A stretch of 64,000 nucleotides of DNA, taken from positions 29,916 through 93,915 of the forward strand of contig QPGO01000244.1 of assembly GCA_008632985.1 (NCBI GenBank), in the 5' to 3' direction. Both the position numbers and the translations under genes were made by a program. How positions within the stretch are numbered: position 1 is the first letter of the stretch; the number at the start of each line of letters is the position of its first letter. A model generated the notes under the pieces. The model was not told where the DNA came from, did not search any database, and was given only the letters and a program-made list of their open reading frames with translations. Of the stretch, positions 1-64,000 are shown piece by piece. This DNA comes from Psammoneis japonica (taxonomy: Eukaryota).

Positions 1-224
1 CACGCTGGACTTTCTCGTTGAAAAGTGTGCTTCCATGGACGTGACCCAAAAGATTGGCAAGAGTTTTTCTCTCGGCGAACGCAAGGATGCAGATTGGGGT
101 GGCCTTCAACAGTTTCAACCGCCCGATGAACTCTTTACGAGTCACCGCCGAAAGAATGCCGAAATTGACAAATCCCTCAGTTTGGAGCAATTCGTGGGTC
201 TTGCGAAGATCTTTGATGATCTCT

Positions 225-571
225 TGTGACAATGTTCACATTTGCATGTTTTTACAACAACATCGGACCTCCACGATTCCAACCAGAGATCCAAGATTCG
301 AACCCCGTGTGCGATGCTCAGTCTGAATCCCGCGGAAGCCGAGTCACGAATGCGATGTTTGTTCCTGGCTTCGCGCTTGTTCAACTTCGCGTTTCCTTTA
401 GATGGCAGCTGCATCTGCTCACAAAAACTGCTCATGATCTTTCTGGTGCACTGATTGTCACCTCTCTGCTTTTGGTTCAACAAAGTTTGCCGATTGATTG
501 TTGTGTCGCAATCACAGCTTTCAATCACTGAAAGTGCAGACGAATCTTAGAATTCCGACTGCTTTCCCACA
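225..571 (+). repeat. 5' LTR of element 1 (347 bp)
   Basis: Direct repeat of 6429-6776. Confidence 0.97.
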
Positions 572-645
572 CGCTTCCTCTGCGAAATCTGCAAGTTAAG
601 TCAATCGATCTTAAGCTCTCGATTCCACTTTACTCTGCTGTCACT

Positions 646-2140
646 GTGGTCACGCAGACACGAACCACGGCTGCTCTGGCTGCCTCTGTTGCAGCTCCCG
701 CTGCTGCACCCGCTGCAGCTCCTGCCACTGCTGCTGCTCCGGCAACAGCACCTGCTCCTGCAGCCGCTCCAGTTGCTCCTGCACCTCCCCCAGTCGTTCC
801 TCCCGGTGTGCCTCCAGGAGGAGGTGGAGGAGGAGGCGGAGGTGGAGTCCCACCAGGTGGAGTCCCGCCAGGTGGACCACCATTGGCACCTGTGCCACCA
901 CTGCCGATCTTCGCGTTGACTCCAGGTCAACACCGTCCCAACAACTTCATCGACTGCGGCACATCGCAAGGCCTCAAGCTTTGGAACGCCGCTGCTGCAC
1001 CGCTGCCGCACGAGTTCAACGGCGATTCAGAAGGTCTCAAACGGTTTTGTGAGACACTCAGTCAACGAGCTGCCGAGGCAGGATGGAAAACAGGGGCAGG
1101 AGACATGCTTGCCATTCCCAACGCGAATGGAACTCCACGAGATCTCATCTCCGAGTGCGGACCACTCACTCTGCAGGATGCAAAGAACCCACGCGAACAC
1201 CTTCGCGAATCTGCCTGCGCGACAAGCACAGAACAATGTGCAGATGGCCGAGGCGATCTCTCAATCCCTTGCGGAGGAAGCAAGAGACAAGATGTTGGCT
1301 GAGATGGATTCCCATGCGATCAATGGAAATCAAATCGGCACACTGTTCTTCAAGCTGCTTGCGCAAAAGGCCATCGTTGACACACGCTCCACCACCAACT
1401 GCTTCCGCGAGAACTTGTCAAGCCTGGATGCCTGCATGGCGGCTGTCAGCTCGGACATCGAAGAGTTCAACAAGTGCGCCAAGCTCAACGTTGACGGACT
1501 CCAAGCTAGAGGAGAGCAGTGCGACGACCTTGTCATGAATCCATTCAAAGGATGCGCCGCAGCTGCTGACGAAGCATTCGTCAAGCACATCATGTTGCAC
1601 AAGGACAGGCACGACGACGGTGAGGAATTCACACCGACGCAAATCATGACGTTGGCACTGAACAAATGTGCTGACCTCAAGCGCGAGAAGAAGTGGGGAG
1701 CACTGTCACCGGCTGAAGAGCAAATCGTCGCGCTCACAGCCAAGGTAGACTCCATCAAGGATCAGAACCTTCAGCTGTCTAAAGCTTTGAAGGCCAAGGC
1801 TGGTTCAATCAAGGAAAGAAGCACACGGTCAAGGAAGACCAAGACCACTCCACGTCAGAGACAGAAAGCGGACGAAGCCTGGAAGAAAGTCCCGCCTGAG
1901 GAGGACGCTCCTAAGAAGACAGTGAACGGTCATCAGCACTGTCACAAGCGCGTCAACAATCGCGACTGTCACTGGTGCCCATGTCACACTGCTTGGGTCA
2001 TACACTTGCCTGATGATCCGGGCAACCAAGGCTGTAGACTCCGCAAGCAACAGTCTGCTCCATCCACAGACACGTCGGACAAGAAAGTCTCCTTCGCAAG
2101 TGCTGTCTCCACCATCCTAAACGAAGTGGATCAAGAGTGA
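646..2140 (+). pseudogene. gag of element 1 (one frameshift near 1185; start reads GTG)
   Basis: Ala/Pro/Gly-rich N-terminus, FALTPG..IDC..QGLKLW motif and C-terminal HWCPCH..W..H....C knuckle; contains no Tyr. Confidence 0.8.
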
Positions 2141-5100
2141 CTGCTCTGCAGGTTCACTCTGACACTGCTGCTGTCCTTGCAGATGGCCGTCACTGTGTCA
2201 GTGCTCCTGACAGCGGTCGCTGGCGTCATGAAATGTGCAGCACCGATCTGGATCATGCTGCCATTCATGATGCTGTCCCTTCCTTCAGAAAAGTGTAAGC
2301 GCCTGTCACATGCCGCAATGACGCTGGGTGAGTGGGTCATCTCACATGTCCTGGCTGAACCAGGCACAAGACGAGTTAAGACTTGCCAGCGACGGCCAAC
2401 GACGAGGTGCTGCGCACGGCATCATACGTCGACGAGGCCAGGTCACCGCTCCAGAGTGGCCACCAAAAAGGCTCGCTATGTCATTACGCGATGCAAGACG
2501 GTTAGAGCGTACAACTCAACCACACCATGCCGTCCCGAGCGAACGGAGCCCACTTACGATTCGGACTCATTCGTAATCGGTGTCGACTCACATTCTTCCT
2601 GCACCATGTCCAACAACGAGGCACACTTCATTGGTCCTCTTCGCAAATCCAACAAAGTGGTGCTCGGTGTCAAGGGCTACTTGCGTGCTAAGGGAGAAGG
2701 AACAGTGCAGTGGGCAATTGAGGACGACATGGGACGAGTGCACAGCATCAAAATTCGAGACGCGCTACTCGTACCGGACTTACCTCATTGTCTTCTCTGC
2801 CCGCAGCAATGGAGCCAACAAGCTAATGACCACACGCCAGAGCCTCACGGAACCGTATCTTGGACTGGGGACGATGGACTATTACTGATGTGGGACCAGC
2901 GCAAGTACCATCGCCTGATTCCATGGTCCGCCAACTCTAATGTCGCCAAGATGCGCTCCGCACCCGGTTCCAACAAATGCCGGACCTTTGCAGCCACTGT
3001 CGAAGAACAAACCGACATCGAAACTATCGAGCACGTGGCCCATCAAGCTCACATCATACCACCAGACGACGAGAGTATTGCGAATGATGACGAGGCTGCA
3101 ATTGATACAGACGTCTTCAGCAGTCCATCCGAGACACGTCCTTCCGAGACGCAAGACGCACGCAACACTACTGATGAGGATGCTCCTGTCTTATTTGAGC
3201 CAACAGACGGAGCAAGTCGTTCAGACTCAGACGAGGAAAACCTAAGGGATTTCACGACACCGGAGGTACAGCAGGACTTACCGGAACCCATCAACATCAT
3301 ACCAAATGCCACAGATGACCAGGGTGAACTATTGCGTTGGCATTGCCGCCTGGGCCACATGTCATTCAAAATGATAAAGCTATTGGCCGCCCTAGGCATT
3401 CTACCGAAACGCCTTACAAAGGTACACAACCCAAAATGTGCCGGCTGCCTATACGGTGCCATGACGAAACGACCATGGCGCTCCAAGTCCAAGCGGAACC
3501 GACGAATCCACTTGGCAACTTCGCCTGGAGAAGCCGTATCCGTCGACCAGCTCGAGAGTCCTACTCCTGGATTGATCCCACAGCTCAAAGGGAGACCTGC
3601 CAAACAAAGGTATCGAGCAGCGACAATTTTTGTTGATCATTTCAGCGGATTGGGATACACACATTTGCAGAAAGGACTTACCTCAGTCGAGACGCTCGAA
3701 GCCAAGCACGCTTTCGAGGCATTCGCACGCCGGATGCACGTCCGTATTCAACACTACCACGCCGACAATGGAAGATTTGCTGACAATGCTTTCATACAAG
3801 ACGTCAAGAAGCAACAGCAAACAATATCCTATTGTGGGGTCAACGCCCACTTCCAAAACGGCATCGCGGAGAAAAGAATAAGGGACCTCCAAGAGCAATC
3901 TCGGAAGCAACTCCTACATGCAAAAGTGAGATGGCCAACGGCTATTGAGTTGAACTTATGGCCAAGCGCTCTCAGGAACTCAAACGAGATCAAGAATCAC
4001 TTACCGAATCACGAGGACGGCTCTTCTCCGCTGGAACGTTTCTCGTCCGTCAAGGTCCAGCCTAATCTCAAACAACACCATACCTTCGGCTGTCCCGTCT
4101 ACGCCTTGCACAACCGGTTGCAGGGAGGAGGTAGGCTGCCTAAGTGGGACCCAAGGGCAAGGTTAGGAATCAATTTGGGACCATCAACAAGACACGCAGG
4201 TTCAGTTACCTTGGTTTTGAATTTGCAGACCGGACTCGTATCGCCGCAATTTCACGTACAATTTGACGACTTCTTTGAGACCGTTCGTCCATCTGCTGGG
4301 AATCCTCCTACATTCTCACAATGGCAAGGCATTACAGGTTTCAGACAACTCAAGACAAGGAGTACTTTCAACATCTTTGGGAAATCAAGTGATGTACCGG
4401 TTGAGGGATCAGTCCCTACCACAACGGAACCACCTGAGCCGAATTCGGATGTCCCGTCTCAGCTGCTGCATCCTACTGATACGTCTACCACTGATGACTC
4501 ATTTGATAATGCCCAACCGGATGATGAAATGCTATACACGCCTCCAGATGATTCTGACGCACCATCTGAGCCACAGCGCACTATGGGTCAACCCAGTACC
4601 AGCAGGTCCGGCCGACAACGACGCCCGACCGAAAGGATGCGCGAGAGTCAACTACAAAGGGCTCAAGGCATTGTCTCCTACCATGCAGAGGCAGAGGCAT
4701 ATTATGATGCGATGCACGAGGATGATTACAAACTGCAGGACGACATGGACTCACCTATCTCTTTTCTGGCCAGCTCGGACCCCGACACCATGTACTTTGA
4801 TCAGGCTATGCGTGAACCTGACAGAGACGAATTTATCAAGGCCTGTGTTAAGGAGGTCAATGATCATATTGAAAGGAAACATTGGATACTCATTCCAAGA
4901 GAGGACGTACCTGACGATGTTGATGTTCTCCCTTCGGTATGGTCTATGAAGCGCAAAAGAGATATTAAGACCCAAGCCGTCTACAAATGGAAGTCCCGAC
5001 TTAATGTGCACGGCGGAAAGCAAGAGTATGCTGTCAACTACTTCCAGACCTACTCTGCCGTGGTCTTCTGGTTCACTGTCCGGCTCCTATTGATCATTGC

Positions 5101-6385
5101 CATTCTTAAGAAGTGGCATACACGCCAAGTCGACTTCGTTCTGGCGTATCCGCATGCCGATATCGAATATGATATGTACATGGAGTTACCTGCAGGAATT
5201 GAAACAAAATGTGGCAATGGTAAGACTCATGTTCTGAAGTTGCTCAAGAACTTATATGGACAAAAGCAAGCAGGGAGAGTGTGGCAAGAACACTTACGTG
5301 ATGGATTGTTAAGGATTGGTTTCGTACAATCGGCGGTTGATGAGTGCCTGTATTTTCGTGGCAATGTCATTTTCATTCATTATGTCGATGACGGTATCTT
5401 TGCATCCCCTGACAAGTCTGCTATTGACAAGGCGATACAGGATATCAGAGATGAGAATTTTGATATTGATGATCAAGGCACTCTGGACGACTATCTCGGT
5501 GTCAACGTCGAGACACTACCAGACGGCAGAATGAAACTTACCCAACCTCACCTTATCAATCAGATACTGGAGATGGCCAATATTCCAAAGAGACTACCAG
5601 ATAAGTCTACTCCTGCTCCTTCCTCCAAGATCCTCCACAGGCATATGAGTAAGCCTGCTTTCCAAGAGAGCTTTCATTACCGATCCATCATCGGCAAGCT
5701 CAATTTTCTGGAGAAGAGCACTCGACCGGATATCGCTTACGCGGTGCACCAAGTCGCACGCTTTTCTTCCGATCCCAAGGTTTCTCACGGTGAAGCCGTA
5801 CTATGGCTCTGTAAGTACCTAAGGTCAACCAGAACTGAAGGTATTATACTACAGCCCTCAACGGACAAGTCCCTTGAAGTTCACGCCGACGCGGACTTTG
5901 TGGGCAATTGGAATAAGCTGACTGCACCCAATGACGTCGGCACTTCCAAATCTCGAACTGGGTTTGTCATCACCTATGCAGGATGTCCGATTGTCTGGAC
6001 GTCCAAGCTACAGACTCAGATCGCGCTCAGCACTACTGAAGCTGAATTTATCGCTCTTTCGGAAAGTCTTCGAAGCGCCATCCCAATTATGAACCTCATT
6101 CAAGAATTTATGGATTACGGTCATAATGTCCCTTCCAAGACACCAGTCGTACATTGTAAGGCTTTTGAAGACAATTCTGGAGCATTGGAGATCGCGAGAT
6201 TGCCTAAGATGCGTCCTCGGACAAAACACTTCAACCTCACTCTCCACCACTTTAAAGACCATGTTCGCAAAGGTCTCATATCAATCCTACCAATTGATAC
6301 GGCGGATCAGATTGCAGACATTTTCACCAAACCTCTACCACAGAATCTCTTCGTTAAACACAGGAAATCGCTCCTTAAGTGGTAA
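2141..6385 (+). CDS. pol: pol polyprotein of element 1 (protease, integrase, RT, RNase H), open frame
   Basis: GVDSHSS protease-like motif, WHxRLGH...CAGC, integrase VDHFS/ADNG/NGIAE, RT YVDD, RNase H DADF...STTEAE...EDN...ADIFTKPL. Confidence 0.95.
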   Translation: MLCRFTLTLLLSLQMAVTVSVLLTAVAGVMKCAAPIWIMLPFMMLSLPSEKCKRLSHAAMTLGEWVISHVLAEPGTRRVKTCQRRPTTRCCARHHTSTRPGHRSRVATKKARYVITRCKTVRAYNSTTPCRPERTEPTYDSDSFVIGVDSHSSCTMSNNEAHFIGPLRKSNKVVLGVKGYLRAKGEGTVQWAIEDDMGRVHSIKIRDALLVPDLPHCLLCPQQWSQQANDHTPEPHGTVSWTGDDGLLLMWDQRKYHRLIPWSANSNVAKMRSAPGSNKCRTFAATVEEQTDIETIEHVAHQAHIIPPDDESIANDDEAAIDTDVFSSPSETRPSETQDARNTTDEDAPVLFEPTDGASRSDSDEENLRDFTTPEVQQDLPEPINIIPNATDDQGELLRWHCRLGHMSFKMIKLLAALGILPKRLTKVHNPKCAGCLYGAMTKRPWRSKSKRNRRIHLATSPGEAVSVDQLESPTPGLIPQLKGRPAKQRYRAATIFVDHFSGLGYTHLQKGLTSVETLEAKHAFEAFARRMHVRIQHYHADNGRFADNAFIQDVKKQQQTISYCGVNAHFQNGIAEKRIRDLQEQSRKQLLHAKVRWPTAIELNLWPSALRNSNEIKNHLPNHEDGSSPLERFSSVKVQPNLKQHHTFGCPVYALHNRLQGGGRLPKWDPRARLGINLGPSTRHAGSVTLVLNLQTGLVSPQFHVQFDDFFETVRPSAGNPPTFSQWQGITGFRQLKTRSTFNIFGKSSDVPVEGSVPTTTEPPEPNSDVPSQLLHPTDTSTTDDSFDNAQPDDEMLYTPPDDSDAPSEPQRTMGQPSTSRSGRQRRPTERMRESQLQRAQGIVSYHAEAEAYYDAMHEDDYKLQDDMDSPISFLASSDPDTMYFDQAMREPDRDEFIKACVKEVNDHIERKHWILIPREDVPDDVDVLPSVWSMKRKRDIKTQAVYKWKSRLNVHGGKQEYAVNYFQTYSAVVFWFTVRLLLIIAILKKWHTRQVDFVLAYPHADIEYDMYMELPAGIETKCGNGKTHVLKLLKNLYGQKQAGRVWQEHLRDGLLRIGFVQSAVDECLYFRGNVIFIHYVDDGIFASPDKSAIDKAIQDIRDENFDIDDQGTLDDYLGVNVETLPDGRMKLTQPHLINQILEMANIPKRLPDKSTPAPSSKILHRHMSKPAFQESFHYRSIIGKLNFLEKSTRPDIAYAVHQVARFSSDPKVSHGEAVLWLCKYLRSTRTEGIILQPSTDKSLEVHADADFVGNWNKLTAPNDVGTSKSRTGFVITYAGCPIVWTSKLQTQIALSTTEAEFIALSESLRSAIPIMNLIQEFMDYGHNVPSKTPVVHCKAFEDNSGALEIARLPKMRPRTKHFNLTLHHFKDHVRKGLISILPIDTADQIADIFTKPLPQNLFVKHRKSLLKW

Positions 6386-6428
6386 GACGTTTTCGAGTCA
6401 TCATTCCACCCGACATTGTTGAAGGGAG

Positions 6429-6776
6429 TGTGACAATATTCATATTTGCATGTTTTTACAACAACATCGGACCTCCACGATTCCAATCAGAGATCCAAGA
6501 TTCGAACCCCGTGTGCGATGCTCAGTCTCGAATCCCGCGGAAGCCGAGTCACGAATGCGATGTTTGTTCCTAGCTTCGCGCTTGTTTAACTTCGCGTTTC
6601 CTTTAGATGGCAGCTGCATCTGCTCATAAAAACTGCTCATAATCTTTCTAACGTACTGATTATCACCTCTCTACTTTTGGTTCAATAAAGTTTACCGATT
6701 GATTGTTGTGTCGCAATCACAGCTTTTAATCGCTGAAAGTGCAGACGAATCTTAGAATTCTGGCTACTTTCCCACA
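6429..6776 (+). repeat. 3' LTR of element 1 (348 bp)
   Basis: Direct repeat of 225-571, followed by the TSD. Confidence 0.97.
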
Positions 6777-7854
6777 TCTCTACCTACATGACTGTAGTGT
6801 GAATGGCCAGTGTTCGGCCCTCTTTTGGAAAAAGTCGCCCTACGATCCACCTCAAGACCAGCACTTTCGCATGCCATCCGTCGTTGGCAGCCATGATCTT
6901 TTTCAACGTCTGCCCAAGTCTTCCCATGCCAACACATGGCCATCGTCATTTGTTGGTCGAAAGGGTGCCAATTCCAAACTTCACATTGATTCTGCCGCGA
7001 GCTCCTTTTGGATGTACCTCATTTCGGGACGAAAGCGCTGGGTCCTCTACGACCAAGCCGAACGGCCCTTTCTCTATGAGCACATTCAAACAAATGCCTT
7101 TGTTGCCGATGTGCTCGCACTGAACAGCACATCTAATGCGGAGCACCAGTCCAAGATTTATGACTATTTCGATGCCACCTTCCCGTTGATTCGTCGTACA
7201 CAAGGCAAAGCCTATGAGATCGTTCAAGAAGCGGGACAGTTGATTTACATTCCACCCAATTCTCCTCATGCTGTGTGAGCAGCCCTTTTGTTCTGCAGCT
7301 GCATCTTGGAAAGCCTTCTGCAAGGCTGATCCACAGGCATCCGTCACAAACAAGACTCGCTCAACCTTTCCATTGCCCCTTTTTCGTTCTTTTCGTTTCG
7401 TTCAGGGAAAACCTTGACGACGTGGTTGGAGTTGCCTTCAACAGCATGCCTCGAGCCGGTGTTGTGCAACACATTCATGAAGAAATTCATCATGAGCGGC
7501 GTTGTGATGATGTCGAATTGTCACTTCGTTATTTGAAGGAAAACAAAAAGAAGAACGGCTTTAAGCCTGTCGAATCGGCAGATCCATTGCGCACCACTCT
7601 GGGTGAATTCACGGCTCAACACCAATGAGGAGGACATGTGTCGGCTTGCAGACAACAGAACAGCATTCATAATTCTAAATTTACTTTGCCACATCCGGAA
7701 TGTTGTCTCTCATTTTGAACTAAAAACAGAGTTAAAGAGCCCATTGAGAAGAAGTGGGAACAGCAGCAGGAGGCACAGAGGAAGCTGCAGAGGCGGAGGA
7801 GCAGAAGGGACGCATGACGAAGTGTGTGGGGCGACGAGCAGAAGGGATGGGAGA

Positions 7855-8103
7855 NNNNNNNNNNNNNNNNNNNNNNNNNNNNNNNNNNNNNNNNNNNNNN
7901 NNNNNNNNNNNNNNNNNNNNNNNNNNNNNNNNNNNNNNNNNNNNNNNNNNNNNNNNNNNNNNNNNNNNNNNNNNNNNNNNNNNNNNNNNNNNNNNNNNNN
8001 NNNNNNNNNNNNNNNNNNNNNNNNNNNNNNNNNNNNNNNNNNNNNNNNNNNNNNNNNNNNNNNNNNNNNNNNNNNNNNNNNNNNNNNNNNNNNNNNNNNN
8101 NNN
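7855..8103. other. Assembly gap (N run)
   Basis: Run of n. Confidence 1.
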
Positions 8104-8299
8104 AGCAGAGGAAGAGGACCAAAGGGGTCAGGCTGGGAGCAAACAGAGGAGAGCAAAGAGGAAGCGATGGCAAAAGAAGCCGAGAGTGCCGAGGTGATCA
8201 TCAGCAAAACAAAGGAGAAAGATGCCATCATTGTTGAGCAATGCAACAATGAGGGAGCTGTCAGATGAAGGAGTGGAAGGTTCAAGAAACTTTGATCTC

Positions 8300-9800
8300 A
8301 GGCTCAAGTGGTGTGCCTCAGTTCCAAACAGCAGGGGAAGAGGGAACATCAGGCAGGCCAGAAGGAGGGCGAGAGGGAACTTGGGGGGGGGGCGATGACA
8401 ATGGTGTTGTGGTGATGGCAGGAGGGAGTGGAAAGGGAAGAAGGAGAGGGCATGGAGATGCCAACATTGGCGGGGTGGGGCGGAGGAGTGGGTGGCGGGT
8501 GGAAGGAGATTTGAAAGGGTCAGCATGAATGTCACTCTTGGAGGAGTGGCAAAGTTTTGCAAGGGGCCCCAAGGTGTGTTGAGATGCAACAAAGACTGTG
8601 TCACAAAGACCATTGGAGAGCTTGGACCAGTGGCAGCCCTGCTGGCAGGAGAAGGCATGGTCACCACAGGCATGACTGCAGGTGCAGAGCACACTGACAA
8701 GGAAGGGGGGAAGGGCAGGGAGGCAGTGCTTGCACTGGGTGATGACAGCACAGGCATCAGAGGCAAGGCAAGAGCACTGAAAATGGTGAGAGAAGGAGTG
8801 AAGAGGGAGACCAGTCAGTGGAGAAAGGAGAGAATGCAAGGAGAGACTTGCACACTGGGAGGAGCATTGGTGGAGGTGTGCTTCTGACAACCATGATGGA
8901 AATGGCACACCAGGCCAGGGATGACAGCAGATTTGACTGGAGTGGCCAAGGAAGAGCTGGAAGAAGAAGAGTTGGAGGTCAGGATGGAGACAAAGTGACA
9001 AAATGGCATGCAGAGGTGAGGGGTGGAGCAGGGATTGTTCCAGGAGGACAGGGAGAGCTTGGGGCTGCGTGTGTGTGTGGGGGGGGGGGGGGGGGCAATG
9101 GCATCCCCACAAGGCAGCTGAGTGCCATGAGCAGCAAAGTGGAAGGAGCAAAGAAGAGCAATGAGGAAGGAGGGGATGGCAATGGCTGGTGGGTTGTGGA
9201 GACCAAAAGCTGGGAGGAAGGCAATGGCAAGGAAGTGCGGGGGTGGAGCTGGGGGGTTGGCTTGTGGGAGGTGACAAAGTGGAGGAAGCAGTGAGCAGCA
9301 GCAAGGAGGGTGCCTTCAAAGGAGGGGGTCCAGGAAAGGATCCGGGGGCTTGTCAGGGTTGAAGTTGTGGCAGAAGTTGGCACCAAGGAGATGAGGAGAG
9401 GAAGGAACAAAGCAGTGTTGCTTCAAGAGCTGGGCTTGAGTCTGCTTGTCATTGGGAGGTGGGCAAGGAGTTTGTCAACCTTGTCAGAGAGGGTGGAGGA
9501 CACATCAGAGAGAAAGAAGTTGGCAAAGTCTTTGGAAGAGCCAAGGGGCCAGCCAAAGAAGCAGATGCCAAAGGTGAGCTCAGGGTTGTGAGAGGGATCA
9601 TTGGCAGGGTTGATGAGAGAGGAGGAGCAGCTCAAGGAGAGCTGGCTTGAGAAGGAGGAAGAGCAGGGGTGGGGCTGACCACCAGGTTGACCCCAGTGAT
9701 TGAAGCAAGGATCTTGGTTTTGCTCAGGTTGAGCTTGATGCCATTGGGAGCACCAAGGGCAGCAAAGCACTCAAGAAACCACAGGATGGTGGAGTGAAGC
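8300..9800 (-). mobile_element. Decayed non-LTR retrotransposon relic, CRE/RLE-endonuclease type (3' part)
   Basis: Minus-strand fragments in the expected order: GIKLNLSKTKIL (~9710-9740), GICFFGWPLGSSKDF (~9520-9570), zinc knuckle CTCSHACGDHAFSC (~8640-8690) and an LRP..ANVG-like remnant (~8460-8490); many frameshifts. Confidence 0.65.
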
Positions 9801-9879
9801 AGGAACACATGTGCATCGTCAATGCAGGAGAGCCAACAGAGAGGTCAGGGAGCAGCCGGGGGGGTGTCAAGGCAGCTTC

Positions 9880-11960
9880 TCCTGGTTCAAAGAGCAAAGG
9901 ACAATGGTCCCATGTGTGTCTGCATGTTGGCAATTTCACGTGGTCAACCCCCACACATTTCTCCAAGCTCCAGCTCCATGGCTCTGGCGCACTTCCATTT
10001 TGAGAGCTGCGCGCATCTCTCTCAAGTGCCTGTCATTCCAGACCACAGAGTGCCCAATTTTCAAGTGCCAAAAACAACAGCAAGGTGTGCAAGATCCTCT
10101 CTGTTGACAAAGTGTTTGTGCAACAATGCTGCAGCCCAACTCACAAGCATGCCCTGCAGCAGAGGGTGATCACAAATGGGGCCTTCATGCTCAGGCCAAC
10201 TTCTTGGCACTCTCATTCACCCATCATGCTGTGTCTAACCTTCTGGCATTTGCAGTCACAACCACTGAGTGAAATCTTGCTCCTCACTTGCTCATTGCTT
10301 TTTTCTTGCCTCTCAGCAGCACAGGCCAGGTTGAGACAGCCACTGTGAGTGTGACACAGTGCTGAAGCCAAACACCCTGTGCTGGGTGGCAACAACCCAA
10401 ATCCATCAAAGCATGTGATGTTTGGTGTGCTGTCAGAGCCATTGCCAAACAACAATGACAACACACCTGTTGATCCAGAGTTTCCAAAATGGCAATTGTG
10501 TGTTGTGTGTGTTGAGTGCATGTAAAATTTGCAATCTCAGCTTGCATGCGTGACCTCACTCATGCCAAATTTCACTGGCCTGACTTTGGAGAAAACAGCA
10601 TGCATTGTGCAATTGTCATTGAGAAGAACAAAACAAGAAATGGGAAAATGGGTGAAAGTGCCATTGACATGTCATGCCACAAAGTGGGACACCTCAATCA
10701 CATTGTCAAACCCTTTGCCACACTCAAGCATTGCCCATGCTGCAACATTTGATGAGAGCTGATGTGAGACACTCATGGCAGTTGCTGCAGCCAGGAGAGC
10801 TGATGACAGCCCACCCCAGGCTCGCCCCCTGGCATGACTTTAACAAAGATCTGCAGGACAGTTGTGGTGAGCCCCATCATCAGTGCATCACTGTGAGTGA
10901 TGGCTGGCATTGTGCACATTGTTCCAATGAAAATTTGGATGTTGAACTCAACATTTGCTCCATGTGCAGCCAGATGCGTCATGGCAAATGGGTGTGAATG
11001 ACATTGATGGGGAGGGGTTTGGAATTTGAGTGTTTTTTTTAGAGTTCAAACAGTGAAGCAGCTGCTGAAGTGTGGACTGTCAAAAGATCTCATCACCATG
11101 CAGCTCTTCCAATCATCCTGTGGGTGGTTCACCTGTTGTGGAATCTGTGGTTTGTGTCAACAACATTTTCAGTGGCCGATGGCAAGTTGTGGATGTTGAC
11201 ATTTCAAGTGAAATGTGAGCTTTTGAAGGAAGCCTGAGTGTTTTGATGCACACTCCTCTTGATTGATGTCTTCTGTGTTGCCATCTTCACATTCAATGCA
11301 AAACATGGGTGATCCAGTTGCTGCATTCTTTGTCATGCATTTGACAATGCCGTTGCAAGAACGCCCTTTAAAGTGCTCAGAAAATTGGATGTTCACTGTG
11401 GGTTTCCAACACAGGTCTTTGGCTGGCATCTTGCCATTTCCATTCTCAGAATCATCAGGACTGGAGAGCCCGTGCTCACTCTGGCTTGGACAAAGAGGAG
11501 GAGAAGGAAATTTCACCATTTTTTCCCAACTCTCAAGTGATCCACTCAGCAATGCTTCCAATGGCATGTCCCTTGCATGCCCTTTGACAGATCAGGGTTT
11601 CCATTCTTGGAATTGTCAGGACTGGAGAGCACACCCTCACTCTGGCTTGGAGGAGGAGAAGGTGAAAGAAAAGCCACCATTTTCTCTGACTCAGACAATC
11701 CATCCAGCAATGCTTGTTCTGATGGCATGCCCCTTGCATGCTTTGGCAGATCATGACCTCCATTCTTGAAGTCATCAGGGCCAGAAAGTCCATTCTCACT
11801 CTGGCTTGGAGGGGGAGAAGGCAAAAGAAAAGCCTCCGTTTTCTCTAACTCAGGCAATCCATTCAGCAATGCCCCTGATGACATTCCCCTGCACACTTTG
11901 ATGGATCAGGGTTTCTGTTCTCAGAATCGTTGGGGCTGGAAAGTCCATTCTCACTCTCAC
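9880..11960. repeat. ~2 kb dispersed repeat, copy A (inverted copy at ~55540-57326; short partial copy at ~16607-16760)
   Basis: For example GGTCCCATGTGTGTCTGCATGTTGGCAA at ~9906 is the reverse complement of ~57268-57295; similarity is colinear through the block. Confidence 0.9.
11441..11960. repeat. Tandem repeat, ~160-bp unit, ~3.3 copies
   Basis: Units start at ~11441, 11602, 11761 and 11916 and share CTCACTCTGGCTTGGA...CAGCAATGC...GATCA. Confidence 0.85.
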
Positions 11961-12138
11961 CCACCTCTGTTTAAACTGCATCATTTGCTTCATTTGCACA
12001 CACAACCTGCTCTGCACCCGCCACTCTTCTCATTGCCAGCTGCAACAAAGAGTGGCCAGGCAAGGGAAATGAGGAAACCAAAGATGACACCTGAGGCTCA
12101 CAAGCAAGCAGAGAGTCTGTTGCATCAAGTGACAATGG

Positions 12139-15100
12139 TGACAGGATTTGAACAGGATTTGGGTGCGCGCAAAATGTCGCGCACTATTTAGTTTGCCGCG
12201 CACAGTTTTGTGTGCTTTAGTTCCACGCGTTCGCACACGATGCAGTTTGCTTTCGAGCCACAAGGCTCACAAGAATGATGACAGTAGCCCGATTGTGCTG
12301 ACTTGCATGTCTTTCGGCTCCTGCAACGGTCTCTGAGTGGAGACTCATCTGCCATTTAGACAGCAGCAAGGAGTCATTGTTTGAATTCTTGCCATTTGCC
12401 TTCAATTTCTGTCAGATGGGCAGCATTGCTGGCAACGACGTTCGCGTCATTGCATGCACCTCTCGCCAAGTCGACGTTCAGGGCATTGACGACCATCAAT
12501 TGGTGGACATCCCCATTGTCACCGCTGGCACCGTCATTGAGACACAGCATGGTCCCGTTGTTGCCATCCTCCATCAGCACGCATGCACGGGAAAGGGCAA
12601 GACCATTCATTCCTGTGGCCAGCTCGAATGGCACAAACACGATGTCAATGATCGCTCTGTCAAGGTGCCCAACGGCTTGCAGCGTGTTGCCACACCTGAT
12701 GGCTGTGTCATCCCAATTGACATCAAGGGTGGCTTGCCTTGTGTTGCCATGCGGCCCCACACTGACGACGAATGGGACACCCTGCCACATGTCATCCTCA
12801 CCGGAGATGACACATGGGACCCTTCCGTCCTCGATCACTCTATCACTGACAACAACCAGTGGTGCGACGTGATCTCGGACCCACAGGACGATCCCACTGC
12901 CAACCTGTTTGATGAGTGTGGCAACTGCCGTCACCATGTCGTTGTCAACAAGGCTGTCATGTCTGCCTCCTTGTCTGCCGATCACGCGTCCGCCCTCGAT
13001 GACCACCTCATTCCGAATGAAGACGTCTTCTACGAGTGTCATCTACACGCGATTGACCCCAAGGATGGTGACGTTCCGCCTCCGGAGCGCAATGTGCAGC
13101 CCACGGACCCCCCCTGCGAGTCTCTTTGGCCCCACTTTGGTTTCCAACCCACCGACACGGTTCGTCGTACTTTCGACTGCACCACGCAATGCGCCTGCAT
13201 GCCCGCCGGCACGCACCTTAAGAAGGCCTACAAATCGCCCAACCCCGCCCTTAATGTGCACCGCCGCAACGAGCCCATCGCCACTGACACCGTTTGTGCC
13301 GACACCCCGGCCGTTGACTCTGGTTGCACCAGCGCCCAACTGTTTGTTGGTGCCGAGTCTACCATCACTGATGTCTGCGGCACCAAAACGGACAAAGAGT
13401 TTGTCAACACACTTGAGGATCAGATCCGTGAGCGTGGTGCTCCATCCAAACTCATTGGCGACCGTGCTCAAGTTGAGATCAGCAACAAGGTGCTCGGGAT
13501 TCTATGAGCCCTCTTTGTCTCCAGCTGGCAAAGCGAGCCTCACCAGCAACACCAAAACTTTGCCGAACGTCGACACCAGACTGTGAAGTGCATGGCGAAC
13601 ACCGTCATGGACCGTTTCGGTTCACCTGCCCACACATGGCCACTGGCGCTCATGTGCATGTGCTTCATGCTCAACCACACAGCATCCCCACGTCTCCACT
13701 GGTGCACGCCCCTCGAGACTCTCACTGGCTCCACCCCGGACATCAGCCCATTGCTTCGCTTTCACTGGTGGGAACCCATGTGCTTCCACCTCGATGACTC
13801 CGATTGGCCGTCTGAATCCCATGAGTTGCGTGGACACTTTGTTGGGATTGCTGAGCACGTCGGCCACCAGATGATCTTTAAGATTCTTTCTGACGACACT
13901 CAGAAGATCCTCTGCCTGTCCAATGTACGTTCCGCTGCTGCCGATCCTTCCGTTCGAAACCTGCGTCTTGATCCTCCTGATGGGGAGCCACCTGAACCCA
14001 TCATCAAATCTCGCCATGACGACAACCCCGTCGATTCACCTGATGGGGAGATCAGGACACCCAAGGTGCCAGTCTTTGATCCGCAAGACATCATCGGATG
14101 CACCTTCCTCATGCAGCCACAAGAGGACGGACAACGCCACAGAGCTCGCATCATCAAGGCCGTCGAAGATCACGACTGGAAAGTGAACGGCAACCCTGAG
14201 CTCACTAAGTTCATCTGCTCTGTCAACAACGATGAATACGAGGAAGTCCTGGCCTGCAATGACATCATGAATCACATTGAGCAAGAAGACGAAGACACTG
14301 CTGTTTGGAAATTTTGACGCATTGTGTCACACGAAGGACCTCTGAAGCCTCATGACCCAACCTGGAAAGGCTCAAGCTACAACATTGTGCTTGAATGGGA
14401 AAGTGGGGAGATCACGTCCGAGCCTCTTGCCATCATCGCCAAGGATGGCCCTGTCACCTGCGCCATCTGTGCACAAGAGAACGGACTTCTCGACACTGAT
14501 GGCTGGAAGCGGTTCCGCACCATCGCGAGGCGCCAGAAGAAGCTGTTCCGCATGGCCAACCAAGCCAAGCTTCGCTCCTTCCACACTGCACCTCGCTGCA
14601 AGTGCAGACACGAAGTTCCCCAGAACTGCAAACATGCCATGTCACTAGACGAACGCAATGGCAACCGCAAATGGGGAGACGCAACCAATCTCGAGATGGA
14701 CCAACTCGATGAATACGAAGTCTTTCATGACTGCGGGCCCTCCGAGTCTTCCACTCCTCCTGCGGGACACAAGAAGATCCGAGTGCACCCAGTGCACGAC
14801 GTGAAACACGACGGCCGCCACAAGGCACGACTCACAGCCGATGGACACCTCACGGACGTGCCCATCGACAGTGTCTGCTCCGGAGCAGTCTCCCTTCATG
14901 GCCTTCGGCTGATGATTTTCCTGGCCGAACTCAACGAGTTGGAGACATGGGCCACCGACATTGGCAATGCCTGCCTTGAAGCCACCACCAAGGAGAAGCT
15001 GTACATTGCAGCTGGACCCGAATTTGGCAAACTCGAAAGCCACATTCTTGTCATCCACAAGGCCCTGCATGGACTGCGCAGCTCCGGCCTCCGCTGGCAC

Positions 15101-16601
15101 GAGTGCTTCGCTGACTGCCTGTGAGCTGAAGGTTTCTTCCCCTGCCACGCGGAACCTGACATTTGGATGCGCAGGAACGGCGACCACTGCGAACATGTTG
15201 CCGTTTGTGTGGATGACCTCCCCATTGCCATGAAGGACCCTCAATCTTTCGTCGACACTCTCACGGAAAAGCACAAGTTCAAGCTCAAGGGCACGGGACC
15301 GATTGAGTTCCATCTAGGCTGCGACTTCTCCTGGGATCCTGACGGCACCTTGTGCCTGTCTCCGCGCAAGTGCATCGAATGCATGGTCGACAGCTGCACA
15401 TGACTGTTTGGGGAGAAACCTGCCACCAATGCCCTGTCCCCTCTGGAGAAGGGTGACCACCCCGAACTGGACACTTCTGAACTGCTGGGGCCCGATGGCA
15501 TTCAACAGTTCCAGTCTCTTGTTGGTTCCCTCCAATGGGCAGTGTCCCTTGGTCGAATTGACATTGCCACGGCCGTCATGTCACTCTCTAGCTTCCGAGC
15601 TGCGCCCCGTCAAGGCCACTTGGATCGTGCCAAACGTGTCTGTGGGCACCTCTCCAAGATGCGACACGGCTCTCTCCACGTTCGCACGGAAGAGCCCGAC
15701 CATTCGGATCTCCCTGCACCGGCCTGTGAATGGATGCATTCCGTGTGCGGCAAAGCAGAGGAGATGATCCCGAAGGATGCTCCACCGCCCCTTGGCAAGT
15801 TTGTCACTGCCACCCACTACGTCGATGCAAACTTGCATCATTGCATGCTCACCGGACGCTCTGTCATGGGAATGCTCCACTTCCTCAACAAATTCCCGGC
15901 TGATTGGTTCTCTAAGAAGCAAGCCACCGTAGAGACTGCAACCTGTGGGTCTGAATTTGTTGCCGCAAGGACTTGTGTTGAGCAGATTGTCGACCTGCGC
16001 ATCACCCTGCACTGCCTCGGAGTCCCGATCCGTGACATTGGTTGCATGTTCGGTGACAACAAGTCGGTTGTAGACAGTGCCACCATCCCGCACTCCAAGT
16101 TACACAAGCGACACACTGCGCCATTGTTCCACCATGTGTGTGAGGCAATTGCCTCTGGTTTCCTTGAGCTCCACTTCATCGAAGGCTCCCGCAACCCTGC
16201 TGACATTCTCAGCAAGCATTGGGGTTGCTCCCAAGTCTGGGACCTTCTCCGCCCCCTCATGTTCTGGAACTTCATTCCATCCGAAGTCGAATCTGTTTCT
16301 GTGACTCCTCAAGCAAACTGGGGAGTGACAGGATTTGAACAAGATTCAGGTGCGCGCAAAATGTCGCGCGCTGTTTAGTTTGCCGTGCACAGTTTTGTGT
16401 GCTTTAGTTCCGCACGTTCGCATGCGATGCAGTTTGCTTTCGAGCCACAAAGCTCACAAGAACAATGACAGCAGCCCGATCACACTGACTTGCACGTCTT
16501 TCGGCTCCTGCAACGGTCTCTGAGCGGAGACTCATCTGCCATTTAGACAGCAGCAAGGAGTTGTTGTTTGAGTTCTTGCCATTTGCCTTCAATTTCTGTC
16601 A
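12139..16601 (+). mobile_element. Ty1/copia (CoDi-like) element 2: gag-deleted, degenerate pol
   Basis: 276-bp LTRs at 12139-12414 and 16326-16601; TSD AATGG at 12134-12138 and 16602-16606; pol motifs IAGNDVRVI, IATDTV, DVKHDGRHKARL, VCVDD, VDANL, GSEF, NPADILSKHW with internal stops. Confidence 0.95.
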
Positions 16602-18069
16602 AATGGTGTGACACAGGGATGAAGCCAAACATCCTGTGCTTGGTGGCAACAACCCAAATCCATCAACATCATTTTGAGTGCAAAAGCCAAACATCCTGTG
16701 CTTGGTGGCAACAACCCAAATCCATCAATGCATGGTGTGCTGTCAGAGCCATCACCAAATGGTGGCTCTCTCCAAGTCTGTGAACACTGCAGCTTTTCCT
16801 TGAGTCTGCCTCCTGGTGTGAGCAAGGGCATGGGTGCATCTTGCTAAGATGGCACATCCCTGACATTCAGGTGCAGTTTCTGCACAGAGCCTGGCTCCAA
16901 TGCCTTGTTGTACAACCCTGTTGCTCATGCCATGGTGCCAATGATTCAAGCAGACAGTGCATTGCTGTCCATTGTCTTGGGTTGACAGACGCAGCGTGTG
17001 TGTGTGTTGCTCACTGAACAGCTGCAGGAACATGAAAAGAAAAAAAAAGAGATGCAGATCTTTTGAAAAAGCAAAGTGTGAATCCAATGGAAATTTCTTT
17101 TGGGAGGAAGAAACAATGATGTGCTTGAAAATTTTGAAGCCACTTTTCTGAAAGAGAAAAAGAAAAGAGTGAAGCAAAGAGAGTGTGGCAATGAACCAGG
17201 AGTGTCATCAGGGCATTGTTGGTGTGACAGCATGCCAAAAGCAGCAGCAATGGGAAAGCAGCAGTGGCACAAATTGGGGCATTGTTGGAGTGACAGTGCA
17301 CAGCGTCAAGCACGGGAAAACAGCGGCGACGTGCGCACGCGCATCGCTGCACTCTCCACCATTGTGTGCTCTTGCACCACACAACAGAGGTCTCAGTGAC
17401 ACAGAATGGCAACCCTGTTTGTCACCTGGAAGCTTTTCATGCACAATTCGAGTTGCCACAGCTTCAGCCCTTTGTCTCAAAAAATCCAAAGGAGAGACCC
17501 TTTGCACACAGATGATTCGGCGCATCATGCTTTGCTCTTTGTGCTTCTCCACAGTGCAAAAAACCAAGTGTAGAGTTGTGGCTGGCACAACGTGACCCCT
17601 CCCAACAATGTCCCGAGCGCTGGTGTGACAACTTGCAGCACCTGCTAGCTAGAGTGGAGCTAGCTAGCTGCTAGAGTGGCAGCACCTGCCATTTTTGGCA
17701 ACAGCCTTTTTTGCAAAATGCGCGATCGACCCACTGAATGGGGGCGTCTTGCTGGCGACCGTAGTTGAAGATGGTGAAGCTTACGTCATAGAAACGCCAC
17801 CACACACTTTTTACTTATGAAACACCAAATGGCTTACTTAAGGACATGACATACGTCACCATCCACACTTTCGAACAGCACTCTCTAGGAGGGCCCTACT
17901 TTTCTACATACTGTACTGTAGTGACTGTCAATCACATACCGTACGGTACGACGATGATGTCACAGCACACAACGCAGATAGAACTCAATATCCCAAATCT
18001 GCCGCACATCATTATTCTGTCTTCTTTCCTTCTGGTTGAGAATGCGATGGTGTTGACCGATACTTCACC

Positions 18070-21000
18070 ATGAGCACCGACAGAGAAGAAGCATACGCTA
18101 ACCTTGAATTTGAGGACGCCAACATATCATGGTACGTCTTTAAAAAGGAGCGTTCATCAGTCAATTACTGTACGAAGAACGTTGACTTGCATGTGTGTCC
18201 AGAGACACGACTGACGGAGAATTCTTTTACTTCATGCATCATCCCTTTTTTTAATCGCAGGCAGCCAATTTATGTTTCAATGGTTCTGACTTCGGTTCAG
18301 TGTGTATTTTTATTAATTGTCTTTGAATGTGCTAGACGGAATAAATTTGTAGAGTCGGTTTACGACAGGCGGAGAGGAGTCTATGAAAAACGAATGCCGC
18401 CCCCTCTTCGAAAGCGCAGCGGCTGCTTGAACGGTTGGCTGGCGTTTGAATGGTGGAAGTTTCGTGTGGCGGATAAGGAATACCGACAATTGAGTATCGA
18501 AGAGTATAATATCGAGAAAGAGCGGCGTCGAAAGGAGAACATCAACAAGAGCACTGACGAGCAGCGCCGAAACGATGACCTCTTGACAAAAGCCGAGAGA
18601 CAATGCTACCTGAAGTCGCCCTTTTACAACCGGTGTGAGGAAGAAGACGATGACTTATCAGCAATGGAAATGGATGAAAGAGACGATCGGAGCTTTAGCC
18701 CTGAAGGGGAAGTGCTTCAGGAAGGGAAAATGAATATCACAGAAGAAACATTTCAACTTGATGCGTTGAAGAACGTCTCGATGACTCACGACGAGACAGA
18801 TTCAAACTCCAAAGAAATGGAGAATCCATCAGAGACACCCATGTGCCTCAAACAATCATTGAATTTAGAGAGTGAAATGTGTGAATACGAGAGCGGTGTT
18901 CCAGCCAAGGGCAAAATGCAGCAAACCGCGAGGCAAAGCACGAGTTCCCTTACGTCGTTTCGCAAATCCTCCGTGACGAAGCCTTCATTGCGACGAAATA
19001 TCAGTTTATCATCGATTGCAAAATCTGACAGTCCCTCTCCAAAAGGTGGAATTGTTCGTCGAATCGCCTCGTCGTTACGGAGTCCGCGAAGCCAAGCAGG
19101 AGACATTACAGTGGGAAGCGAAGAAGCGGAACGACTTGCTAGACTTCGATTTTCAGAGCCAGAAGAAAGCGAGAATGCGAGAAAACGAAACTTATTGTCA
19201 ATTTCCTCTACAATTTCAAAATTTGTGAGGACGCGAATCCTTCTTATACAAGATAAACCTGCTCAAAGGGGTCCGTCGGAGGACTACGTGGCTCATCACG
19301 ATGTAGCGCGGCGGTCACTGACGGAAGAAGATCAAGAAGTTTTGCGTTGTGTCGGTCTAGACGCTTTCATGACACTGCGGTTTCTGCTTTTTGGGTTTCA
19401 TGTCTCGTTTTGGCCAATGTGTCTAGCGCTTCCCCTTCTACTTCCCACTTACATGACAGCCAATGGCCCAGCTATCAACGGCTTTTATAGCACGACCATT
19501 ATTGCGGTGGAAAAAGGGAGTTGGAGGTTCTGGATTGTGATGCTTTTGCTTTGTTTGCAGTTTCTCTTCATCCTTCGGCGAATATGGACTGAATGGGAGC
19601 TATTCTTACCGTTACGCTACGATTTTTTAGAGCATGGAGACTTCACGAAAGAGAAATACAAGGAACAATACCGGGAAACGGCTATAGTCGAGTATGTCCC
19701 GTCATCGCAGAGACACGATAAGTATCTCTACTCGTTCTTTGACACGGTCTTTCCGGGTCAGATTAAACACGCAGAGGTGCTGTTGAACATTGAGCACTTG
19801 AGAAATCTGCGACGCGAACGGCTAGAACATATCGTGGCTTACGAGAACATCTACGCCAAGATGGTCCACAAACGAGCAGATTTTCTTCGGCGTTTGGTAC
19901 ATTCCTTCGAGAAAGAAGGTAGCACAAATCGATGCTGCCTCGCCACAAGGAGACCTCGTGAACCAAAGGAACCAACCGTTGTGATTCAACGACATTTGAG
20001 GGGCAAGATCCCTTTAGATGCTTCAGAAAATTTCCCTGTGACCTGTCCGGCTCTAACTTATCACCATGAGTACGTCGTGAATTGATCGCAGCAAGCGTGC
20101 ATGGACTCATCTCCGGCAGCTTTCTTACCTCTGTTTCCTGTCTTTTGTATGCATCACAGCATGATTCAGAAGTTAAACAACGAGATCGACACCGAATATA
20201 TTCGTCTAGCACAGGAGCAGCGCCGAGCAATTCCTAAAACAAAGAAATCGAGCTTGACGAAAAGGCTTGGTTTGACCCATCTCATAACTTCAGAAACCGG
20301 TCACGTGCATTCAAGCACGGCTTTCGTAGAGTTCCGATCTCTTGCCGCCAAACAACACGCAATCCAGTGCAATATTGCGGGCACGAAGAAGTGCATGGTC
20401 GTGTCACCTGTACCGGAAGTCCGAGACCTGATCTGGGGTAATGAACATGTTTCGAGGTAACTTCATTTATGTCGTTTTTGTTGCGCTTTTCCTTGTGAAT
20501 AATCAAAATCTCATTATTCCAATTGTTGTTTTTGTCTCTCTAATCACAGATCTCTGATTGTTACACGCATGATGTGGATTAACGTGCTGCTGGCTGGCTG
20601 CTTAGTGCTTTGGTCCCTTTTGGTGTCACTTATTCGCAGCTACGACAAGTACAGTGACTGGTTCGAAGGGGATCTCGCCCAGACCCCGACTGCCGTAGCC
20701 CTCTTGAATGTGTACTTACCTGCGCTTGTCGTAGAAGGTCTCGTTAGAATTATACCATTCTTCATCAAGCTTCTTTGCAAGTGGATTCGATTCAAGTCGG
20801 CCAGTGAGACTGACCATTACATATTACGTTGGTACTTTGCGTACCGCCTCTTCACTTTCATCTTTGTGATTGAGGGGGATCACCTGATCGATCAGAGTGA
20901 CAAATTAATTGATGACCCAGTTGGATTCTTGTTGGAACTGAGTCGGAAGGTTGCCGCCAACTCGCAGTTCTTTATTTGCTACGTTATTATTACGGTCACT

Positions 21001-22022
21001 CTGCTATTGGTGCGACTGTCGCAAATTCATAACGTTGTTGAGTTTTTCTACCTTCACAACATTGTGCGAGAAGAAGCACTTTCTCAGCGACGCCTTGACA
21101 AGCTAAGGACCAACTTGAAGGTAAGACCGCAAGCTCATGGTCGACCTTACGGCGCACGCTTGTGTTCTGACGCATCTTCTCCGCCCTTTGATATGTACAG
21201 ATTTTTCACAAGGATGAGTTCATCCCACTCTTCATATTCGTCTTCATGGTGGGAGCCTTGTACGGAGTGATTGCGCCGCTCAGTGGCGTCTTTGTGTCGG
21301 GCTTCTTTCTTGTCGCCTACAAAGTTGTGAGGTTCATGTCACTGTTCATTTACGGCAACAACTATGAGGGTGGCGGCTTTCTATTCTACACGCTCTCGAC
21401 AATTCTATTCTGTGTTTTATACTTGATTATTATTGTGTTGGCCTGCTATCTGTTCTCCCACCAGTCGGAGGCCGCCGCAGGAATATTCTTGTCGCTTCTG
21501 ATCGTCACTTTCTTTGTTCACTACAGAGTTCACTTGACGTTTGTAGAACCGTCAAAGACGCTCTCTTTAGCCAAGGCGCGAGAATTTGAGCAAAAACACG
21601 ACAACCGAAGTCCTCATCAACGCAAGCTAGAAGCATTTCTGGCGTCCAAACTGGCATTGGACGAGGAAGAGGAACGATTAGATGCTGGTGCTGTTGAAGA
21701 CCATGAGGAACATCTACATCTCTTACTCTCTCCATCAGATGCTTCCTCTGCTGAGTTCAGTGTTCGAGCAGTCATGCCATCCGATGAAGTGGGTCTCCCA
21801 GACAGTGAGAGGCTCAATAAGGCGATCGATCGCTTCCAACGGCGTTATGAAGAGAACAATGATGACTGCCTGTCCGAAATCACCGACAGCGATGTGGATT
21901 TGTCCGGTCCACCGAGCGACTTCTTCATATATCGCCAGCCGTCCTTGAACCGCGCAACCTGGGAAGTTTCCCCCCGGCCGTATCGGGAATCTGGTCTGAG
22001 AGAGGCCAGCATGAAATGGTGA
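18070..22022 (+). CDS. OSCA/TMEM63 (CSC1/ERD4-like) calcium-permeable mechanosensitive channel, copy A
   Basis: GLDAFMTLRFL, TAFVEF and PEVRDLIWGN motifs plus multiple TM segments; GT-AG introns at 18132-18260, 20070-20159, 20457-20549 and 21121-21200. Confidence 0.88.
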
Positions 22023-22443
22023 TACCTAGGATTCTGCATATTCTAACCTTCAGTTTTCGATTGATGTCAGGCTTCATTTGTTGACAATATTCAGTGTTGC
22101 TAGGTGCCTTACATCGCTGCATTTACTCTAGTACTATAGAGCAAACGGCGCTTGTACAGACAGTGGCCCTCACGATCCTCAATTCTGACAACCTCAATTA
22201 CGCATTCGAAAGTGAAGCTGGGCATAACACCGGTAAAGATTCATTCATTCCACCCGACGGCGGCGAGCTGGGCGCGGCCAAAGCAAGACTGAACATCATT
22301 GTGACGTCACGATCAGCGAATCAAACTTCTTGGTTTTCGGCGGGAGTTCTTCGGAATCTTCAGGAATCTTTCAATGTCCCGATGCGAAGATCCAGCGTCC
22401 ACGTCCAGGAAACCACATCACAGCGAGAAATAATGACTTCGCC

Positions 22444-25400
22444 ATGAGCAGCGGCAGCAACGGAGGCCTCAATGACGATATTGTGGAATTAGAGGATGCC
22501 AATGCATCATGGTGAGTGTCCTAGTCGTATTTCGAAAGATACTTCAACGTTGTATTTTTGTCGATTTCGCAAGGTTTGACTCGACGACTCGTTGGAGCTG
22601 TGATTACCTTACAATCCCGTTTTTTGCCTTACCTCTGAATGGCCACCAACATTTTGTCCGCAGGCAACCGATATATGTTTCTATTGCGATTACAATAGTT
22701 GAAAGTGTCTTCTTTTTGGTAGTATTTGAATGCGCGAGAAGAAACAAGTTTGTAGAATCAGTCCGAATGCCACCACCCCTCAGAAAGCGCAGTGGCCCTT
22801 TGAACGGATGGTTGGCTTTTGAATGGTGGCGATTTCGTTTGTCAGATACAGAATACCGCAGACTCTGTGTGGAGGAAGCTCGTTTGGAGAAACAGCGGCG
22901 TCGATTAGCAGATACGGATGATGACGACAAAACAACCGACCCCTTTGTTGTTAGAGCAGAGCGGCTCTGTTTCAGAGAGTCACCTTTCTTTGACCCATGC
23001 CAAGAGGAGGACAGTGATATTGACGAAATGGAAGCCGATTCACATGTAGAGAATGTCGTTGAGTGCGAGCCAGAGGATAGGAAGACGTGCGAAGAAGTAT
23101 GCGCCGATAAGTCGGGTGGCCTGACAAAGGACGAGACAACACCAGAATCAACCTCTGATTCTGGAAAAGAAGTGCAACTGACAAAGACAAGCAAGTCGAA
23201 GAGAAAACATAGCATTTTGCGGAAATCGACAAGAATGGAAGCTAGCGATGGTTCCTCACTCGGGAGCAGATCACCGGGGCGGACGAAAAAAGGTGTACTG
23301 AATCTCTCTTCTGGGAGCATTTCCCGACGAGTTAGGTTTAAGAATCGAATGAGTTTTTCAGTTCAAACGCCTCGAAGTAGTGATGGTGATATAATCATGG
23401 GCACAGAAGAGGCCAGTAGGCTTGCGAAGCTGCGATTCTCGCAGTATACGGTCACTGAAGACTGGGACAAGCGCACTCTCTCTGGTTTGCTCAAGTTCAT
23501 AAGGAGACGGGTATTACTGATCCAAGATAAGGACCCACGTACCGGTGAACCACAGAACTATCTCTCAGAAGATATAGCACGGCGGCCGTTGTCAGACGAA
23601 GACCAAGAGCTGTTGCGATGTGTCGGGTTAGACACTTTCATGACACTGCGGTTTCTTCTATTCGGCTTCCACATCTCTCTCTGGCCCATGTTCATTTCGC
23701 TCCCTATCTTGCTTCCCCTCTATCAGACAGGGAATGGTCCAGCTTCTGTCGGTTTCTATAGCACGACAGTCATTGCTGTTGAAAACGGAAGCTGGAGGTT
23801 CTGGGTTGTAATGGCTTTGCTTTACCTACAGTTTCTCTATATTCTGAGGAGACTGTGGACGGACTGGGAGCTCTTTCTGCCGCTACGATACGATTTCCTT
23901 GAAAATGGGGACTTTCCCGAGGAAAAGCACAAGAGACAGTACCGTGAGACAGCACTTGTGGAGTATGTTCCGACGGCACAGAGGCACGACAAGGCTCTGT
24001 ACTCTTTCTTTGACAATATATTCCCGGGCCAGATCAAGCATGCAGAAGTGCTACTGAACAACGAGCATTTGAGAAAGCTAGTTCAGACTCGAACGAAGCA
24101 CATTGTTGCATATGAAAACGTTTACGCAAAGAAAGTTCACAAACTCGCAGAATATTTGAGGTATCTAGACGAATACGCGAAGGGCGGGAGACTAAAGAGA
24201 TGCTGTCTTGTCACAAAGCATCTCCGCGAACCTAAGGAACCGACTACCATTGTTGTTCAAAAAGAGGCGCGTGAAAACCTACAAAATAAATTGTTAGACT
24301 TGGTCCCTCTGAGCAGTACTGTTAAAGACGCAAGGACATATCCCGCACTCCAGTATCACTACGAGTAAGTGACTTGTTCAAACGTTGCCCTGTTGCCGAT
24401 GAGACTTTACATTTAAAAATCGTGCATTCTCTCTTATCCTTGCTGCAGCATGATTCAACAGTTGAATCATGAAATTGATGCTGAATATATTCGTTTGGCA
24501 CAAGATCAACGGCGAGAGATCCCGAAGAAGAAGAAATCCACTTTAGCAAGAAAGCTAGGTTGGGAGTATCTCACTGGTTCAGTCTCCGGTGACTTGCATT
24601 CGAGCACCGCCTTTGTAGAATTTCGATCGCTTACGGCAAAGCAACAAGCTATTCAATGCAACATGGTGGGAACGAAGAAAAAAATGGTCGTAACACCTGT
24701 ACCAGAAGTTCGAGACGTGATTTGGGGAATGAGCACGTGTCGAGGTAAGTCGGCCACTTTGTTTCATTCGTCAAGGGTCTGCTTCGCATTTTTAATGCAA
24801 TCTCCTCATATTCTACTTGTTAACTTTCTTCATGCTGTTCATTGCATTTCAAGAGCACTAATTGTTACACGCAGGAGGTGGGCAAGCGTTTTGCTAACGG
24901 GAGGGCTACTACTCTGGTCCTTTCTGGTAACAGTGATTCGTGGATACAATGAGTACAGTGACTGGTTCAACGCTCAGAACGCATCTCTAGTTGCCCTTCT
25001 GAATGTGTACCTTCCCGCGCTATTGGTTGAAGGCCTTGTCAGGATAATTCCGTTTTTGATAAAGCTTCTTTGCAGATGGATTCGTTTCAAATCTGCGAGC
25101 GAGACTGACCACTTCATTCTTCGCTGGTACTTTGCCTATCGCCTCTTTACCTTTATCTTTGTTATTGTCGGTGACGACTTAGTTACCCAGAGTGACGACT
25201 TGATTGATGACCCAGTTGGGTGGCTGCTGGAATTGAGTCGGAGAGTAGCCGCCAGCTCTCAGTTTTTCATCTGCTACGTCATTATTACAGCGGCATTGCT
25301 CCTGGTGAGAATATCGCAGATTCACAATGTTGTTGCGTTTTTCTACCTTCACAACATCGTGCACGAAGAGTCACTGTCGCAGCGACGACTCGACAAATTG

Positions 25401-26304
25401 AGGACCAGTATGAAGGTACAGTTTAGTGCCGTTTCTTGCTTTGGTTTGAAATCCCATCTCACAGAGAGTTGCGCGTATTGTACGTGTTTCTAAACAGATT
25501 TTTCACAAAGACGAATTCATTCCGTTGTTCGTTTTTGTTTTCATGGTGGGAGCCTTGTACGGAGTCATTGCACCGCTCAGTGGCATCTTTGTCACAGGCT
25601 TCTTCCTTTTGGCGTACAAGGTTGTAAGGTACATGGCTCTCTACATCTACGGTAACAAGTATGAAGGTGGAGGGTTTCTGTTTTACACGCTTTCGACGAT
25701 TCTGTTTTGGGTTCTGTACTTGATCATTCTCGTGTTAGCTGGCTACTTGTTCGCTCATGAATCACCGGCCACTGGTGGTATATTTCTATCACTCCTCCTT
25801 ATCACCTTCTTCGTTCATTGCTACGTTCAATTGACCTTTGTAGAGCCATCGAGGATGCTTTCTTTAGCAAAGGCTTGTGATTTTGACAAGAAACACGATG
25901 TACGCACTCCATACGAACGAAAACTGGGTGCATGGATGTCGGCCAAGCAAGCTTTAGACGAAGAAGAGGAAAAAATGGCGTTTGCCATTGACGGAACTCC
26001 GGAAGATCATCAACTCCGACATTCTTCTGCGACAGAGTCAAGCGTCGATGTGCGATCATTGTCAGATGATCAGAATCTGACTGACAGCGAAATATTTCAA
26101 AAAGCAATTGACCGGTTTCAACGGCGATACGAAGAAAATAGAGGCGACGCCTATTCAGACCTCACTGACAGCGAGGTCTCCGCTGTCACAGGCGACTTCT
26201 TCATTTATCGCCAGCCTTCGTTGAATAGGGCGACGTGGGAGGTCGAGCCTAGGCCATACAGGGATGCTACTGTCGAGAGAAACGCGGTTGAAGTGTGGCG
26301 GTGA
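22444..26304 (+). CDS. OSCA/TMEM63 channel, copy B (tandem paralogue)
   Basis: Same motifs and four matching intron positions (22512-22663, 24365-24448, 24745-24853, 25416-25497); 1-bp frameshift at ~24727 in a G run, probably an assembly error. Confidence 0.88.
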
Positions 26305-26798
26305 GAAAATCGAAAATCCAATTGCGATAGGCACGGTACAAGAGTCGGGTTTTATTTTGTTGAACACCACGTCTTCCACCTTGGCGACGCCATTTAAGAA
26401 ACGGTTGGAACCGAAGAAGAGGTTGTTTTGACTGCGTGGCGCTTTCCATTGGTACGGCAGCCTTGGACCACGGGTGGGCTTTTGCATCGACAAATCCATG
26501 GTCGAATTGGGAATTTTGGATTTACCTCAAAAGGAATCGCACGACATCTTGCTTGCTGTACCCGGTTTGCCGTTGACGTGTAATTCTCGAACGGTGACAG
26601 CAAAGGAGTAGATTTTATAACACAAGACCCAACTTTCAAAAATGGAGAATCAACTTCCAACAACGGAGTCCAGGATGAATCTCTCGTGGTGTCGGCAATT
26701 GTAAGGATTCTTGCGTCTCATCCAAGTTGTCGCTGTCGGCATGAACAAGAAATGCGTCATGTCCATCTACAGCAGCAACGTCATTCGGCGAGTCGACT

Positions 26799-27170
26799 AT
26801 GCAAATTGTGCTCGTATCTCCTGCATCTGCTCCTGGAACTGCCGTTACTGCTGCAACTCCAGTGTCTTCAACTGATTCAGTTCCTGTATATATTACTGGA
26901 CACGGACCTGGAAAGTTCCCCATGGCGCTTTCTTGGCTTGCGGCGGGGCACAATCACGAAGACGTATTGGAATATTTGCTTGCTAAAAATGATGATCCAC
27001 TTCAATTGTTGGAAACGAATGCTTCAGGTGATTCCCCCATTCTTGCAGCGGCATCCAAAGGAGACGTGCAAGCTTGCAAAATGTTGATAGAGCACGCTCA
27101 AAACGGCAGCGACACGGAACAAAAACGCTCGTACCTATCCAGACGTCCTCCCACTGCACCGCAACTTTGA
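26799..27170 (+). pseudogene. Ankyrin-repeat gene fragment, apparently truncated
   Basis: LAAGHNHEDVLEYLL and NASGDSPILAAASKGDVQACKMLIE are ankyrin-like repeats; no clean start or end found. Confidence 0.6.
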
Positions 27171-29770
27171 CAGAGCAAGCTTAAGATGAGTGTCACTCTA
27201 GCTAGAGTAGTTTGATCCATTGGTTTTCTAAATGCTGTTTCGTCTTCCAGATGGTTTCTAAATGTTGACCCTTTTATCTAAGCATCCTCTTCACCATGCA
27301 TTTCATCATAGAACCGTCATCCATGTACTCGTAGTCCTTCTCAGCGTGCGCTGCGTCCGCTGTCGCAACCTTTTGCTTGAACGCATCCCAGTTAGCGCGT
27401 CCTTCTCGGACTGCTCGCGGGAGAGGCATGTCTACTGCAGTACAAATGTCGTCGATCATATCCGATTTTGGTTTGTTCCTCATGTTAGGTTTGCCACTTG
27501 ACTCGTTCGAGCCAACTAAAAACTCCAGCCCCAACCCAGCCCACTCGGACATCTGGAGCATGCCTGATTGTTCGGTCGTCACGAGAACATGTGCATTATA
27601 AAATTCTAAATTACTTAGAATGAGAGTACACTAAATTGTTGACAATGACATTTGCACAATTACATTGAAGGTTGACACATTAGAATTTATTAGCACTTGT
27701 TGCTGGATGACAAGTGCTTCACAGGTGTGGTGACTCCGCCTTTTAGACAATTCAGCCCCAGAGACTCCTGTCCATTGCACAAATCACAAATGCAGTGTGC
27801 CAACAGTTGAGTGTTGCTCCAAAGAGTGAGAAGCACTTCTTCTGTGCCACACATGCCCACACACACACCACATCACATTTTTTCTTCAACAGCCGATCAT
27901 CTGGCCATCATTCACACACAAAATCCTTGATTTCCAGTGCCACTCTCTGGGTGCATGTTCTCTCAGTCTGCATGGCTTGACAAGGTCAAGACATGGTGGC
28001 ATTTCCTTGCTGGTGCAGTTGCTTTGGCTGTTGAAACACTGCCCTCAGAGCATTGAGTTCTCAGTGCCAGCCAAGCGTGGACAGGGTTGGCATGCCACCA
28101 CTGGCGACACTGCTGCCTTGGACCCTCGCCGCCTCTTCCCTGATTGTGATGCCGATGTTGACAAGAATGGCAGCAGTTCCCCTGCTTTGTACCTTTCCTT
28201 TGATGGCAACCCTGCTGGCCTTGATGAGAGCAGTGGCATCACTGATGTCACCGCTTCCCCTGCCACTGCTGTTGATGGTGCTTCTGCCTGCCGATTCAGC
28301 CAATGAATGCTTCTGCCTCTCTGTGTCTCCCATCTGCTCCAAACAAGATTTCAGGCATTTGCACCGCTCCTTGCCAACTTCTCTGCATGAGAAATCCATT
28401 TTTAACCATGGCTTTTTTTGTGGAAAAGTTCAATGACAAATGGCTCAAACTTGCCAACAAAGAGAAATCTGCTCTTGTTGACAGAGGCAAACTGGACTAC
28501 ATCAACCGCATGCTCAAGCATGCATCCGAGATTTGCTGCCGGCCACAGGCAAAGTGCAAAGGTTGTTTGTTGTGCAAGGCCAAGCATGGTCATGGCCATT
28601 GTCAGATCAGTTTTTTGATGAACAAATTGAAGCAGATCTGCAAAGGTCTGGGTGTGGCTCCTTTCATGCATTTGTGCAATCCCAAAATGTTCATTCATTC
28701 CAATGACATGACAGTGATTCACAATGGCAACCAAGGTGCTGGTGCTTTGGTGAAAGAGTTGGACTGATGTGGTGTCCACAAGGGAGCTTCTGAGCATGGA
28801 TGTGAATTCAATGCTGCTCCCAAGAAGAACTCAGTCAAATGGCAGAAACCCAGCAACCACTGCAACATCGGCTTTGCCAGTGGCCAATCCATCCCAGCCT
28901 GCTGCTTCAAGCCACATGGTTGCCCGAGCCCAAGTCCATGTCAAGCACGGGTGAGCCCAACCCTGTGTTCACTGATGCTGCAATTAAATCTTCTGTTGCC
29001 ACGGGAATGTTGGGTGAGATGGCACCCTTCGTCCCCAATGGCCAGCACCCTTTTGCTGGTGGTCATCCGCCGTCACATCCGGAGTGCAGCATGATGTTTG
29101 GCGGCACCTTGCACCCCTGGTTCAAGATGGACTTGTCATGTTTCAGCATGACCTGCTGGCAAGTCTCAGGCTTTGATTGCAAGTGTCACGATGACACCAA
29201 GGATGGTGGCAACAGCAAAGACACTGGGCTGTTGAGCATGCAGCCAGACCCAGTGTTGCCAGTGTGTTGAAATGACATGCGATCAACTTGCAGACGCACA
29301 AGGTCTGTGATGATGCAACAAAAAATCAAGATGCCTGTGACCCATTCTGGACCAGCATGTCAGCAACTGCCAACAACTCAATTCTTCCTCTTGGCACAGC
29401 ATTGGCAGTGCACTGCATGATGGTGAGCACACCCACATGGTTGCCTGGATTTTCCACCATCAAAAACCAGTGCAACCCACTGGACCCCAACGAATGCTCC
29501 CAAGGGCATGCTGAATTAAGGTCGCACATTGGGCACTTGCCCTCACCCCACTTTTGCCCCCGAATGCCAATCTGTGAAAATGGACGTTTCTGTAAAACAC
29601 ACATGCAATTGGCGGGCATGAACAGTCAAAATGTGCGTCCAGCGGCCAGACGAGCGAATCGCGCATGGCCAGGTGCATGATGGACAGGTCGCACACAGGA
29701 TCATGCGCACTTAGAAGATGGGGCAATGAGCCAATTTTTGTGTTTGACACAACAAAGCACATGCCCCACA

Positions 29771-30129
29771 CAGTGTTGACAAACTGCAAAGTTTTCTGCA
29801 GCAATCAGATTGCAGTCAGTCCATTGCATCATTGCGGAGCAGCAATTGGTTGGTTGCAATCGCGCAGCAATTGTGCAGTCTGACAAACACATTGCAACCA
29901 GCACTCAATGCAGGAGAAAAGCCCATCGCAGGCAAAAAAATCAAGCCATTTCACCAATTTTAGCTGGAAAAAGGGCTCGAATTTTGACTGCAATCAACTG
30001 CAACAGTCGATTGTGAGATTGCGACCATGGCTCTTTCCTGACAATCAGGTCATTGCAATTGAGTTTGCAACAGCAATTGCAATCAAAGTGAGGCTGATTG
30101 CAGTCAATCCTGGCAATTGGTCAACACTG
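29771..30129. mobile_element. MITE-like element with CAGTGTTGAC terminal inverted repeats (hAT-like ends)
   Basis: CAGTGTTGAC at 29771 and GTCAACACTG ending at 30129; many internal GCAAT/ATTGC motifs; no TSD seen. Confidence 0.5.
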
Positions 30130-30304
30130 ATTTTGCAGATTAACATGGTTTTACACCACTGCCCTCCCTCCCCCAGTTTTTGCTGGAGGGTGTGCCCAAC
30201 ACACGACTTCAATTCAGTGTGCCCCAACTTGTCTGTGCAAGGTGTGTGCCTTCATTTGTGTTTGGTGTTCCAGCTGAGCTGTCTTGAGTTTTTGGTGATG
30301 CACT

Positions 30305-30420
30305 CCAGCTCCAGGTGGGACCTTGCACTGCTGAACTGTGACATCAACAGATTTTTGGATCGCGCCACGTTTTGCGTGCACATGTCTGCATGTGATCCTC
30401 TACGAAATTGTTCCATGCTC
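30305..30420 (+). repeat. Dispersed repeat (possible DNA transposon end); second copy at ~50101-50215
   Basis: AGGTGGGACCTTGCACTGCTGAACTGTGACATC versus AGGTGGGACCTCGCACTACTGAACTGTGACATC. Confidence 0.75.
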
Positions 30421-32854
30421 CCTGTTTTGCAAAGCCAGAGGCTTTCCATTTTCAACATTTGTGAGAATGAAAGTGGGCTGGGTGCATTCTTTGACATTTG
30501 CAGAATGTGCCCGGGCAAAGCAAGGAGGAACATGGAGGACAAGAGGACTTCCATCATTTCAGCAATGCACTCAAGCCTGATGCAGATGTCATGCCCAAAG
30601 ATGACTGGAAGGGCTGCGGCATGCCTGCACCTTGGAAAGAGATTTCTGTTTGAGTGGTTCCTCCTCAGCTTGACCAAATCAACAAGGCTTGTCAAACAAT
30701 GCAGCAATTTGACCGTCACTCATGATGTTGGCCAGAAGGGAAAGACAGGCACCCTGCCTTCCTAGATGGCCACACAGGCTGTTGTCAAACCAGCCAATGC
30801 AGTCACAGGAGCCATCAATTGTGAGCTTCCTGTGAAGCACTGGTTGAAAAGTGAACCCAGGATTCGTGCCTTTGGGAAGACACTGCAACATCATCTTGGG
30901 AGAGAACGTGCTGGCCTGGCAGAGCACTGCAGAGAGAGGTGGCTCAAGCCATGCCTTTGCAAGGAGAAGAAACAAGACAACCATGAAGAGCAAGAGTTTT
31001 GCAATGCCTTGTTTAAGAGCACCACTCCCATGTTTGAGTGCATCGGCATGAAGGCTCTTGCTTTTCATTTGCCTGGACAAGACAACACAGGAATGTGTGA
31101 GCATGTCATTGACAGATTCCCTTGTGGTGGTGAATTGCCAGAAAAAGATGAGACAGCTCACCATGTGAACATGAAGGTTGACATGAGTGCAAGCTCCTTG
31201 CCCAGTGTGGAGACTTTGAAGTCATTCAAGTTCCTAAGAGAACTCACAACTCCCAAGCAATGGCTTGCTGCAGATCACCCAGCGAGTCTGTTGGAACCAC
31301 TTGGTCATGGTGATGGTGTTGATTTGTCAAGCAAAGTTCTTTGAGATGCCATTGGTCTGTGACTTGATCACCATGTCAGGCATTGAAACTGGGTTGCAGT
31401 TGAGCTTTTTCTTTCAGTGTGTGCAACACCCCCCAATGATTCAGGTGCACCACTGCATGTGCCACCATTCAGCAAGACCATTTTGGCATGTGTGGGTGCA
31501 TCAGTGCTTTGTGTCTTGCTTGCCACAATTCAACATCCATTGTGGTGCAGAGTTGTCTTGGCAGTCTGACAAAGACACATGGAGAGAGTGCAGCTTGCCT
31601 CACATCTCTGCAATTGCCTTGTCTGTCACTGTTGCCAAGGGTTTGATGTCTGGCATGTCCACACAGGACACATCTTGAGACACAAACAGACCACAAAGAG
31701 TGTTTGTCCTTGGCACCAAAATGTTGCAAGCACTTTGGTTGCAATGCATGACTTGTTGTTCAGTGTCATTTTGGGACCACACTTCACAACCGGATTGGCG
31801 AGCATCATCCAGGAAACTGAGCACCAGGTCTTGGTCTCCATCATCCTCATCCTGCATGTTGACGTTGGGCATCTGTGAAAATTCAGCAGTGGCTGTGTGT
31901 TGAACAATGGCATGGTGGATTTGACTGCTTGCTTTGCTTGTTCCTCAGAGCAGTTGGTCAAAGATGACATGACATTGCAGGGCATGTCAAAAACAGACTC
32001 TGTCATGGTGGTTGGCTTGGGCACAACTGTTGGATCAAAGTGATCTGGCATCCATGGCCCCTTTGCATCATTTTCCAACAAAGCTTTGAAAATGTCATCC
32101 AGGCCATCCACTTGCTTGTTCCCACTGAAAGCATGGTGGGAATGCTTTTGCCACCATGCAATGGACACGTCATGAGATGAGAGAATCCTTTAAATTGCTG
32201 GCCCAACTCAAACTTCATCATGGACAACTGATGAATGCATCCCATGCGCCTGTGCATTGGAACTCAGCACAGGCACAATGAAGAACTCATGATCCATCCA
32301 TGCAGACAACAAGCACCCGCTGGTGCTTTGGGATGTGCTTGAAGCATCGGTTGCTTTCCTCAGAATTGTTTTCTTGTTCTTGGCATTCTTGGTCTTTGGG
32401 GTTTCCTTGTGTGTTGCTTTCTTTGTCATTTGTAACTTTGCAAGCTGCTTCCCATGCTGCGCAGTTGGGGTCATTGCTTTGACCATTCAGCTTGCACCTG
32501 ACCTCATGACAATGGACAGCTTTCCAACATCTGGAGAGCATGCCCTTGCACCTGGTCAGCACATGATTGACAGTTGGAAGTTTCAACCAAAGACACCGTG
32601 TGTGCGCCATCCCACTTAATTCACACAGCATTTCTGCAACCTTTGCATCTGACTGCATTGCCAGAAAAGTTGCAGTTGTTGCCAGGTTTTGCAAATTCAG
32701 GACTGGGGTGCTGCCCAAATTGGTTCCTTCATGACTTGAGTTGTTGGCTTTTTCACAGTGCTTGAGCACAACTGTGCCTTTATTGTGGCAACTGACAGCT
32801 TGAATCATTCACAAGTTTGGCCCGCAGAGATGCTTTTTTCTCTGGGGCAGTGAG

Positions 32855-33315
32855 TCATCCAACCTTTTTCAACAATGTGCCATCCACATTTTGCTTGGCA
32901 GGTTGAAGGCACATGGCTGTGGATGGCATCACGGAGCTCTTCAATGACTTGGGGGAATCACTGTCGGCAAACATCATGTGGATGTGTTGGAGGGACCACT
33001 TGTCCAAAAGTGTTGGAAACACATCTTTGAACACCCAGCGAGATGTGGGTTGAGTCTGGTCTGGCAAGCGCACATGCAAAAAACAAAGTGTGATCAATCC
33101 GGTGACCTGGCTGAAAATGTGAGGAGCATCCTCTTCTCATTGTTGGAGTGAGAAGTTGCATCCACCCTCACAATGTGGGGCAACATGTGGAACAATTGCT
33201 TCTCACTGCCAATGGTCCAGGCAGAACTGATGAAAAAATTGTTGCAAAAGTGAAGCTTGAAGGAATCTTGCTCTTGTTGATGCTGATCTAGAATGTTGGA
33301 GCACAACTGCTCCAA
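32855..33315 (-). mobile_element. Decayed Mutator-like (MULE) transposase core; the relic probably spans ~31400-34200
   Basis: LPHIVRVDATSHSNNEKRMLLTFS...LPDQ...RWVF...PTLL...FADSD resembles the MULE DxTxxTN...DGD region; frameshifted. Confidence 0.65.
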
Positions 33316-34474
33316 GTCTTTGACTCATCTGTCTCCATCCACTTGTGCTCAATTAAAAAGCAAAGCTGGCTGAAATCAAAGGTTTCACTGTCGGTTGGGA
33401 GCCCGGCTGGCATTTTCACCACTGGCCAGCATGCAACAGTCAACATCATCCTGGCTTTCAAAGAAATGTTGCAACTCCATTGTGCCATCCTGGAGAGTGT
33501 CATCCAATGGAGGAAGCAATGGAGCCAGACTTTCTTTGTCAGCTGCTCTCATGCCAGAACAACAGAGCAGAGTGCTGTTTTCCTCCACACAAAGTTCCAT
33601 GTTCCTCTTTCACTGTCATCCTTGTCTTGCCTCTAACTCACTCTTCCTTTTTGAACCTCTTTGTTTGCTTGGTGCCTGTTAAATCAGGGGCACATGAGGT
33701 CCACACAGCATGAACAGCATGTCAGCAAAGGGTTTGAAAAAATTTGCACTGACGTTTGAGTGTGTCACACCTGTGCAAGCTGCAAGCTGTGATGCCCAAA
33801 TCATGACATTGTTGCTGACCACCATGGGCAAGTGTGGCTCAAAAGTTTTACATGTGTGTGAGTGGGCACACATGCAAGCTTGGGCTCACAACCACTCAGA
33901 GTGGAAATCAGTGTGTTCAAAAGCAGTGAAGCCATGGGAGCTGGTGGCACATGTGCGTGAGCCATCAGCTTGGTTTTGCAGGAGCCACAGCATCTGTCAG
34001 AGAAAGAGGTTGTCCCAGAATTCCTGCCTCCACAGCAGTTTTGCAACTTCTCCCCAAGGAGAGTTGACACAAGTGAGGAAGCACATCCGCTGCTTGTGAC
34101 AACATCTGTCCACTGGGTGTGTGACTGTGAGCCACCTCGCAGGCACACACGACTGATGACTCGGTCAGCTCTGTCACCCTCCCCTGATGAGCAATCAGCA
34201 GATGCCAATCAAGAGAAAAAAAACAGCATCAAAGATGCGTGAAGAGAAGAGAGAACAGTGTGACAGATGGGAAATGTGCAACAGACAATCGCCAATTGCC
34301 CTGCAATGGTCCAGGGGCACAAGCACTGATCTGTTCAACAGCAGTGTTCCATCAATCGGTGAGCATGGCAGGCATGCAGGATCCATCCCACAACCTTGAC
34401 AAGCACATTGGCAGGGTCAATGACACCTGGAACATGTCTGGCAACAATCTTGTTGGCCTCCTGCCAGTCTTAGA

Positions 34475-34954
34475 TCACGAAATGTCAGGTGTCAATGTGT
34501 CATGATCGCTCGGTGGGGATTTGGTTATTGACCATCTCTTGACAGCCGATGAGTTGTCAGTGTGCAGGGGTGCAGGTCCCTTTTGAGGAAAGCCCAATTC
34601 CAACACTGAACGGAGGTACAAGGTTTGTTTGGCCACGGTGACACAAGCAACGAATTCGGCCTTGGGGGAGCTGGTGGCTGTGAGGGTTTGGATGGCACAG
34701 CGGTGGTTGATGGTGGCACCAGCAAGGGCATGGGCATGTCCAGTGGTGGATGCCGCGTCAATGAAGGATGGCAGCTGGAATGGGTCTACAGTGCGGGGGG
34801 AATTCGGGCAACTCGGGATCATCCTCAAGCCATCATCATCCATCTGCGCTTGAAATTGTGATGTGGTGGATCCGATCAGAATGCAAGAAAACAGCAGGGG
34901 GGTGTCTGCACACATGGGTCTTTTGGCACATGGCACAACAAATCTTTGTTGCAC
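34475..34954 (-). mobile_element. Ty1/copia RNase H relic
   Basis: QTLTATSSPKAEFVACV.VAKQTLYLRSVLELGFPQKGP.PLHTDNSSAV. Confidence 0.8.
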
Positions 34955-35461
34955 TCCATCGGAAAAAGGTTGGGCAAATGACTGTCAATGATCATTGCAA
35001 TGTCTGCTCCCTGACACCACCCGAGTCAGAAACGAGAATCCAGCATCAGTCGGACATTTTGAAAGAAACATTTAACAGAGGATCATTGTTCAAATCGATC
35101 GTCATTGCCCTTTCACCACATGAATGTTTGCGTGCTCCTGGTGGAGGGCCCTGGGCAATGTTGTGTTGTGTGATCATGGGTTCGAGGTCGCGGATTGATT
35201 GACAACGTCCGAGCTCAAGTCCTTTCTTGCCCATCATTTAATTCTCAAATCACTGTTTACAGTGTGGCATTTGTGAAATGACTTGACTCAGTGTTTGACG
35301 ATTGATTGACATGCTGGAGGAGAAGTTGGAAGAACACACAGCAATTCGGCTTCGCATCACCCATCACCTGATTTCGAACGACCGCTCTTGCCAACACTCC
35401 CACAAATGATCAATCCTAAGAAGTTGCCAACTGTCAACAACTGCTGCTCTTTCCAGCCCCA

Positions 35462-38400
35462 ATGATGTTGTCACTGTTCATCCTCGCCTTGTCCCTGGTT
35501 CTGTTGCCCTGCACCTCGCAGCCAGAGCTCATCAGCAGCTTCGACAGCTGCACCGCGATGAACAACTGCCATGTCAACAAGGTGCTGCTGCTCATCGGTC
35601 CATGCGGCCTCAACTCCCACAACACCTGCACACCAACCCAAAATCCAGAGTTTGCCGGCAAGCCAGGCCGTCCGGGCGGGCCCGCTGGGCTGAAGCTCTA
35701 CAAACCTTTCGAAGACCCCAAAGTCATCGAAAAGGGAAACATCGCCGAAGGCAATTCTTTCATTGATGATGAAGACAACGAAGAAGGCAAGGAGGAGGGC
35801 AAGGACTTCTTGGGTGCCAATGTCCAGGTAAAGGGCGTCAACAAGGCCAACATTGTCAAGACTGATGGTGAGATGGTGCATGCGATCTTGGGCTCAAAGT
35901 TAACTGTCATCAAGGTCCTCAACGAGGGTGGGGGCGGAAGAGTCACTGGAACAATCCAACTGCCCACCCGCCCGGACGACATGCTGCTCGAAAAGAACTT
36001 TGTCGTCGTCATTGGTTGCGACCGTAACTGCAAACACAAGGTCCAACGATGGTGCAGACGCCATCCATCGCGTGGTGAGGACTCGACTGTTTTGTGCCAA
36101 ATCCGCATCAAGAACTACAAGCCGAAGCTGATTTCAACGCTTCATCTTGAAGGATCATGCGTCAAGGCACGTGAAACAGACGGCGTTGCACAAATCGTGA
36201 TCAAATTCAACCCTTTGCAGTCCATCTGGCTGCACAGGCCCAACCGCACATGCAAGTTGGATCAGACACTCAAGTGGAACCAGGAGATCATTGAATGCTC
36301 AAGGGCTGGGAATTGGCTGCCAACCTGCAAGCTTCAAAAGGGAAAGCAAACACAGGTTGGCGTGTGCGGGTCATGCAGTGACCTGCACCATTCGCCGGAT
36401 GTGTTCTCGGGCTTTTCGATGCTCTCAGCAGTGACGCTGCCACTCAACAAACTCATGACTCCAATGTCATCAAACTCAATTGTCTCTGACACTGAGGCTT
36501 TGCATGTGACCAAGCAGTTGATGCATGTGACGACCAACGAGTTCCAATTTGGCAATGTGCCCAACAGCGCCAACCGTTGGGGTCCGAACTGTCAGACACA
36601 TGTCCACCAATTTAGCCTGAGCGAAACGGGGGTGACACACAGAGCATCTGGTCAAATCACCGCAAGCGAGTGTGCTTCACTGCCCGAACAGATTTCAACG
36701 CGTGGCTTTGCTCAAGTCTTGTCTTTGTTTGCTGCTTGCAGGGTGGCGTCCTCAACCGATTCTCCATGCACGAGAACGACGGCCACTTCTTCATTGCGTC
36801 GACCGTCGGGGCCTCTTGGTGGACGGGGCGGTCACTCAGCGAGAGCAGGGTCACTTCATTCAAGATCAACGACAACAAGGGCTTGCTGAAGCCTGTGGGC
36901 CTTGTTGAAGACCCAGGCGTCGGCGAGCGCATCTTTGCGGCGCGACATCATAAGGACATTGCATGTGTTGTGACGTTTGGGGAAACGGATCCGCTCTGTG
37001 TCATCGACTTGGCAAATCCAAAGAAGCTTGAAGTCAAGGGAGAGCTCAAGATCCCTGGCTTCAGCGCGCATCTTCACAGAGTGGAGGATGGGAGAGTCCT
37101 CGGTGTTGGAAAGGACGTGGCAAATGGAAGGACATTGGGAACCAAGGTGTCGCCATTCAACATGAGCGATGAAACAAACCCGAAGGAACTGTCAGTGTGG
37201 ACACTCCGAGGAAGCTGCTCCGAGGCTGAGTGTTGGAAATGGTGAATTAGAAGTTCAAACATCAAAACTAGACAGCGTGAAGAAGACGCACGTGCCAGCG
37301 CTCATGTGCTCCACGTGAAGCAACAAAACAGCCGATGGAAGCAGTCATTGTTCTCTTTTGACTCTTAGAAAGCATTGTGATAACAAGCTTGTCTATTTCA
37401 GCCTCAGGATCAGACCTTAGAGGACTGAGGTGGCTCTGGAACAGTCACCAGAAGGATAAATTGCAACAGTTAAAAGAGAACAATCCAGCTGAGAGCTGTG
37501 AAAAGAAAGTAAGAAAGAAAAGAGTCATTCTCACGGTGTGAGACATTTTACTGCTTTGCCTTTTTTCATCATGAGCGGAAGAGGCAAAGGTAGAACTGGC
37601 AACAGAAGCCAAGGAAAAGGAGCCTCAGGAAGGGGAAACAAGAGTGGCAAGCAAAGCCACAAGGGCATCAATGATTGTGTCCACTGTGTTGGAAGTGCCA
37701 AGCAAGCATCTGATTTTCAGATTGCCACTGAGTTCATCATCAACTACATTGAGAAGACTCACGAGTTTGGAAATGACATTGCAACTGCACTCAACACTTG
37801 CACTCCATGTGACATGAGTTCTAAGAAGCCGACTTTGCAGGTCAGCTTGACTGGAGATGACAAGGTGGACGCGCCATTGAACAAACAGCATGAAATTGAG
37901 TTCAAGACAGAATTTGATGCTCACGTTAAGAGGACCCAAACTTGTGAGAACAACCTTGTCAAGGCTTGTGCTTTGCTCTGGGAGAGATGCTCCAAGGCCA
38001 TGAAGAACAAGATTCAAGCAAGAACCGAGTTCCAAACCAAAATTGAAAACGATCCCATAAAATTGCTCAAGGCCATTGAGGAGCATGCATTGAACTGCCA
38101 AGAGCACAGGTGTGACATGGCTGTCATCTCAGATTCAATGAGAGCGGTGCTGGAAACCAAGCAGAAGGAGAAGGAGAGTCTCCAAGATTGCGCCAAGAGA
38201 TTCAGGGTTGCAAGGGACATCATGAAGTCTCACATTGGAGGACCGATTGTCCTCACCAAGGCAGTGCAAGGCATGTCAGAATGTGACGAGCACAATGCAG
38301 ATTCTATCAAGAAGTGTCAAGAAAAGGCGTTCAGCCAATTGATGGGTTGCATGCACTTGGAGAACGCAGACCAGCGCAAGTGCGGATCAATTCTAACAGG

Positions 38401-41400
38401 ATTGAACACTCAGCAGTCCTTCAAGAATGACCAATGTCCCAAGTCTGTTGCGGAAGCCAACACGGTGTTGAGCAACCACACTTTTGACTACGTTGGTCAG
38501 CCTGACAACTGCCGCAACAGAAACAATCGAAACAACAACTCTGACTCCAAGAAACAAGAAGGAAACCAAGAAATCACGCTGTCCTTCGCTCAGTTAGAAG
38601 GCAAGTGTTGCTGCTGTGGCAAGGCCAGACACAATTCCAACAAGTGCTGGGAAAGGCAAGGAAAACCTCAAGCAGAATGGGCCATCAACAAGGCCAAAGC
38701 TAAGCAAGAAGCAAGCAACGCTCAGGCAAGTGACGATGCCAGTGCAGCCAACTCTTCTGCCAAAGAATCCACTGGAACAAAATCTGCTGTTTCAGGATGG
38801 GCTGGCACACACATCGATGCATCTCTCTGCCAGGATCAATCTGGCAGCATGAGAGACTGGATTTTATTGGACAACCAGTCCACAACCACAATCTTCTGCA
38901 ATGAGAAGCTTGTTGCAGACATCCGTCCATCGGATGAAGCCATGCGTTTGCACACCAACGGCGGAGTCCTAGTCACGACATGCAAGGCCACGGTGCCAGG
39001 GTTTGGTGAGACTTGGTTTAACCCAGATGCAATCACCAACATTTTTGCTTGCTCTGACATGAAGAAGAAACACAGAATCACAAGTGATTCTAAGCAAGAC
39101 AACGCATTCACCGTTCATCTCCCCAACAAGAAGGTTGGGTTTGTGGAGGACGGAAAAGGGCTGCACTTTTACAAGCCCAAGACAAATGACACTGGAACTC
39201 AGCTCCAATTTGTGCAGAGTGTGGAAGAGAACAAGAAGTTCTACACTCCACGACAGTTCGAGAAAGCCAAGAGGGCTAGGGAATCATTGCACGCCTTGGG
39301 AAACCCAGCCGTGAATGATCTGAAGGCCATCATTCGCATGAACAGCATCAAGAACAATCCCGTCACAACGGAGGATGTAGATTTGGCCAAGAAGATTTTT
39401 GGAGCAGACATTGGAAGTCTAAAAGGCAAGGTCACAAGGAAGAAGCCGGAGCCAGTTGTAGAAGACTACGTGGAGATCCCGAAGGAGCTCAACACAAGGT
39501 CACTCTTTGCCTGGACGGTCTCAAGGTGAATGGATTGCCATTCCTCACCACAGTGTCACGAAACATTTTTTATCGCACGGCACAACCGCTCAAGGACTTG
39601 ACCCAACCAACTCATCAAGAAGCTCTGGAAGATGTGCTGCAAGTCTACAACAAGGCCGATTTGAAGGTCACACGCATTCGTTGCAACAACGAATTCAGGC
39701 CCATTGGGAATGCACTAGAAGACAAGTTTGATCTCAAGATGAACTGCGCAAATGCTCAGGAGCATGTCCCAGAAGCCGAAAGAAACAACCGAGTTATTCA
39801 AGAACGTGCCAGGGCAGTCTATCATCCGCTGCCATTCAAGCATCTGCCAAAACTCATGGTCGAAGTCATGGTCACCGAAGCTGCTGAGAAGCTCAATTAT
39901 TTTCCAGCCAAGCACGGCGTTTCCAAACATTACAGTCCAAGAATGATTCTCCATCAAAAGAATCTAGACTGTGACAAGAGCTGCAAGATCACGTTTGGCA
40001 CTTGTGTGCAAGCTCACAATGACCCGGACCCCAAGAACACACAAGAGTCACGGACCTTGGATTGCATTTGTTTGCGCCCCACCAACAGCAACCAGATTGG
40101 ACATGAGTTGCTGCACTTGCAAACCGGCAAGAAGATCACTTGTCACAAGGTCACCCCTGTGCCCATCACTCCCGCCATCACAAAGCAGGTTCATCGTTTG
40201 GCTGAAATGAACAAGATGCCCAATGGTCTCAAGATTCAGAACCGCACTGGAACTGTTTTGTACAACAGTGCTTGGCTTGCAGGAGTGGATTGTGATGAAG
40301 ATCAATTTGAAGACGAAGATTGTGATCTAGAAGAAGACATTGAAACTGAAGACGATGAGGAAGAAGAGCTGGACTGGGGAGACCATGACAGAGTTAGTCA
40401 AGAAGAGCTGCAAGACATAATTCGAGAACAAGAATTGGATGAAGAAGCCAGCCACATCAGTGAAGAACAAGACGAGACTCAAGAAGAAACCTCCAATGAT
40501 GAGCATCTCGGAGACAATGACGAAGTTGGTTCTCAACCATCAGACGGCAGCGGAATTTTCACAAGAAATCGATGACATGATTGACCACATTGATGAACAA
40601 CAGAGGCTGGAACAAGAGAAGGAACACTCTCCGGAAGTGCAAGAGATCATCAAACGAAATGAAAGACCTGGAACATGAGGATGAATCTGGAGAGGAGCAG
40701 AGTGAAACCGAAGAAAGTGTCCAAGAAGAGCCTGTTGCTGCTGTTGCTACATCCAGGGCAGGAAGGACTCTGAAACCTCCAGTTAGATTGGGAGACTGCC
40801 AATGCCATCTACAGACTCAAGCTCATTCACAAGAAGAAGAGCACAGCTTAGAAACGGCCAGAATCATGGCCATGACAATGTGTCAGTGGAACGAGAAGGT
40901 TAGCACGATTTCCACTGATGAAGAAGCACATCAATTTATTCAGACTTACAGCTTGGCACGAGGACTCCAGAAGTTTGGAGAAGAAGGCCACAAGTCGGCA
41001 GTGTCAGAGCTGAAGCAAATCCATGACAGAGTGGTTTTCAAACCCATTCACATCAATGACATGACTCCTCTGGAGAGGAAGAGAGCCATGGAGAGCCTCA
41101 TGTTTCTCACAGAGAAGAGAGATGGACGAATCAAGTCAAGGTTGTGTGCAAACGGAAGCACGCAACGAGAGCACATGGACCAAGACGAAACCGCCAGTCC
41201 GACAGCATCCACAGAATCTGTTCTCATTGCAGGAGTGATTGATGCTGAGCAAGGCAGAGACGTTGTGACAGCGGACATCCTGAACGCATTTGTGCAAACG
41301 GACATCGAGGTCAAGGATGAAAAGATCATCATGAAGATCCGTGGAAGGATGGTGGACATGTTGCTGGAATTGGATTCAGACACTTGCCAGGACTGCGTCG

Positions 41401-43172
41401 TGTGCGAAGGCAAACACAAGGTTCTCTACGTTGAAATGTTGAAGGCACTCTACGGAATGCTGGTGTCCTCCATTCTTTGTTGCAAGAAGTTCCGCAGAGA
41501 CATCGAAGGAATCGGATTTGAGATTGGTCCTTATGATCCATGTGTCGCCAACCGCATCGTGAATGGAAAACAACACACGGTGACATGGCATGTGGACGAC
41601 TTAAAGTCTGGTCACGTTGACAGCAAGGTCAACGATGAATTCAAGATTTGGTTGGACAAAACTCATGCGGATGAGATCGGAAAGGTCAAAGTCACGCGTG
41701 GAAAGAGGCACGACTGTCTAGCCATGACTCTAGATTGCTCCATTCCAGGAGCGCTGCAAGTTGACATGGTGCTTTGTGTGCAAGGAATGGTCAAGGAGTT
41801 CTTCAAGGAATTCCCAGAAGAATTGTCGGGTGACGTGGATTGCCCGTGGAGCGAGAAGCTCAACAAGGTGGATGAGACAGCCAAGAAATTAGATCTCAAG
41901 CATGCTCGAGCATTTTGCACTTTTGTGATGAAGGGCATGTTTGTGTGCAAGAGAGCCAGACAGGACATTCAGCCTGGCACTGCTTTTCTCTCCACCAGGG
42001 TCAAGGATCCGAACGAATCGGACTGGCCAAAGCTGGTGAGGCTCATGAATTTCCTCAAGACAACCCAGCTTGATGTCGCAGTCATGTCGGCTGGAGACAA
42101 AGTCATCATCGAGTGGCACACGGATGCCGCACTCGCAGTCCATCCGGACTGTAAAAGTCACACAGGTTCTGCCATGACCCTTGGAAAAGGTGTCATTGCA
42201 TCAGTCAGCATGAAGCAGAAGATCAACACCAGGAGTTCTACAGAAGCAGAGTTCGTCGCAGGCGACGATGTTTTGGCAAAGGTCCTTTGGACCAAGCGAT
42301 TTGTTGAAGCTCAAGGTTTTGAAGTCGAGCGTAACATCATGCATCGAGACAACCAAAGTTGCATGAAACTAGAACAAAATGGAAAGGCCAGCTCGGGCAA
42401 ACGCACGAGACATTTCAACATCAAGCATTTTTACATCACTGACCTCATCAAGCGAGGAGAACTTGAGATTAAGTTCTGCCCAACGGACAAGATGATGGCA
42501 GATTACATGACCAAACCAGTGGTTGGTAAAAAGTTCATCATTGATCGTCAAGCCATCATGAACATCCAAGTGCCTGAGATGGTCAAATTTGGAAATAGCA
42601 AGAATCTTGTCATTGGTCAGCAGGAGTGTGTTGGAAATGGTGAGTTAAAAGTTCAAACATCAAAATTAGACAGCGTGAAGAAGACGCATGCGCCAGCGCT
42701 CATGTGCTCCACGTGAAGCAACAAAACAGCCGATGGAAGCAGTCATTGTTCTCTTTTAACTCTTAGAAAGTATTGTGATGACAAGCTTGTCTATTTTAGC
42801 CTCAGGATCAGACCTTAGAGGACTGAGGTGGATCTGGAACAGTCACCAGAAGGATAAATTACAACACTGAGTGGGACAACCGAGCATTCTTGCACTGGGA
42901 AAAAGCTGAAACTCGACATCATGCCGCTTGTGATTTATGGATGTAGAACTTTTTATGGCGCCATTGTCCTCCAAATTGCCGACAAGAAGATTGTTGAGAT
43001 CGGCCGTGTCCAGCACTTCATTCCTGGACGCCGTTGCCATCCGCGAATCCTGAGAAACCTCGTGACAGGAAAATTCTTGTGGTCCATGTCGTCAGAGCAG
43101 CTCCAAATCAACGAACTGGAAAACATCGAAAAGAAGAGAGGCACTGTTGGCATTGCGCAACATTGGATGTGA
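35462..43172 (+). pseudogene. Beta-propeller-domain protein gene (Beta_propel family-like) split by copia element 3; parts at ~35462-36661, 36742-37230 and 42872-43172
   Basis: Motifs NVQVKGVNKANIVKTDG, GGVLNRFSMHE, ERIFAAR...VVTFGETDPLCVIDL.NP..L...GELKIPGFSAHLH. The frame resumes after the TSD as SEAE|WDNRAFLHW. Intron at 36662-36741. Confidence 0.85.
37231..42866 (+). mobile_element. Full-length Ty1/copia element 3 (gag-pol from ATG 37571, frameshifts near 39490 and 40570)
   Basis: 238-bp LTRs at 37231-37468 and 42629-42866; TSD CTGAG at 37226-37230 and 42867-42871; WILLDNQST protease, HVPEAERNNR integrase, KALYG/WHVDD RT, SSTEAE...DN...ADYMTKP RNase H. Confidence 0.97.
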
Positions 43173-43729
43173 GAGGAGAATGCAGTTGGCGAAGATCATT
43201 CTCCACCACAGCACCAGCAAACCGGCACAAGCACTTTCATTGCTGTGTCTGCCGATCTTGTTCAGTGGCTGGGTTTCGAACATTTCTGTCTCCAATCCAT
43301 GCCGGTTCACTGCTTTGTTGTCATTGCAAAGCCTGCAGAGCAGTCCAAAAACGTTTGCTCCAAGCATGAGGTTTTTTGCGAAAGTGCCATTCTGGTGGAG
43401 ATCGGCCGCGATCCATGTTGGACTTGTGGCAGCAGGCAACCAGAATTTCGTTCTCCTCATGTGACGTGCATGTCATTGGGCTTGCATCGGCAGTCAGCCC
43501 CTCATTTGATTGGCAAGTTAGACTTGCGTTAGTTGTTCTCCTCGTTTGACTTGCATTTTTCACCATTGGATGGCCGGCACCCCTCCCAATCACCCAACCC
43601 TGGTGCTGGTCTCCAATGACGGTGACCTGGGCTTGCCACCTGGACTGCACAGCACATCGTGTGGCGTGGGGACGCATGTGGTCCAACCCACTACAAGTGG
43701 CGGAGGGTGTGCAAGATGGGAAGCGTGTC

Positions 43730-44232
43730 GGACACAAGTGGCATGTGGACGAGTTTAGACTTGGCTTGACAAAACTTACGCAGACGAAATTGGAAAGGTC
43801 AAAGTGACGCGTGGAGAACTTGAGATTAAGTTCTGCCCAACAGACAAGATGATTGGGGACCGGCAAGCCTGTGGTGGGCAAGAAGTTCATTGTTGATCGT
43901 CAAACTATCATGAAGATCGTCAAACTATCATGAACATCCAAGTGCCTAAGATGGGCAAACTTTGAAATGCAAACAATGTTGTCCTTGGTCAGCAGGAGTG
44001 TGTATGTTGGAAAGTGTGCATCTGAAGCACAAATGCCGAAATGAAATAGCGTGAAGAAAACGTATGCGTCAGCGCTCATGTTGTGTTCCACGTGAACCAC
44101 GAAAACTGCCGATGAAGCAGTCATTAATCTCTTTTAACTCTTACAAAGTATTGTGATAACAAGCTTGTCTATTTTACCCTCAGGATCAACCTCAGAGGAT
44201 TGAAGTGGCTTTAGGACAGTCGCTCTAGAAGG
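43730..44232 (+). mobile_element. Internally deleted 3' fragment plus diverged LTR of an element-3 relative
   Basis: Matches 41585-41703, then jumps to 42457-42628, then a diverged LTR copy from ~44005. Confidence 0.85.
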
Positions 44233-44525
44233 GTGCATCTCAAACGACACGGAGGCTATTCGGAATAAGCAAGACATTTACGACTGGGTTGAAAGGGGAG
44301 CCATGCTACAAAAGCAGGAATTGAAATTAACATATAGTATGCCATTAGAGGAGTTCCAGAGACATAAAAGCATTAGCGAGCAGAGAGTTCTCTTTGGCAA
44401 CGTTTCATCGTTTGACATGCTTTCACAAGCCAACACATCATTTCAAAATTTGAAACGAAGAGCCAAGGCTGACTTTCTCTTGTTCTCAATGACTCGGCGA
44501 GAGTGGCTACTACCGTATACTTGGC

Positions 44526-44823
44526 GTGAACCACTCCCGATAACTTGATGCGCATGGCAATAAAGATTTGTCGGATATCTTTTCCATAACTGCAGCATAC
44601 TGAACCTGCTTCATCATCATAATCTTTTGGCATTATTTCGAGTCCAACCTCTGTTCACTCAACATCTTTTGCAGGTGAACCACTCCCGAGAACTTGATGC
44701 GCATGGCAATAAAGATTGTCGGATATCTTTTCCATAACTGCAGCATACTGAACCAGCATCACCATCATAATCTTTTGGCATTATTTCGAGTCCAACCCTG
44801 TTCACTCAACATCTTTTGCAGGT
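44526..44823 (+). repeat. Tandem duplication, ~149-bp unit x2
   Basis: GTGAACCACTCCCGA... at 44526 and 44675, near-identical. Confidence 0.95.
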
Positions 44824-46944
44824 GCATGGGGACACATCATCTGGAGACAGGGAGGATGCCGAGTGTGTGTCCTGAGATGAGCTGACAAAATCGTTCGTGC
44901 AATGGTGAGTGCATGGAGTCAATCCCAAATTAAGACCCACCTAAGATCTCCATCCATGTAGACGCCACAGTGTCCGCGCATTTCATGATTTCATGCCTGG
45001 ATATGAAAGAACTCATTGAACTTGTCACAAAAAATCCTCGCCTTTTTTTCAAATCCCGTTCATGAGTTTCAGCGCGCGAACCAAAATGTCCGACGAGCCG
45101 GCAATCGAATGCTCTCGTCGCGCTGTTTCGAACGCGATGCCTCTCGACCCACGCGGGTTTTAATTTGTGACGGGGGGGAGCAACAAAGTCATTCGAGCCA
45201 ATCTGAACCAACTATGAAGGCGTCTTCAACATGAGCAATGGCGAGTGTATGTAGTGAGATGAGCAACAATATCATTTGAGCCATCTGACGAGTGTGTGTC
45301 CTGAGATGAGCAAGTCCGTACCCGCGAGACAAAACATTTTGTCCCGGTATTTCTCTATTCAACTCATGATTAATTTTAACCCTACTTTTTTTGACACATT
45401 CAGTACATGTCGACCCATAGATATTATACCCTAACCCTATTTAGTCTAGACACTCTTGAAGCAATGCCAGAAATCAGAAATTTTGAATAGGACCGAAGAT
45501 GCTGGGGAAATTGTCACCAAAAGTCACTTTTCCATGGATCCTACATGTACGCGTCTGTGCGTCACTTTCTACCCTGTTGCCCTCGCCTATTCAGATGTGT
45601 CGTCCACGTCTATTATATAGCACGGATCTATTCGCAGTTGTCCAAACTTCAGGTGCATAATCTGTCCAAGGGCTTGCACACATTTAGTTAAATAGAAGAG
45701 TTTCGTTATTAATTTTGGCATTTTTCGTCATTAAAATTTTGCTTAAAAGGTCTCTTCAACATTGGCAATGGCAAGTGCAACAAGAAAATCATTCGAGCCA
45801 TCCTGAATCAACTTGGAAGGTGTACCTGCGCAGAAGAGAATTCTAAAAAAATTGGTGGCGGCAAAGGCTGCGGTAAAGGTGGCATGTGACTTGTTCAACA
45901 AGAAATCATCTTTAGCTTAATTAAAGTGCTTTTAATCTTACAGCATTTGCAACCTATCTTTTCCACAGTGACAATCCTTTCATAAAAAAACTCACATTCC
46001 TTTGAAAGAAAATTTATGTAACAGTGAATAATCGCTTTCCAGCGTGCGACAGTGGTGGCAAACCTGATAGTTTTCCATGGTTCGTTCATCGTGATTTTAA
46101 ATATGTAGGAAGTAAAAACAAAAAGTCTATATTTCAAGTGCTGTCGCGTCTAGACGCAAGTCCTCTAGATTGACCAAACCATGCAGCAGGAACTAATGAT
46201 TGGATAAGCTATCGGTTTTGTATTTCAAGTCGAGACAGGAAATTGACCGGATGCTTTTCTTACACAGCTGACTGCGATCGAAGAATGGAAAGATCCCAAC
46301 AACCACACCCAGTGTCGAAAATATAACACGTCCAAAAAGGTTTCGTTCACCGTAGAACAGTAGGTGAGAATTTTCTTGTCGTGACAATCGAAAAGAAACG
46401 GCAAAGGAAAGTTTTTGTTTTGTTCTAGATGAATCTTGATAATCCATAGTAAAGTAAGGAAGGAAAGTTGATAAGACTGTAGAAAAAAGGGCGGGAAATG
46501 AAGCAACGGGAAATGAAGCAACGTTGAAGTATCTTGCGTAGAAAATTGACGTAGGAAATATACTGGCAGTCGGGAGATGGGTGCAAAGAAAGAAGCCACC
46601 ATGACGGTGCCATTTCTCCCGAGCACCGGCACAGCAGAGTATCCCCACAAAGGAAGTACGTAAAATGCTCTTCAAAATTCCATCATGCTTTCATCGTGCT
46701 TTCAATTACACAGCAAGTACCCACGTAAATTCATACCAGTCTCTAAAGCAGTCCCTCATTTTTGATCGAGATGTAGCATTCCATCGTGCTTTCATCGATC
46801 TTTCAAAATATTGCTTCTTCTTTCAATTGTTGAATAGTGTCAGAAACAGATGCAGGTAAATTTATATTTCTTAAAACGTCAATCTCATGCTATTAACACG
46901 CATACCAGTGCATTCGTAAAACGTCCATCTCAGGCAATTTAGGC

Positions 46945-47185
46945 TGGATCGTCGGTTTGCGGTTGGTTTTATTGTCCATTCGTAAGACATCATAGAAAGA
47001 GAATGATATGTCTATAGCCGGTCAAATGCCAAAGATCGTCATTTCCTGAAAAGTTACGGCTTATGTGCACTACATTCGTAAATGTTTTGGGATGGTCAGA
47101 GGCATCGCAAAATAGCATGGGTGAAGTACGGAAAAACAGTAAAAATCATAAAGCTATTTAAAAAAGGCCGCTAACCGACGATCCA
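46945..47185. mobile_element. MITE-like segment with 18-bp inverted termini
   Basis: TGGATCGTCGGTTTGCGG ... CCGCTAACCGACGATCCA (1 mismatch); no clear TSD. Confidence 0.45.
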
Positions 47186-48219
47186 ATGGCTTTATAATCA
47201 ATCATTTAATGTGCTTGTTCACTTGAGCAAATGTTTTTGACATCTTTTATCACACCCATGGTACGGTAAAGACTTTGGAAACCCAGCCATAACCCGAAAC
47301 TCCAAATTCTTTTCACTGAAAACCTTCTGTTTTCATTTCATCAGGCTCTTTTGTTTTCGTTTGTTCACTATTTTTGGTGTATGAAATGGAAAGGTAGCAC
47401 TGTTGAATAACGCTGCAAAAATTGATTGTCTTATGCAATGAGCAATTCCTGATCTCTTTCAATGAGGAGTCAGATGAGCGTTCCTTCAAGGAACAAAGTA
47501 TGATCGTATCATACATGAAGAAACGAAGTCAAACGCAAGAAGCGTAGTAAAACGTACAGGCGCAGAGACGCCAGCCACGCGCAGAGACGCCATAAATAGG
47601 ATCATCGGACACCCCTCGCACAGATGCACCAACAGGATCAAACACGCAGCGAGGGCAACCGGAGATTCGGTGAGGGACATGGGTCCTTCACGAGATGTCT
47701 TTTGGAGATAGAAATTATCACTTTAAGGGATAGGAATTTTGGCACAAATTCTATCTCCAACAGCTATCTGCGCATTGATTTAATGTTGGATTCACACATT
47801 GAGGTGTTTTCTAAATGCTGCAGAGCATGTTGATTGTGATTTTTAGATTGATTCAATGTTGCATTCACACATTGATGCGCTTGATTCACTGTGAGATAAA
47901 TCTTTCTTCGCTGTTGTTAAATCGCAGCAATGCACGTGAATATGAAATTGACACGCAGCTGGGTCCAAAGCCCAGTTCTGTGTTTGCGTGCAACCGTGGC
48001 GACCGGAAGTCGGGGTGGTGCATTGTCAACTTCTTAAATTGTGGGTGTCAGTCAATTCGGGGATCACCATGGCTCAGGTCAAAAGTGTCATGGGCCCTAA
48101 AAAGTTTCTCCTGACCAAAAGCAGTTGAGCAGCATCGTCGTCCATGCATCTGCCGTGTCACAGCTTGAGCCTTGCTTCGATGACAACGTTGTGTCCAATG
48201 AACTGACAACATTGACGCA

Positions 48220-48510
48220 ATGATGTGAGAAAAGTCGATGAACTGTCCACGCAACGATTCCTAAATGCCCTGAGTTGAGCAAAAATTTTTTCATGTTTTT
48301 TTTTAAGTCATGATCTGTCAATGGGAGTTGGCATCGAGGGCACATCAGGGTGCCCAGTTCATGCAAATTTCCAAGTTGAAGTCGCTGAATGTCCTGAGTT
48401 GAGCAAAAAAATTTTCATGTTTTTTTGGAAGTCGTGATTTGTCAATGGGAGTTGGCATCGAGGGCATGTCTGCATGTGCCCAGTTCACGCAAATTTGCAA
48501 GTTGAAGAAA
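48220..48510 (+). repeat. Repeat with ~125-bp internal tandem duplication; related copy at ~53085-53285
   Basis: GATGTGAGAAAAGTCGATGAACTGTCCA and GTCAATGGGA(G/T)TTGGCAT(C/T)GAGGGCA are shared. Confidence 0.8.
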
Positions 48511-51500
48511 CCCCCCAGTCAAGTTCCAAGTCCAATGATGCCACTGGCAGCGCCTCAGAAGCTCCCAAGAAAGGCAACATCACCAGGCTGAGCAATGCCC
48601 AGAGCATGATGACACCTCGGCTGTCAAGAGATCAACCACCAGATCCCCACCACCCGAGCGATCACGCCACATTGGCCTCTGAGAAAAAAACAACATGAAA
48701 ACAACTTGTGGGCCAAGAGTGCTGCACCCAAGCTCTCAAATGAAAGCAGTGCCCTGTCCACCGCCGTTGCCACCTTCGGCGCAAGGCCAAAAGAAAAAAA
48801 GATGAAAAGGCTGTGTGGAAAAGAAGAGCCAGAGACATGGGGTGCAAAAAGTTGAGCCCTGCTGTCGGACCACCTCATCATCTCGGATGCCCGCCTCCAC
48901 CCCCCACCCTTGCTTGCACCCCAGACAGATGCGAAGCTTGCCCTCAGGGAAATCAATGATGTGAAAGCAGCCCACAATGGAAAAGGAGCTCACTCAGCAT
49001 GTGCGCATCGAAGTCAGTCCATCGCAGCTGCTCATGTCAAGCAGGCACATTTGCAAGTTGAGCGACAGACATGGCATCAATGAAAGAAAGTTCCTCCACA
49101 GGTTTCATTGCAACAACAACGCGGTTGCCAGGTGCCCCCACAATCGCCGCCAAGCTCCGATCTGCAGGAGCTGCAAGCACACACTTTTGCAGACCAAGCT
49201 CGCAAACAACACGCTGCCGCGGCACAAAAGCAGTGGCCTCAAAGAAGTGGCGCTGCATGTGTGTGCTTGTCTCTGGGCTTTTGGGGCGGCCCTTCCTGGT
49301 TCCTGTTTTTTTCTTTCATGTCGGCACTTCCCCCTGAACAAGCCAAGAAGACAACAATGGTGGAGCAGCGCAACAACTGTCGGGCATTTGTGCGGGGGCT
49401 GAGGGTCACCCAACAAAGAGATTCTTGGGTTTGATTTGGAGCTCCTCTTTCAGATGTTTTGCATCCCGAGTTGGAGCCCCTTGCCTGGGCCAGGGCTGGG
49501 GTTCGCAAGGCACTGTTGATGCGCTGCTGCTGTGCGCTTGATGCACAAGCTTTGTTTTTTGGCACTTGCACAGACTCTGTGACTCATTGTCGATGAGTGC
49601 TGCTGACACACTGCCAAACAGAAGAGCGTTGGTGATCGAGTGTGGAGATGAGAACATTCGCCCCACAGCGGAAGGGCAGTTTTCAATTTTTGCAGCTGCG
49701 CGAGTGTTTGGAGCGTCGCGGCAAAGGCGGCAATTTGTGGGTGTGTGCCAGATGATGCTGATCCCACTGGAGTTGGAACAGCAGACTGTTGCGAGCAGCC
49801 ACTTGACAAATGGAAAACACCGGGTGCAAGTGAGTGTCTGTGCAGGTGGCGGTGGTGATGCAAGGCACACCAGAGCTGTCTGCCAGAGCTGAGCTCATGC
49901 CACCAGCAGGGCACACGAGGCCACATGAGCAAATTCGCCGGGTGTTTCGGCAGGGTCAGCTGACAGCAGTCGTGTGTCATCTGCGTTGACAGTGACCGCA
50001 AATCAAGAATTTCTGCTCACAAGCTGCTCAAATCTTGCCTGATGTTCACAGCTGGCCCCAACCCTCTGACCCTGACCCAATGACCCATGCAAGACGCGTT
50101 CCAGGTCTAGGTGGGACCTCGCACTACTGAACTGTGACATCGATAGTTTTTTGAATCGCGTCGTATGTCGCGCACGTACATTTCTACGTGATTTTGGCGA
50201 AATTTTGTATGATTTTATAGTACAATTATCAGGCTATCCCTTGAACAACTTTTTATATTTTTTTCTTCTACGCCATTCTCGAGTGTCTTAAGAATGGCGT
50301 AGGGCAGGCGTATTATCCAAAACTTCGAGTACGAACAGGGACGGATAGATGTACTACAAACTTGGCCGTTTTTTTTATGTCGAAGATAAATATATGCATT
50401 AACCACAGTACGAACTACAGAGCTCGCACGTAGAATTCTACGGGGCAAATGTCACAAACCAGGCCTGCGGGGAGCATTGACCACTTGTCTTTCTTTGTGG
50501 GTGTGGGTGTATGTGTGCCGTTGCATGCTGTATTGCCTGTACGTACGTAGGGCCCTACCGCCGGGGCCGGTATTGTGGCGGCTGAGTGGCGTGGCCACCG
50601 CACCGGTGACGCGGATGACCGTTATATTTGATGTCTCATGCCATTTTTGGGGCTGTAGCGAGCACAGCGGTTTCAACGGTTTCAACGCGCATTTCAGGGC
50701 GAACGGTGAAATGTGCTCATTACCCATTTCTCCTTCCCTCGCCGATTCATTTCATTGCACGTCGCACGTCTTCAAGTCTATTACGATGGCACTCTTTGTC
50801 AATTGAAGATGTAACTCTACAGCATTATTGACACCCCTTTGTAACATACCATTTAGAGAAGACAGGTAAGTCAAAATTTGCCAACTGTGTTAGTCAGCAG
50901 TTCCTTCTTCCCCGCCAACATCCCCACCCGACTCCTCAACATTGTTCTACAGTACAGTCTCTGTCTCGACAGCGAGGTTTGCCCTTTGCCGCCTTTTTGG
51001 CTTCCTTCCTCTCCATCGTCTCGCCTGAAAAATTCGTCTATCGATTATCTTTTATCTTGTCCCGAACGGAAGCTGATTCTGTCACGACATTCCGGAAGAG
51101 CTCGGGGAGGAATTGGAGAATTCCAAGACGATTGCCATATTGCGTCGGCTCAGGAAATCAGCAGCTAGGCCTATTATCAGGAACGATCGCACCGCGATCA
51201 TCAAGCCAAGTTTGACGCTGAGATTGATGGACTTGGTGCATGATGTAGACCATTTAAGTGGCAAGAATAACGATTGGTTTCTCGACAGGCTGAGCTGGAA
51301 GCCGAGCTGCACGATAATGACATGGAAGTTGCCCCGTTCAAGACGATTTGATGTTGACAGTCATGCGAGTGTTTTTCCGTGGCAGGACTGCACACGATAA
51401 AAAGCGATCATGGCATCATGTCTCTTTCAGCAGATGCTGCTGTACTTTGGTGGACCGTCTGCTTGCAAAGCAACGCTTGGCTGAGACCCTCGCTCTCAGC

Positions 51501-53519
51501 CGTCAGCGACCACTGTTTGCTCTAGGAAATGTGCTTGGGAGCACTGCATGGCTACTTTAGGCACACAACTTGTTACTCTGGGCATTGTGTAAGATTCAAC
51601 TATAGCACTTGAGATGATTACCCACTACTGCACGTCGGTTGGTTCATGGCCTGCGTCGAATGGTAGGATTTGACCTAGTTTAGAAATGATGGACCTTCCT
51701 AGCAAGAAATTTCCATTGCATCAACCTGTTAGAAATGCCCACACTATCAACATCTTAAATGTATAAGGCCAATCAAGTGAACTTACCTGGATCATCGACC
51801 TGCTGTACAGTATCAGCCCGACGGTGCATTTCTCATCGACTAACAGAGAACAGCGGCTTGAGCTGATTTGAGCTCGGATGATCCCGACAGAATGCTTCCA
51901 ATGCCATCACACCAAGTCTTTTAATAAGAATACTAAGACTGCGCTGCATTGTAGAGTCCATACTGGACTTTTCATCCACCCCTACAGTCAAGCTCATTCG
52001 TCCCGTCATCGTGGCATGAATCTCGTCGTCAGGAGTGGCACGAATGATCGTGTGTTTTTCTCTCTAGGCTTCTACAGATGGAACAATTTTGCACAGCATG
52101 ATAGTAAGATACAATAGAGAGCTGAAACATGGGAGATACTGGGAGAGGCAAGTCAAAATACCATCAACAAGGCCACCGTCAGATCCATGACAACAAATCG
52201 ACGAAAACTCGTTCCGACAATCCAGTACAAACCCCACGTAGAAATCTACGATGATTTCCACGAAAAAAGGCGCAACCGAGATTCCGTCCGCCATTGTCAA
52301 CCATATCGATAACGACGACATCAAAACATCTTACACTAAGGGAAAAACGACATATGACCTCAATAATACCATGAACGACAACATATCTCATTTTTTCCTC
52401 AGTGTCGGCAGTTTACATGAAGTAGAACCGGCTGTTGTCGATTCATGGTGACTGCGGCTCTGAGCAACAAATTTTTTTTGTGCGGTGACAGTGTGCTTTT
52501 TTCAAAACTTTGAAGATTAAAAAGTTCCTAATTCCAGTTTGATTTGGCACACCCGAACATTTTTTTCACAGACAAACACGCTCACCGTTCTCGCGCGGAA
52601 ACCGCTGTGGCGAGGTGCACGGACACTCTTTTTTTTCCAATTTATCGCCATAATAGCGCATCGCACAAACTCACTTATTGTTCGACATGTTTTCCCCAAT
52701 ATGACTTTTTCGTGTAGAATTCACGATAAATTATCTTTGTATATAACTGAATACATTTTTGAACATGCCACGCCGGCAATCCCAATTTTTCAGAACTTTC
52801 GAGCTCTCCTGAAAAACCGTGCCACGTGCCCGTCGTAGGGAATTTATCGATTTTTTAGGATGTCCCCACAACCTCTCATGTCCTCAATGACAATTCCAAG
52901 AATCCGAAGAATTCATCTGCACTGAACAACCCACACCCTTTCAAAATCCAAGGGACACACTTTCAAATTCAGACGGACAACCCGACTGCCCGACTGCCCC
53001 ACTGCCGGACCGACACGAAAAAGTCTGCAATCACCAACCACTGAGTGGTCAATGAAAGTCCCACCCAGGACTGGAACCCGTCGCAAGAAAAGTCGATGAG
53101 CTGTCTCCAACGATGTGAGAAAAGTCGATGAACTGTCCAAGCAAGGACCCCAAATTTTTTTTTGCTTCAAATGCCAAATGTCCCAAGTTGAGCAAAATTT
53201 TTCCATGGGTTTTGTTGCAAGTCGTGGTTTGTCAATGGGATTTGGCATTGAGGGCATGTCTGCACGTTCGCGCAAACTTCCAAGGTGTCAGTCAACATTG
53301 CTGACCTCTGCATGTGTGCTCTTTTTTCCTCATGTGCAAACCTGTGTGAGCCAATTGCCAGAAAGAACAACACATCTTGGTGCACCCAGCCCAAAGCCTG
53401 TCTCAAGCTGCACCTTGTTTTGTCTCTCAGCTCTTCATTGTCTGGGTGGATCTCTCACACGCGGCATCACCTTGTGCCAAATCTTTGACCTCGCTGGCTT
53501 CAGAGACCCTTGCACACAC

Positions 53520-54010
53520 TGCCCCAGCTTGGCAATGGCATCCTGACATTCTGCCAGCTCGGCAATGGCATCTGGCAATCCGACATGGTGTTCTCGAGAG
53601 TCCGAACATGGTCTGCCAGTTTGGCGATGGCATCCTGACATTCTGCCAGCTTGGCAATGGCATCCTGATGATCCAACATGGTGTTCTTGAGAGTCCAAAC
53701 TTGGTCTGCCAGCTTGGCAATGGCACCCTGACAATCCGACACGGTGTTCTCAAGAGTCTGAAAGTGGTGTGCCAGCTCAGCAACAGCATCCTGATGTTCC
53801 ACCAGCTCGGCAATGGCATCCTGACGTTCTGCCATGGTGTTCTTGAGAGTCTGAAAGCAGTTTGCTGGCTCAGCAATGGCATCCTGACATTCCACCAGCT
53901 TGGCAATGGCACCCTGACATTCTGCCATGGTGTTCTTGAGAGTTCAAATGTGGTTTGCCAGCTTGGCAATGGCATCCTGACATTTCACCAGCCCGGCAAC
54001 AGCACCCTCA
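53520..54010 (-). repeat. Coding-type tandem repeat (30- and 69-bp units), a decayed coiled-coil ORF
   Basis: Recurring GCCAGCTTGGCAATGGCATCCTGACATT; the minus strand reads E(C/H/R)QDAIAKLA..(F/V)xTLENTM. Confidence 0.8.
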
Positions 54011-55539
54011 ACAGTTTCGTTGGATTTCTTGAGTTCGCCAGTGGATGCCGCCAAGCAGCGCTGCCTCCTTTCCCTTGCACGCTGATTTTCTGATGAATTG
54101 CAAGGGGAGTGCTGGTGTGCTTGATGATGCCAATGCGATGCCTGCTGCCACGTTGTTGCTTTCCCCAGTGAGCGAAAGGCAACAACAACACACAGTCATC
54201 ACAACGGCTGCAACGCGGTCAGTGGCAAGGTGGCGCTCATGCTCAAATCTTGCCTGGTGTTGTTTGTGGCCGGCCTGTGATTGTTCCAGTGGCTGAGCCT
54301 CCTCCATGTGGCACCGCAACAACCAAGCACTGCACACGACTGCTCAAGCATGACTGTGCAGCATGAGCCGTGTTTTCAGTCTGTCATGGTTGCCTGTGTT
54401 GGCTTGCCTCCATCACATCACATGATGACAGCCGAGTGCTGCACGTCTTGTGCTCTCATTTTGTTGTTGCTGCCAGACCTGCATGCTGCTTGCAAGCAGC
54501 CATGGCTGCAAACAACAACAGTGGCTGCAGGATGCACAGGTGGAATGAAGGTGATGATGCCGGGGAACTTTTGGGCCATGTGCACAACCCTCGCAGCCCT
54601 GACATGATGTTCGCTCATGGAAATTGTCTCGCCAGAACACGTGGACAGAGCCCAGAATCTGAGCGGAAACTGGAGGTTGGTGTGCACCACCATGTTCCAC
54701 AAACACTGCAAGAGCATTGTGAAGCCAATCTTCCAGGCCGCGCCTCCTCCTGTGCCCACCGCCCACCCTCCCTCCTCTTGCAAACCCACCTCGCAACACC
54801 ACTGGGGTCATCCTCCACCTGGGCATCACTGTCCTCAATGCTCAAGGTGGTCAAGTTGAGCAATGCCAGCATTTTGCTTCATCAGCTCCACACAGGTTCT
54901 GACCCTCTTTTGTTGTTTTCTCTTGGGCCCAGATTTGGCTGGCATTGTCACAGCCACAGCACAAGGCCAGGTGACAGCCAGCTGGCAGCATCCTCTGAGA
55001 TTTTTTGTTGTGGGACAATGCACGTCTTGTGCTCTCATTTTGCCATTGCTTCCAGACCTGCTGAGAAACGTGCCTGATGCTGCCACCCTTTCTAAGAAAT
55101 GCAATTTGGCTGCTGCAGCCCACTCAGTGAACAGACACATGTGTGCGCGGCTGGCTGTTTCAATGTTGGATGCCCTGCCACTGCTCCATGTTGAAGCACA
55201 TTGCTGGACACTTCCATGGCAACAAGCACTGGGGCATCACCTGCAAGAAACCTGGCCAAGACAACCCCAAGTTGCCCGCCTTCCCCAAAATGATGATCCC
55301 TTCCAGCTTTGCCAGCTGTTTTGGTTGGGTTGGCCAGTCGTGTGTCGTCTGCATCAACCATGATGTAAAATCAAGAGTTCAGACCAAAGTTGTTGCAGTG
55401 GCCTTGAGTGTGTTGGAAAGCACCTCAGATTTCTTTGAGAAGCAAGCCAGTGCCAATGATGCTGACCACACCAAAGTCCAGAGACTTGGTGCAGAGCCAA
55501 AGCAATCTGGTGCAGCATCACATTCTCCAGCTGCACCCG

Positions 55540-57326
55540 CATGGAGAGGTTCTGATCCACCAAAGCACACAAGGGACACACCATTGTTGCTGGAAGCATT
55601 GATGGATGGATTGCCCAGCCCAAGTCAGAGAAAATGGTGGCTTTTCCTCCTCCAAGCCAGAGTGAGAATGGACTCTCCCAAGAATGGAAAGCCTGATCTG
55701 CCAAAGCATGCAAGGATCATGCCATTGAAACCATCACTGCATGGATCACTCAAGTTGGAGATCCTTCCAGCCAGAGTGAGCATGGGCTCTCTGGTCCTGA
55801 TGATTCTGAGAATGGCAGTGGCAAGATGCCAGCCAAAGATCCGGGTCAGAAACCCAAGGTGAATGTCCAATTTTCCAAGCGGTGTTTTTGCAGCAGTGTT
55901 GTCAAATGCATGATGAAGAACACAGAAACTGGATCACCCATGTTTGGCATTGAATGTGAAGATGGCAACACTGAAGACATCAATCAAGAGGAGTGTGCAT
56001 CTAAACACTCAACAAGGAGCTTCCTTCAAAAGCTCATTTCACTCAAAATGTCAACATCCACAACTTGCCATTGGCCACTGAAAATGTTGCTGAGACACAA
56101 ACCACAGATTCTGTGACTGGCAAACCACCCACAAAACAATTGGAAGAGCCACGCGGCAATGAGATCTTTTGACACTTCAGAAGCAGCTTCGCTGTCTGAA
56201 TTCTAAAAAAACATCCAAATTCCAAACCCCTCCCCACTGATTTCATTCACATCCATTTGCCATGACATGGCTGGCCACACATGGCACAAATTTTAAGTTC
56301 ATCATCCCCATTTTCACTGGAACAAAGCGCACACTGCCAGCCTTGCCACTTGGGGCAATGTGCTGACAATGGGGCTCACCACAAGTGTCCTGCAGAGATC
56401 TTCCTTGAAGTCACGCTGGGGGTGAGCCTGGGGTGAGCAGTCATTGGCTCCCCTGGCTGCAGCAACTGCTGTGAGAGTCTCACAGCTCCAGCTGAATGTT
56501 GCAGCATGGGTGATGCTTGGGTGTGGTGAAGGGTTTGAAGAAATGGGCACCACTTCAGCAACAGAGACTGCACCTCCATCCACATGCAATTGAGGTGTCT
56601 CACTTTATGGCATGACATCTCAATGGCACTTTCACCAACTTTCACCCATTTTCCCATTTCTTGCTTTGTTCTTCTTGGTGACAATTTTGCAATGCACACG
56701 CTGTTTTCTTCAAAGTCAGCACACGTTCAAGCTGAGATTGCAAATTTCACATTCAACACACACAACACCCAGTTGCCATTTCGGAAACTCTGGATCAACA
56801 GGAATGTTGCTGTTGTTTGGCAATGGCTCTGACAGCACACCAAACATCACATGCTTTGTAATGGGTTTGCATTGTTGCCACCCAGCAGTGCAGGATGCTT
56901 GGCTTCAGCACTGTGTCACACTCACAGTGGCTGTCTCAATCTGGCCTGTGCTTCTGAGAGGCAAGAAGAAAAGCAAAATGAGTGAGTGAGCAAGATTTCA
57001 CTCTTTGGATGTGACCACAAACAATGCCAGAAGGTTGGACAGATGATGGGCAAACAAGAGCACCAAGTCAGCCTGAGTGAGAAGGCCCCATTTGTGGTCA
57101 CCAGAGAGGATCTTCTTGCAGACCTCGCTGTTGTTTTTTGGCACTTGAAAGTTGGGCACTCTGTGGCCTGCAATGACGGGCACTCAAGAGATGCCCACAG
57201 CTCTGCAAAATGGAAGCACAGCAATGGAGGCAGAGCTCAGAGAAATGTGCAGGTCAGCCATGTGAAGTTGCCAACATGCAGACACACATGGGACCCTTTT
57301 CCTTTGCCCTTTGAACCAGGAGCTGC
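55540..57326. repeat. ~1.8 kb dispersed repeat, copy B (inverted relative to 9880-11760)
   Basis: Both copies encode GSPMF.IECEDGNTEDINQEECASKHS; reverse-complement similarity is colinear. Confidence 0.9.
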
Positions 57327-57329
57327 TTT

Positions 57330-58400
57330 TCAGTGCCTTTCACACATCACTTGGGTGAGAGTCAGAAAGAGCTGCCAGGTTCTGCAGCTTCTTGGACACC
57401 CAGATGATGGGACATCTGACATGACAAATGACATGTCCGATGCATGGCTTGATGGACGTTGGGTCCTGCCTGTCTTCAGCACAGAAGAGTCCCACAAAAT
57501 CAGCACCAACACAGCTGTCCAGATGACGGTCAGTGGTGGGTGCAAGGATGAGCCCCTTGTTGGTGGCACCCTTCAAGTGACAAAGAGTGTGTTTGATGGC
57601 AACAGTGTGCAAGGCTTTGGGAGCACAGGAGAACTGCACAATTTGATGGACAGTGGACAGGCAGTGTTTGGGTGGCTGTCAGATGCTGGGTGCATCAGCG
57701 TGCCGACCACGGGGCAACAGTTGCAGGGTTCATCCAATGGCAGGCCTTCAGCAAAGTTGCCACCAACAGGTGTGGGAAGTGCAGGAGCAGGAGCTCCATT
57801 GCAGTTTTCCACATCTTGGTGGCACGCAGAACTTTCTCAGTTGGGCCAGGCCAGGTCAAGAAGGAAGAGCCAGCCACTCTTGAGCTTCTGGATCTTGATG
57901 CCCAAAAAGTCACCAACTTTGTGCCTTCACCACACAGGTCAAAGACATGGCATTGCTCGCCATCAGAGATGCCCAATTTGGCAATGTGTCTCTGTTTGCT
58001 TCAAGTTCTTGAGCAGGTGCACCGGCAAACACGGCATCATCAACGTGCACCACACATGGCACACCCTTCTTTTGAAATGAAGACAAGAGTCAACAGCAGA
58101 CTGGGACCAATCTCTTTCGAGTGATCCATCATGCAGCTTTCCACAGAAACACTTGGGAGGCTGATCATGAAGGCCACACAGGCCTTTCAACAGTTTCAGC
58201 ACCAAATCGGCGACCGATCTTCTTGGCTGAGAACCCTTGGAAAGCTCCACACAGACTTTGTCCTTGGTGTCAGCTTGGTGCTGGGGATGCAACCATTTGC
58301 ACAGATGACACAAAAGGAGGGGGGTGCCTCTCTCGAGGTTGTGCAACGCAGTGCAGAGGGTGACAACCGCACAGCAGGGGACAATGAGACATGCCAAAAA
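57330..58400 (-). mobile_element. Heavily decayed Ty1/copia RT-RNase H relic (similar to element 1 pol)
   Basis: VCVEL..LVLKLLKGLCGL...WSQSAVDSCLHF and LCHLKG.TNKGLIL.P...LDSCVGADFVG...CPIIWVSK.LQ. Confidence 0.85.
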
Positions 58401-59265
58401 TGCAAATTGTGAGATGCTCTCTCACTTGTGCAAGAGTGACAATTTCGACCAACGGTCGCCAACGTCACTCCGACCACTGTGCTGTTGCCGCAAGACTCGA
58501 CGGACGTTTTTGCGGAAGCAAATCTGTCGTGACAACATGTCGATGACCCAAGGAGTCCACCGCCATCCGTGAACCAGCAGACTGGTGACTAGTGGCAGCT
58601 TGGCTCTTGTGGCTTGGGGCCGGCGCCGGCATCTCTCTACTCTCTGCTGCTCAGTGGTAGAGAGTAGAGGTAGGCTAAATGATGCAGTGCGGGGTTGCGG
58701 GGGCTCCTCAGTTTATTTTGCTTGGAGCACATGGGTTATGAGCTCCTACCACTAAACGTATGTGCCACGTGCCACATGTAGGATGTACTGTAGGACGACG
58801 TACGTACCATGTACTGCAGTTCTACATACAGCACTCAACTGCGTAAAACTGGGCCCCCGCTTATTTTCAATTTGTCGGGGGGATGCGCGGAAACATAAGC
58901 AGGGTTATATCGAAAAATTCTCCCCCCCTGCTGTATCGTCAAGCCTAGGGCCCTACCGGTAGAGAGCACCGAGACGACAAAACAAGATGTGAATCCATGA
59001 ACGTCGTTCATTTGTCAATCACAAACATTTATCTTGTAGCCGTACCAAAATGGCGTGATTCTTCACGCATGGACCCCCGTCTCATGGTGTTGTTGCGAAT
59101 GAAAGGTAAAACGTTCTCGTATTCAACGTAGAATTCTACTGTAGTCGGAAGGCGCTCCCTAACCGACGTGCAAGCTAGAGTTGTCATTTGTGTCAAATGT
59201 TGATTTTAGCTCTTTTAAAAATCATTATAGCCAATGTTTTCAAAAATGGCACGTGCATCTTATTC

Positions 59266-60135
59266 CTATTCATCAGCCACAGAACGAGGAGATACCTTCC
59301 ACGACCCTGCTCGTTCGACCAATCTTCTTGAGGATTTCGAGCTTGAAGCTGTGTGTGCCGCATGGCAATTGGATCCAGGTTGCCCGGGTCTAGCAGTCTG
59401 TAACCGCTTTTGGACAAACAGGAATTCTGGAGAAGCTAATTGAATGCCGGAAGCATCCGATGCCACGCCCAGAAAGTATCCTTTGACAGAATTGGACAGT
59501 TTATCGCTTGACTCAAGCGCATTCGATACGCACGCCAAAGCAACAATGGAGGAACTGATGGCAACGAGATGTTTGTCACTCAATGCCAATTCTATCTGAT
59601 CCTCTGAGCACTTGAAGATGCTCTCACGCACTTGCTCTGTCATGGAGGATGACACCATCATGGTCAAATAGTTTCGGACAAATGCTGCTGGTGTTGGTGG
59701 ATTCAATCGAAAACCCAGAGCTGAAATGATGACAACTTCCATATCAGTAATTTGCTTCTCGGTGTATGCACCTCTTGAGAGTCCAGCGACAGTCTTTGGG
59801 TCAATGGCCATGGGCTCGTGCATTTTGATGGCAGTGTAGAAACACGTCATGGCAGCAAGCTGATAAGTCACTCGCTGTTTGCACATTTCTTGACCAGAAG
59901 GCGTAAGAAGAAAACGATCGAGATAAGATGTCGCTATTGACACGGTTTCTCGGTTGAACTTGCAAAAATCAGCGATTTGGTAAAACCACTTGATAAGTTT
60001 CGCCCTGGAGCTAGCGTCGACTTGAGCAAATCGTGATGGCGGGTTCTCTGGAAGATCACAATGGCATCGATATGCCGTTTGCTCTTGAGTCCGCATGGCT
60101 CGGACTGTAAAGACAATGTCGTCGATATCCATCAT
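59266..60135 (-). CDS. Cyclin (diatom-specific cyclin-like)
   Basis: Cyclin box RAKLIKWFYQIADFCKFNRETVSIATSYLDRFL...QLAAMTCFYTAIKMHE...MEVVIISALGFRLNPPT; likely start MMDIDD at 60135. Confidence 0.92.
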   Translation of the reverse strand: MMDIDDIVFTVRAMRTQEQTAYRCHCDLPENPPSRFAQVDASSRAKLIKWFYQIADFCKFNRETVSIATSYLDRFLLTPSGQEMCKQRVTYQLAAMTCFYTAIKMHEPMAIDPKTVAGLSRGAYTEKQITDMEVVIISALGFRLNPPTPAAFVRNYLTMMVSSSMTEQVRESIFKCSEDQIELALSDKHLVAISSSIVALACVSNALESSDKLSNSVKGYFLGVASDASGIQLASPEFLFVQKRLQTARPGQPGSNCHAAHTASSSKSSRRLVERAGSWKVSPRSVADE

Positions 60136-60816
60136 ATTGAAAAGAAAGTGAACGATTGTGATTGAAAGTGGCTGTGTCGTAATTTGGGCAAAGGAAGTTT
60201 TTATGAGGTTGTGTCGTCGTTTGGTGCAAGCATTTCTCGAAGTCGCGGTTCTGTGGCGCAAGCAGTTTTCTACCCGCGACTCAATATCAAAATCGCGACT
60301 CGACTCGATCCGCGCCATCTAGTACATGATCCATGTAGAATGTACAGTACGTACGACCCCTACATGCTGTAGGTTGACATCTTCGCTCAGAGTACATACA
60401 GTGCTGAGACTGTGAACACTTGGGCATGTCTACCGGTAGAAGGTACCGCAGTACCGTATTATGTACGAAGTACCTTACTTCTTGTACTAAAGCCTAACCA
60501 ACCTTACTGCGTACGGTACATAGGGCCCTACAGCTTTCGGTGTCGTTTGCTCTTGTTTTTGGTCGCGGCGTGACATGCCTTCCCGCGCGACTGCGTGCGC
60601 CCTGCATGCATTCTCGCCGCAAGGCGAAGAAGGATGCCACACATTTTTTCTGAAAATCCAAATTCCAAATTCTGTTGAAGCTTGGCCAACGTACGGATGA
60701 CGTCGGGGGTCTGAGGTCGGTGCGGTGTCAACTCTAGGGCCCTACGGTACTGTAGCGCAGCGCACACAAAAAGTCAGTGACACTAACTGACAACTGACAA
60801 CTGTGACGATTTGACG

Positions 60817-62929
60817 ATGAAGTTTTCGTCGAGTGCGCTGCTGTTGCTCTTGTGCAAGTCAGCAGTGATCCAGTCCTTTGCTCCGCCTCAGCCAACGTTT
60901 GGTCGTGGTAGACTTGTTCTTCATGCCGCCACAAACGGTGAAACTGCGGTCAAGCAAGAAGCATCAAAAACAGAGGAAGAAGAGCCTCACTTTGCCGAGA
61001 AGCAGTACGATGCTGTAACCAATTCGGCCTTTGAAAAATACAAGAAAGAATATGAGGAATCGATCAAGGATCCCTCTAAGTTTTGGTCTCAGCAAGCTGA
61101 AGATATGTTGGACTGGCAACAGCCTTTTCACGCAGCTTTGCAGGGATCACTTGAAGACGGATCTGTCACGTGGTTTGCTGGAGGAAAGCTCAATGTCTGT
61201 TACAATGCCATTGATCGTCACGTGGAAACTGGAAATGACGTTGCTCTGGTTTGGGAAGGGGATGAGCCAAGCGACACCAAGTCGTACACTTATAAGGAAC
61301 TCTTGGCAAAGACGTCTCAAATTGCCAACGCACTAAAATCGCAAGGTGTCAGGCGAGGAGATGTGGTCACGATTTACATGCCAATGATACCTGAGTTAGC
61401 CATGACGATGCTAGCATGTGCAAGAATCGGTGCTGTTCACTCTGTTGTGTTTGCAGGATTCTCGTCCGAAGCCTTGGCGCAGCGCATTGCCGCGGCACAG
61501 TCAAAATTCGTGGTGACAGCGGATGTCGGAAAACGTGGGGGTAAGACTATCGCGCTGAAAGATATTGTGAATGACAGTTTAGATCTCCAAGACTGCGACG
61601 CTGTTGTGGAAAAGGTGTTTGTCTTCGAACGCTTTCATGATCCAGAATCGACAGAGGCGACTTTTGAAATGAAAGACAAGGATGTCCGAATGGATCCACT
61701 CGTCAGAAGACAACGGCCGTACTGCGTTCCAGAAACAATGGACGCCGAAGACGACTTGTTTATTCTTTACACTTCCGGCAGTACGGGCATGCCAAAGGGC
61801 TTGGTCCACACGACCGGTGGGTATGCTCTCTATGCTGCATTTACCACAAAGAATACCTTTAACTTGGCGAAAGATGATCTGTTTGCATGTGTGGCCGATT
61901 GTGGTTGGATTACAGGACACACCTACGTTGTCTATGGTGCGCTTTTGAACGGCGGCACTACCTTTATGTTTGAGTCAACACCTGTCTATCCGATCCTGGC
62001 AGGTATTGGGACATGGTGGAGCGACACGGGATCACATTATCTACACCGCACCTACAGCGATTCGTCTTTTGATGCGGTATGAGATGAATATCCGAAAAAA
62101 TATGATTTATCGAGTCTCAAGGTTTTAGGAAGTGTCGGAGAGCCTATCAACCCAGAAGCATGGCGCTGGTACTTTGAGACAATTGGTCGCTCTCAATGTA
62201 GCGTGGTTGATACCTATTGGCAAACGGAGACTGGCGGCCATATAATTACAAACTTTCCCGGAGTAACGCCCATGAAACCGGGAAGTTGTACATTGCCGTC
62301 ATATGGAATCGATGCGGTAGTGTTGGACCCTCTTGATGGACACGTGTTGGAGGGCAGTCCGCAGGAGGGTGTCTTGGCAATTCGTCAGCCATGGCCGGGT
62401 ATGGCCCGAACGTGTCTAGGCGATCACGAGCGGTACATGCAGGTGTACACAAAGCCTTATCCAGGCTTCTACTTTACAGGCGACTCCGTGATTCGAGATC
62501 AAGATGGATACCATTTTATTACCGGGCGTGTCGATGATGTATGAACGTGAGCGGTCATCGGATTGGCACCGCCGAAGTAGAAAGCGCCTCGTCGGTCACT
62601 CAGGAGTGGCGCAAGCAGCTGTCGTTGGACAGCCCCATCCTATCAAGGGGCAATCGATTGTTGCCTTTGTCATGTTGGATGTTAAACATGAGGAGAGTGA
62701 CTCTCTTGTGAAGGAACTGCGCAATCAAGTACGGACCGACATTGGGCCGTTCGCATCTCCTGACGTCATTTGTGTTGCTCCTTCACTCCCAATGACCCGT
62801 AGTGGAAAAATTATGAGACGTATCCTTCGCAAAATTGTTGCCGGGGAAACGGATACATTAGGTGATACGAGTACTCTTGCGGATCCATCAATTGTCGACG
62901 TTCTCATTGACAAAGTTGAAAGCTGGTAG
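60817..62929 (+). CDS. ACS: Acetyl-CoA synthetase, predicted plastid-targeted (several 1-bp frameshifts after ~61990)
   Basis: [50 protein letters not shown] and [13 protein letters not shown] motifs; N-terminal signal peptide followed by QS-FAP. Confidence 0.93.
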
Positions 62930-63443
62930 TTTGTGTACGTACTTAGATTGTTCCTCGTGTTTTGGTAGCCGAGCGGTGGCGGGTTTGAAAGGTGAAGAAC
63001 GTGTGAAATAATGTCTGTCCTTTCCATGTCACATTCAGCATGTGGCGCGGCCGGGAGGGGTCGTAGCTGCTGTAGCCGACTTCTTTAAACAGCACTGTGT
63101 TCCTGGAATTCTTGGAGTCTTCGTGTGCTTTCGTGCTGATTTCCCCCCAGAAGAATCCCAATCAGACGCCATAAAACTGATAATGGCTGCAGATTATTGT
63201 GAGAGGCGCAACGCCTAAATCCACATGTTGTGAATCATTATTTTACGCTCGTTCATTCATCATAATTTGCAGAAGTAAAATAAACTCTATGGATAGTTCA
63301 CATCAGTAGATTGTACCCTCATTCTTCGTTTGCGCCTTGAAGGCAACAACCGTCAATACCCGTAAATCCTATTTGCATGCCCAATCAGTTCGTGATGCAC
63401 AGTGTGTGAATCTACTCCGCCATGCACCAAATATACTATCCAT

Positions 63444-63938
63444 TCATGGCTTCAGCTTTCTGGTGCTTGACACCCTCCTGCTCGCACGGATCTCCAGCAT
63501 TTTACCTTGCATGGCTGCTGCGATGCTAGTCACATTCTGCTTGGTCATTTGAATCGCCTTTGTGACGTTTTCGCTGTTGGCATTCACCAGCTTGAGCTTT
63601 CGATCCAGAAACGCTAGGGTTTCCTTGTTGTTTTTCTCGCAATAGTATCCGGTACCCAGTTCCACAAAGAGCTTGTCGGCGTCGCGGATATTTGCCGGAA
63701 CATAGAGACTCTCCGTTAATGGAATCATGACTTGCTTGTTTTCGGATGCAGGTGACAGTTCCGATACGGCGAGCTTGGACGCGGTTAGTCGCGCTGCGGC
63801 AGCACGGAGATGCGCATAGCGATTCGTGAAGGACTCCAATTGCTCTTCCTCTTGTTGTTTCATCTGATTCAATTGATCCAGACTCATCGAATCCAGATCA
63901 ATCACTCTGGACTTGTCCTCGTTAGATTCACTACTCAT
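63444..63938 (-). CDS. PFDN5: Prefoldin subunit 5 (alpha type)
   Basis: IDLDSMSLDQL...VMIPLTESLYVP...LFVELGTGYY.EK...FLDRK; the exact C-terminus is uncertain. Confidence 0.9.
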   Translation of the reverse strand: MSSESNEDKSRVIDLDSMSLDQLNQMKQQEEEQLESFTNRYAHLRAAAARLTASKLAVSELSPASENKQVMIPLTESLYVPANIRDADKLFVELGTGYYCEKNNKETLAFLDRKLKLVNANSENVTKAIQMTKQNVTSIAAAMQGKMLEIRASRRVSSTRKLKP

Positions 63939-64000
63939 GATATAGAAGTTGCGTTGGTTAGCGGCGCCTTTAGCCTTTGCTAGTTAGTATAAAAATGGGT

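Follow-up and report, generated by a model that had tools for sequence, protein, structure and literature searches.

Copia-type retrotransposons of one clade carry, directly after the 5' LTR, a short conserved sequence that is complementary to the D-arm of initiator tRNA-Met (tRNAiMet). We propose that a D-arm fragment of tRNAiMet is the minus-strand primer of this clade, and we put the probability of this reading, which rests on the comparison of sequences, at about 0.8. If true, D-arm priming would here be seen for the first time, and a short piece from the 5' end of a tRNA would have a direct biological role. Two registers of tRNAiMet priming are known, from the 3' end in Ty1 and Ty3 and from the anticodon arm in copia and Ty5, and the D-arm would be a third. 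The element studied lies in a 64,000-nucleotide stretch of DNA from Psammoneis japonica (the window). The interest, in our opinion, is in the clade-wide site rather than in the window copy.

A copia-type element and its primer site

The left end of the window is a complete Ty1/copia (Pseudoviridae) LTR retrotransposon. Its features, with those of the insertion site, are as follows.

220..224, + strand: left copy of the target-site duplication, TCTCT, identical to 6777-6781
225..571, + strand: 5' LTR, TGTGAC...CCCACA, TpA-depleted, a direct repeat of 6429-6776
572..584, + strand: core of the primer-binding site, CGCTTCCTCTGCG, complementary to tRNAiMet 11-24 and, with the CA at 570-571, reaching 25-26
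646..2140, + strand: degraded gag region; its two ORFs overlap but differ in frame, and stop codons interrupt read-through
2177..6385, + strand: pol ORF of 1402 aa, with a protease-like barrel, integrase and reverse transcriptase in that order, which is the copia order
6421..6428, + strand: polypurine tract (PPT), GAAGGGAG, adjoining the 3' LTR
6429..6776, + strand: 3' LTR, with the same terminal CA as the 5' LTR, followed by TCTCT
6777..6781, + strand: right copy of the target-site duplication, TCTCT, identical to 220-224

The element thus has TG...CA LTRs with a short duplication, the order protease, integrase, reverse transcriptase, and a PPT and primer site, all of which are criteria for Ty1/copia. 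Pfam domains recognized in pol are Pol_BBD (aa 136-212), gag_pre-integrs (381-427), SH3_retrovirus (628-698) and RVT_2 (910-1137). The RVT_2 match has an E value of 7.7e-37 and gag_pre-integrs lies upstream of it, while the gag region (646..2140) gave no Pfam family match. The two LTRs (225-571 and 6429-6776) both have TG...CA ends and are 94% identical, and no second copy of the element was found elsewhere in the 64,000-nt window. With its broken gag, the window copy is old and probably dead.

The differences between the two LTRs are directional. There are 21 of them, and 14 are positions where the 3' LTR has TA and the 5' LTR has TG or CA, with none in the opposite direction. The 5' LTR has 3 TA dinucleotides vs 17 in the 3' LTR. 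TA is nearly absent from window base 1 to about 2400, a tract that includes the left flank, the 5' LTR, the primer site and gag, in contrast to 2400-6900. The edge of this tract of directional TpA loss falls inside a single element.

An earlier note on this DNA had claimed that no TGG follows the 5' LTR and that CGCTTCCTCTGCG directly abuts it. Inspection of 572-600 found TGG absent, and the junction proved exact to the base: the terminal CA of the 5' LTR is at 570-571, both LTR copies end in this same CA, and CGCTTCCTCTGCG begins at the next base, 572. This occurrence at 572-584 on the + strand is the single exact one in the window.

Two other copia-type elements, each with an RVT_2 domain, are present in the window.

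37230..42866: second copia-type element, with LTRs at 37230-37468 and 42628-42866 ending in ..GCAACA
12138..16606: third copia-type remnant, with LTRs at about 12138-12419 and 16325-16606 ending in ..TCTGTCA

The second element, too, lacks a TGG after the LTR. It has GTTAAAAGAGAAC there instead, apparently complementary, in the half-tRNA register, to the anticodon arm of a tRNA of the Lys(UUU) type. In the third remnant the LTR is followed by GATGGGCAGCATTGC.

The site in related elements and its match to initiator tRNA genes

A search of a protein collection gave 1506 relatives of pol at E <= 0.001, the nearest with 65% identity. An alignment of 28 pol relatives was then the basis for collecting 79 metagenome loci with 35-61% amino-acid identity to the query. 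Viral contigs searched with the pol protein and with the alignment contained no relative.

The exact 13-mer is present in 41 of the 79 related loci, where its flanks are unrelated. It occurs 42 times in the 482,413 bases of these loci, always on the pol-sense strand and never antisense, while 0.007 occurrences are expected per strand. Five further loci have the site with one edit. Allowing a single edit, the site is therefore conserved, as the earlier note had proposed to check, in 46 of the 79 loci and only ever in the sense orientation. In the other 33, self-BLAST revealed no LTR pair and the site is absent even with 3 mismatches allowed, so that no LTR-internal junction is identifiable. Because no junction is visible, these 33 loci speak neither for nor against conservation of the site, and the clade may include other types of primer site. 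Many of the 79 loci (L003, L012 and L016 are examples) are circularly permuted or tandem and run from the end of pol through LTR, primer site and gag to the start of pol. This is expected if assemblers collapse two LTRs into one, and it leaves few true LTR pairs with their flanks among these contigs.

The site also emerged when no motif was assumed. In a search for 12-mers shared among the 79 loci the primer site ranked first (43 loci), and the junction of the PPT with the start of the LTR, GAGGGAG followed by TGTGA, ranked second, ahead of the other 12-mers listed (29 of the 79). At this junction the window element reads GAAGGGAG followed by TGTGAC. Nothing else in the nucleotide sequence of the clade is conserved as strongly as these two priming sites.

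The limits of the site can be read from 35 distinct sequence contexts, 34 from related loci plus the window. The bases preceding the site are CA in 34 of 35. The base preceding the CA dinucleotide is A or T in all 35 and never the G that longer pairing with the tRNA would need, and for this reason the pairing ends at the CA. On the other side, the base 3' of the 13-mer is C in 32 of the 35 contexts, vs A in the window copy, and the second base is unconstrained (A in 13, T in 11, G in 5, C in 6). In most relatives, the primer site is therefore 14 bases long, CGCTTCCTCTGCGC.

The complement of the family consensus reads GCGCAGAGGAAGCG, followed by UG opposite the CA of the LTR. We scanned a prokaryote genome collection for the 16-mer TGGCGCAGAGGAAGCG with CATAA nine bases later, which gave four short contigs, and viral contigs for the 16-mer alone, which gave at least 118 loci. 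Together these are the 122 loci listed, of which the four from the prokaryote collection are biased by the CATAA in the search pattern. Among the matches listed, the 16-mer is inside a predicted tRNA in 97 of 122 loci, and the tRNAs that hold it are Met(CAT) in 107 of 109 cases; 104 start with A and 76 have a GATCGAAA T-loop. These figures suggest that the 16-mer is close to diagnostic for initiator-type tRNA-Met.

Two of the four short contigs, L080 and L083, each contain a gene that ARAGORN calls tRNA-Met(CAT), with A1, U72, a GGG/CCC anticodon stem and an A-rich GATCGAAAC T-loop. We take these four features as hallmarks of the eukaryotic cytoplasmic initiator. In both genes tRNA positions 10-26 are GCGCAGAGGAAGCGTG, which pairs without mismatch with the family consensus, CA included. 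L083 also carries an intron-bearing tRNA gene, which indicates that this contig stems from a eukaryotic nucleus and was binned with bacteria by mistake. All the matching tRNA genes lie on contaminant contigs of eukaryotic origin or on viral ones, none of them from a known diatom. When the four prokaryote genomes with the tRNA loci were searched for the primer site, the only matches were those tRNA genes. No tRNA gene was found in the 64,000-nt window or in the 79 related loci. We infer from the primer site itself that the host tRNAiMet has A at position 16.

The earlier note had described a 12/13 match to tRNAiMet. The complementarity holds. The single mismatch does not, since it came from a consensus with C or T at the sixth base, and the tRNA genes examined carry A there, which makes the match 13/13. 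The extension of the match by the terminal CA to the next UG stands as described: with the CA it is 15/15, and the two eukaryote-type initiator genes match at 16/16. The window copy pairs with tRNA positions 11-24, or 11-26 when the CA is included, and the 14-base relatives also pair with G10. A short 5' tRNA fragment, which the same note took to be implied by the site, fits the end of complementarity after the CA in 35 of 35 contexts, which would put the 3' end of the primer at tRNA position 24-26.

The loci with one edit vary as follows. At L021:6643 a C replaces the T opposite tRNA position 16, and L027 (positions 104 and 7265) and L028 (955 and 7984) have one extra C opposite position 17. 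In these three loci the site is preceded by ..TTA rather than ..CA. Positions 16 and 17 are naturally variable positions of the D-loop, and the variants in L021, L027 and L028 may track D-loop differences in the tRNAiMet of their hosts. The difference in L026 and L029 is at the opening base of the site, which faces tRNA position 24. In L019, the match is longer by five bases (CCACT) and reaches tRNA position 6.

The viral tRNA genes were noted in their own right. More than 118 viral contigs (L084-L201), many of them labelled as giant-virus bins, have an initiator-like tRNA-Met(CAT) with the same D-arm 16-mer, often in tandem arrays of several Met genes.

A candidate D-arm primer and its alternatives

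In the mechanism that we propose, the site would pair with positions 10/11-24 of cytoplasmic tRNAiMet, which is the whole D-arm except for position 25, with which G10 pairs on the 3' side. The first base copied from the primer determines where an LTR has its right edge. Since the LTR ends at the same base in both copies (571 in the 5' LTR), the 3'-OH of the primer would be opposite 572, near position 24 of the tRNA. An intact tRNA offers no 3'-OH there, and the primer would thus be a truncated tRNA, a 5' portion of about 23 nt. We infer on these grounds both that a cut tRNA serves as primer and where it is cut. A cut at the 3' edge of the D-stem would produce a 5' tRNAiMet fragment of roughly 23 nt that primes minus-strand synthesis. 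Its 3' end could come from a pre-existing 5' tRNA fragment or from cleavage after annealing, either by the RNase H of the element or by a host nuclease.

The other end of the site suggests how its length may be set. The base that faces G10 is the last conserved one, and this makes the site 14 nt long. The plus strand of retroviruses copies the primer up to a blocking modified base, and yeast tRNAiMet carries m1G9. A block of the m1G9 type to plus-strand copying would give exactly the 14-nt length. We think it reasonably probable that a 5' tRNAiMet fragment of about 23 nt, a length typical of short 5' tRNA fragments, is the natural primer of a large, old copia clade of marine and freshwater protists, with the 14-nt length set by a modified G9.

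There are several other ways to account for the site. A whole tRNAiMet could anneal via a melted D-arm and be cut in place at the edge of the duplex. Either a host nuclease or, in the manner of Tf1 self-priming, the element's own RNase H could make this cut. Such a route differs from the main reading only in the step that makes the 3' end, and we regard it as a genuine possibility that we do not favor. The terminal CA of the LTR is able to pair with UG at tRNA positions 25-26, and this would favor docking of a whole tRNA. LTRs must end in CA regardless of tRNA pairing, however, so the fit may be a coincidence. Internal cleavage of a tRNA has a precedent, as the primer end of Ty5 arises in this way according to the part of a review available to us (PMC5371799). 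It is unlikely that the primer is instead another host RNA with a 3' end that reads GCGCAGAGGAAGCG by chance. The 16-mer is nearly confined to Met(CAT) tRNAs (the 107 of 109 among the matches listed), and the sequence has the form of a D-arm, a stem of 3-4 bp and a 7-nt loop with GG. In addition, the two internal variants of the site sit at D-loop positions 16 and 17.

The conserved string could also serve packaging, dimerization or translation, with priming by self-priming or other means. A conserved hairpin does replace the primer-binding site in the fungal element GalEa, according to the accessible portion of PMC5445492. We nevertheless consider such a function very improbable for our string, which is not palindromic, is identical across elements with differing LTR ends, as would be unexpected under self-priming, and begins at the very base at which the LTR boundary places the start of DNA synthesis. 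Self-priming of the Tf1 type would require a transcript whose 5' end is complementary to the site. No such complement rises above chance level within two mismatches, and the site is constant despite unrelated LTR ends, so this candidate was rejected. Within two mismatches, the reverse complement of the site has only two matches in the 79 loci, both at chance level with 2 mismatches each (L033 and L072). Inside the window element it has none; three 2-mismatch matches on the minus strand lie at 7774-8166, outside the element. A hairpin site of the GalEa type was likewise rejected, as A plus CGCTTCCTC is not palindromic. A conventional site for the 3' end of tRNAiMet was rejected because TGG is missing and because the 11-nt string given for such a site of GalEa elements in PMC5445492 has no match with at most one mismatch in the 79 loci and the window element. 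The last alternative is a chance resemblance in a decayed copy, perhaps made by TpA-to-TpG/CpA mutation. The site does lie in the TpA-depleted tract and does contain one TG. However, the same 13-mer with its TG is present in 41 loci with unrelated flanks, and the 41 exact sites, together with the 46 of 79 with at most one edit on the sense strand only, refute a chance origin.

A D-arm fragment as the primer makes predictions outside the elements themselves. It predicts a specific 5' initiator tRNA fragment of 23-24 nt in diatom small RNA and in virus-like particles. Published data on small RNA from Phaeodactylum (PMC4247016, supplementary Table S3) include a Met-CAT row in which, unlike for most tRNAs, small shares of the reads are at 18, 19, 20 and 31-35 nt. 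Most reads in this row are of other lengths, initiator and elongator are pooled, and the supplement gives no sequences. We take the row as a lead at most. The string of 14-16 nt is, in addition, a sharp signature for finding elements of the clade in metagenomes. LTR pipelines that demand a recognized primer site may drop the whole clade if their check, as is usual, looks for a site that matches a tRNA 3' end. The primer-binding-site filter of LTRdigest was used in one diatom genome paper, according to the portion of it accessible to us (PMC7466962).

Comparison with known priming systems

No description of a D-arm primer site was found in the literature searched, which was accessible in part and did not cover most subscription journals; an earlier description is possible. 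A literature search by sequence strings gave two matches, both unrelated judging by their titles and the openings of their abstracts. The paper on CoDi elements (PMC2806351) makes no mention of tRNA or primer-binding sites. The comparisons below refer to the available portions of the sources cited.

Several systems share one feature or another with the clade. In Ty3 the D arm of tRNAiMet pairs with U3 (PMC5371799), and the extended contacts of Ty1 and Ty3 resemble the site described here in that the D-arm of tRNAiMet is complementary to the RNA of the element (PMC5371799). In Ty1 and Ty3, however, the D-arm contact is auxiliary and the native 3' end primes at a TGG-type site, whereas here the D-arm complement occupies the priming position itself. 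An internal stretch of tRNA-Lys is complementary to the primer site of FunCo1, a fungal copia element (PMC5445492). The clade is like FunCo1 in using the complement of an internal part of a tRNA, with tRNAiMet in place of tRNA-Lys. The absence of a TGG-type site after the LTR is shared with Tf1 and GalEa. In GalEa the final A of the LTR forms part of a 9-bp palindrome, and a second, complementary box completes the site (PMC5445492). Unlike in Tf1 and GalEa, neither a self-complement nor a palindrome is present in the window element. Short tRNA fragments are also known as inhibitors, since 3' fragments pair with primer-binding sites and inhibit priming (PMC7773854, PMC10275265). In contrast to these, the 5' fragment of about 23 nt proposed here would itself be the primer.

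The closest parallel is with the hemiviruses. Drosophila copia and 1731, yeast Ty5 and Volvox Osser use as primer a tRNAiMet that ends within the anticodon stem-loop, at nucleotide 39/40 (PMC1181622; PMC5371799; ICTV profile PMC8515867). Like them, the clade belongs to Ty1/copia and has a site that abuts the 5' LTR without a TGG and is an internal complement of tRNAiMet, for which a cut tRNA would provide the 3'-OH (PMC1181622, PMC5371799, PMC10275265). Compared with the genes of L080 and L083, the site is complementary to an internal part of the tRNA and not to its CCA end, which is one criterion for hemiviruses. The other, priming at nucleotide 39/40, does not describe the clade's site. Unlike the 39/40-nt half-tRNA of copia and Ty5, the pairing here covers positions 10-24 (to 26 at most) in the D-arm, and the predicted primer is about 23 nt long. 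Judged from sequence, the site would be a case of internal-tRNA priming like that of hemiviruses, but in a D-arm register that departs from their defining position in the anticodon arm.

Follow-up and report, generated by a model that had tools for sequence, protein, structure and literature searches.

In ascomycetes, repeat-induced point mutation (RIP), a premeiotic, homology-triggered and RID-dependent process, changes C to T at CpA, creating TpA. For Bigelowiella natans, the accessible text of a preprint reports measured de novo A-to-G mutations at TpA only, proposes adenine deamination, and names integrated NCLDV and virophage DNA as the targets of this hypermutation (Mettrop et al., bioRxiv 10.64898/2026.01.13.699255). 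Adenosine deaminases have contexts of their own, as portrayed in the available portions of the respective papers: native TadA acts on TACG in an RNA loop and leaves TAT unused (PMC5630033), ecTadA7.10 prefers a 5' T and a 3' C and disfavours an upstream A (PMC8387386), fungal ADAT2/3 (Tad2-Tad3-Ame1), which edits mRNA in filamentous ascomycetes, takes U at -1, A or G at +1 and hairpin loops (PMC11156358), and the ADAR context is 5'-UAG (PMC10661471). A search covering mostly literature outside subscription turned up, besides the B. natans preprint, no paper dealing with diatom TpA loss or with its flank rule.

We find that the window, the 64,000-nucleotide stretch of DNA analysed here, holds a TpA-erased domain composed in part of old repeats and a copia element, with further LTR elements on either side (Table 1). 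CpG is depleted as well at 8000-12000 inside this domain. Copies of the saturated stretch at 9874-12100 exist. The two LTRs of element 2 differ from each other at 23 positions, and full copies of its family are mostly about 7.1 kb long; in element 1, TA erasure is confined to the 5' part. A separate assembly of a public run, possibly of the same sample, reproduces 16699-18013 except for a single letter and a single gap, so that the sequence there is not an assembly slip.

Table 1. Features of the window discussed in the text (o/e, observed/expected).
Feature	Position	Strand	Remarks
Element 1, young copia element	225..6776	+	Family 1; flank rule fitted on this family
TpA-erased domain	7700..17560	.	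TA o/e 0.00-0.22 per kb; 43 TA left
Saturated old-repeat stretch	7700..12137	.	8/9 surviving TA are YTAR
YTAR survivors of 7700-12137	7721, 7733, 10236, 10841, 11040, 11369, 11846, 11972		Sole non-YTAR survivor: 10523, GTAA
Element 2, copia LTR retrotransposon with internal deletion, 4463 bp	12139..16601	+	Family 2 of the analysis
Target-site repeat of element 2, AATGG	12134-12138 and 16602-16606		
5' LTR of element 2	12139..12414	+	TTTAG retained at 12189, 12218, 12357
RVT_2 domain of element 2	14318-15121		
3' LTR of element 2	16326..16601	+	TTTAG retained at 16376, 16405, 16544
CTAG x5 cluster (GCTAGCTAG)	17646..17673	.	Right edge of the depleted domain
Gene domain, normal TA (o/e 0.48-0.63)	18000..27000	.	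Part of the control set
Element 3, LTR element with pol-like frame	37230..42866	+	Family 3, replication set

An earlier note on this DNA had held that the rare TA left in saturated regions are mostly YTAR. Its named examples all exist, with TA at 10236 (GTCTAAC), 11369 (CTTTAAA), 11846 (CTCTAAC) and 11972 (GTTTAAA), and three TTTAG are kept in each LTR of element 2. YTAR makes up 28 of the 49 surviving TA in 7700-17700 vs 159 of 904 in normal domains of the window (Fisher p=2e-9), although the share drops to 14/32 inside element 2, as compared with the saturated stretch. Outside the three transposon families, in 400-bp tiles (n=462, with 83 between the cut-offs excluded), it accounts for 166 of 299 surviving TA in 238 depleted tiles vs 473 of 2508 in 141 normal ones, and depletion across NTAN contexts is non-uniform, with survival ratios of 0.21 for YTAR, 0.06 for YTAY, 0.044 for RTAR and 0.013 for RTAY. 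The enrichment thus stands, but YTAR is not one class: survival is 0.38 at TTAA, 0.20 at CTAA/TTAG and only 0.07 at CTAG, below GTAA/TTAC (0.08). TTTAAA is the most resistant hexamer, and CTAG is hardly resistant. The cluster GCTAGCTAG does carry five CTAG, at 17646-17672, as had been pointed out; since it is located on the margin of the depleted domain, where TA counts per 100 bp from 17301 run 0, 0, 1, 5, 3, 7 and 9, it is weak evidence for a context preference, and its survival is probably a boundary effect.

Survival counts alone cannot identify the preferred target; the direction of change can. Events were scored per copy against lightly changed copies, in young, star-like sets. For family 1, 18 of 30 loci were used, excluding L064 and L067 (window's 3' flank in common), L081-L083, L085 and L087-L089 (diverged) and L090-L092 (short); for family 2, 23 of 28 aligned copies were used, excluding L031, L033, L034, L044 and the window copy (more distant or intermediate), with L032 and L040 lacking a clean LTR pair; for family 3, 9 of 30 loci were used. 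Two family-2 sets have sites in common and are not fully independent. An initial tally of all 28 family-2 copies, in which the signal was weaker (TG share 0.57 at YTAY, strand ratio 0.74), was dropped because shared ancestry and misassigned sites had blurred it.

We find that YTAY becomes TG 459 times and CA 187 times in transposon copies of the three copia families, whereas RTAR becomes TG 31 times and CA 82 times. The TG share in four sets is 0.71, 0.71, 0.67 and 0.63 at YTAY and 0.27, 0.35, 0.41 and 0.38 at RTAR, and individual sites lean the same way, 73 to TG and 14 to CA at YTAY (n=107), and 14 to CA and 7 to TG at RTAR (n=24). These counts identify the changed A as the one with T before it, preferring a pyrimidine after it, which bears out 5'-TAY as the preferred target, as the earlier note had proposed. 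Products occur on both strands (870 TG, 657 CA), with a strand ratio of 0.98 in the 18-copy family-1 fit once context is accounted for; direction agrees in just 0.52-0.75 of cases between 45 copy pairs, LTR pairs differ at TA steps, and the +1 effect of Y over R is present in all three frames. The change is A:T to G:C, occurs after insertion and is strand-symmetric.

The same fit (260 sites, 18 copies) gives context-specific weights at +1 of 3.71 for C (2.58-5.82), 3.52 for T (2.61-5.85), 1.47 for G and 1 for A. Pyrimidines outweigh G about 2.4-fold and A about 3.5-fold, a preference that is, as anticipated, not absolute; TTAA and CTAG sites have indeed changed in a 5' LTR, that of element 1. 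Outer positions, which the earlier note had missed, matter as well: T is protective at -3 (0.31, 0.21-0.42) and has a weight of 0.63 at -2, where A favours change, while A protects at +2, with G at 1.37, C at 1.68 and T at 1.65, that is, without a peak at G. These effects explain why most of the examples singled out earlier carry T at -3 or A at +2 (TTTAAA, TCTAAC, TTTAG). High +1 Y, low +2 A, -2 T below A and low -3 T are repeated in families 2 and 3, with noisier outer weights, some of which in family 3 are unlike those of family 1 (-3 C 1.92, -2 G 1.04). The best context is about AATAY(C/T) and the worst TTTAAA. This rule predicts which TA survive in unrelated DNA: family-1 weights correlate with hexamer survival elsewhere (Spearman -0.69, 126/136 hexamers; -0.49 with +1 alone), which falls from 0.22 to 0.007 across their quintiles.

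Erasure approaches 100% saturation with a single change type, shows domain-limited fronts and is restricted to mobile DNA and neighbouring repeats, with genes spared. A>G affects 1573/8916 adenines at TA (17.6%), 89/12516 at AA (0.7%), 116/14705 at CA (0.8%) and 69/15118 at GA, and 44% at TA, 1.2% at AA and 1.0% at CA in erased zones, where non-TA contexts stay at or below 1.2%; a preceding T makes the change about 40-fold stronger than A or C does, and the -1 order is T >> A, C > G. Non-TA adenines thus leak at about 1/40 of the TA rate; their A>G is raised in erased vs intact zones of eight copies and retains the +1 rule: 43/2120 vs 2/1492 before C, 18/1768 vs 2/1972 before T, 7/1935 vs 6/2073 before A and 1/2427 vs 1/1851 before G. 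In the same eight copies, transversions at A (p=0.39) and C>T outside CpG (p=0.77) are flat and CpG decay rises from 0.6% to 3.0%; with all 18 copies pooled, erased zones have about twice as much of the other change types.

Where both TA steps of TATA change, they favour the same strand (TGTG/CACA), in 151 of 226 doubles vs 95.8 expected, and in 39 of 50 vs 28.4 under a site-preserving shuffle. We limit this claim to TATA, since at 3-4 bp only one of the two nulls yields an excess of same-strand pairs (37 vs 27.4 and 36 vs 27.7; under the other, 81 vs 80.9). Single-strand deaminases often show long-range strand coordination or hairpin effects, and neither is seen here: strands are uncoordinated at distances of at least 10 bp (z 1.3, -0.7, -0.5; one copy of 17 at z 2.9), and residual rates at 470 site-strands are uncorrelated with stem score or unpairing. 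Folding energy, local GC and distance to the nearest CpG (observed/expected 0.93-1.05) have no effect on TA change.

We propose, with moderate confidence, that an enzyme damages adenines of silenced, inserted transposons on both strands, by a DNA adenine deaminase-like lesion that is copied as G. A transposon would insert and then be silenced, with CpG-methylated chromatin, as suggested by CpG decay, marking the target; the enzyme would gain access to both strands of the silenced DNA, and the lesion would sit on A rather than on its partner T, with deamination of A to hypoxanthine the simplest route to G. Same-strand doubles may arise when a single encounter produces two lesions ahead of replication, and the survivors in saturated DNA would be poor substrates on both strands at once. 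Profile searches of the genome return 10 matches to PF00383 and 5 to PF14437; the seven deaminase-like loci examined we take, partly from motifs and partly from general knowledge, to be dCMP deaminase, TadA-like, ADAT2-like, RibD-like and guanine-deaminase-like genes. No candidate stands out among the seven, which resemble housekeeping genes; nothing ties the one TadA-like locus (L143) to DNA, and L144 has no usable match in the ESM Atlas.

Every count is formally the same if read on the opposite strand, which weighs against placing the lesion on A and equally suits an enzyme that modifies the T of 5'-R-T-A-(T) in silenced DNA, perhaps oxidising it, and thereby makes it pair with G. Oxidised thymines do mispair with G, but we know of no precedent for a TpA-specific T>C defence and consider this reading unlikely; a search of the genome for Tet_JBP (PF12851) found no match and is uninformative, as the control also matched nowhere. 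An iota-like polymerase inserts G opposite template T, and error-prone copying or repair of silenced repeats by such an enzyme, with -1 as the primer end and +1 as the next template base, would suit both the same-strand TATA doubles, as short error-prone patches, and the five Y-family polymerase loci in the genome (6 matches, not typed to subfamily). Such copying is nonetheless distinctly unlikely, given near-complete saturation with one change type, A transversions and non-CpG C>T that stay flat from intact to erased zones within the same copies, and neither strand bias nor long same-strand runs.

Domain-limited fronts and the coupling to CpG decay resemble a chromatin-guided writer, and RIP employs a methyltransferase-like protein; an adenine methyltransferase-like protein could likewise mark or attack TAY in repeats, the marked base then being deaminated, but TA change does not depend on how far away the nearest CpG lies, and we judge this route improbable. 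That the survivors merely reflect starting composition, coding selection, shared ancestry or pre-insertion RNA editing of the element drew its appeal from the ancestry that blurred the first family-2 tally; it is refuted by per-copy events with low pair agreement, the Y>R effect in all frames, LTRs that differ from each other, hits on both strands and a rule that predicts DNA outside the three families, and it keeps hardly any probability. Even less is left to a polymerase eta signature, in which A>G would fall on TA and AA alike: TA is a WA hotspot on both strands in the available text of PMC7884765, but AA is no hotter than CA here, which refutes it.

We tentatively suggest that a natural DNA adenine editor of unrecognised kind may defend this genome, moving as a front through silenced transposons on both chromosomal strands without need of hairpins, with a recognition context of about six bases (A-A-T-[A]-Y-Y being the best and T-T-T-[A]-A-A the worst) and able to hit two adenines two bases apart per encounter. 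Its context is unlike any deaminase preference in the literature examined, and it would therefore be more than a moonlighting ADAT2 or TadA. One preprint reports genome defence by A-to-G hypermutation of chromosomal DNA, without an enzyme; TpA hypermutation is already in print for Bigelowiella, and a term search of the main text there returns no flank analysis. With a quantitative signature of six bases, any candidate enzyme can be put to the test: it must reproduce T >> A, C > G at -1 and Y > G > A at +1, along with the protective effects of -3 T and +2 A and the same-strand TATA doubles. A natural DNA adenine deaminase, if true, would be of interest to base-editor developers.

The TadA context fits in part. 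Like TadA and ecTadA7.10, as far as the consulted text describes them, the process changes A to G after T and favours a following C, but TAT equals TAC, +2 G has no peak, hairpins are irrelevant and the substrate is chromosomal DNA, and the disfavour of ecTadA7.10 for an upstream A sets its motif apart as well, so that the earlier caution in calling the likeness an analogy was right. The contexts of polymerase eta (WA), ADAR and fungal ADAT2/3 do not fit, and the signature argues against them: the first two share A to G with T/U before, but AA is no target here and TAG is a weak context, not the best, while the strong -1 U/T of ADAT2/3 is found here and its +1 purine, on RNA, is the reverse of the pyrimidine rule in three families. 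RIP is likewise a repeat-confined, dinucleotide-specific transition process acting after insertion, of opposite polarity; here TpA is lost and C>T at CA is rare (47/14690). The B. natans process, in the accessible text of its preprint, is called TpA-only and targets viral DNA, whereas here, in a diatom-like lineage, non-TA adenines leak and LTR elements with neighbouring repeats are hit up to saturation; if it resembles fungal Tad2/3, the ADAT2 candidate of that preprint should prefer a purine at +1. Both nonetheless turn TpA into TpG/CpA on both strands of foreign or mobile DNA only, sparing genes here and opposing the usual AT bias, and the signature allows asking whether the Bigelowiella and diatom-like processes have one enzyme in common.

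Across the window, gene domains with ordinary TA (observed/expected ≈0.45-0.8) alternate with blocks of near-zero TA and an excess of CA and TG. We find that YTAR is enriched among the TA steps that survive in 7700-17700 (28 of 49, vs. 159 of 904 in normal domains, p = 2e-9), with a share of 8 of 9 between 7700 and 12137, where depletion is saturated, and of 14 of 32 inside element 2; the sites quoted in an earlier note are all present in the sequence. Outside the three element families, in 462 tiles from the window, its contig neighbours and the flanks of fetched loci, YTAR accounts for 166 of 299 TA in the 238 depleted tiles vs. 473 of 2508 in the 141 normal tiles. Survival there falls from 0.21 for YTAR through 0.06 and 0.044 for the one-sided classes to 0.013 for RTAY, refuting uniform depletion and bearing out the context preference that the note had proposed. 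Its designation of YTAR as the resistant context holds for TTAA (survival 0.38) and CTAA/TTAG (0.20), but the class is uneven, with CTAG at just 0.07, and the CTAG cluster at 17646-17672, which it counted among survivors, exists but is located on a domain edge.

Features of the window and deaminase-like frames in genome G000
Feature	Coordinates	Observation
Block under study	7700-12137 plus element 2	Saturated old-repeat stretch and element 2
Element 2	12139-16601	Internally deleted copia LTR retrotransposon; target-site repeat AATGG
Two further LTR elements	225-6776; 37230-42866	
Tandem gene duplicate	18040-22022; 22476-26304	~73-77% identity; TA normal in both copies, so old duplication by itself is no erasure trigger
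Cys/His-rich gene-like frames	35420-37245	Adjoin element 3; TA o/e ~0.1, CpG largely kept (0.64-0.84); probable erased non-transposon gene
Old repeat, two inverted copies	9874-11823; 55638-57327	75-90% alike; saturated for loss of both TA and CG
Short CTAG-rich near-palindromic tandem	17620-17690	Bounded by CAGCACCTGC twice; coincides exactly with the domain edge; perhaps one terminus of a mobile element
TA-poor sequence	16699-18013	Reappears in contigs of a public run (possibly the same sample; assembly check only)
Deaminase-like frame	L148:380-838 (G000:C151)	Weak PF00383 match, in TA-poor DNA (o/e 0.34); looks itself struck by TA erasure
Guanine-deaminase-like domain fused to DIOX_N 2-oxoglutarate dioxygenase domain	L144:1-891 (G000:C79)	Nearest relatives of known structure have free bases and small molecules as substrates, hence probably nucleobase metabolism

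Survival is blind to 5'-TAY vs. 5'-RTA on the same strand, so the outcomes, TG or CA, are needed to separate them. The copies of family 1, a young and star-like family, range from almost unchanged to completely erased, and its 260 TA sites in 18 copies give TG/CA counts of 459/187 at YTAY, 31/82 at RTAR, 318/314 at RTAY and 62/74 at YTAR. When every site counts once, TG predominates at 73 and CA at 14 of the 107 YTAY sites, and CA predominates at 14 and TG at 7 of the 24 RTAR sites. A first tally of all 28 family-2 copies gave a weaker signal and was put aside because of shared ancestry; in two sets of family 2 and in family 3, the TG share is 0.71, 0.67 and 0.63 at YTAY and 0.35, 0.41 and 0.38 at RTAR. 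Copies behave independently (between-copy agreement in direction 0.52-0.75, 45 pairs), and the flank effect is present in all three reading frames. The observation is confirmed, and the reading of 5'-TAY as the preferred target is supported by this direction in families 1, 2 and 3.

A competing-risk fit (intensity per copy and segment, site bootstrap) extends the rule to six bases, with weights relative to A of 3.71 (C), 3.52 (T) and 1.47 (G) at +1; 1.68 (C), 1.65 (T) and 1.37 (G) at +2; 0.63 (C), 0.54 (G) and 0.63 (T) at -2; and 0.47 (C), 0.62 (G) and 0.31 (T) at -3. The strand ratio is 0.98, and the rule is stable once sites adjoining another TA or a CG are excluded (171 sites). Families 2 and 3 reproduce the preference for a +1 pyrimidine, the low weight of A at +2, the advantage of A over T at -2 and the low weight of T at -3 (0.25-0.39), but not the -3 C and -2 G weights, for which family 3 gives 1.92 and 1.04. 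Family-1 weights rank out-of-sample hexamer survival with a Spearman coefficient of -0.69 (126/136 hexamers; -0.49 for +1 alone), survival dropping over the quintiles from 0.22 to 0.007. For TTTAAA, 15 survivors in depleted tiles compare with 14 in normal ones, and for AATATC 0 with 32. The rule accounts for the survivors that the earlier note gave as examples, most of them carrying a -3 T or a +2 A.

A>G change in family 1 reaches 17.6% at TA and 0.5-0.8% where A follows A, C or G. In eight copies that each contain one erased and one intact zone, non-TA A>G is about fivefold or more higher in erased zones and retains the +1 rule (erased vs. intact: C, 43/2120 vs. 2/1492; T, 18/1768 vs. 2/1972; A, 7/1935 vs. 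6/2073; G, 1/2427 vs. 1/1851), while A transversions and non-CpG C>T are flat; this points to a single agent whose -1 and +1 preferences are separate. Across all 18 copies, the other kinds of change are about twice as frequent in erased zones. CpG decay in the eight copies rises from 0.6% to 3.0% in erased zones, where we infer that the agent acts on DNA likely to be CpG-methylated; with TA changed at 44% per strand, the agent far outpaces methyl-C decay. Within one insertion, the 5' and 3' LTRs differ at TA steps, and both strands are changed equally, placing the change in chromosomal DNA after insertion and not on RNA. The change is not influenced by hairpins, local GC or distance to CpG, nor are successive events strand-coordinated at 10 bp or more; at 3-4 bp, two nulls disagree on same-strand coupling. 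Among 226 TATA in which both steps changed, 151 have become TGTG or CACA (95.8 expected under the context model; 39 of 50 vs. 28.4 in a site-preserving shuffle), and singly changed TATA is scarce (12 vs. 20.6). Lesions on opposite strands separate at replication, so these doubles would represent two lesions placed on the same strand in a single encounter.

Polarity of erasure differs by family (window 225-6776 and fetched loci L063-L086 and L123-L141). Family 1 shows a front from the 5' end, e.g., 100% to ~3 kb and then 0% in L077, with 81 TA losses in 5' LTRs vs. 16 in 3' LTRs; in family 2 the 3' LTR is erased first (125 vs. 22 in the 5'). Two loci, L064 (G000:C444) and L067 (G000:C118), share the element 1 3' flank and the 9874-12100 stretch with the window at ~100%, but differ in their 5' flanks and lack a matching target-site repeat, a structure due to inter-copy recombination or assembly joins; target-site repeats are likewise unmatched in L066 and L077.

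As to mechanism, we lean toward a deaminase-like enzyme, which would convert A to hypoxanthine in 5'-T[A]Y of silenced repeats. Among deaminase-like genes of G000 (10 PF00383 matches), the seven loci read look ordinary, one ADAT2-like and one TadA-like included, and none is linked to TA erasure. A lesion on the partner thymine would leave the same sequence outcome as one on A, and we consider it appreciably less probable. Polymerase eta, whose signature is WA (PMC7884765), is excluded by the concentration of A>G at TA relative to A after other bases; some other error-prone polymerase is doubtful, and a methyl-adenine intermediate more doubtful still. That there is no genuine flank preference is very improbable.

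Literature searches returned no paper that deals with TpA erasure in diatoms or with the flank preference it follows. RIP is the chemical opposite of the erasure described here. The context also differs from that of fungal Tad2/3, which favours a purine at +1 (PMC11156358), and of ADAR, which favours UAG (PMC10661471). The TadA resemblance, offered earlier as an analogy, is partial: ecTadA7.10 prefers 5' T and 3' C (PMC8387386), in agreement, and native TadA requires TACG in a loop and does not use TAT (PMC5630033), in disagreement. TpA hypermutation has been measured in Bigelowiella natans (bioRxiv 10.64898/2026.01.13.699255); the available preprint text contains no flank analysis, and its supplement lists mutations that may bear on flanks. 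The process here works like that one, all three of its features that are testable here being found.

Follow-up and report, generated by a model that had tools for sequence, protein, structure and literature searches.

The Ty1/copia lineage represented by element 3 of the window, i.e., the whole 64-kb stretch of DNA that was analysed, probably primes minus-strand DNA synthesis with its own RNA in a Tf1-like manner, a reading to which we assign a probability of about 0.78. In element 3 as well as in every relative that could be tested, the site behind the 5′ LTR matches the element's own LTR and not a tRNA, suggesting that the front end of the RNA itself starts reverse transcription. The earlier note had read element 3 as self-priming, and own-LTR pairing together with covariation across 42 related loci argues in favour of that reading.

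Structure and classification of element 3

The features of element 3 and of a second copy of the same family are compiled in Table 1. Since the CTGAG target duplication bounds both LTRs, the 16-mer GTTAAAAGAGAACAAT begins at the first base 3′ of the 5′ LTR. The two LTRs are 95% identical to each other (5% divergence) and the coding region is distributed over three reading frames, from which it follows that the window copy is dead and offers no functional proof by itself. Most likely, element 3 is an old insertion of a diatom-type Ty1/copia retrotransposon that has since been broken. The truncated second copy consists of the 3′ end of pol (from ~43850) and one LTR, its own primer site being absent. 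At the boundary between the polypurine tract and the 3′ LTR, CAGGAGTG/TGTTGG is kept in the relatives.

Table 1. Features of element 3 and of the truncated copy of the same family in the window.
Feature	Position	Strand	Basis or remark
Target-site duplication CTGAG, 5′ side	37226..37230	+	Identical 5 bp directly 5′ of the 5′ LTR and 3′ of the 3′ LTR
5′ LTR, 238 nt, TGTTGG...CAACA	37231..37468	+	Direct repeat; boundaries from target duplication
Putative U3 and putative R-U5	37231..37346 and 37347..37468	+	Split set solely by the start of complementarity and the TCA motif
Proposed self-primer (LTR arm), 5′ LTR copy, ATTGTTCTCTTTTGACT	37347..37363	+	Preceded by TC (TCATT, initiator-like), followed by CTTAG
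Predicted primer-binding site, last LTR base A plus GTTAAAAGAGAACAAT	37468..37484	+	Exact reverse complement of 42745-42761; no TGG
Gag-protease part of polyprotein, P0001	37571..39529	+	CX2CX4HX4C zinc knuckle; terminates at frame change
Middle part, P0002, presumed integrase	39526..40575	+	Second reading frame; position, motif reading and sub-threshold hit in a relative
Reverse transcriptase and RNase H part, P0003	40581..42716	+	Third reading frame; runs 88 nt into the 3′ LTR
Polypurine-tract region GCAGGAGTG	42620..42628	+	Directly 5′ of the 3′ LTR
3′ LTR	42629..42866	+	Direct repeat of the 5′ LTR, 238 nt
LTR arm, 3′ LTR copy, ATTGTTCTCTTTTAACT	42745..42761	+	Perfect 17-nt complement of 37468-37484
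Target-site duplication CTGAG, 3′ side	42867..42871	+	Same 5 bp as 37226-37230
LTR of second, truncated same-family copy	44006..44248	+	Arm variant ATTAATCTCTTTTAAC at 44123-44138

The reverse transcriptase of element 3 is of the RVT_2 type and its RNase H of the copia type, as is typical of Ty1/copia. P0003 matches Pfam RVT_2 with 33.5 bits against a cut-off of 31.6, a score so close to the threshold that it marks the lineage as divergent, and its reverse transcriptase-RNase H (RT-RH) part aligns with that of the classical copia element at 2177-6385 with an hhalign probability of 99%. P0001 is collinear with relatives whose gag-pol is a single frame, as revealed by tblastn. The motif CNNEF...AERNNR in P0002 is what we take to be the D...E region of an integrase, and a relative, P0004, has a sub-threshold SH3_retrovirus match upstream of its reverse transcriptase; P0002 is thus presumed to be the integrase, located before the reverse transcriptase. 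In Pfam searches with E up to 1, neither P0001 nor P0002 matched an integrase or gag family and none of four full-length relatives matched the integrase core (rve), and searching profile A1 against PDB sequences gave just weak matches to acidic nucleolar proteins, e.g., nucleophosmin and Nop56. The named RT-RH relatives in the protein search all come from diatoms, namely Fragilaria, Nitzschia, Epithemia and Attheya. Membership in the Tf1/sushi group of Ty3/gypsy is ruled out by the copia-type reverse transcriptase (RVT_2), the RT-RH alignment with classical copia and the presumed position of the integrase before the reverse transcriptase.

Complementarity of the post-LTR site with the LTR

The 16 nt following the 5′ LTR, GTTAAAAGAGAACAAT (37469-37484), contain no TGG, and their reverse complement ATTGTTCTCTTTTAAC is present without mismatch at 42745-42760 in the 3′ LTR, both in agreement with the earlier note. 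The pairing proved to be one base longer than described there and comprises 17 nt, the additional pair being formed by A 37468, the terminal base of the 5′ LTR, and T 42761. In the 5′ LTR, ATTGTTCTCTTTTAAC occurs at 37347-37362 with the single change that had been reported, a G for A at 37360; this is a post-insertion change, and in RNA the G still pairs with T 37471, as G-U. The site is consequently complementary to the 3′ LTR copy at 17/17 positions, and to the 5′ copy by 16 Watson-Crick pairs and one G-U. The match was found to start at the A of TCATT (37345-37349), as claimed, and the variant arm previously noted in the LTR at ~44120 lies at 44123-44138 in the third, truncated LTR copy, where it has two mismatches to ATTGTTCTCTTTTAAC.

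Each LTR was compared with a 27-nt segment at the LTR end, using 2000 shuffles per LTR. The longest complement was 13 nt for the 5′ LTR and 17 nt for the 3′ LTR, with a maximum of 10-11 nt in the shuffles, none of which reached the observed length (0/2000 each). For the other two copia-type elements of the window (225-6776 and 12139-16601), the longest complement was 6 nt each, which was equalled by ~1350-1390 of 2000 shuffles; at this chance level, both were rejected as candidates for self-priming.

The relatives comprise 79 metagenome loci from diatom-like environmental DNA, encoding RT-RH relatives with 38-67% amino acid identity. An LTR/leader junction is contained in 42 of them, and all 42 possess a perfect own-LTR complement of 13-17 nt at the first post-LTR bases. 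In the first set, the pairing was found in 29 loci, in each of which 0/100 shuffles reached the arm length; 13 loci were added later. Chance as the source of the complementarity is rejected by the shuffles of the window element and of these 29 relatives. No pair was seen in the remaining 37/79 loci, which have no readable junction and four of which were inspected by eye; among these 37, L038 and L041 carry inverted repeats of 16 and 12 nt, respectively, downstream of pol.

Together with the window copy, the 42 loci make up 43 elements with 39 distinct arm sequences, of 16 nt (n = 17), 15 nt (n = 13), 14 nt (n = 6), 17 nt (n = 2) or 13 nt (n = 1). Among the 28 distinct elements of the first set, the complement to the own LTR measures 13-17 nt, compared with 5-10 nt in 756 cross pairs.

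Covariation between the primer-binding site and the LTR, which the earlier note had named as a check, was analysed in a plain (unfitted) MAFFT alignment of 27 sequences (A2) and was found. RNAalifold predicted the arm helix as the sole helix of this alignment, with two-sided changes in 9/9 pairs. The covariation score was 0.818 versus 0.208 in shuffles (0/500) and dropped to 0.10-0.17 when the partner was slid by 1-3 columns. Paired cells amounted to 90.9% versus 58.8% in shuffles (0/500). The arm has a mean G+C content of 19%, and its first nine positions are rich in T/A and conserved in part, so that some of the pairing reflects shared sequence; the shuffle control itself is still paired at 58.8%. 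Across the 39 distinct elements, the complementarity is kept by selection in the form of compensatory change, and not by shared ancestry or chance.

In a subgroup of seven loci, RNAalifold predicted a helix of 8 pairs immediately 5′ of the LTR end, where a U5-IR-like stem-loop would be expected, with two-sided changes in 6 pairs; this helix was not seen across all 27 sequences of A2. The arm helix was not recovered in the seven-member subgroup because MAFFT misaligned the 5′ ends there, but was recovered in the 27-sequence alignment.

In each of the 39 distinct elements, the downstream arm, i.e., the post-LTR site, begins either at the last LTR base (−1) or at the base after it (+1), the LTR ending there in CAACA in 36 of them and in CAAGA or TAACA in the other three. 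Behind it, no conserved block of at least 10 nt was found in the 39 distinct elements, just a loose CCG, and none of the elements revealed a conserved tRNA-like primer site, the site being variable and matching the own LTR. The upstream arm has a TCA before or within it; 26/39 distinct elements have TCAHW, its H falling on arm position 1-3, and the 13 without an exact TCAHW at the arm start have CCA, TTA or GCA instead. The TCA at the arm start fits the diatom initiator-like motif TCAH(+1)W proposed in PMC4686930, which lends indirect support to a transcription start at the arm. Directly after the LTR arm, 19/39 distinct elements have CT(T/A)AG or CTAGT.

Proposed priming mechanism and competing explanations

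According to the proposed mechanism, transcription would start in the 5′ LTR at or adjoining the A of TCATT (37347 or 37348). The first 14-17 nt of the RNA would then fold back over ~55-160 nt of R-U5 and pair with the site starting at the last LTR base or the next base. The element's RNase H would cleave the RNA where the duplex ends on its 3′ side, directly ahead of the frequently conserved CT(T/A)AG, and the reverse transcriptase would extend the freed 3′ end through U5-R. We infer the transcription start, the end of R and the position of the RNase H cut from the sequences; among the 79 loci, no transcript-like contig with a poly(A) end or poly(T) start was found, and none of the 12 contigs whose ends were inspected begins at the arm.

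The arms might instead form a structural RNA element only, either a stem closing the leader or a 5′-3′ cyclisation between the leader and the 3′ LTR copy, serving packaging, dimerisation or strand transfer, with something else as the true primer. Long-range pairing that aids reverse transcription is known from Ty1 in the form of CYC5/CYC3, the 3′ LTR part of the RNA carries the LTR arm as well, and the arm could lie in U3. We consider this explanation unlikely, because the downstream arm sits exactly at the place of a primer-binding site in all 39 distinct elements and no other conserved candidate primer site exists downstream of it. Moreover, the start of the upstream arm at an initiator-like TCA in most elements is needed by a 5′-terminal primer but not by a cyclisation signal.

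Self-priming could also proceed without a folded-back 5′ end, using a primer cut from the arm copy of the 3′ LTR or provided in trans by the second packaged RNA. The arm is present in both LTRs, pseudovirid particles package two RNAs according to the part of the family profile considered here (PMC8515867), and the sequence data do not separate cis from trans or the 5′ from the 3′ copy. Nevertheless, we rate this variant as improbable, to the same degree as a purely structural role: the 5′ end is favoured by the initiator-like motif to which the arm start is linked; in 30/30 elements, the intramolecular helix is part of the minimum-free-energy fold predicted for an RNA beginning at the arm; and in descriptions of Tf1, the primer consists of the first bases of the element's RNA.

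Least convincing is an incidental LTR match at a site that binds a host tRNA fragment, e.g., a tRNA-Lys(UUU) 5′ half produced by cleavage within or behind the anticodon loop. Priming by tRNA fragments is the mode of hemivirus-type copia elements, half-tRNA sites without TGG are usual in some copia lineages, and, on reading the sequence, the window site holds the complement of CTTTTAA, resembling the anticodon loop of tRNA-Lys(UUU). Given that the arm sequence is different in almost every element, a shared tRNA or half-tRNA cannot be the primer: the site differs in 39/43 elements, matches the own LTR over 13-17 nt but the LTRs of other elements over at most 10 nt, and is not followed by a conserved block of 10 nt or more. 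Nor would there be any reason for the LTR to harbour 17 nt copied from a tRNA fragment. Taken together, this makes the explanation extremely improbable. ARAGORN detected no tRNA genes in the 64-kb window.

Relation to known systems and implications

For Tf1/Tf2 of Schizosaccharomyces pombe, which belong to the Tf1/sushi group of Ty3/gypsy, self-priming has been shown by experiment. Like element 3, Tf1 has a site directly after the 5′ LTR that is complementary to its own LTR and has no tRNA site; the complementary stretch constitutes the first bases of the RNA, and RNase H is assumed to free the primer (PMC7175516). In contrast to Tf1, the lineage of element 3 falls into the other superfamily (RVT_2, copia-type RNase H tail), and its self-priming is a prediction from sequence. 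The duplex measures 13-17 nt here compared with 11 in Tf1, the last LTR base is often included, and the arm is followed by CT(T/A)AG or CTAGT in the 19 of 39 distinct elements mentioned above.

Within Ty1/copia, self-priming has been predicted for the plant TAR lineage (including Houba and Osr-1), namely for 89% of 203 elements, the criterion being that a site which begins 0-5 bp behind the LTR is complementary to the 5′ LTR over at least 10 bp (PMC6317226). TAR shares with element 3 the superfamily, the 5-bp target duplication and the same kind of self-priming criterion, as far as the relevant parts of that paper describe it, but the hosts of TAR are land plants, whereas the named relatives of element 3 are from diatoms. 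The same parts of PMC6317226 contain no covariation analysis or anchoring to a transcription start for TAR. The earlier note knew of no characterised self-priming in Ty1/copia, which has to be corrected: a prediction already existed for TAR (PMC6317226), and self-priming is a prediction in TAR as it is here. As a prediction for copia, self-priming is not entirely new.

The CoDi copia-like elements of diatoms (Maumus et al. 2009, PMC2806351) share host group and superfamily with element 3. Diatom-specific lineages are described as distant from classical copia, with which the barely significant RVT_2 score of element 3 is consistent. The main text of PMC2806351 contains neither 'tRNA' nor 'priming', and its sole 'PBS' is the buffer, implying that the primer site of CoDi elements is not discussed in that text. 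Our literature search, outside of which were subscription journals and Repbase notes, yielded no report of self-priming in diatom elements.

A primer site without TGG directly after the LTR is also found in hemivirus-type copia elements (Drosophila copia, Osser, Bianca, FunCo1). Half-tRNA-Met sites are listed for Osser, Bryco and part of Gymco-II and half-tRNA-Ile sites for Bianca in the relevant section of PMC6317226, and the FunCo1 primer site corresponds to an internal region of tRNA-Lys (PMC5445492). Within each lineage, such sites show conservation and correspond to an internal stretch of a tRNA, whereas the site described here varies by element and matches the own LTR. The fungal GalEa copia elements likewise have no tRNA-type primer site, and an RNA structure termed 'Conserved Hairpin Site' has been proposed in place of a primer-binding site (PMC5445492). 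For these elements, no LTR complement of the hairpin site is reported and the Tf1 model is said not to fit (PMC5445492), while the LTR complement is the main feature here.

The ICTV profile of the Pseudoviridae, in the part considered, describes replication as primed by host tRNA (PMC8515867). With its variable site and own-LTR match, the lineage of element 3 departs from this trait. We tentatively suggest, at somewhat less than even confidence, that a deep, apparently diatom-specific branch of Ty1/copia (RT-RH identity down to 38%) abandoned tRNA priming and turned to the initial 14-17 nt of its own RNA, including the cap; this primer would be anchored by the initiator and released by a cut ahead of the conserved CT(T/A)AG. 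This could have originated separately from Tf1/sushi and plant TAR, or be a relic of the self-priming ancestor proposed for LTR retrotransposons in the portion of PMC3601003 referred to here.

In one large lineage, the primer site exists in no fewer than 39 independent versions, each matched to the LTR of its element. They form a clean, naturally occurring set of covariation data on self-priming beyond Ty3/gypsy, which bears on how often tRNA independence arose and on whether self-priming is ancestral. Annotation tools for LTR elements that are based on tRNA sites will miss or mis-score these elements, and silencing based on tRNA fragments would not reach them. From the arm, the positions of the transcription start and of the RNase H cut can be predicted precisely and tested in transformable diatoms.

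Element 3 and the complementarity between its LTR and proposed primer-binding site

Element 3, a copia-type LTR retrotransposon, carries the 5-bp duplication CTGAG on both flanks of its LTR pair, and its insertion splits the reading frame of a Beta_propel-domain gene (PF09826, 92.8 bits; 35462-37230 and from 42872). The division of its coding part over three frames, which are one frame in its relatives, and the 5% divergence of its LTRs (95% identity) mark it as a copy long since inserted and dead. Its last coding part was barely over the Pfam cut-off for RVT_2 (33.5 versus 31.6 bits) and was aligned with 99% probability to the reverse transcriptase (RT)-RNase H region of the classical copia element of the same window (2177-6385). 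No Pfam family was recognised in the gag and integrase parts; a predicted integrase was placed upstream of RT by its position, by a motif that we take to be an integrase sign and by an SH3_retrovirus match below threshold in one relative.

Features of element 3 and other features of the window
Feature	Position	Details	Basis
Element 3, LTR retrotransposon	37231-42866		LTRs and target duplication
Element 3, 5' LTR	37231-37468	238 nt, TGTTGG...CAACA	direct repeat
Element 3, 3' LTR	42629-42866	238 nt, TGTTGG...CAACA	direct repeat
Element 3, coding part	37571-39529, 39526-40575, 40581-42716	split over three frames	
Truncated second copy of the element 3 family	43850-44248	pol 3' end and LTR only, ~1 kb downstream of element 3; short internal duplication, gatcgtcaaactatcatgaa twice around 43895-43930	
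Classical copia element	225-6776	LTRs 225-571 and 6429-6776, 94% identity	target duplication TCTCT
Classical copia element, pol ORF	2177-6385	1402 aa	RVT_2 (127.6 bits), gag_pre-integrs, SH3_retrovirus
Third copia-type element	12139-16601	LTRs TGACAGG...CTGTCA	target duplication AATGG
Third copia-type element, ORF	14324-15124		RVT_2 (43.3 bits)
Tandem paralogous gene pair	18070-20085, 22509-24368	CSC1/OSCA-like membrane proteins	RSN1_TM and PHM7_cyt domains
4.3-kb direct duplication holding this gene pair	19300-21496, 23571-25793	72-77% identity	
Direct repeat array	53572-54075	five copies, 93 nt (one 63 nt)	61-80% identity
Host acetyl-CoA synthetase fragment	60811-62082	named species matched are diatoms, 47-55% (Skeletonema, Corethron, Mayamaea, Thalassiosira)	top identities 59-68%, incl. 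MMETSP/EukProt transcriptome entries

The 16 nt after the 5' LTR (37469-37484, GTTAAAAGAGAACAAT), the proposed primer-binding site (hereafter the site), had been described in the earlier note as the exact reverse complement of a stretch of the 3' LTR (42745-42760), the proposed self-primer or LTR arm, and this was confirmed in the sequence. The match extends to 17 nt when the last LTR base, A 37468, which pairs with T 42761, is included. The single change reported for the 5' LTR copy of the arm (37347-37362) was likewise found, at G 37360, which would be expected to form a wobble pair with T/U 37471 in RNA; in a third LTR copy (44123-44138), the arm is two bases off. In 2000 shuffles per LTR, complements to a 27-nt stretch at the LTR end were at most 10-11 nt long, and since none of the 2000 reached 13 or 17 nt, the complementarity of element 3 is not attributable to chance. 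For the other two copia-type elements of the window, the own-LTR complement was only 6 nt, which is chance level; the site of the classical element (CGCTTCCTCTGCG...) is also devoid of TGG, and that of the third element begins with GATGGGCAGCATTGC.

The arm pair among relatives of element 3

Scanning of metagenome contigs with the RT-RNase H protein alignment yielded 79 loci encoding relatives (38-67% amino-acid identity). Named relatives of this protein region come from Fragilaria, Nitzschia, Epithemia and Attheya, and together with the matches of the acetyl-CoA synthetase fragment they make a diatom the most likely host. Many contigs run from the pol end through the LTR to the gag start, or have overlapping ends. 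A first set, defined by a pol match followed by a gag match, comprised 30 junctions (29 loci and the window copy), and in all 30 the longest inverted repeat was a perfect pair of 13-17 nt, a length reached by 0 of 100 shuffles for each junction. The downstream arm begins at the last LTR base or directly past the LTR end, while the upstream arm lies 54-158 nt upstream, within the LTR. Among 49 remaining loci, a wider search added 12 with this arrangement (L008, L011, L013, L014, L030, L058, L061, L065, L068, L075, L076 and L079); in L017, it is present between the leader and the 3' LTR. The total is 42 loci and the window copy, and these 43 elements have 39 different arm sequences. No such pair at an LTR/leader junction was seen in the other 37 loci; the four inspected individually (L005, L016, L045, L072) are without an LTR part or without a site, and the remainder, judged by layout, are mostly without a gag start adjoining the LTR.

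Among these 37 loci, two further inverted repeats lie downstream of pol, one of 16 nt (L038:3414-3477), whose loop, if read as an arm pair, would be unusually short (32 nt), and one of 12 nt (L041:1830-2023). The polypurine region and LTR start, CAGGAGTG followed by TGTTGG (e.g., window 42620-42634), are nearly invariant among the contigs displayed. Translated in the pol frame, this junction reads QQECV, and the conserved protein 'tail' may instead be a conserved nucleic-acid signal.

Covariation, folding and position of the arms

The 39 arm sequences have little in common beyond A/T richness (mean G+C 19%). Across the first set (28 distinct elements), the longest complement of the site was 13-17 nt in the element's own LTR versus 5-10 nt in that of another element (756 combinations). 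Covariation between site and LTR, to which the earlier note had looked as a check, was present: in a plain MAFFT alignment of 27 R-U5-site stretches, 90.9% of the cells were paired (58.8% in shuffles), 79 cells had a two-sided change (21.9 in shuffles) and the covariation score was 0.818 (0.208 in shuffles), with 0 of 500 shuffles attaining any of these values. Sliding the partner by 1-3 columns left 44-52% of the cells paired and a score of 0.10-0.17. RNAalifold returned one helix only, formed by the first nine arm positions, with two-sided changes in all nine pairs.

When the RNA from the arm through 30 nt beyond the site was folded, the arm helix was part of the minimum-energy structure of 30/30 elements. 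For a seven-locus subgroup, a second helix is predicted, which lies in U5, adjoins the LTR end and has two-sided changes in six of its eight pairs; it was not general over the 27 aligned sequences. It recalls the U5-IR stem of Tf1, the Ty3/gypsy self-primer of S. pombe, where this stem is reportedly required. In the folds of many relatives (e.g., L009, L010, L018), the first 10-30 nt past the site also contain a loose CCG and form a small hairpin.

CAACA is the LTR end in 36 of the 39 distinct elements; pairing takes in its last A in 25 and begins right past it in 11. At the upstream arm, TCA stands directly before the arm or its A is the arm start, and TCAHW occurs in 26 elements, its H falling on arm position 1 in 15, position 2 in 10 and position 3 in 1, the others having CCA, TTA or GCA in its place. 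TCAH(+1)W, an initiator-like motif that Kadono et al. (PMC4686930) proposed for diatom genes, would put the transcription start in the window at 37348, one base past the 37347 of the earlier note. Directly 3' of the arm, CTTAG, CTAAG or CTAGT was found in 19/39 elements and at least CT in 28/39 (our own count from the arm table). The TCA anchoring, the placement at the LTR end and the post-arm motif would be required of a primer at the RNA 5' end that is cut at a defined position, and are indirect evidence for it. In one locus (L004:128-180), the usual post-arm motif is repeated, CTAAGACT being present four times in tandem directly 3' of the LTR arm.

Probable self-priming in the element 3 lineage, and known systems

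Tf1-like self-priming is the best reading for the element 3 lineage, with a probability of roughly 0.78. The 14-17 nt at the 5' end of the RNA would pair with the site beyond U5, RNase H would release this paired stretch, and RT would extend it as the primer. A variant, with priming from the 3' arm copy or in trans, is improbable, although sequence data do not separate it from priming by the 5' end. Equally slim is the chance of a purely structural pairing, as a leader stem or for 5'-3' cyclisation, which would mean that the element has no recognisable primer site. Use of a tRNA or half-tRNA is, as a general explanation, practically excluded because the site varies element by element.

Self-priming of the element 3 lineage, predicted here from its sequences, would be the same mechanism as in Tf1, the first 11 bases of which pair with the primer-binding site and are cut by RNase H between bases 11 and 12 (PMC7175516). 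It would also be that of the plant Ty1/copia lineage TAR, where self-priming is predicted for 89% of 203 elements (PMC6317226); according to the same paper, it was proposed earlier for Houba and Osr-1 by Capy 2005. The earlier statement that self-priming was not known as a characterised copia feature needs amending in view of the predictions and proposals for TAR, Houba and Osr-1. A term search of the main text of the paper defining CoDi, the diatom copia-like elements (PMC2806351), returned no discussion of primer sites, and no report of self-priming for diatom elements was found in the literature searched. Given the Tf1 case, the TAR prediction and this literature, the finding would represent a known mechanism in a new lineage, a divergent branch of copia that belongs to diatoms as judged by its named relatives and shows unusually clear natural covariation.
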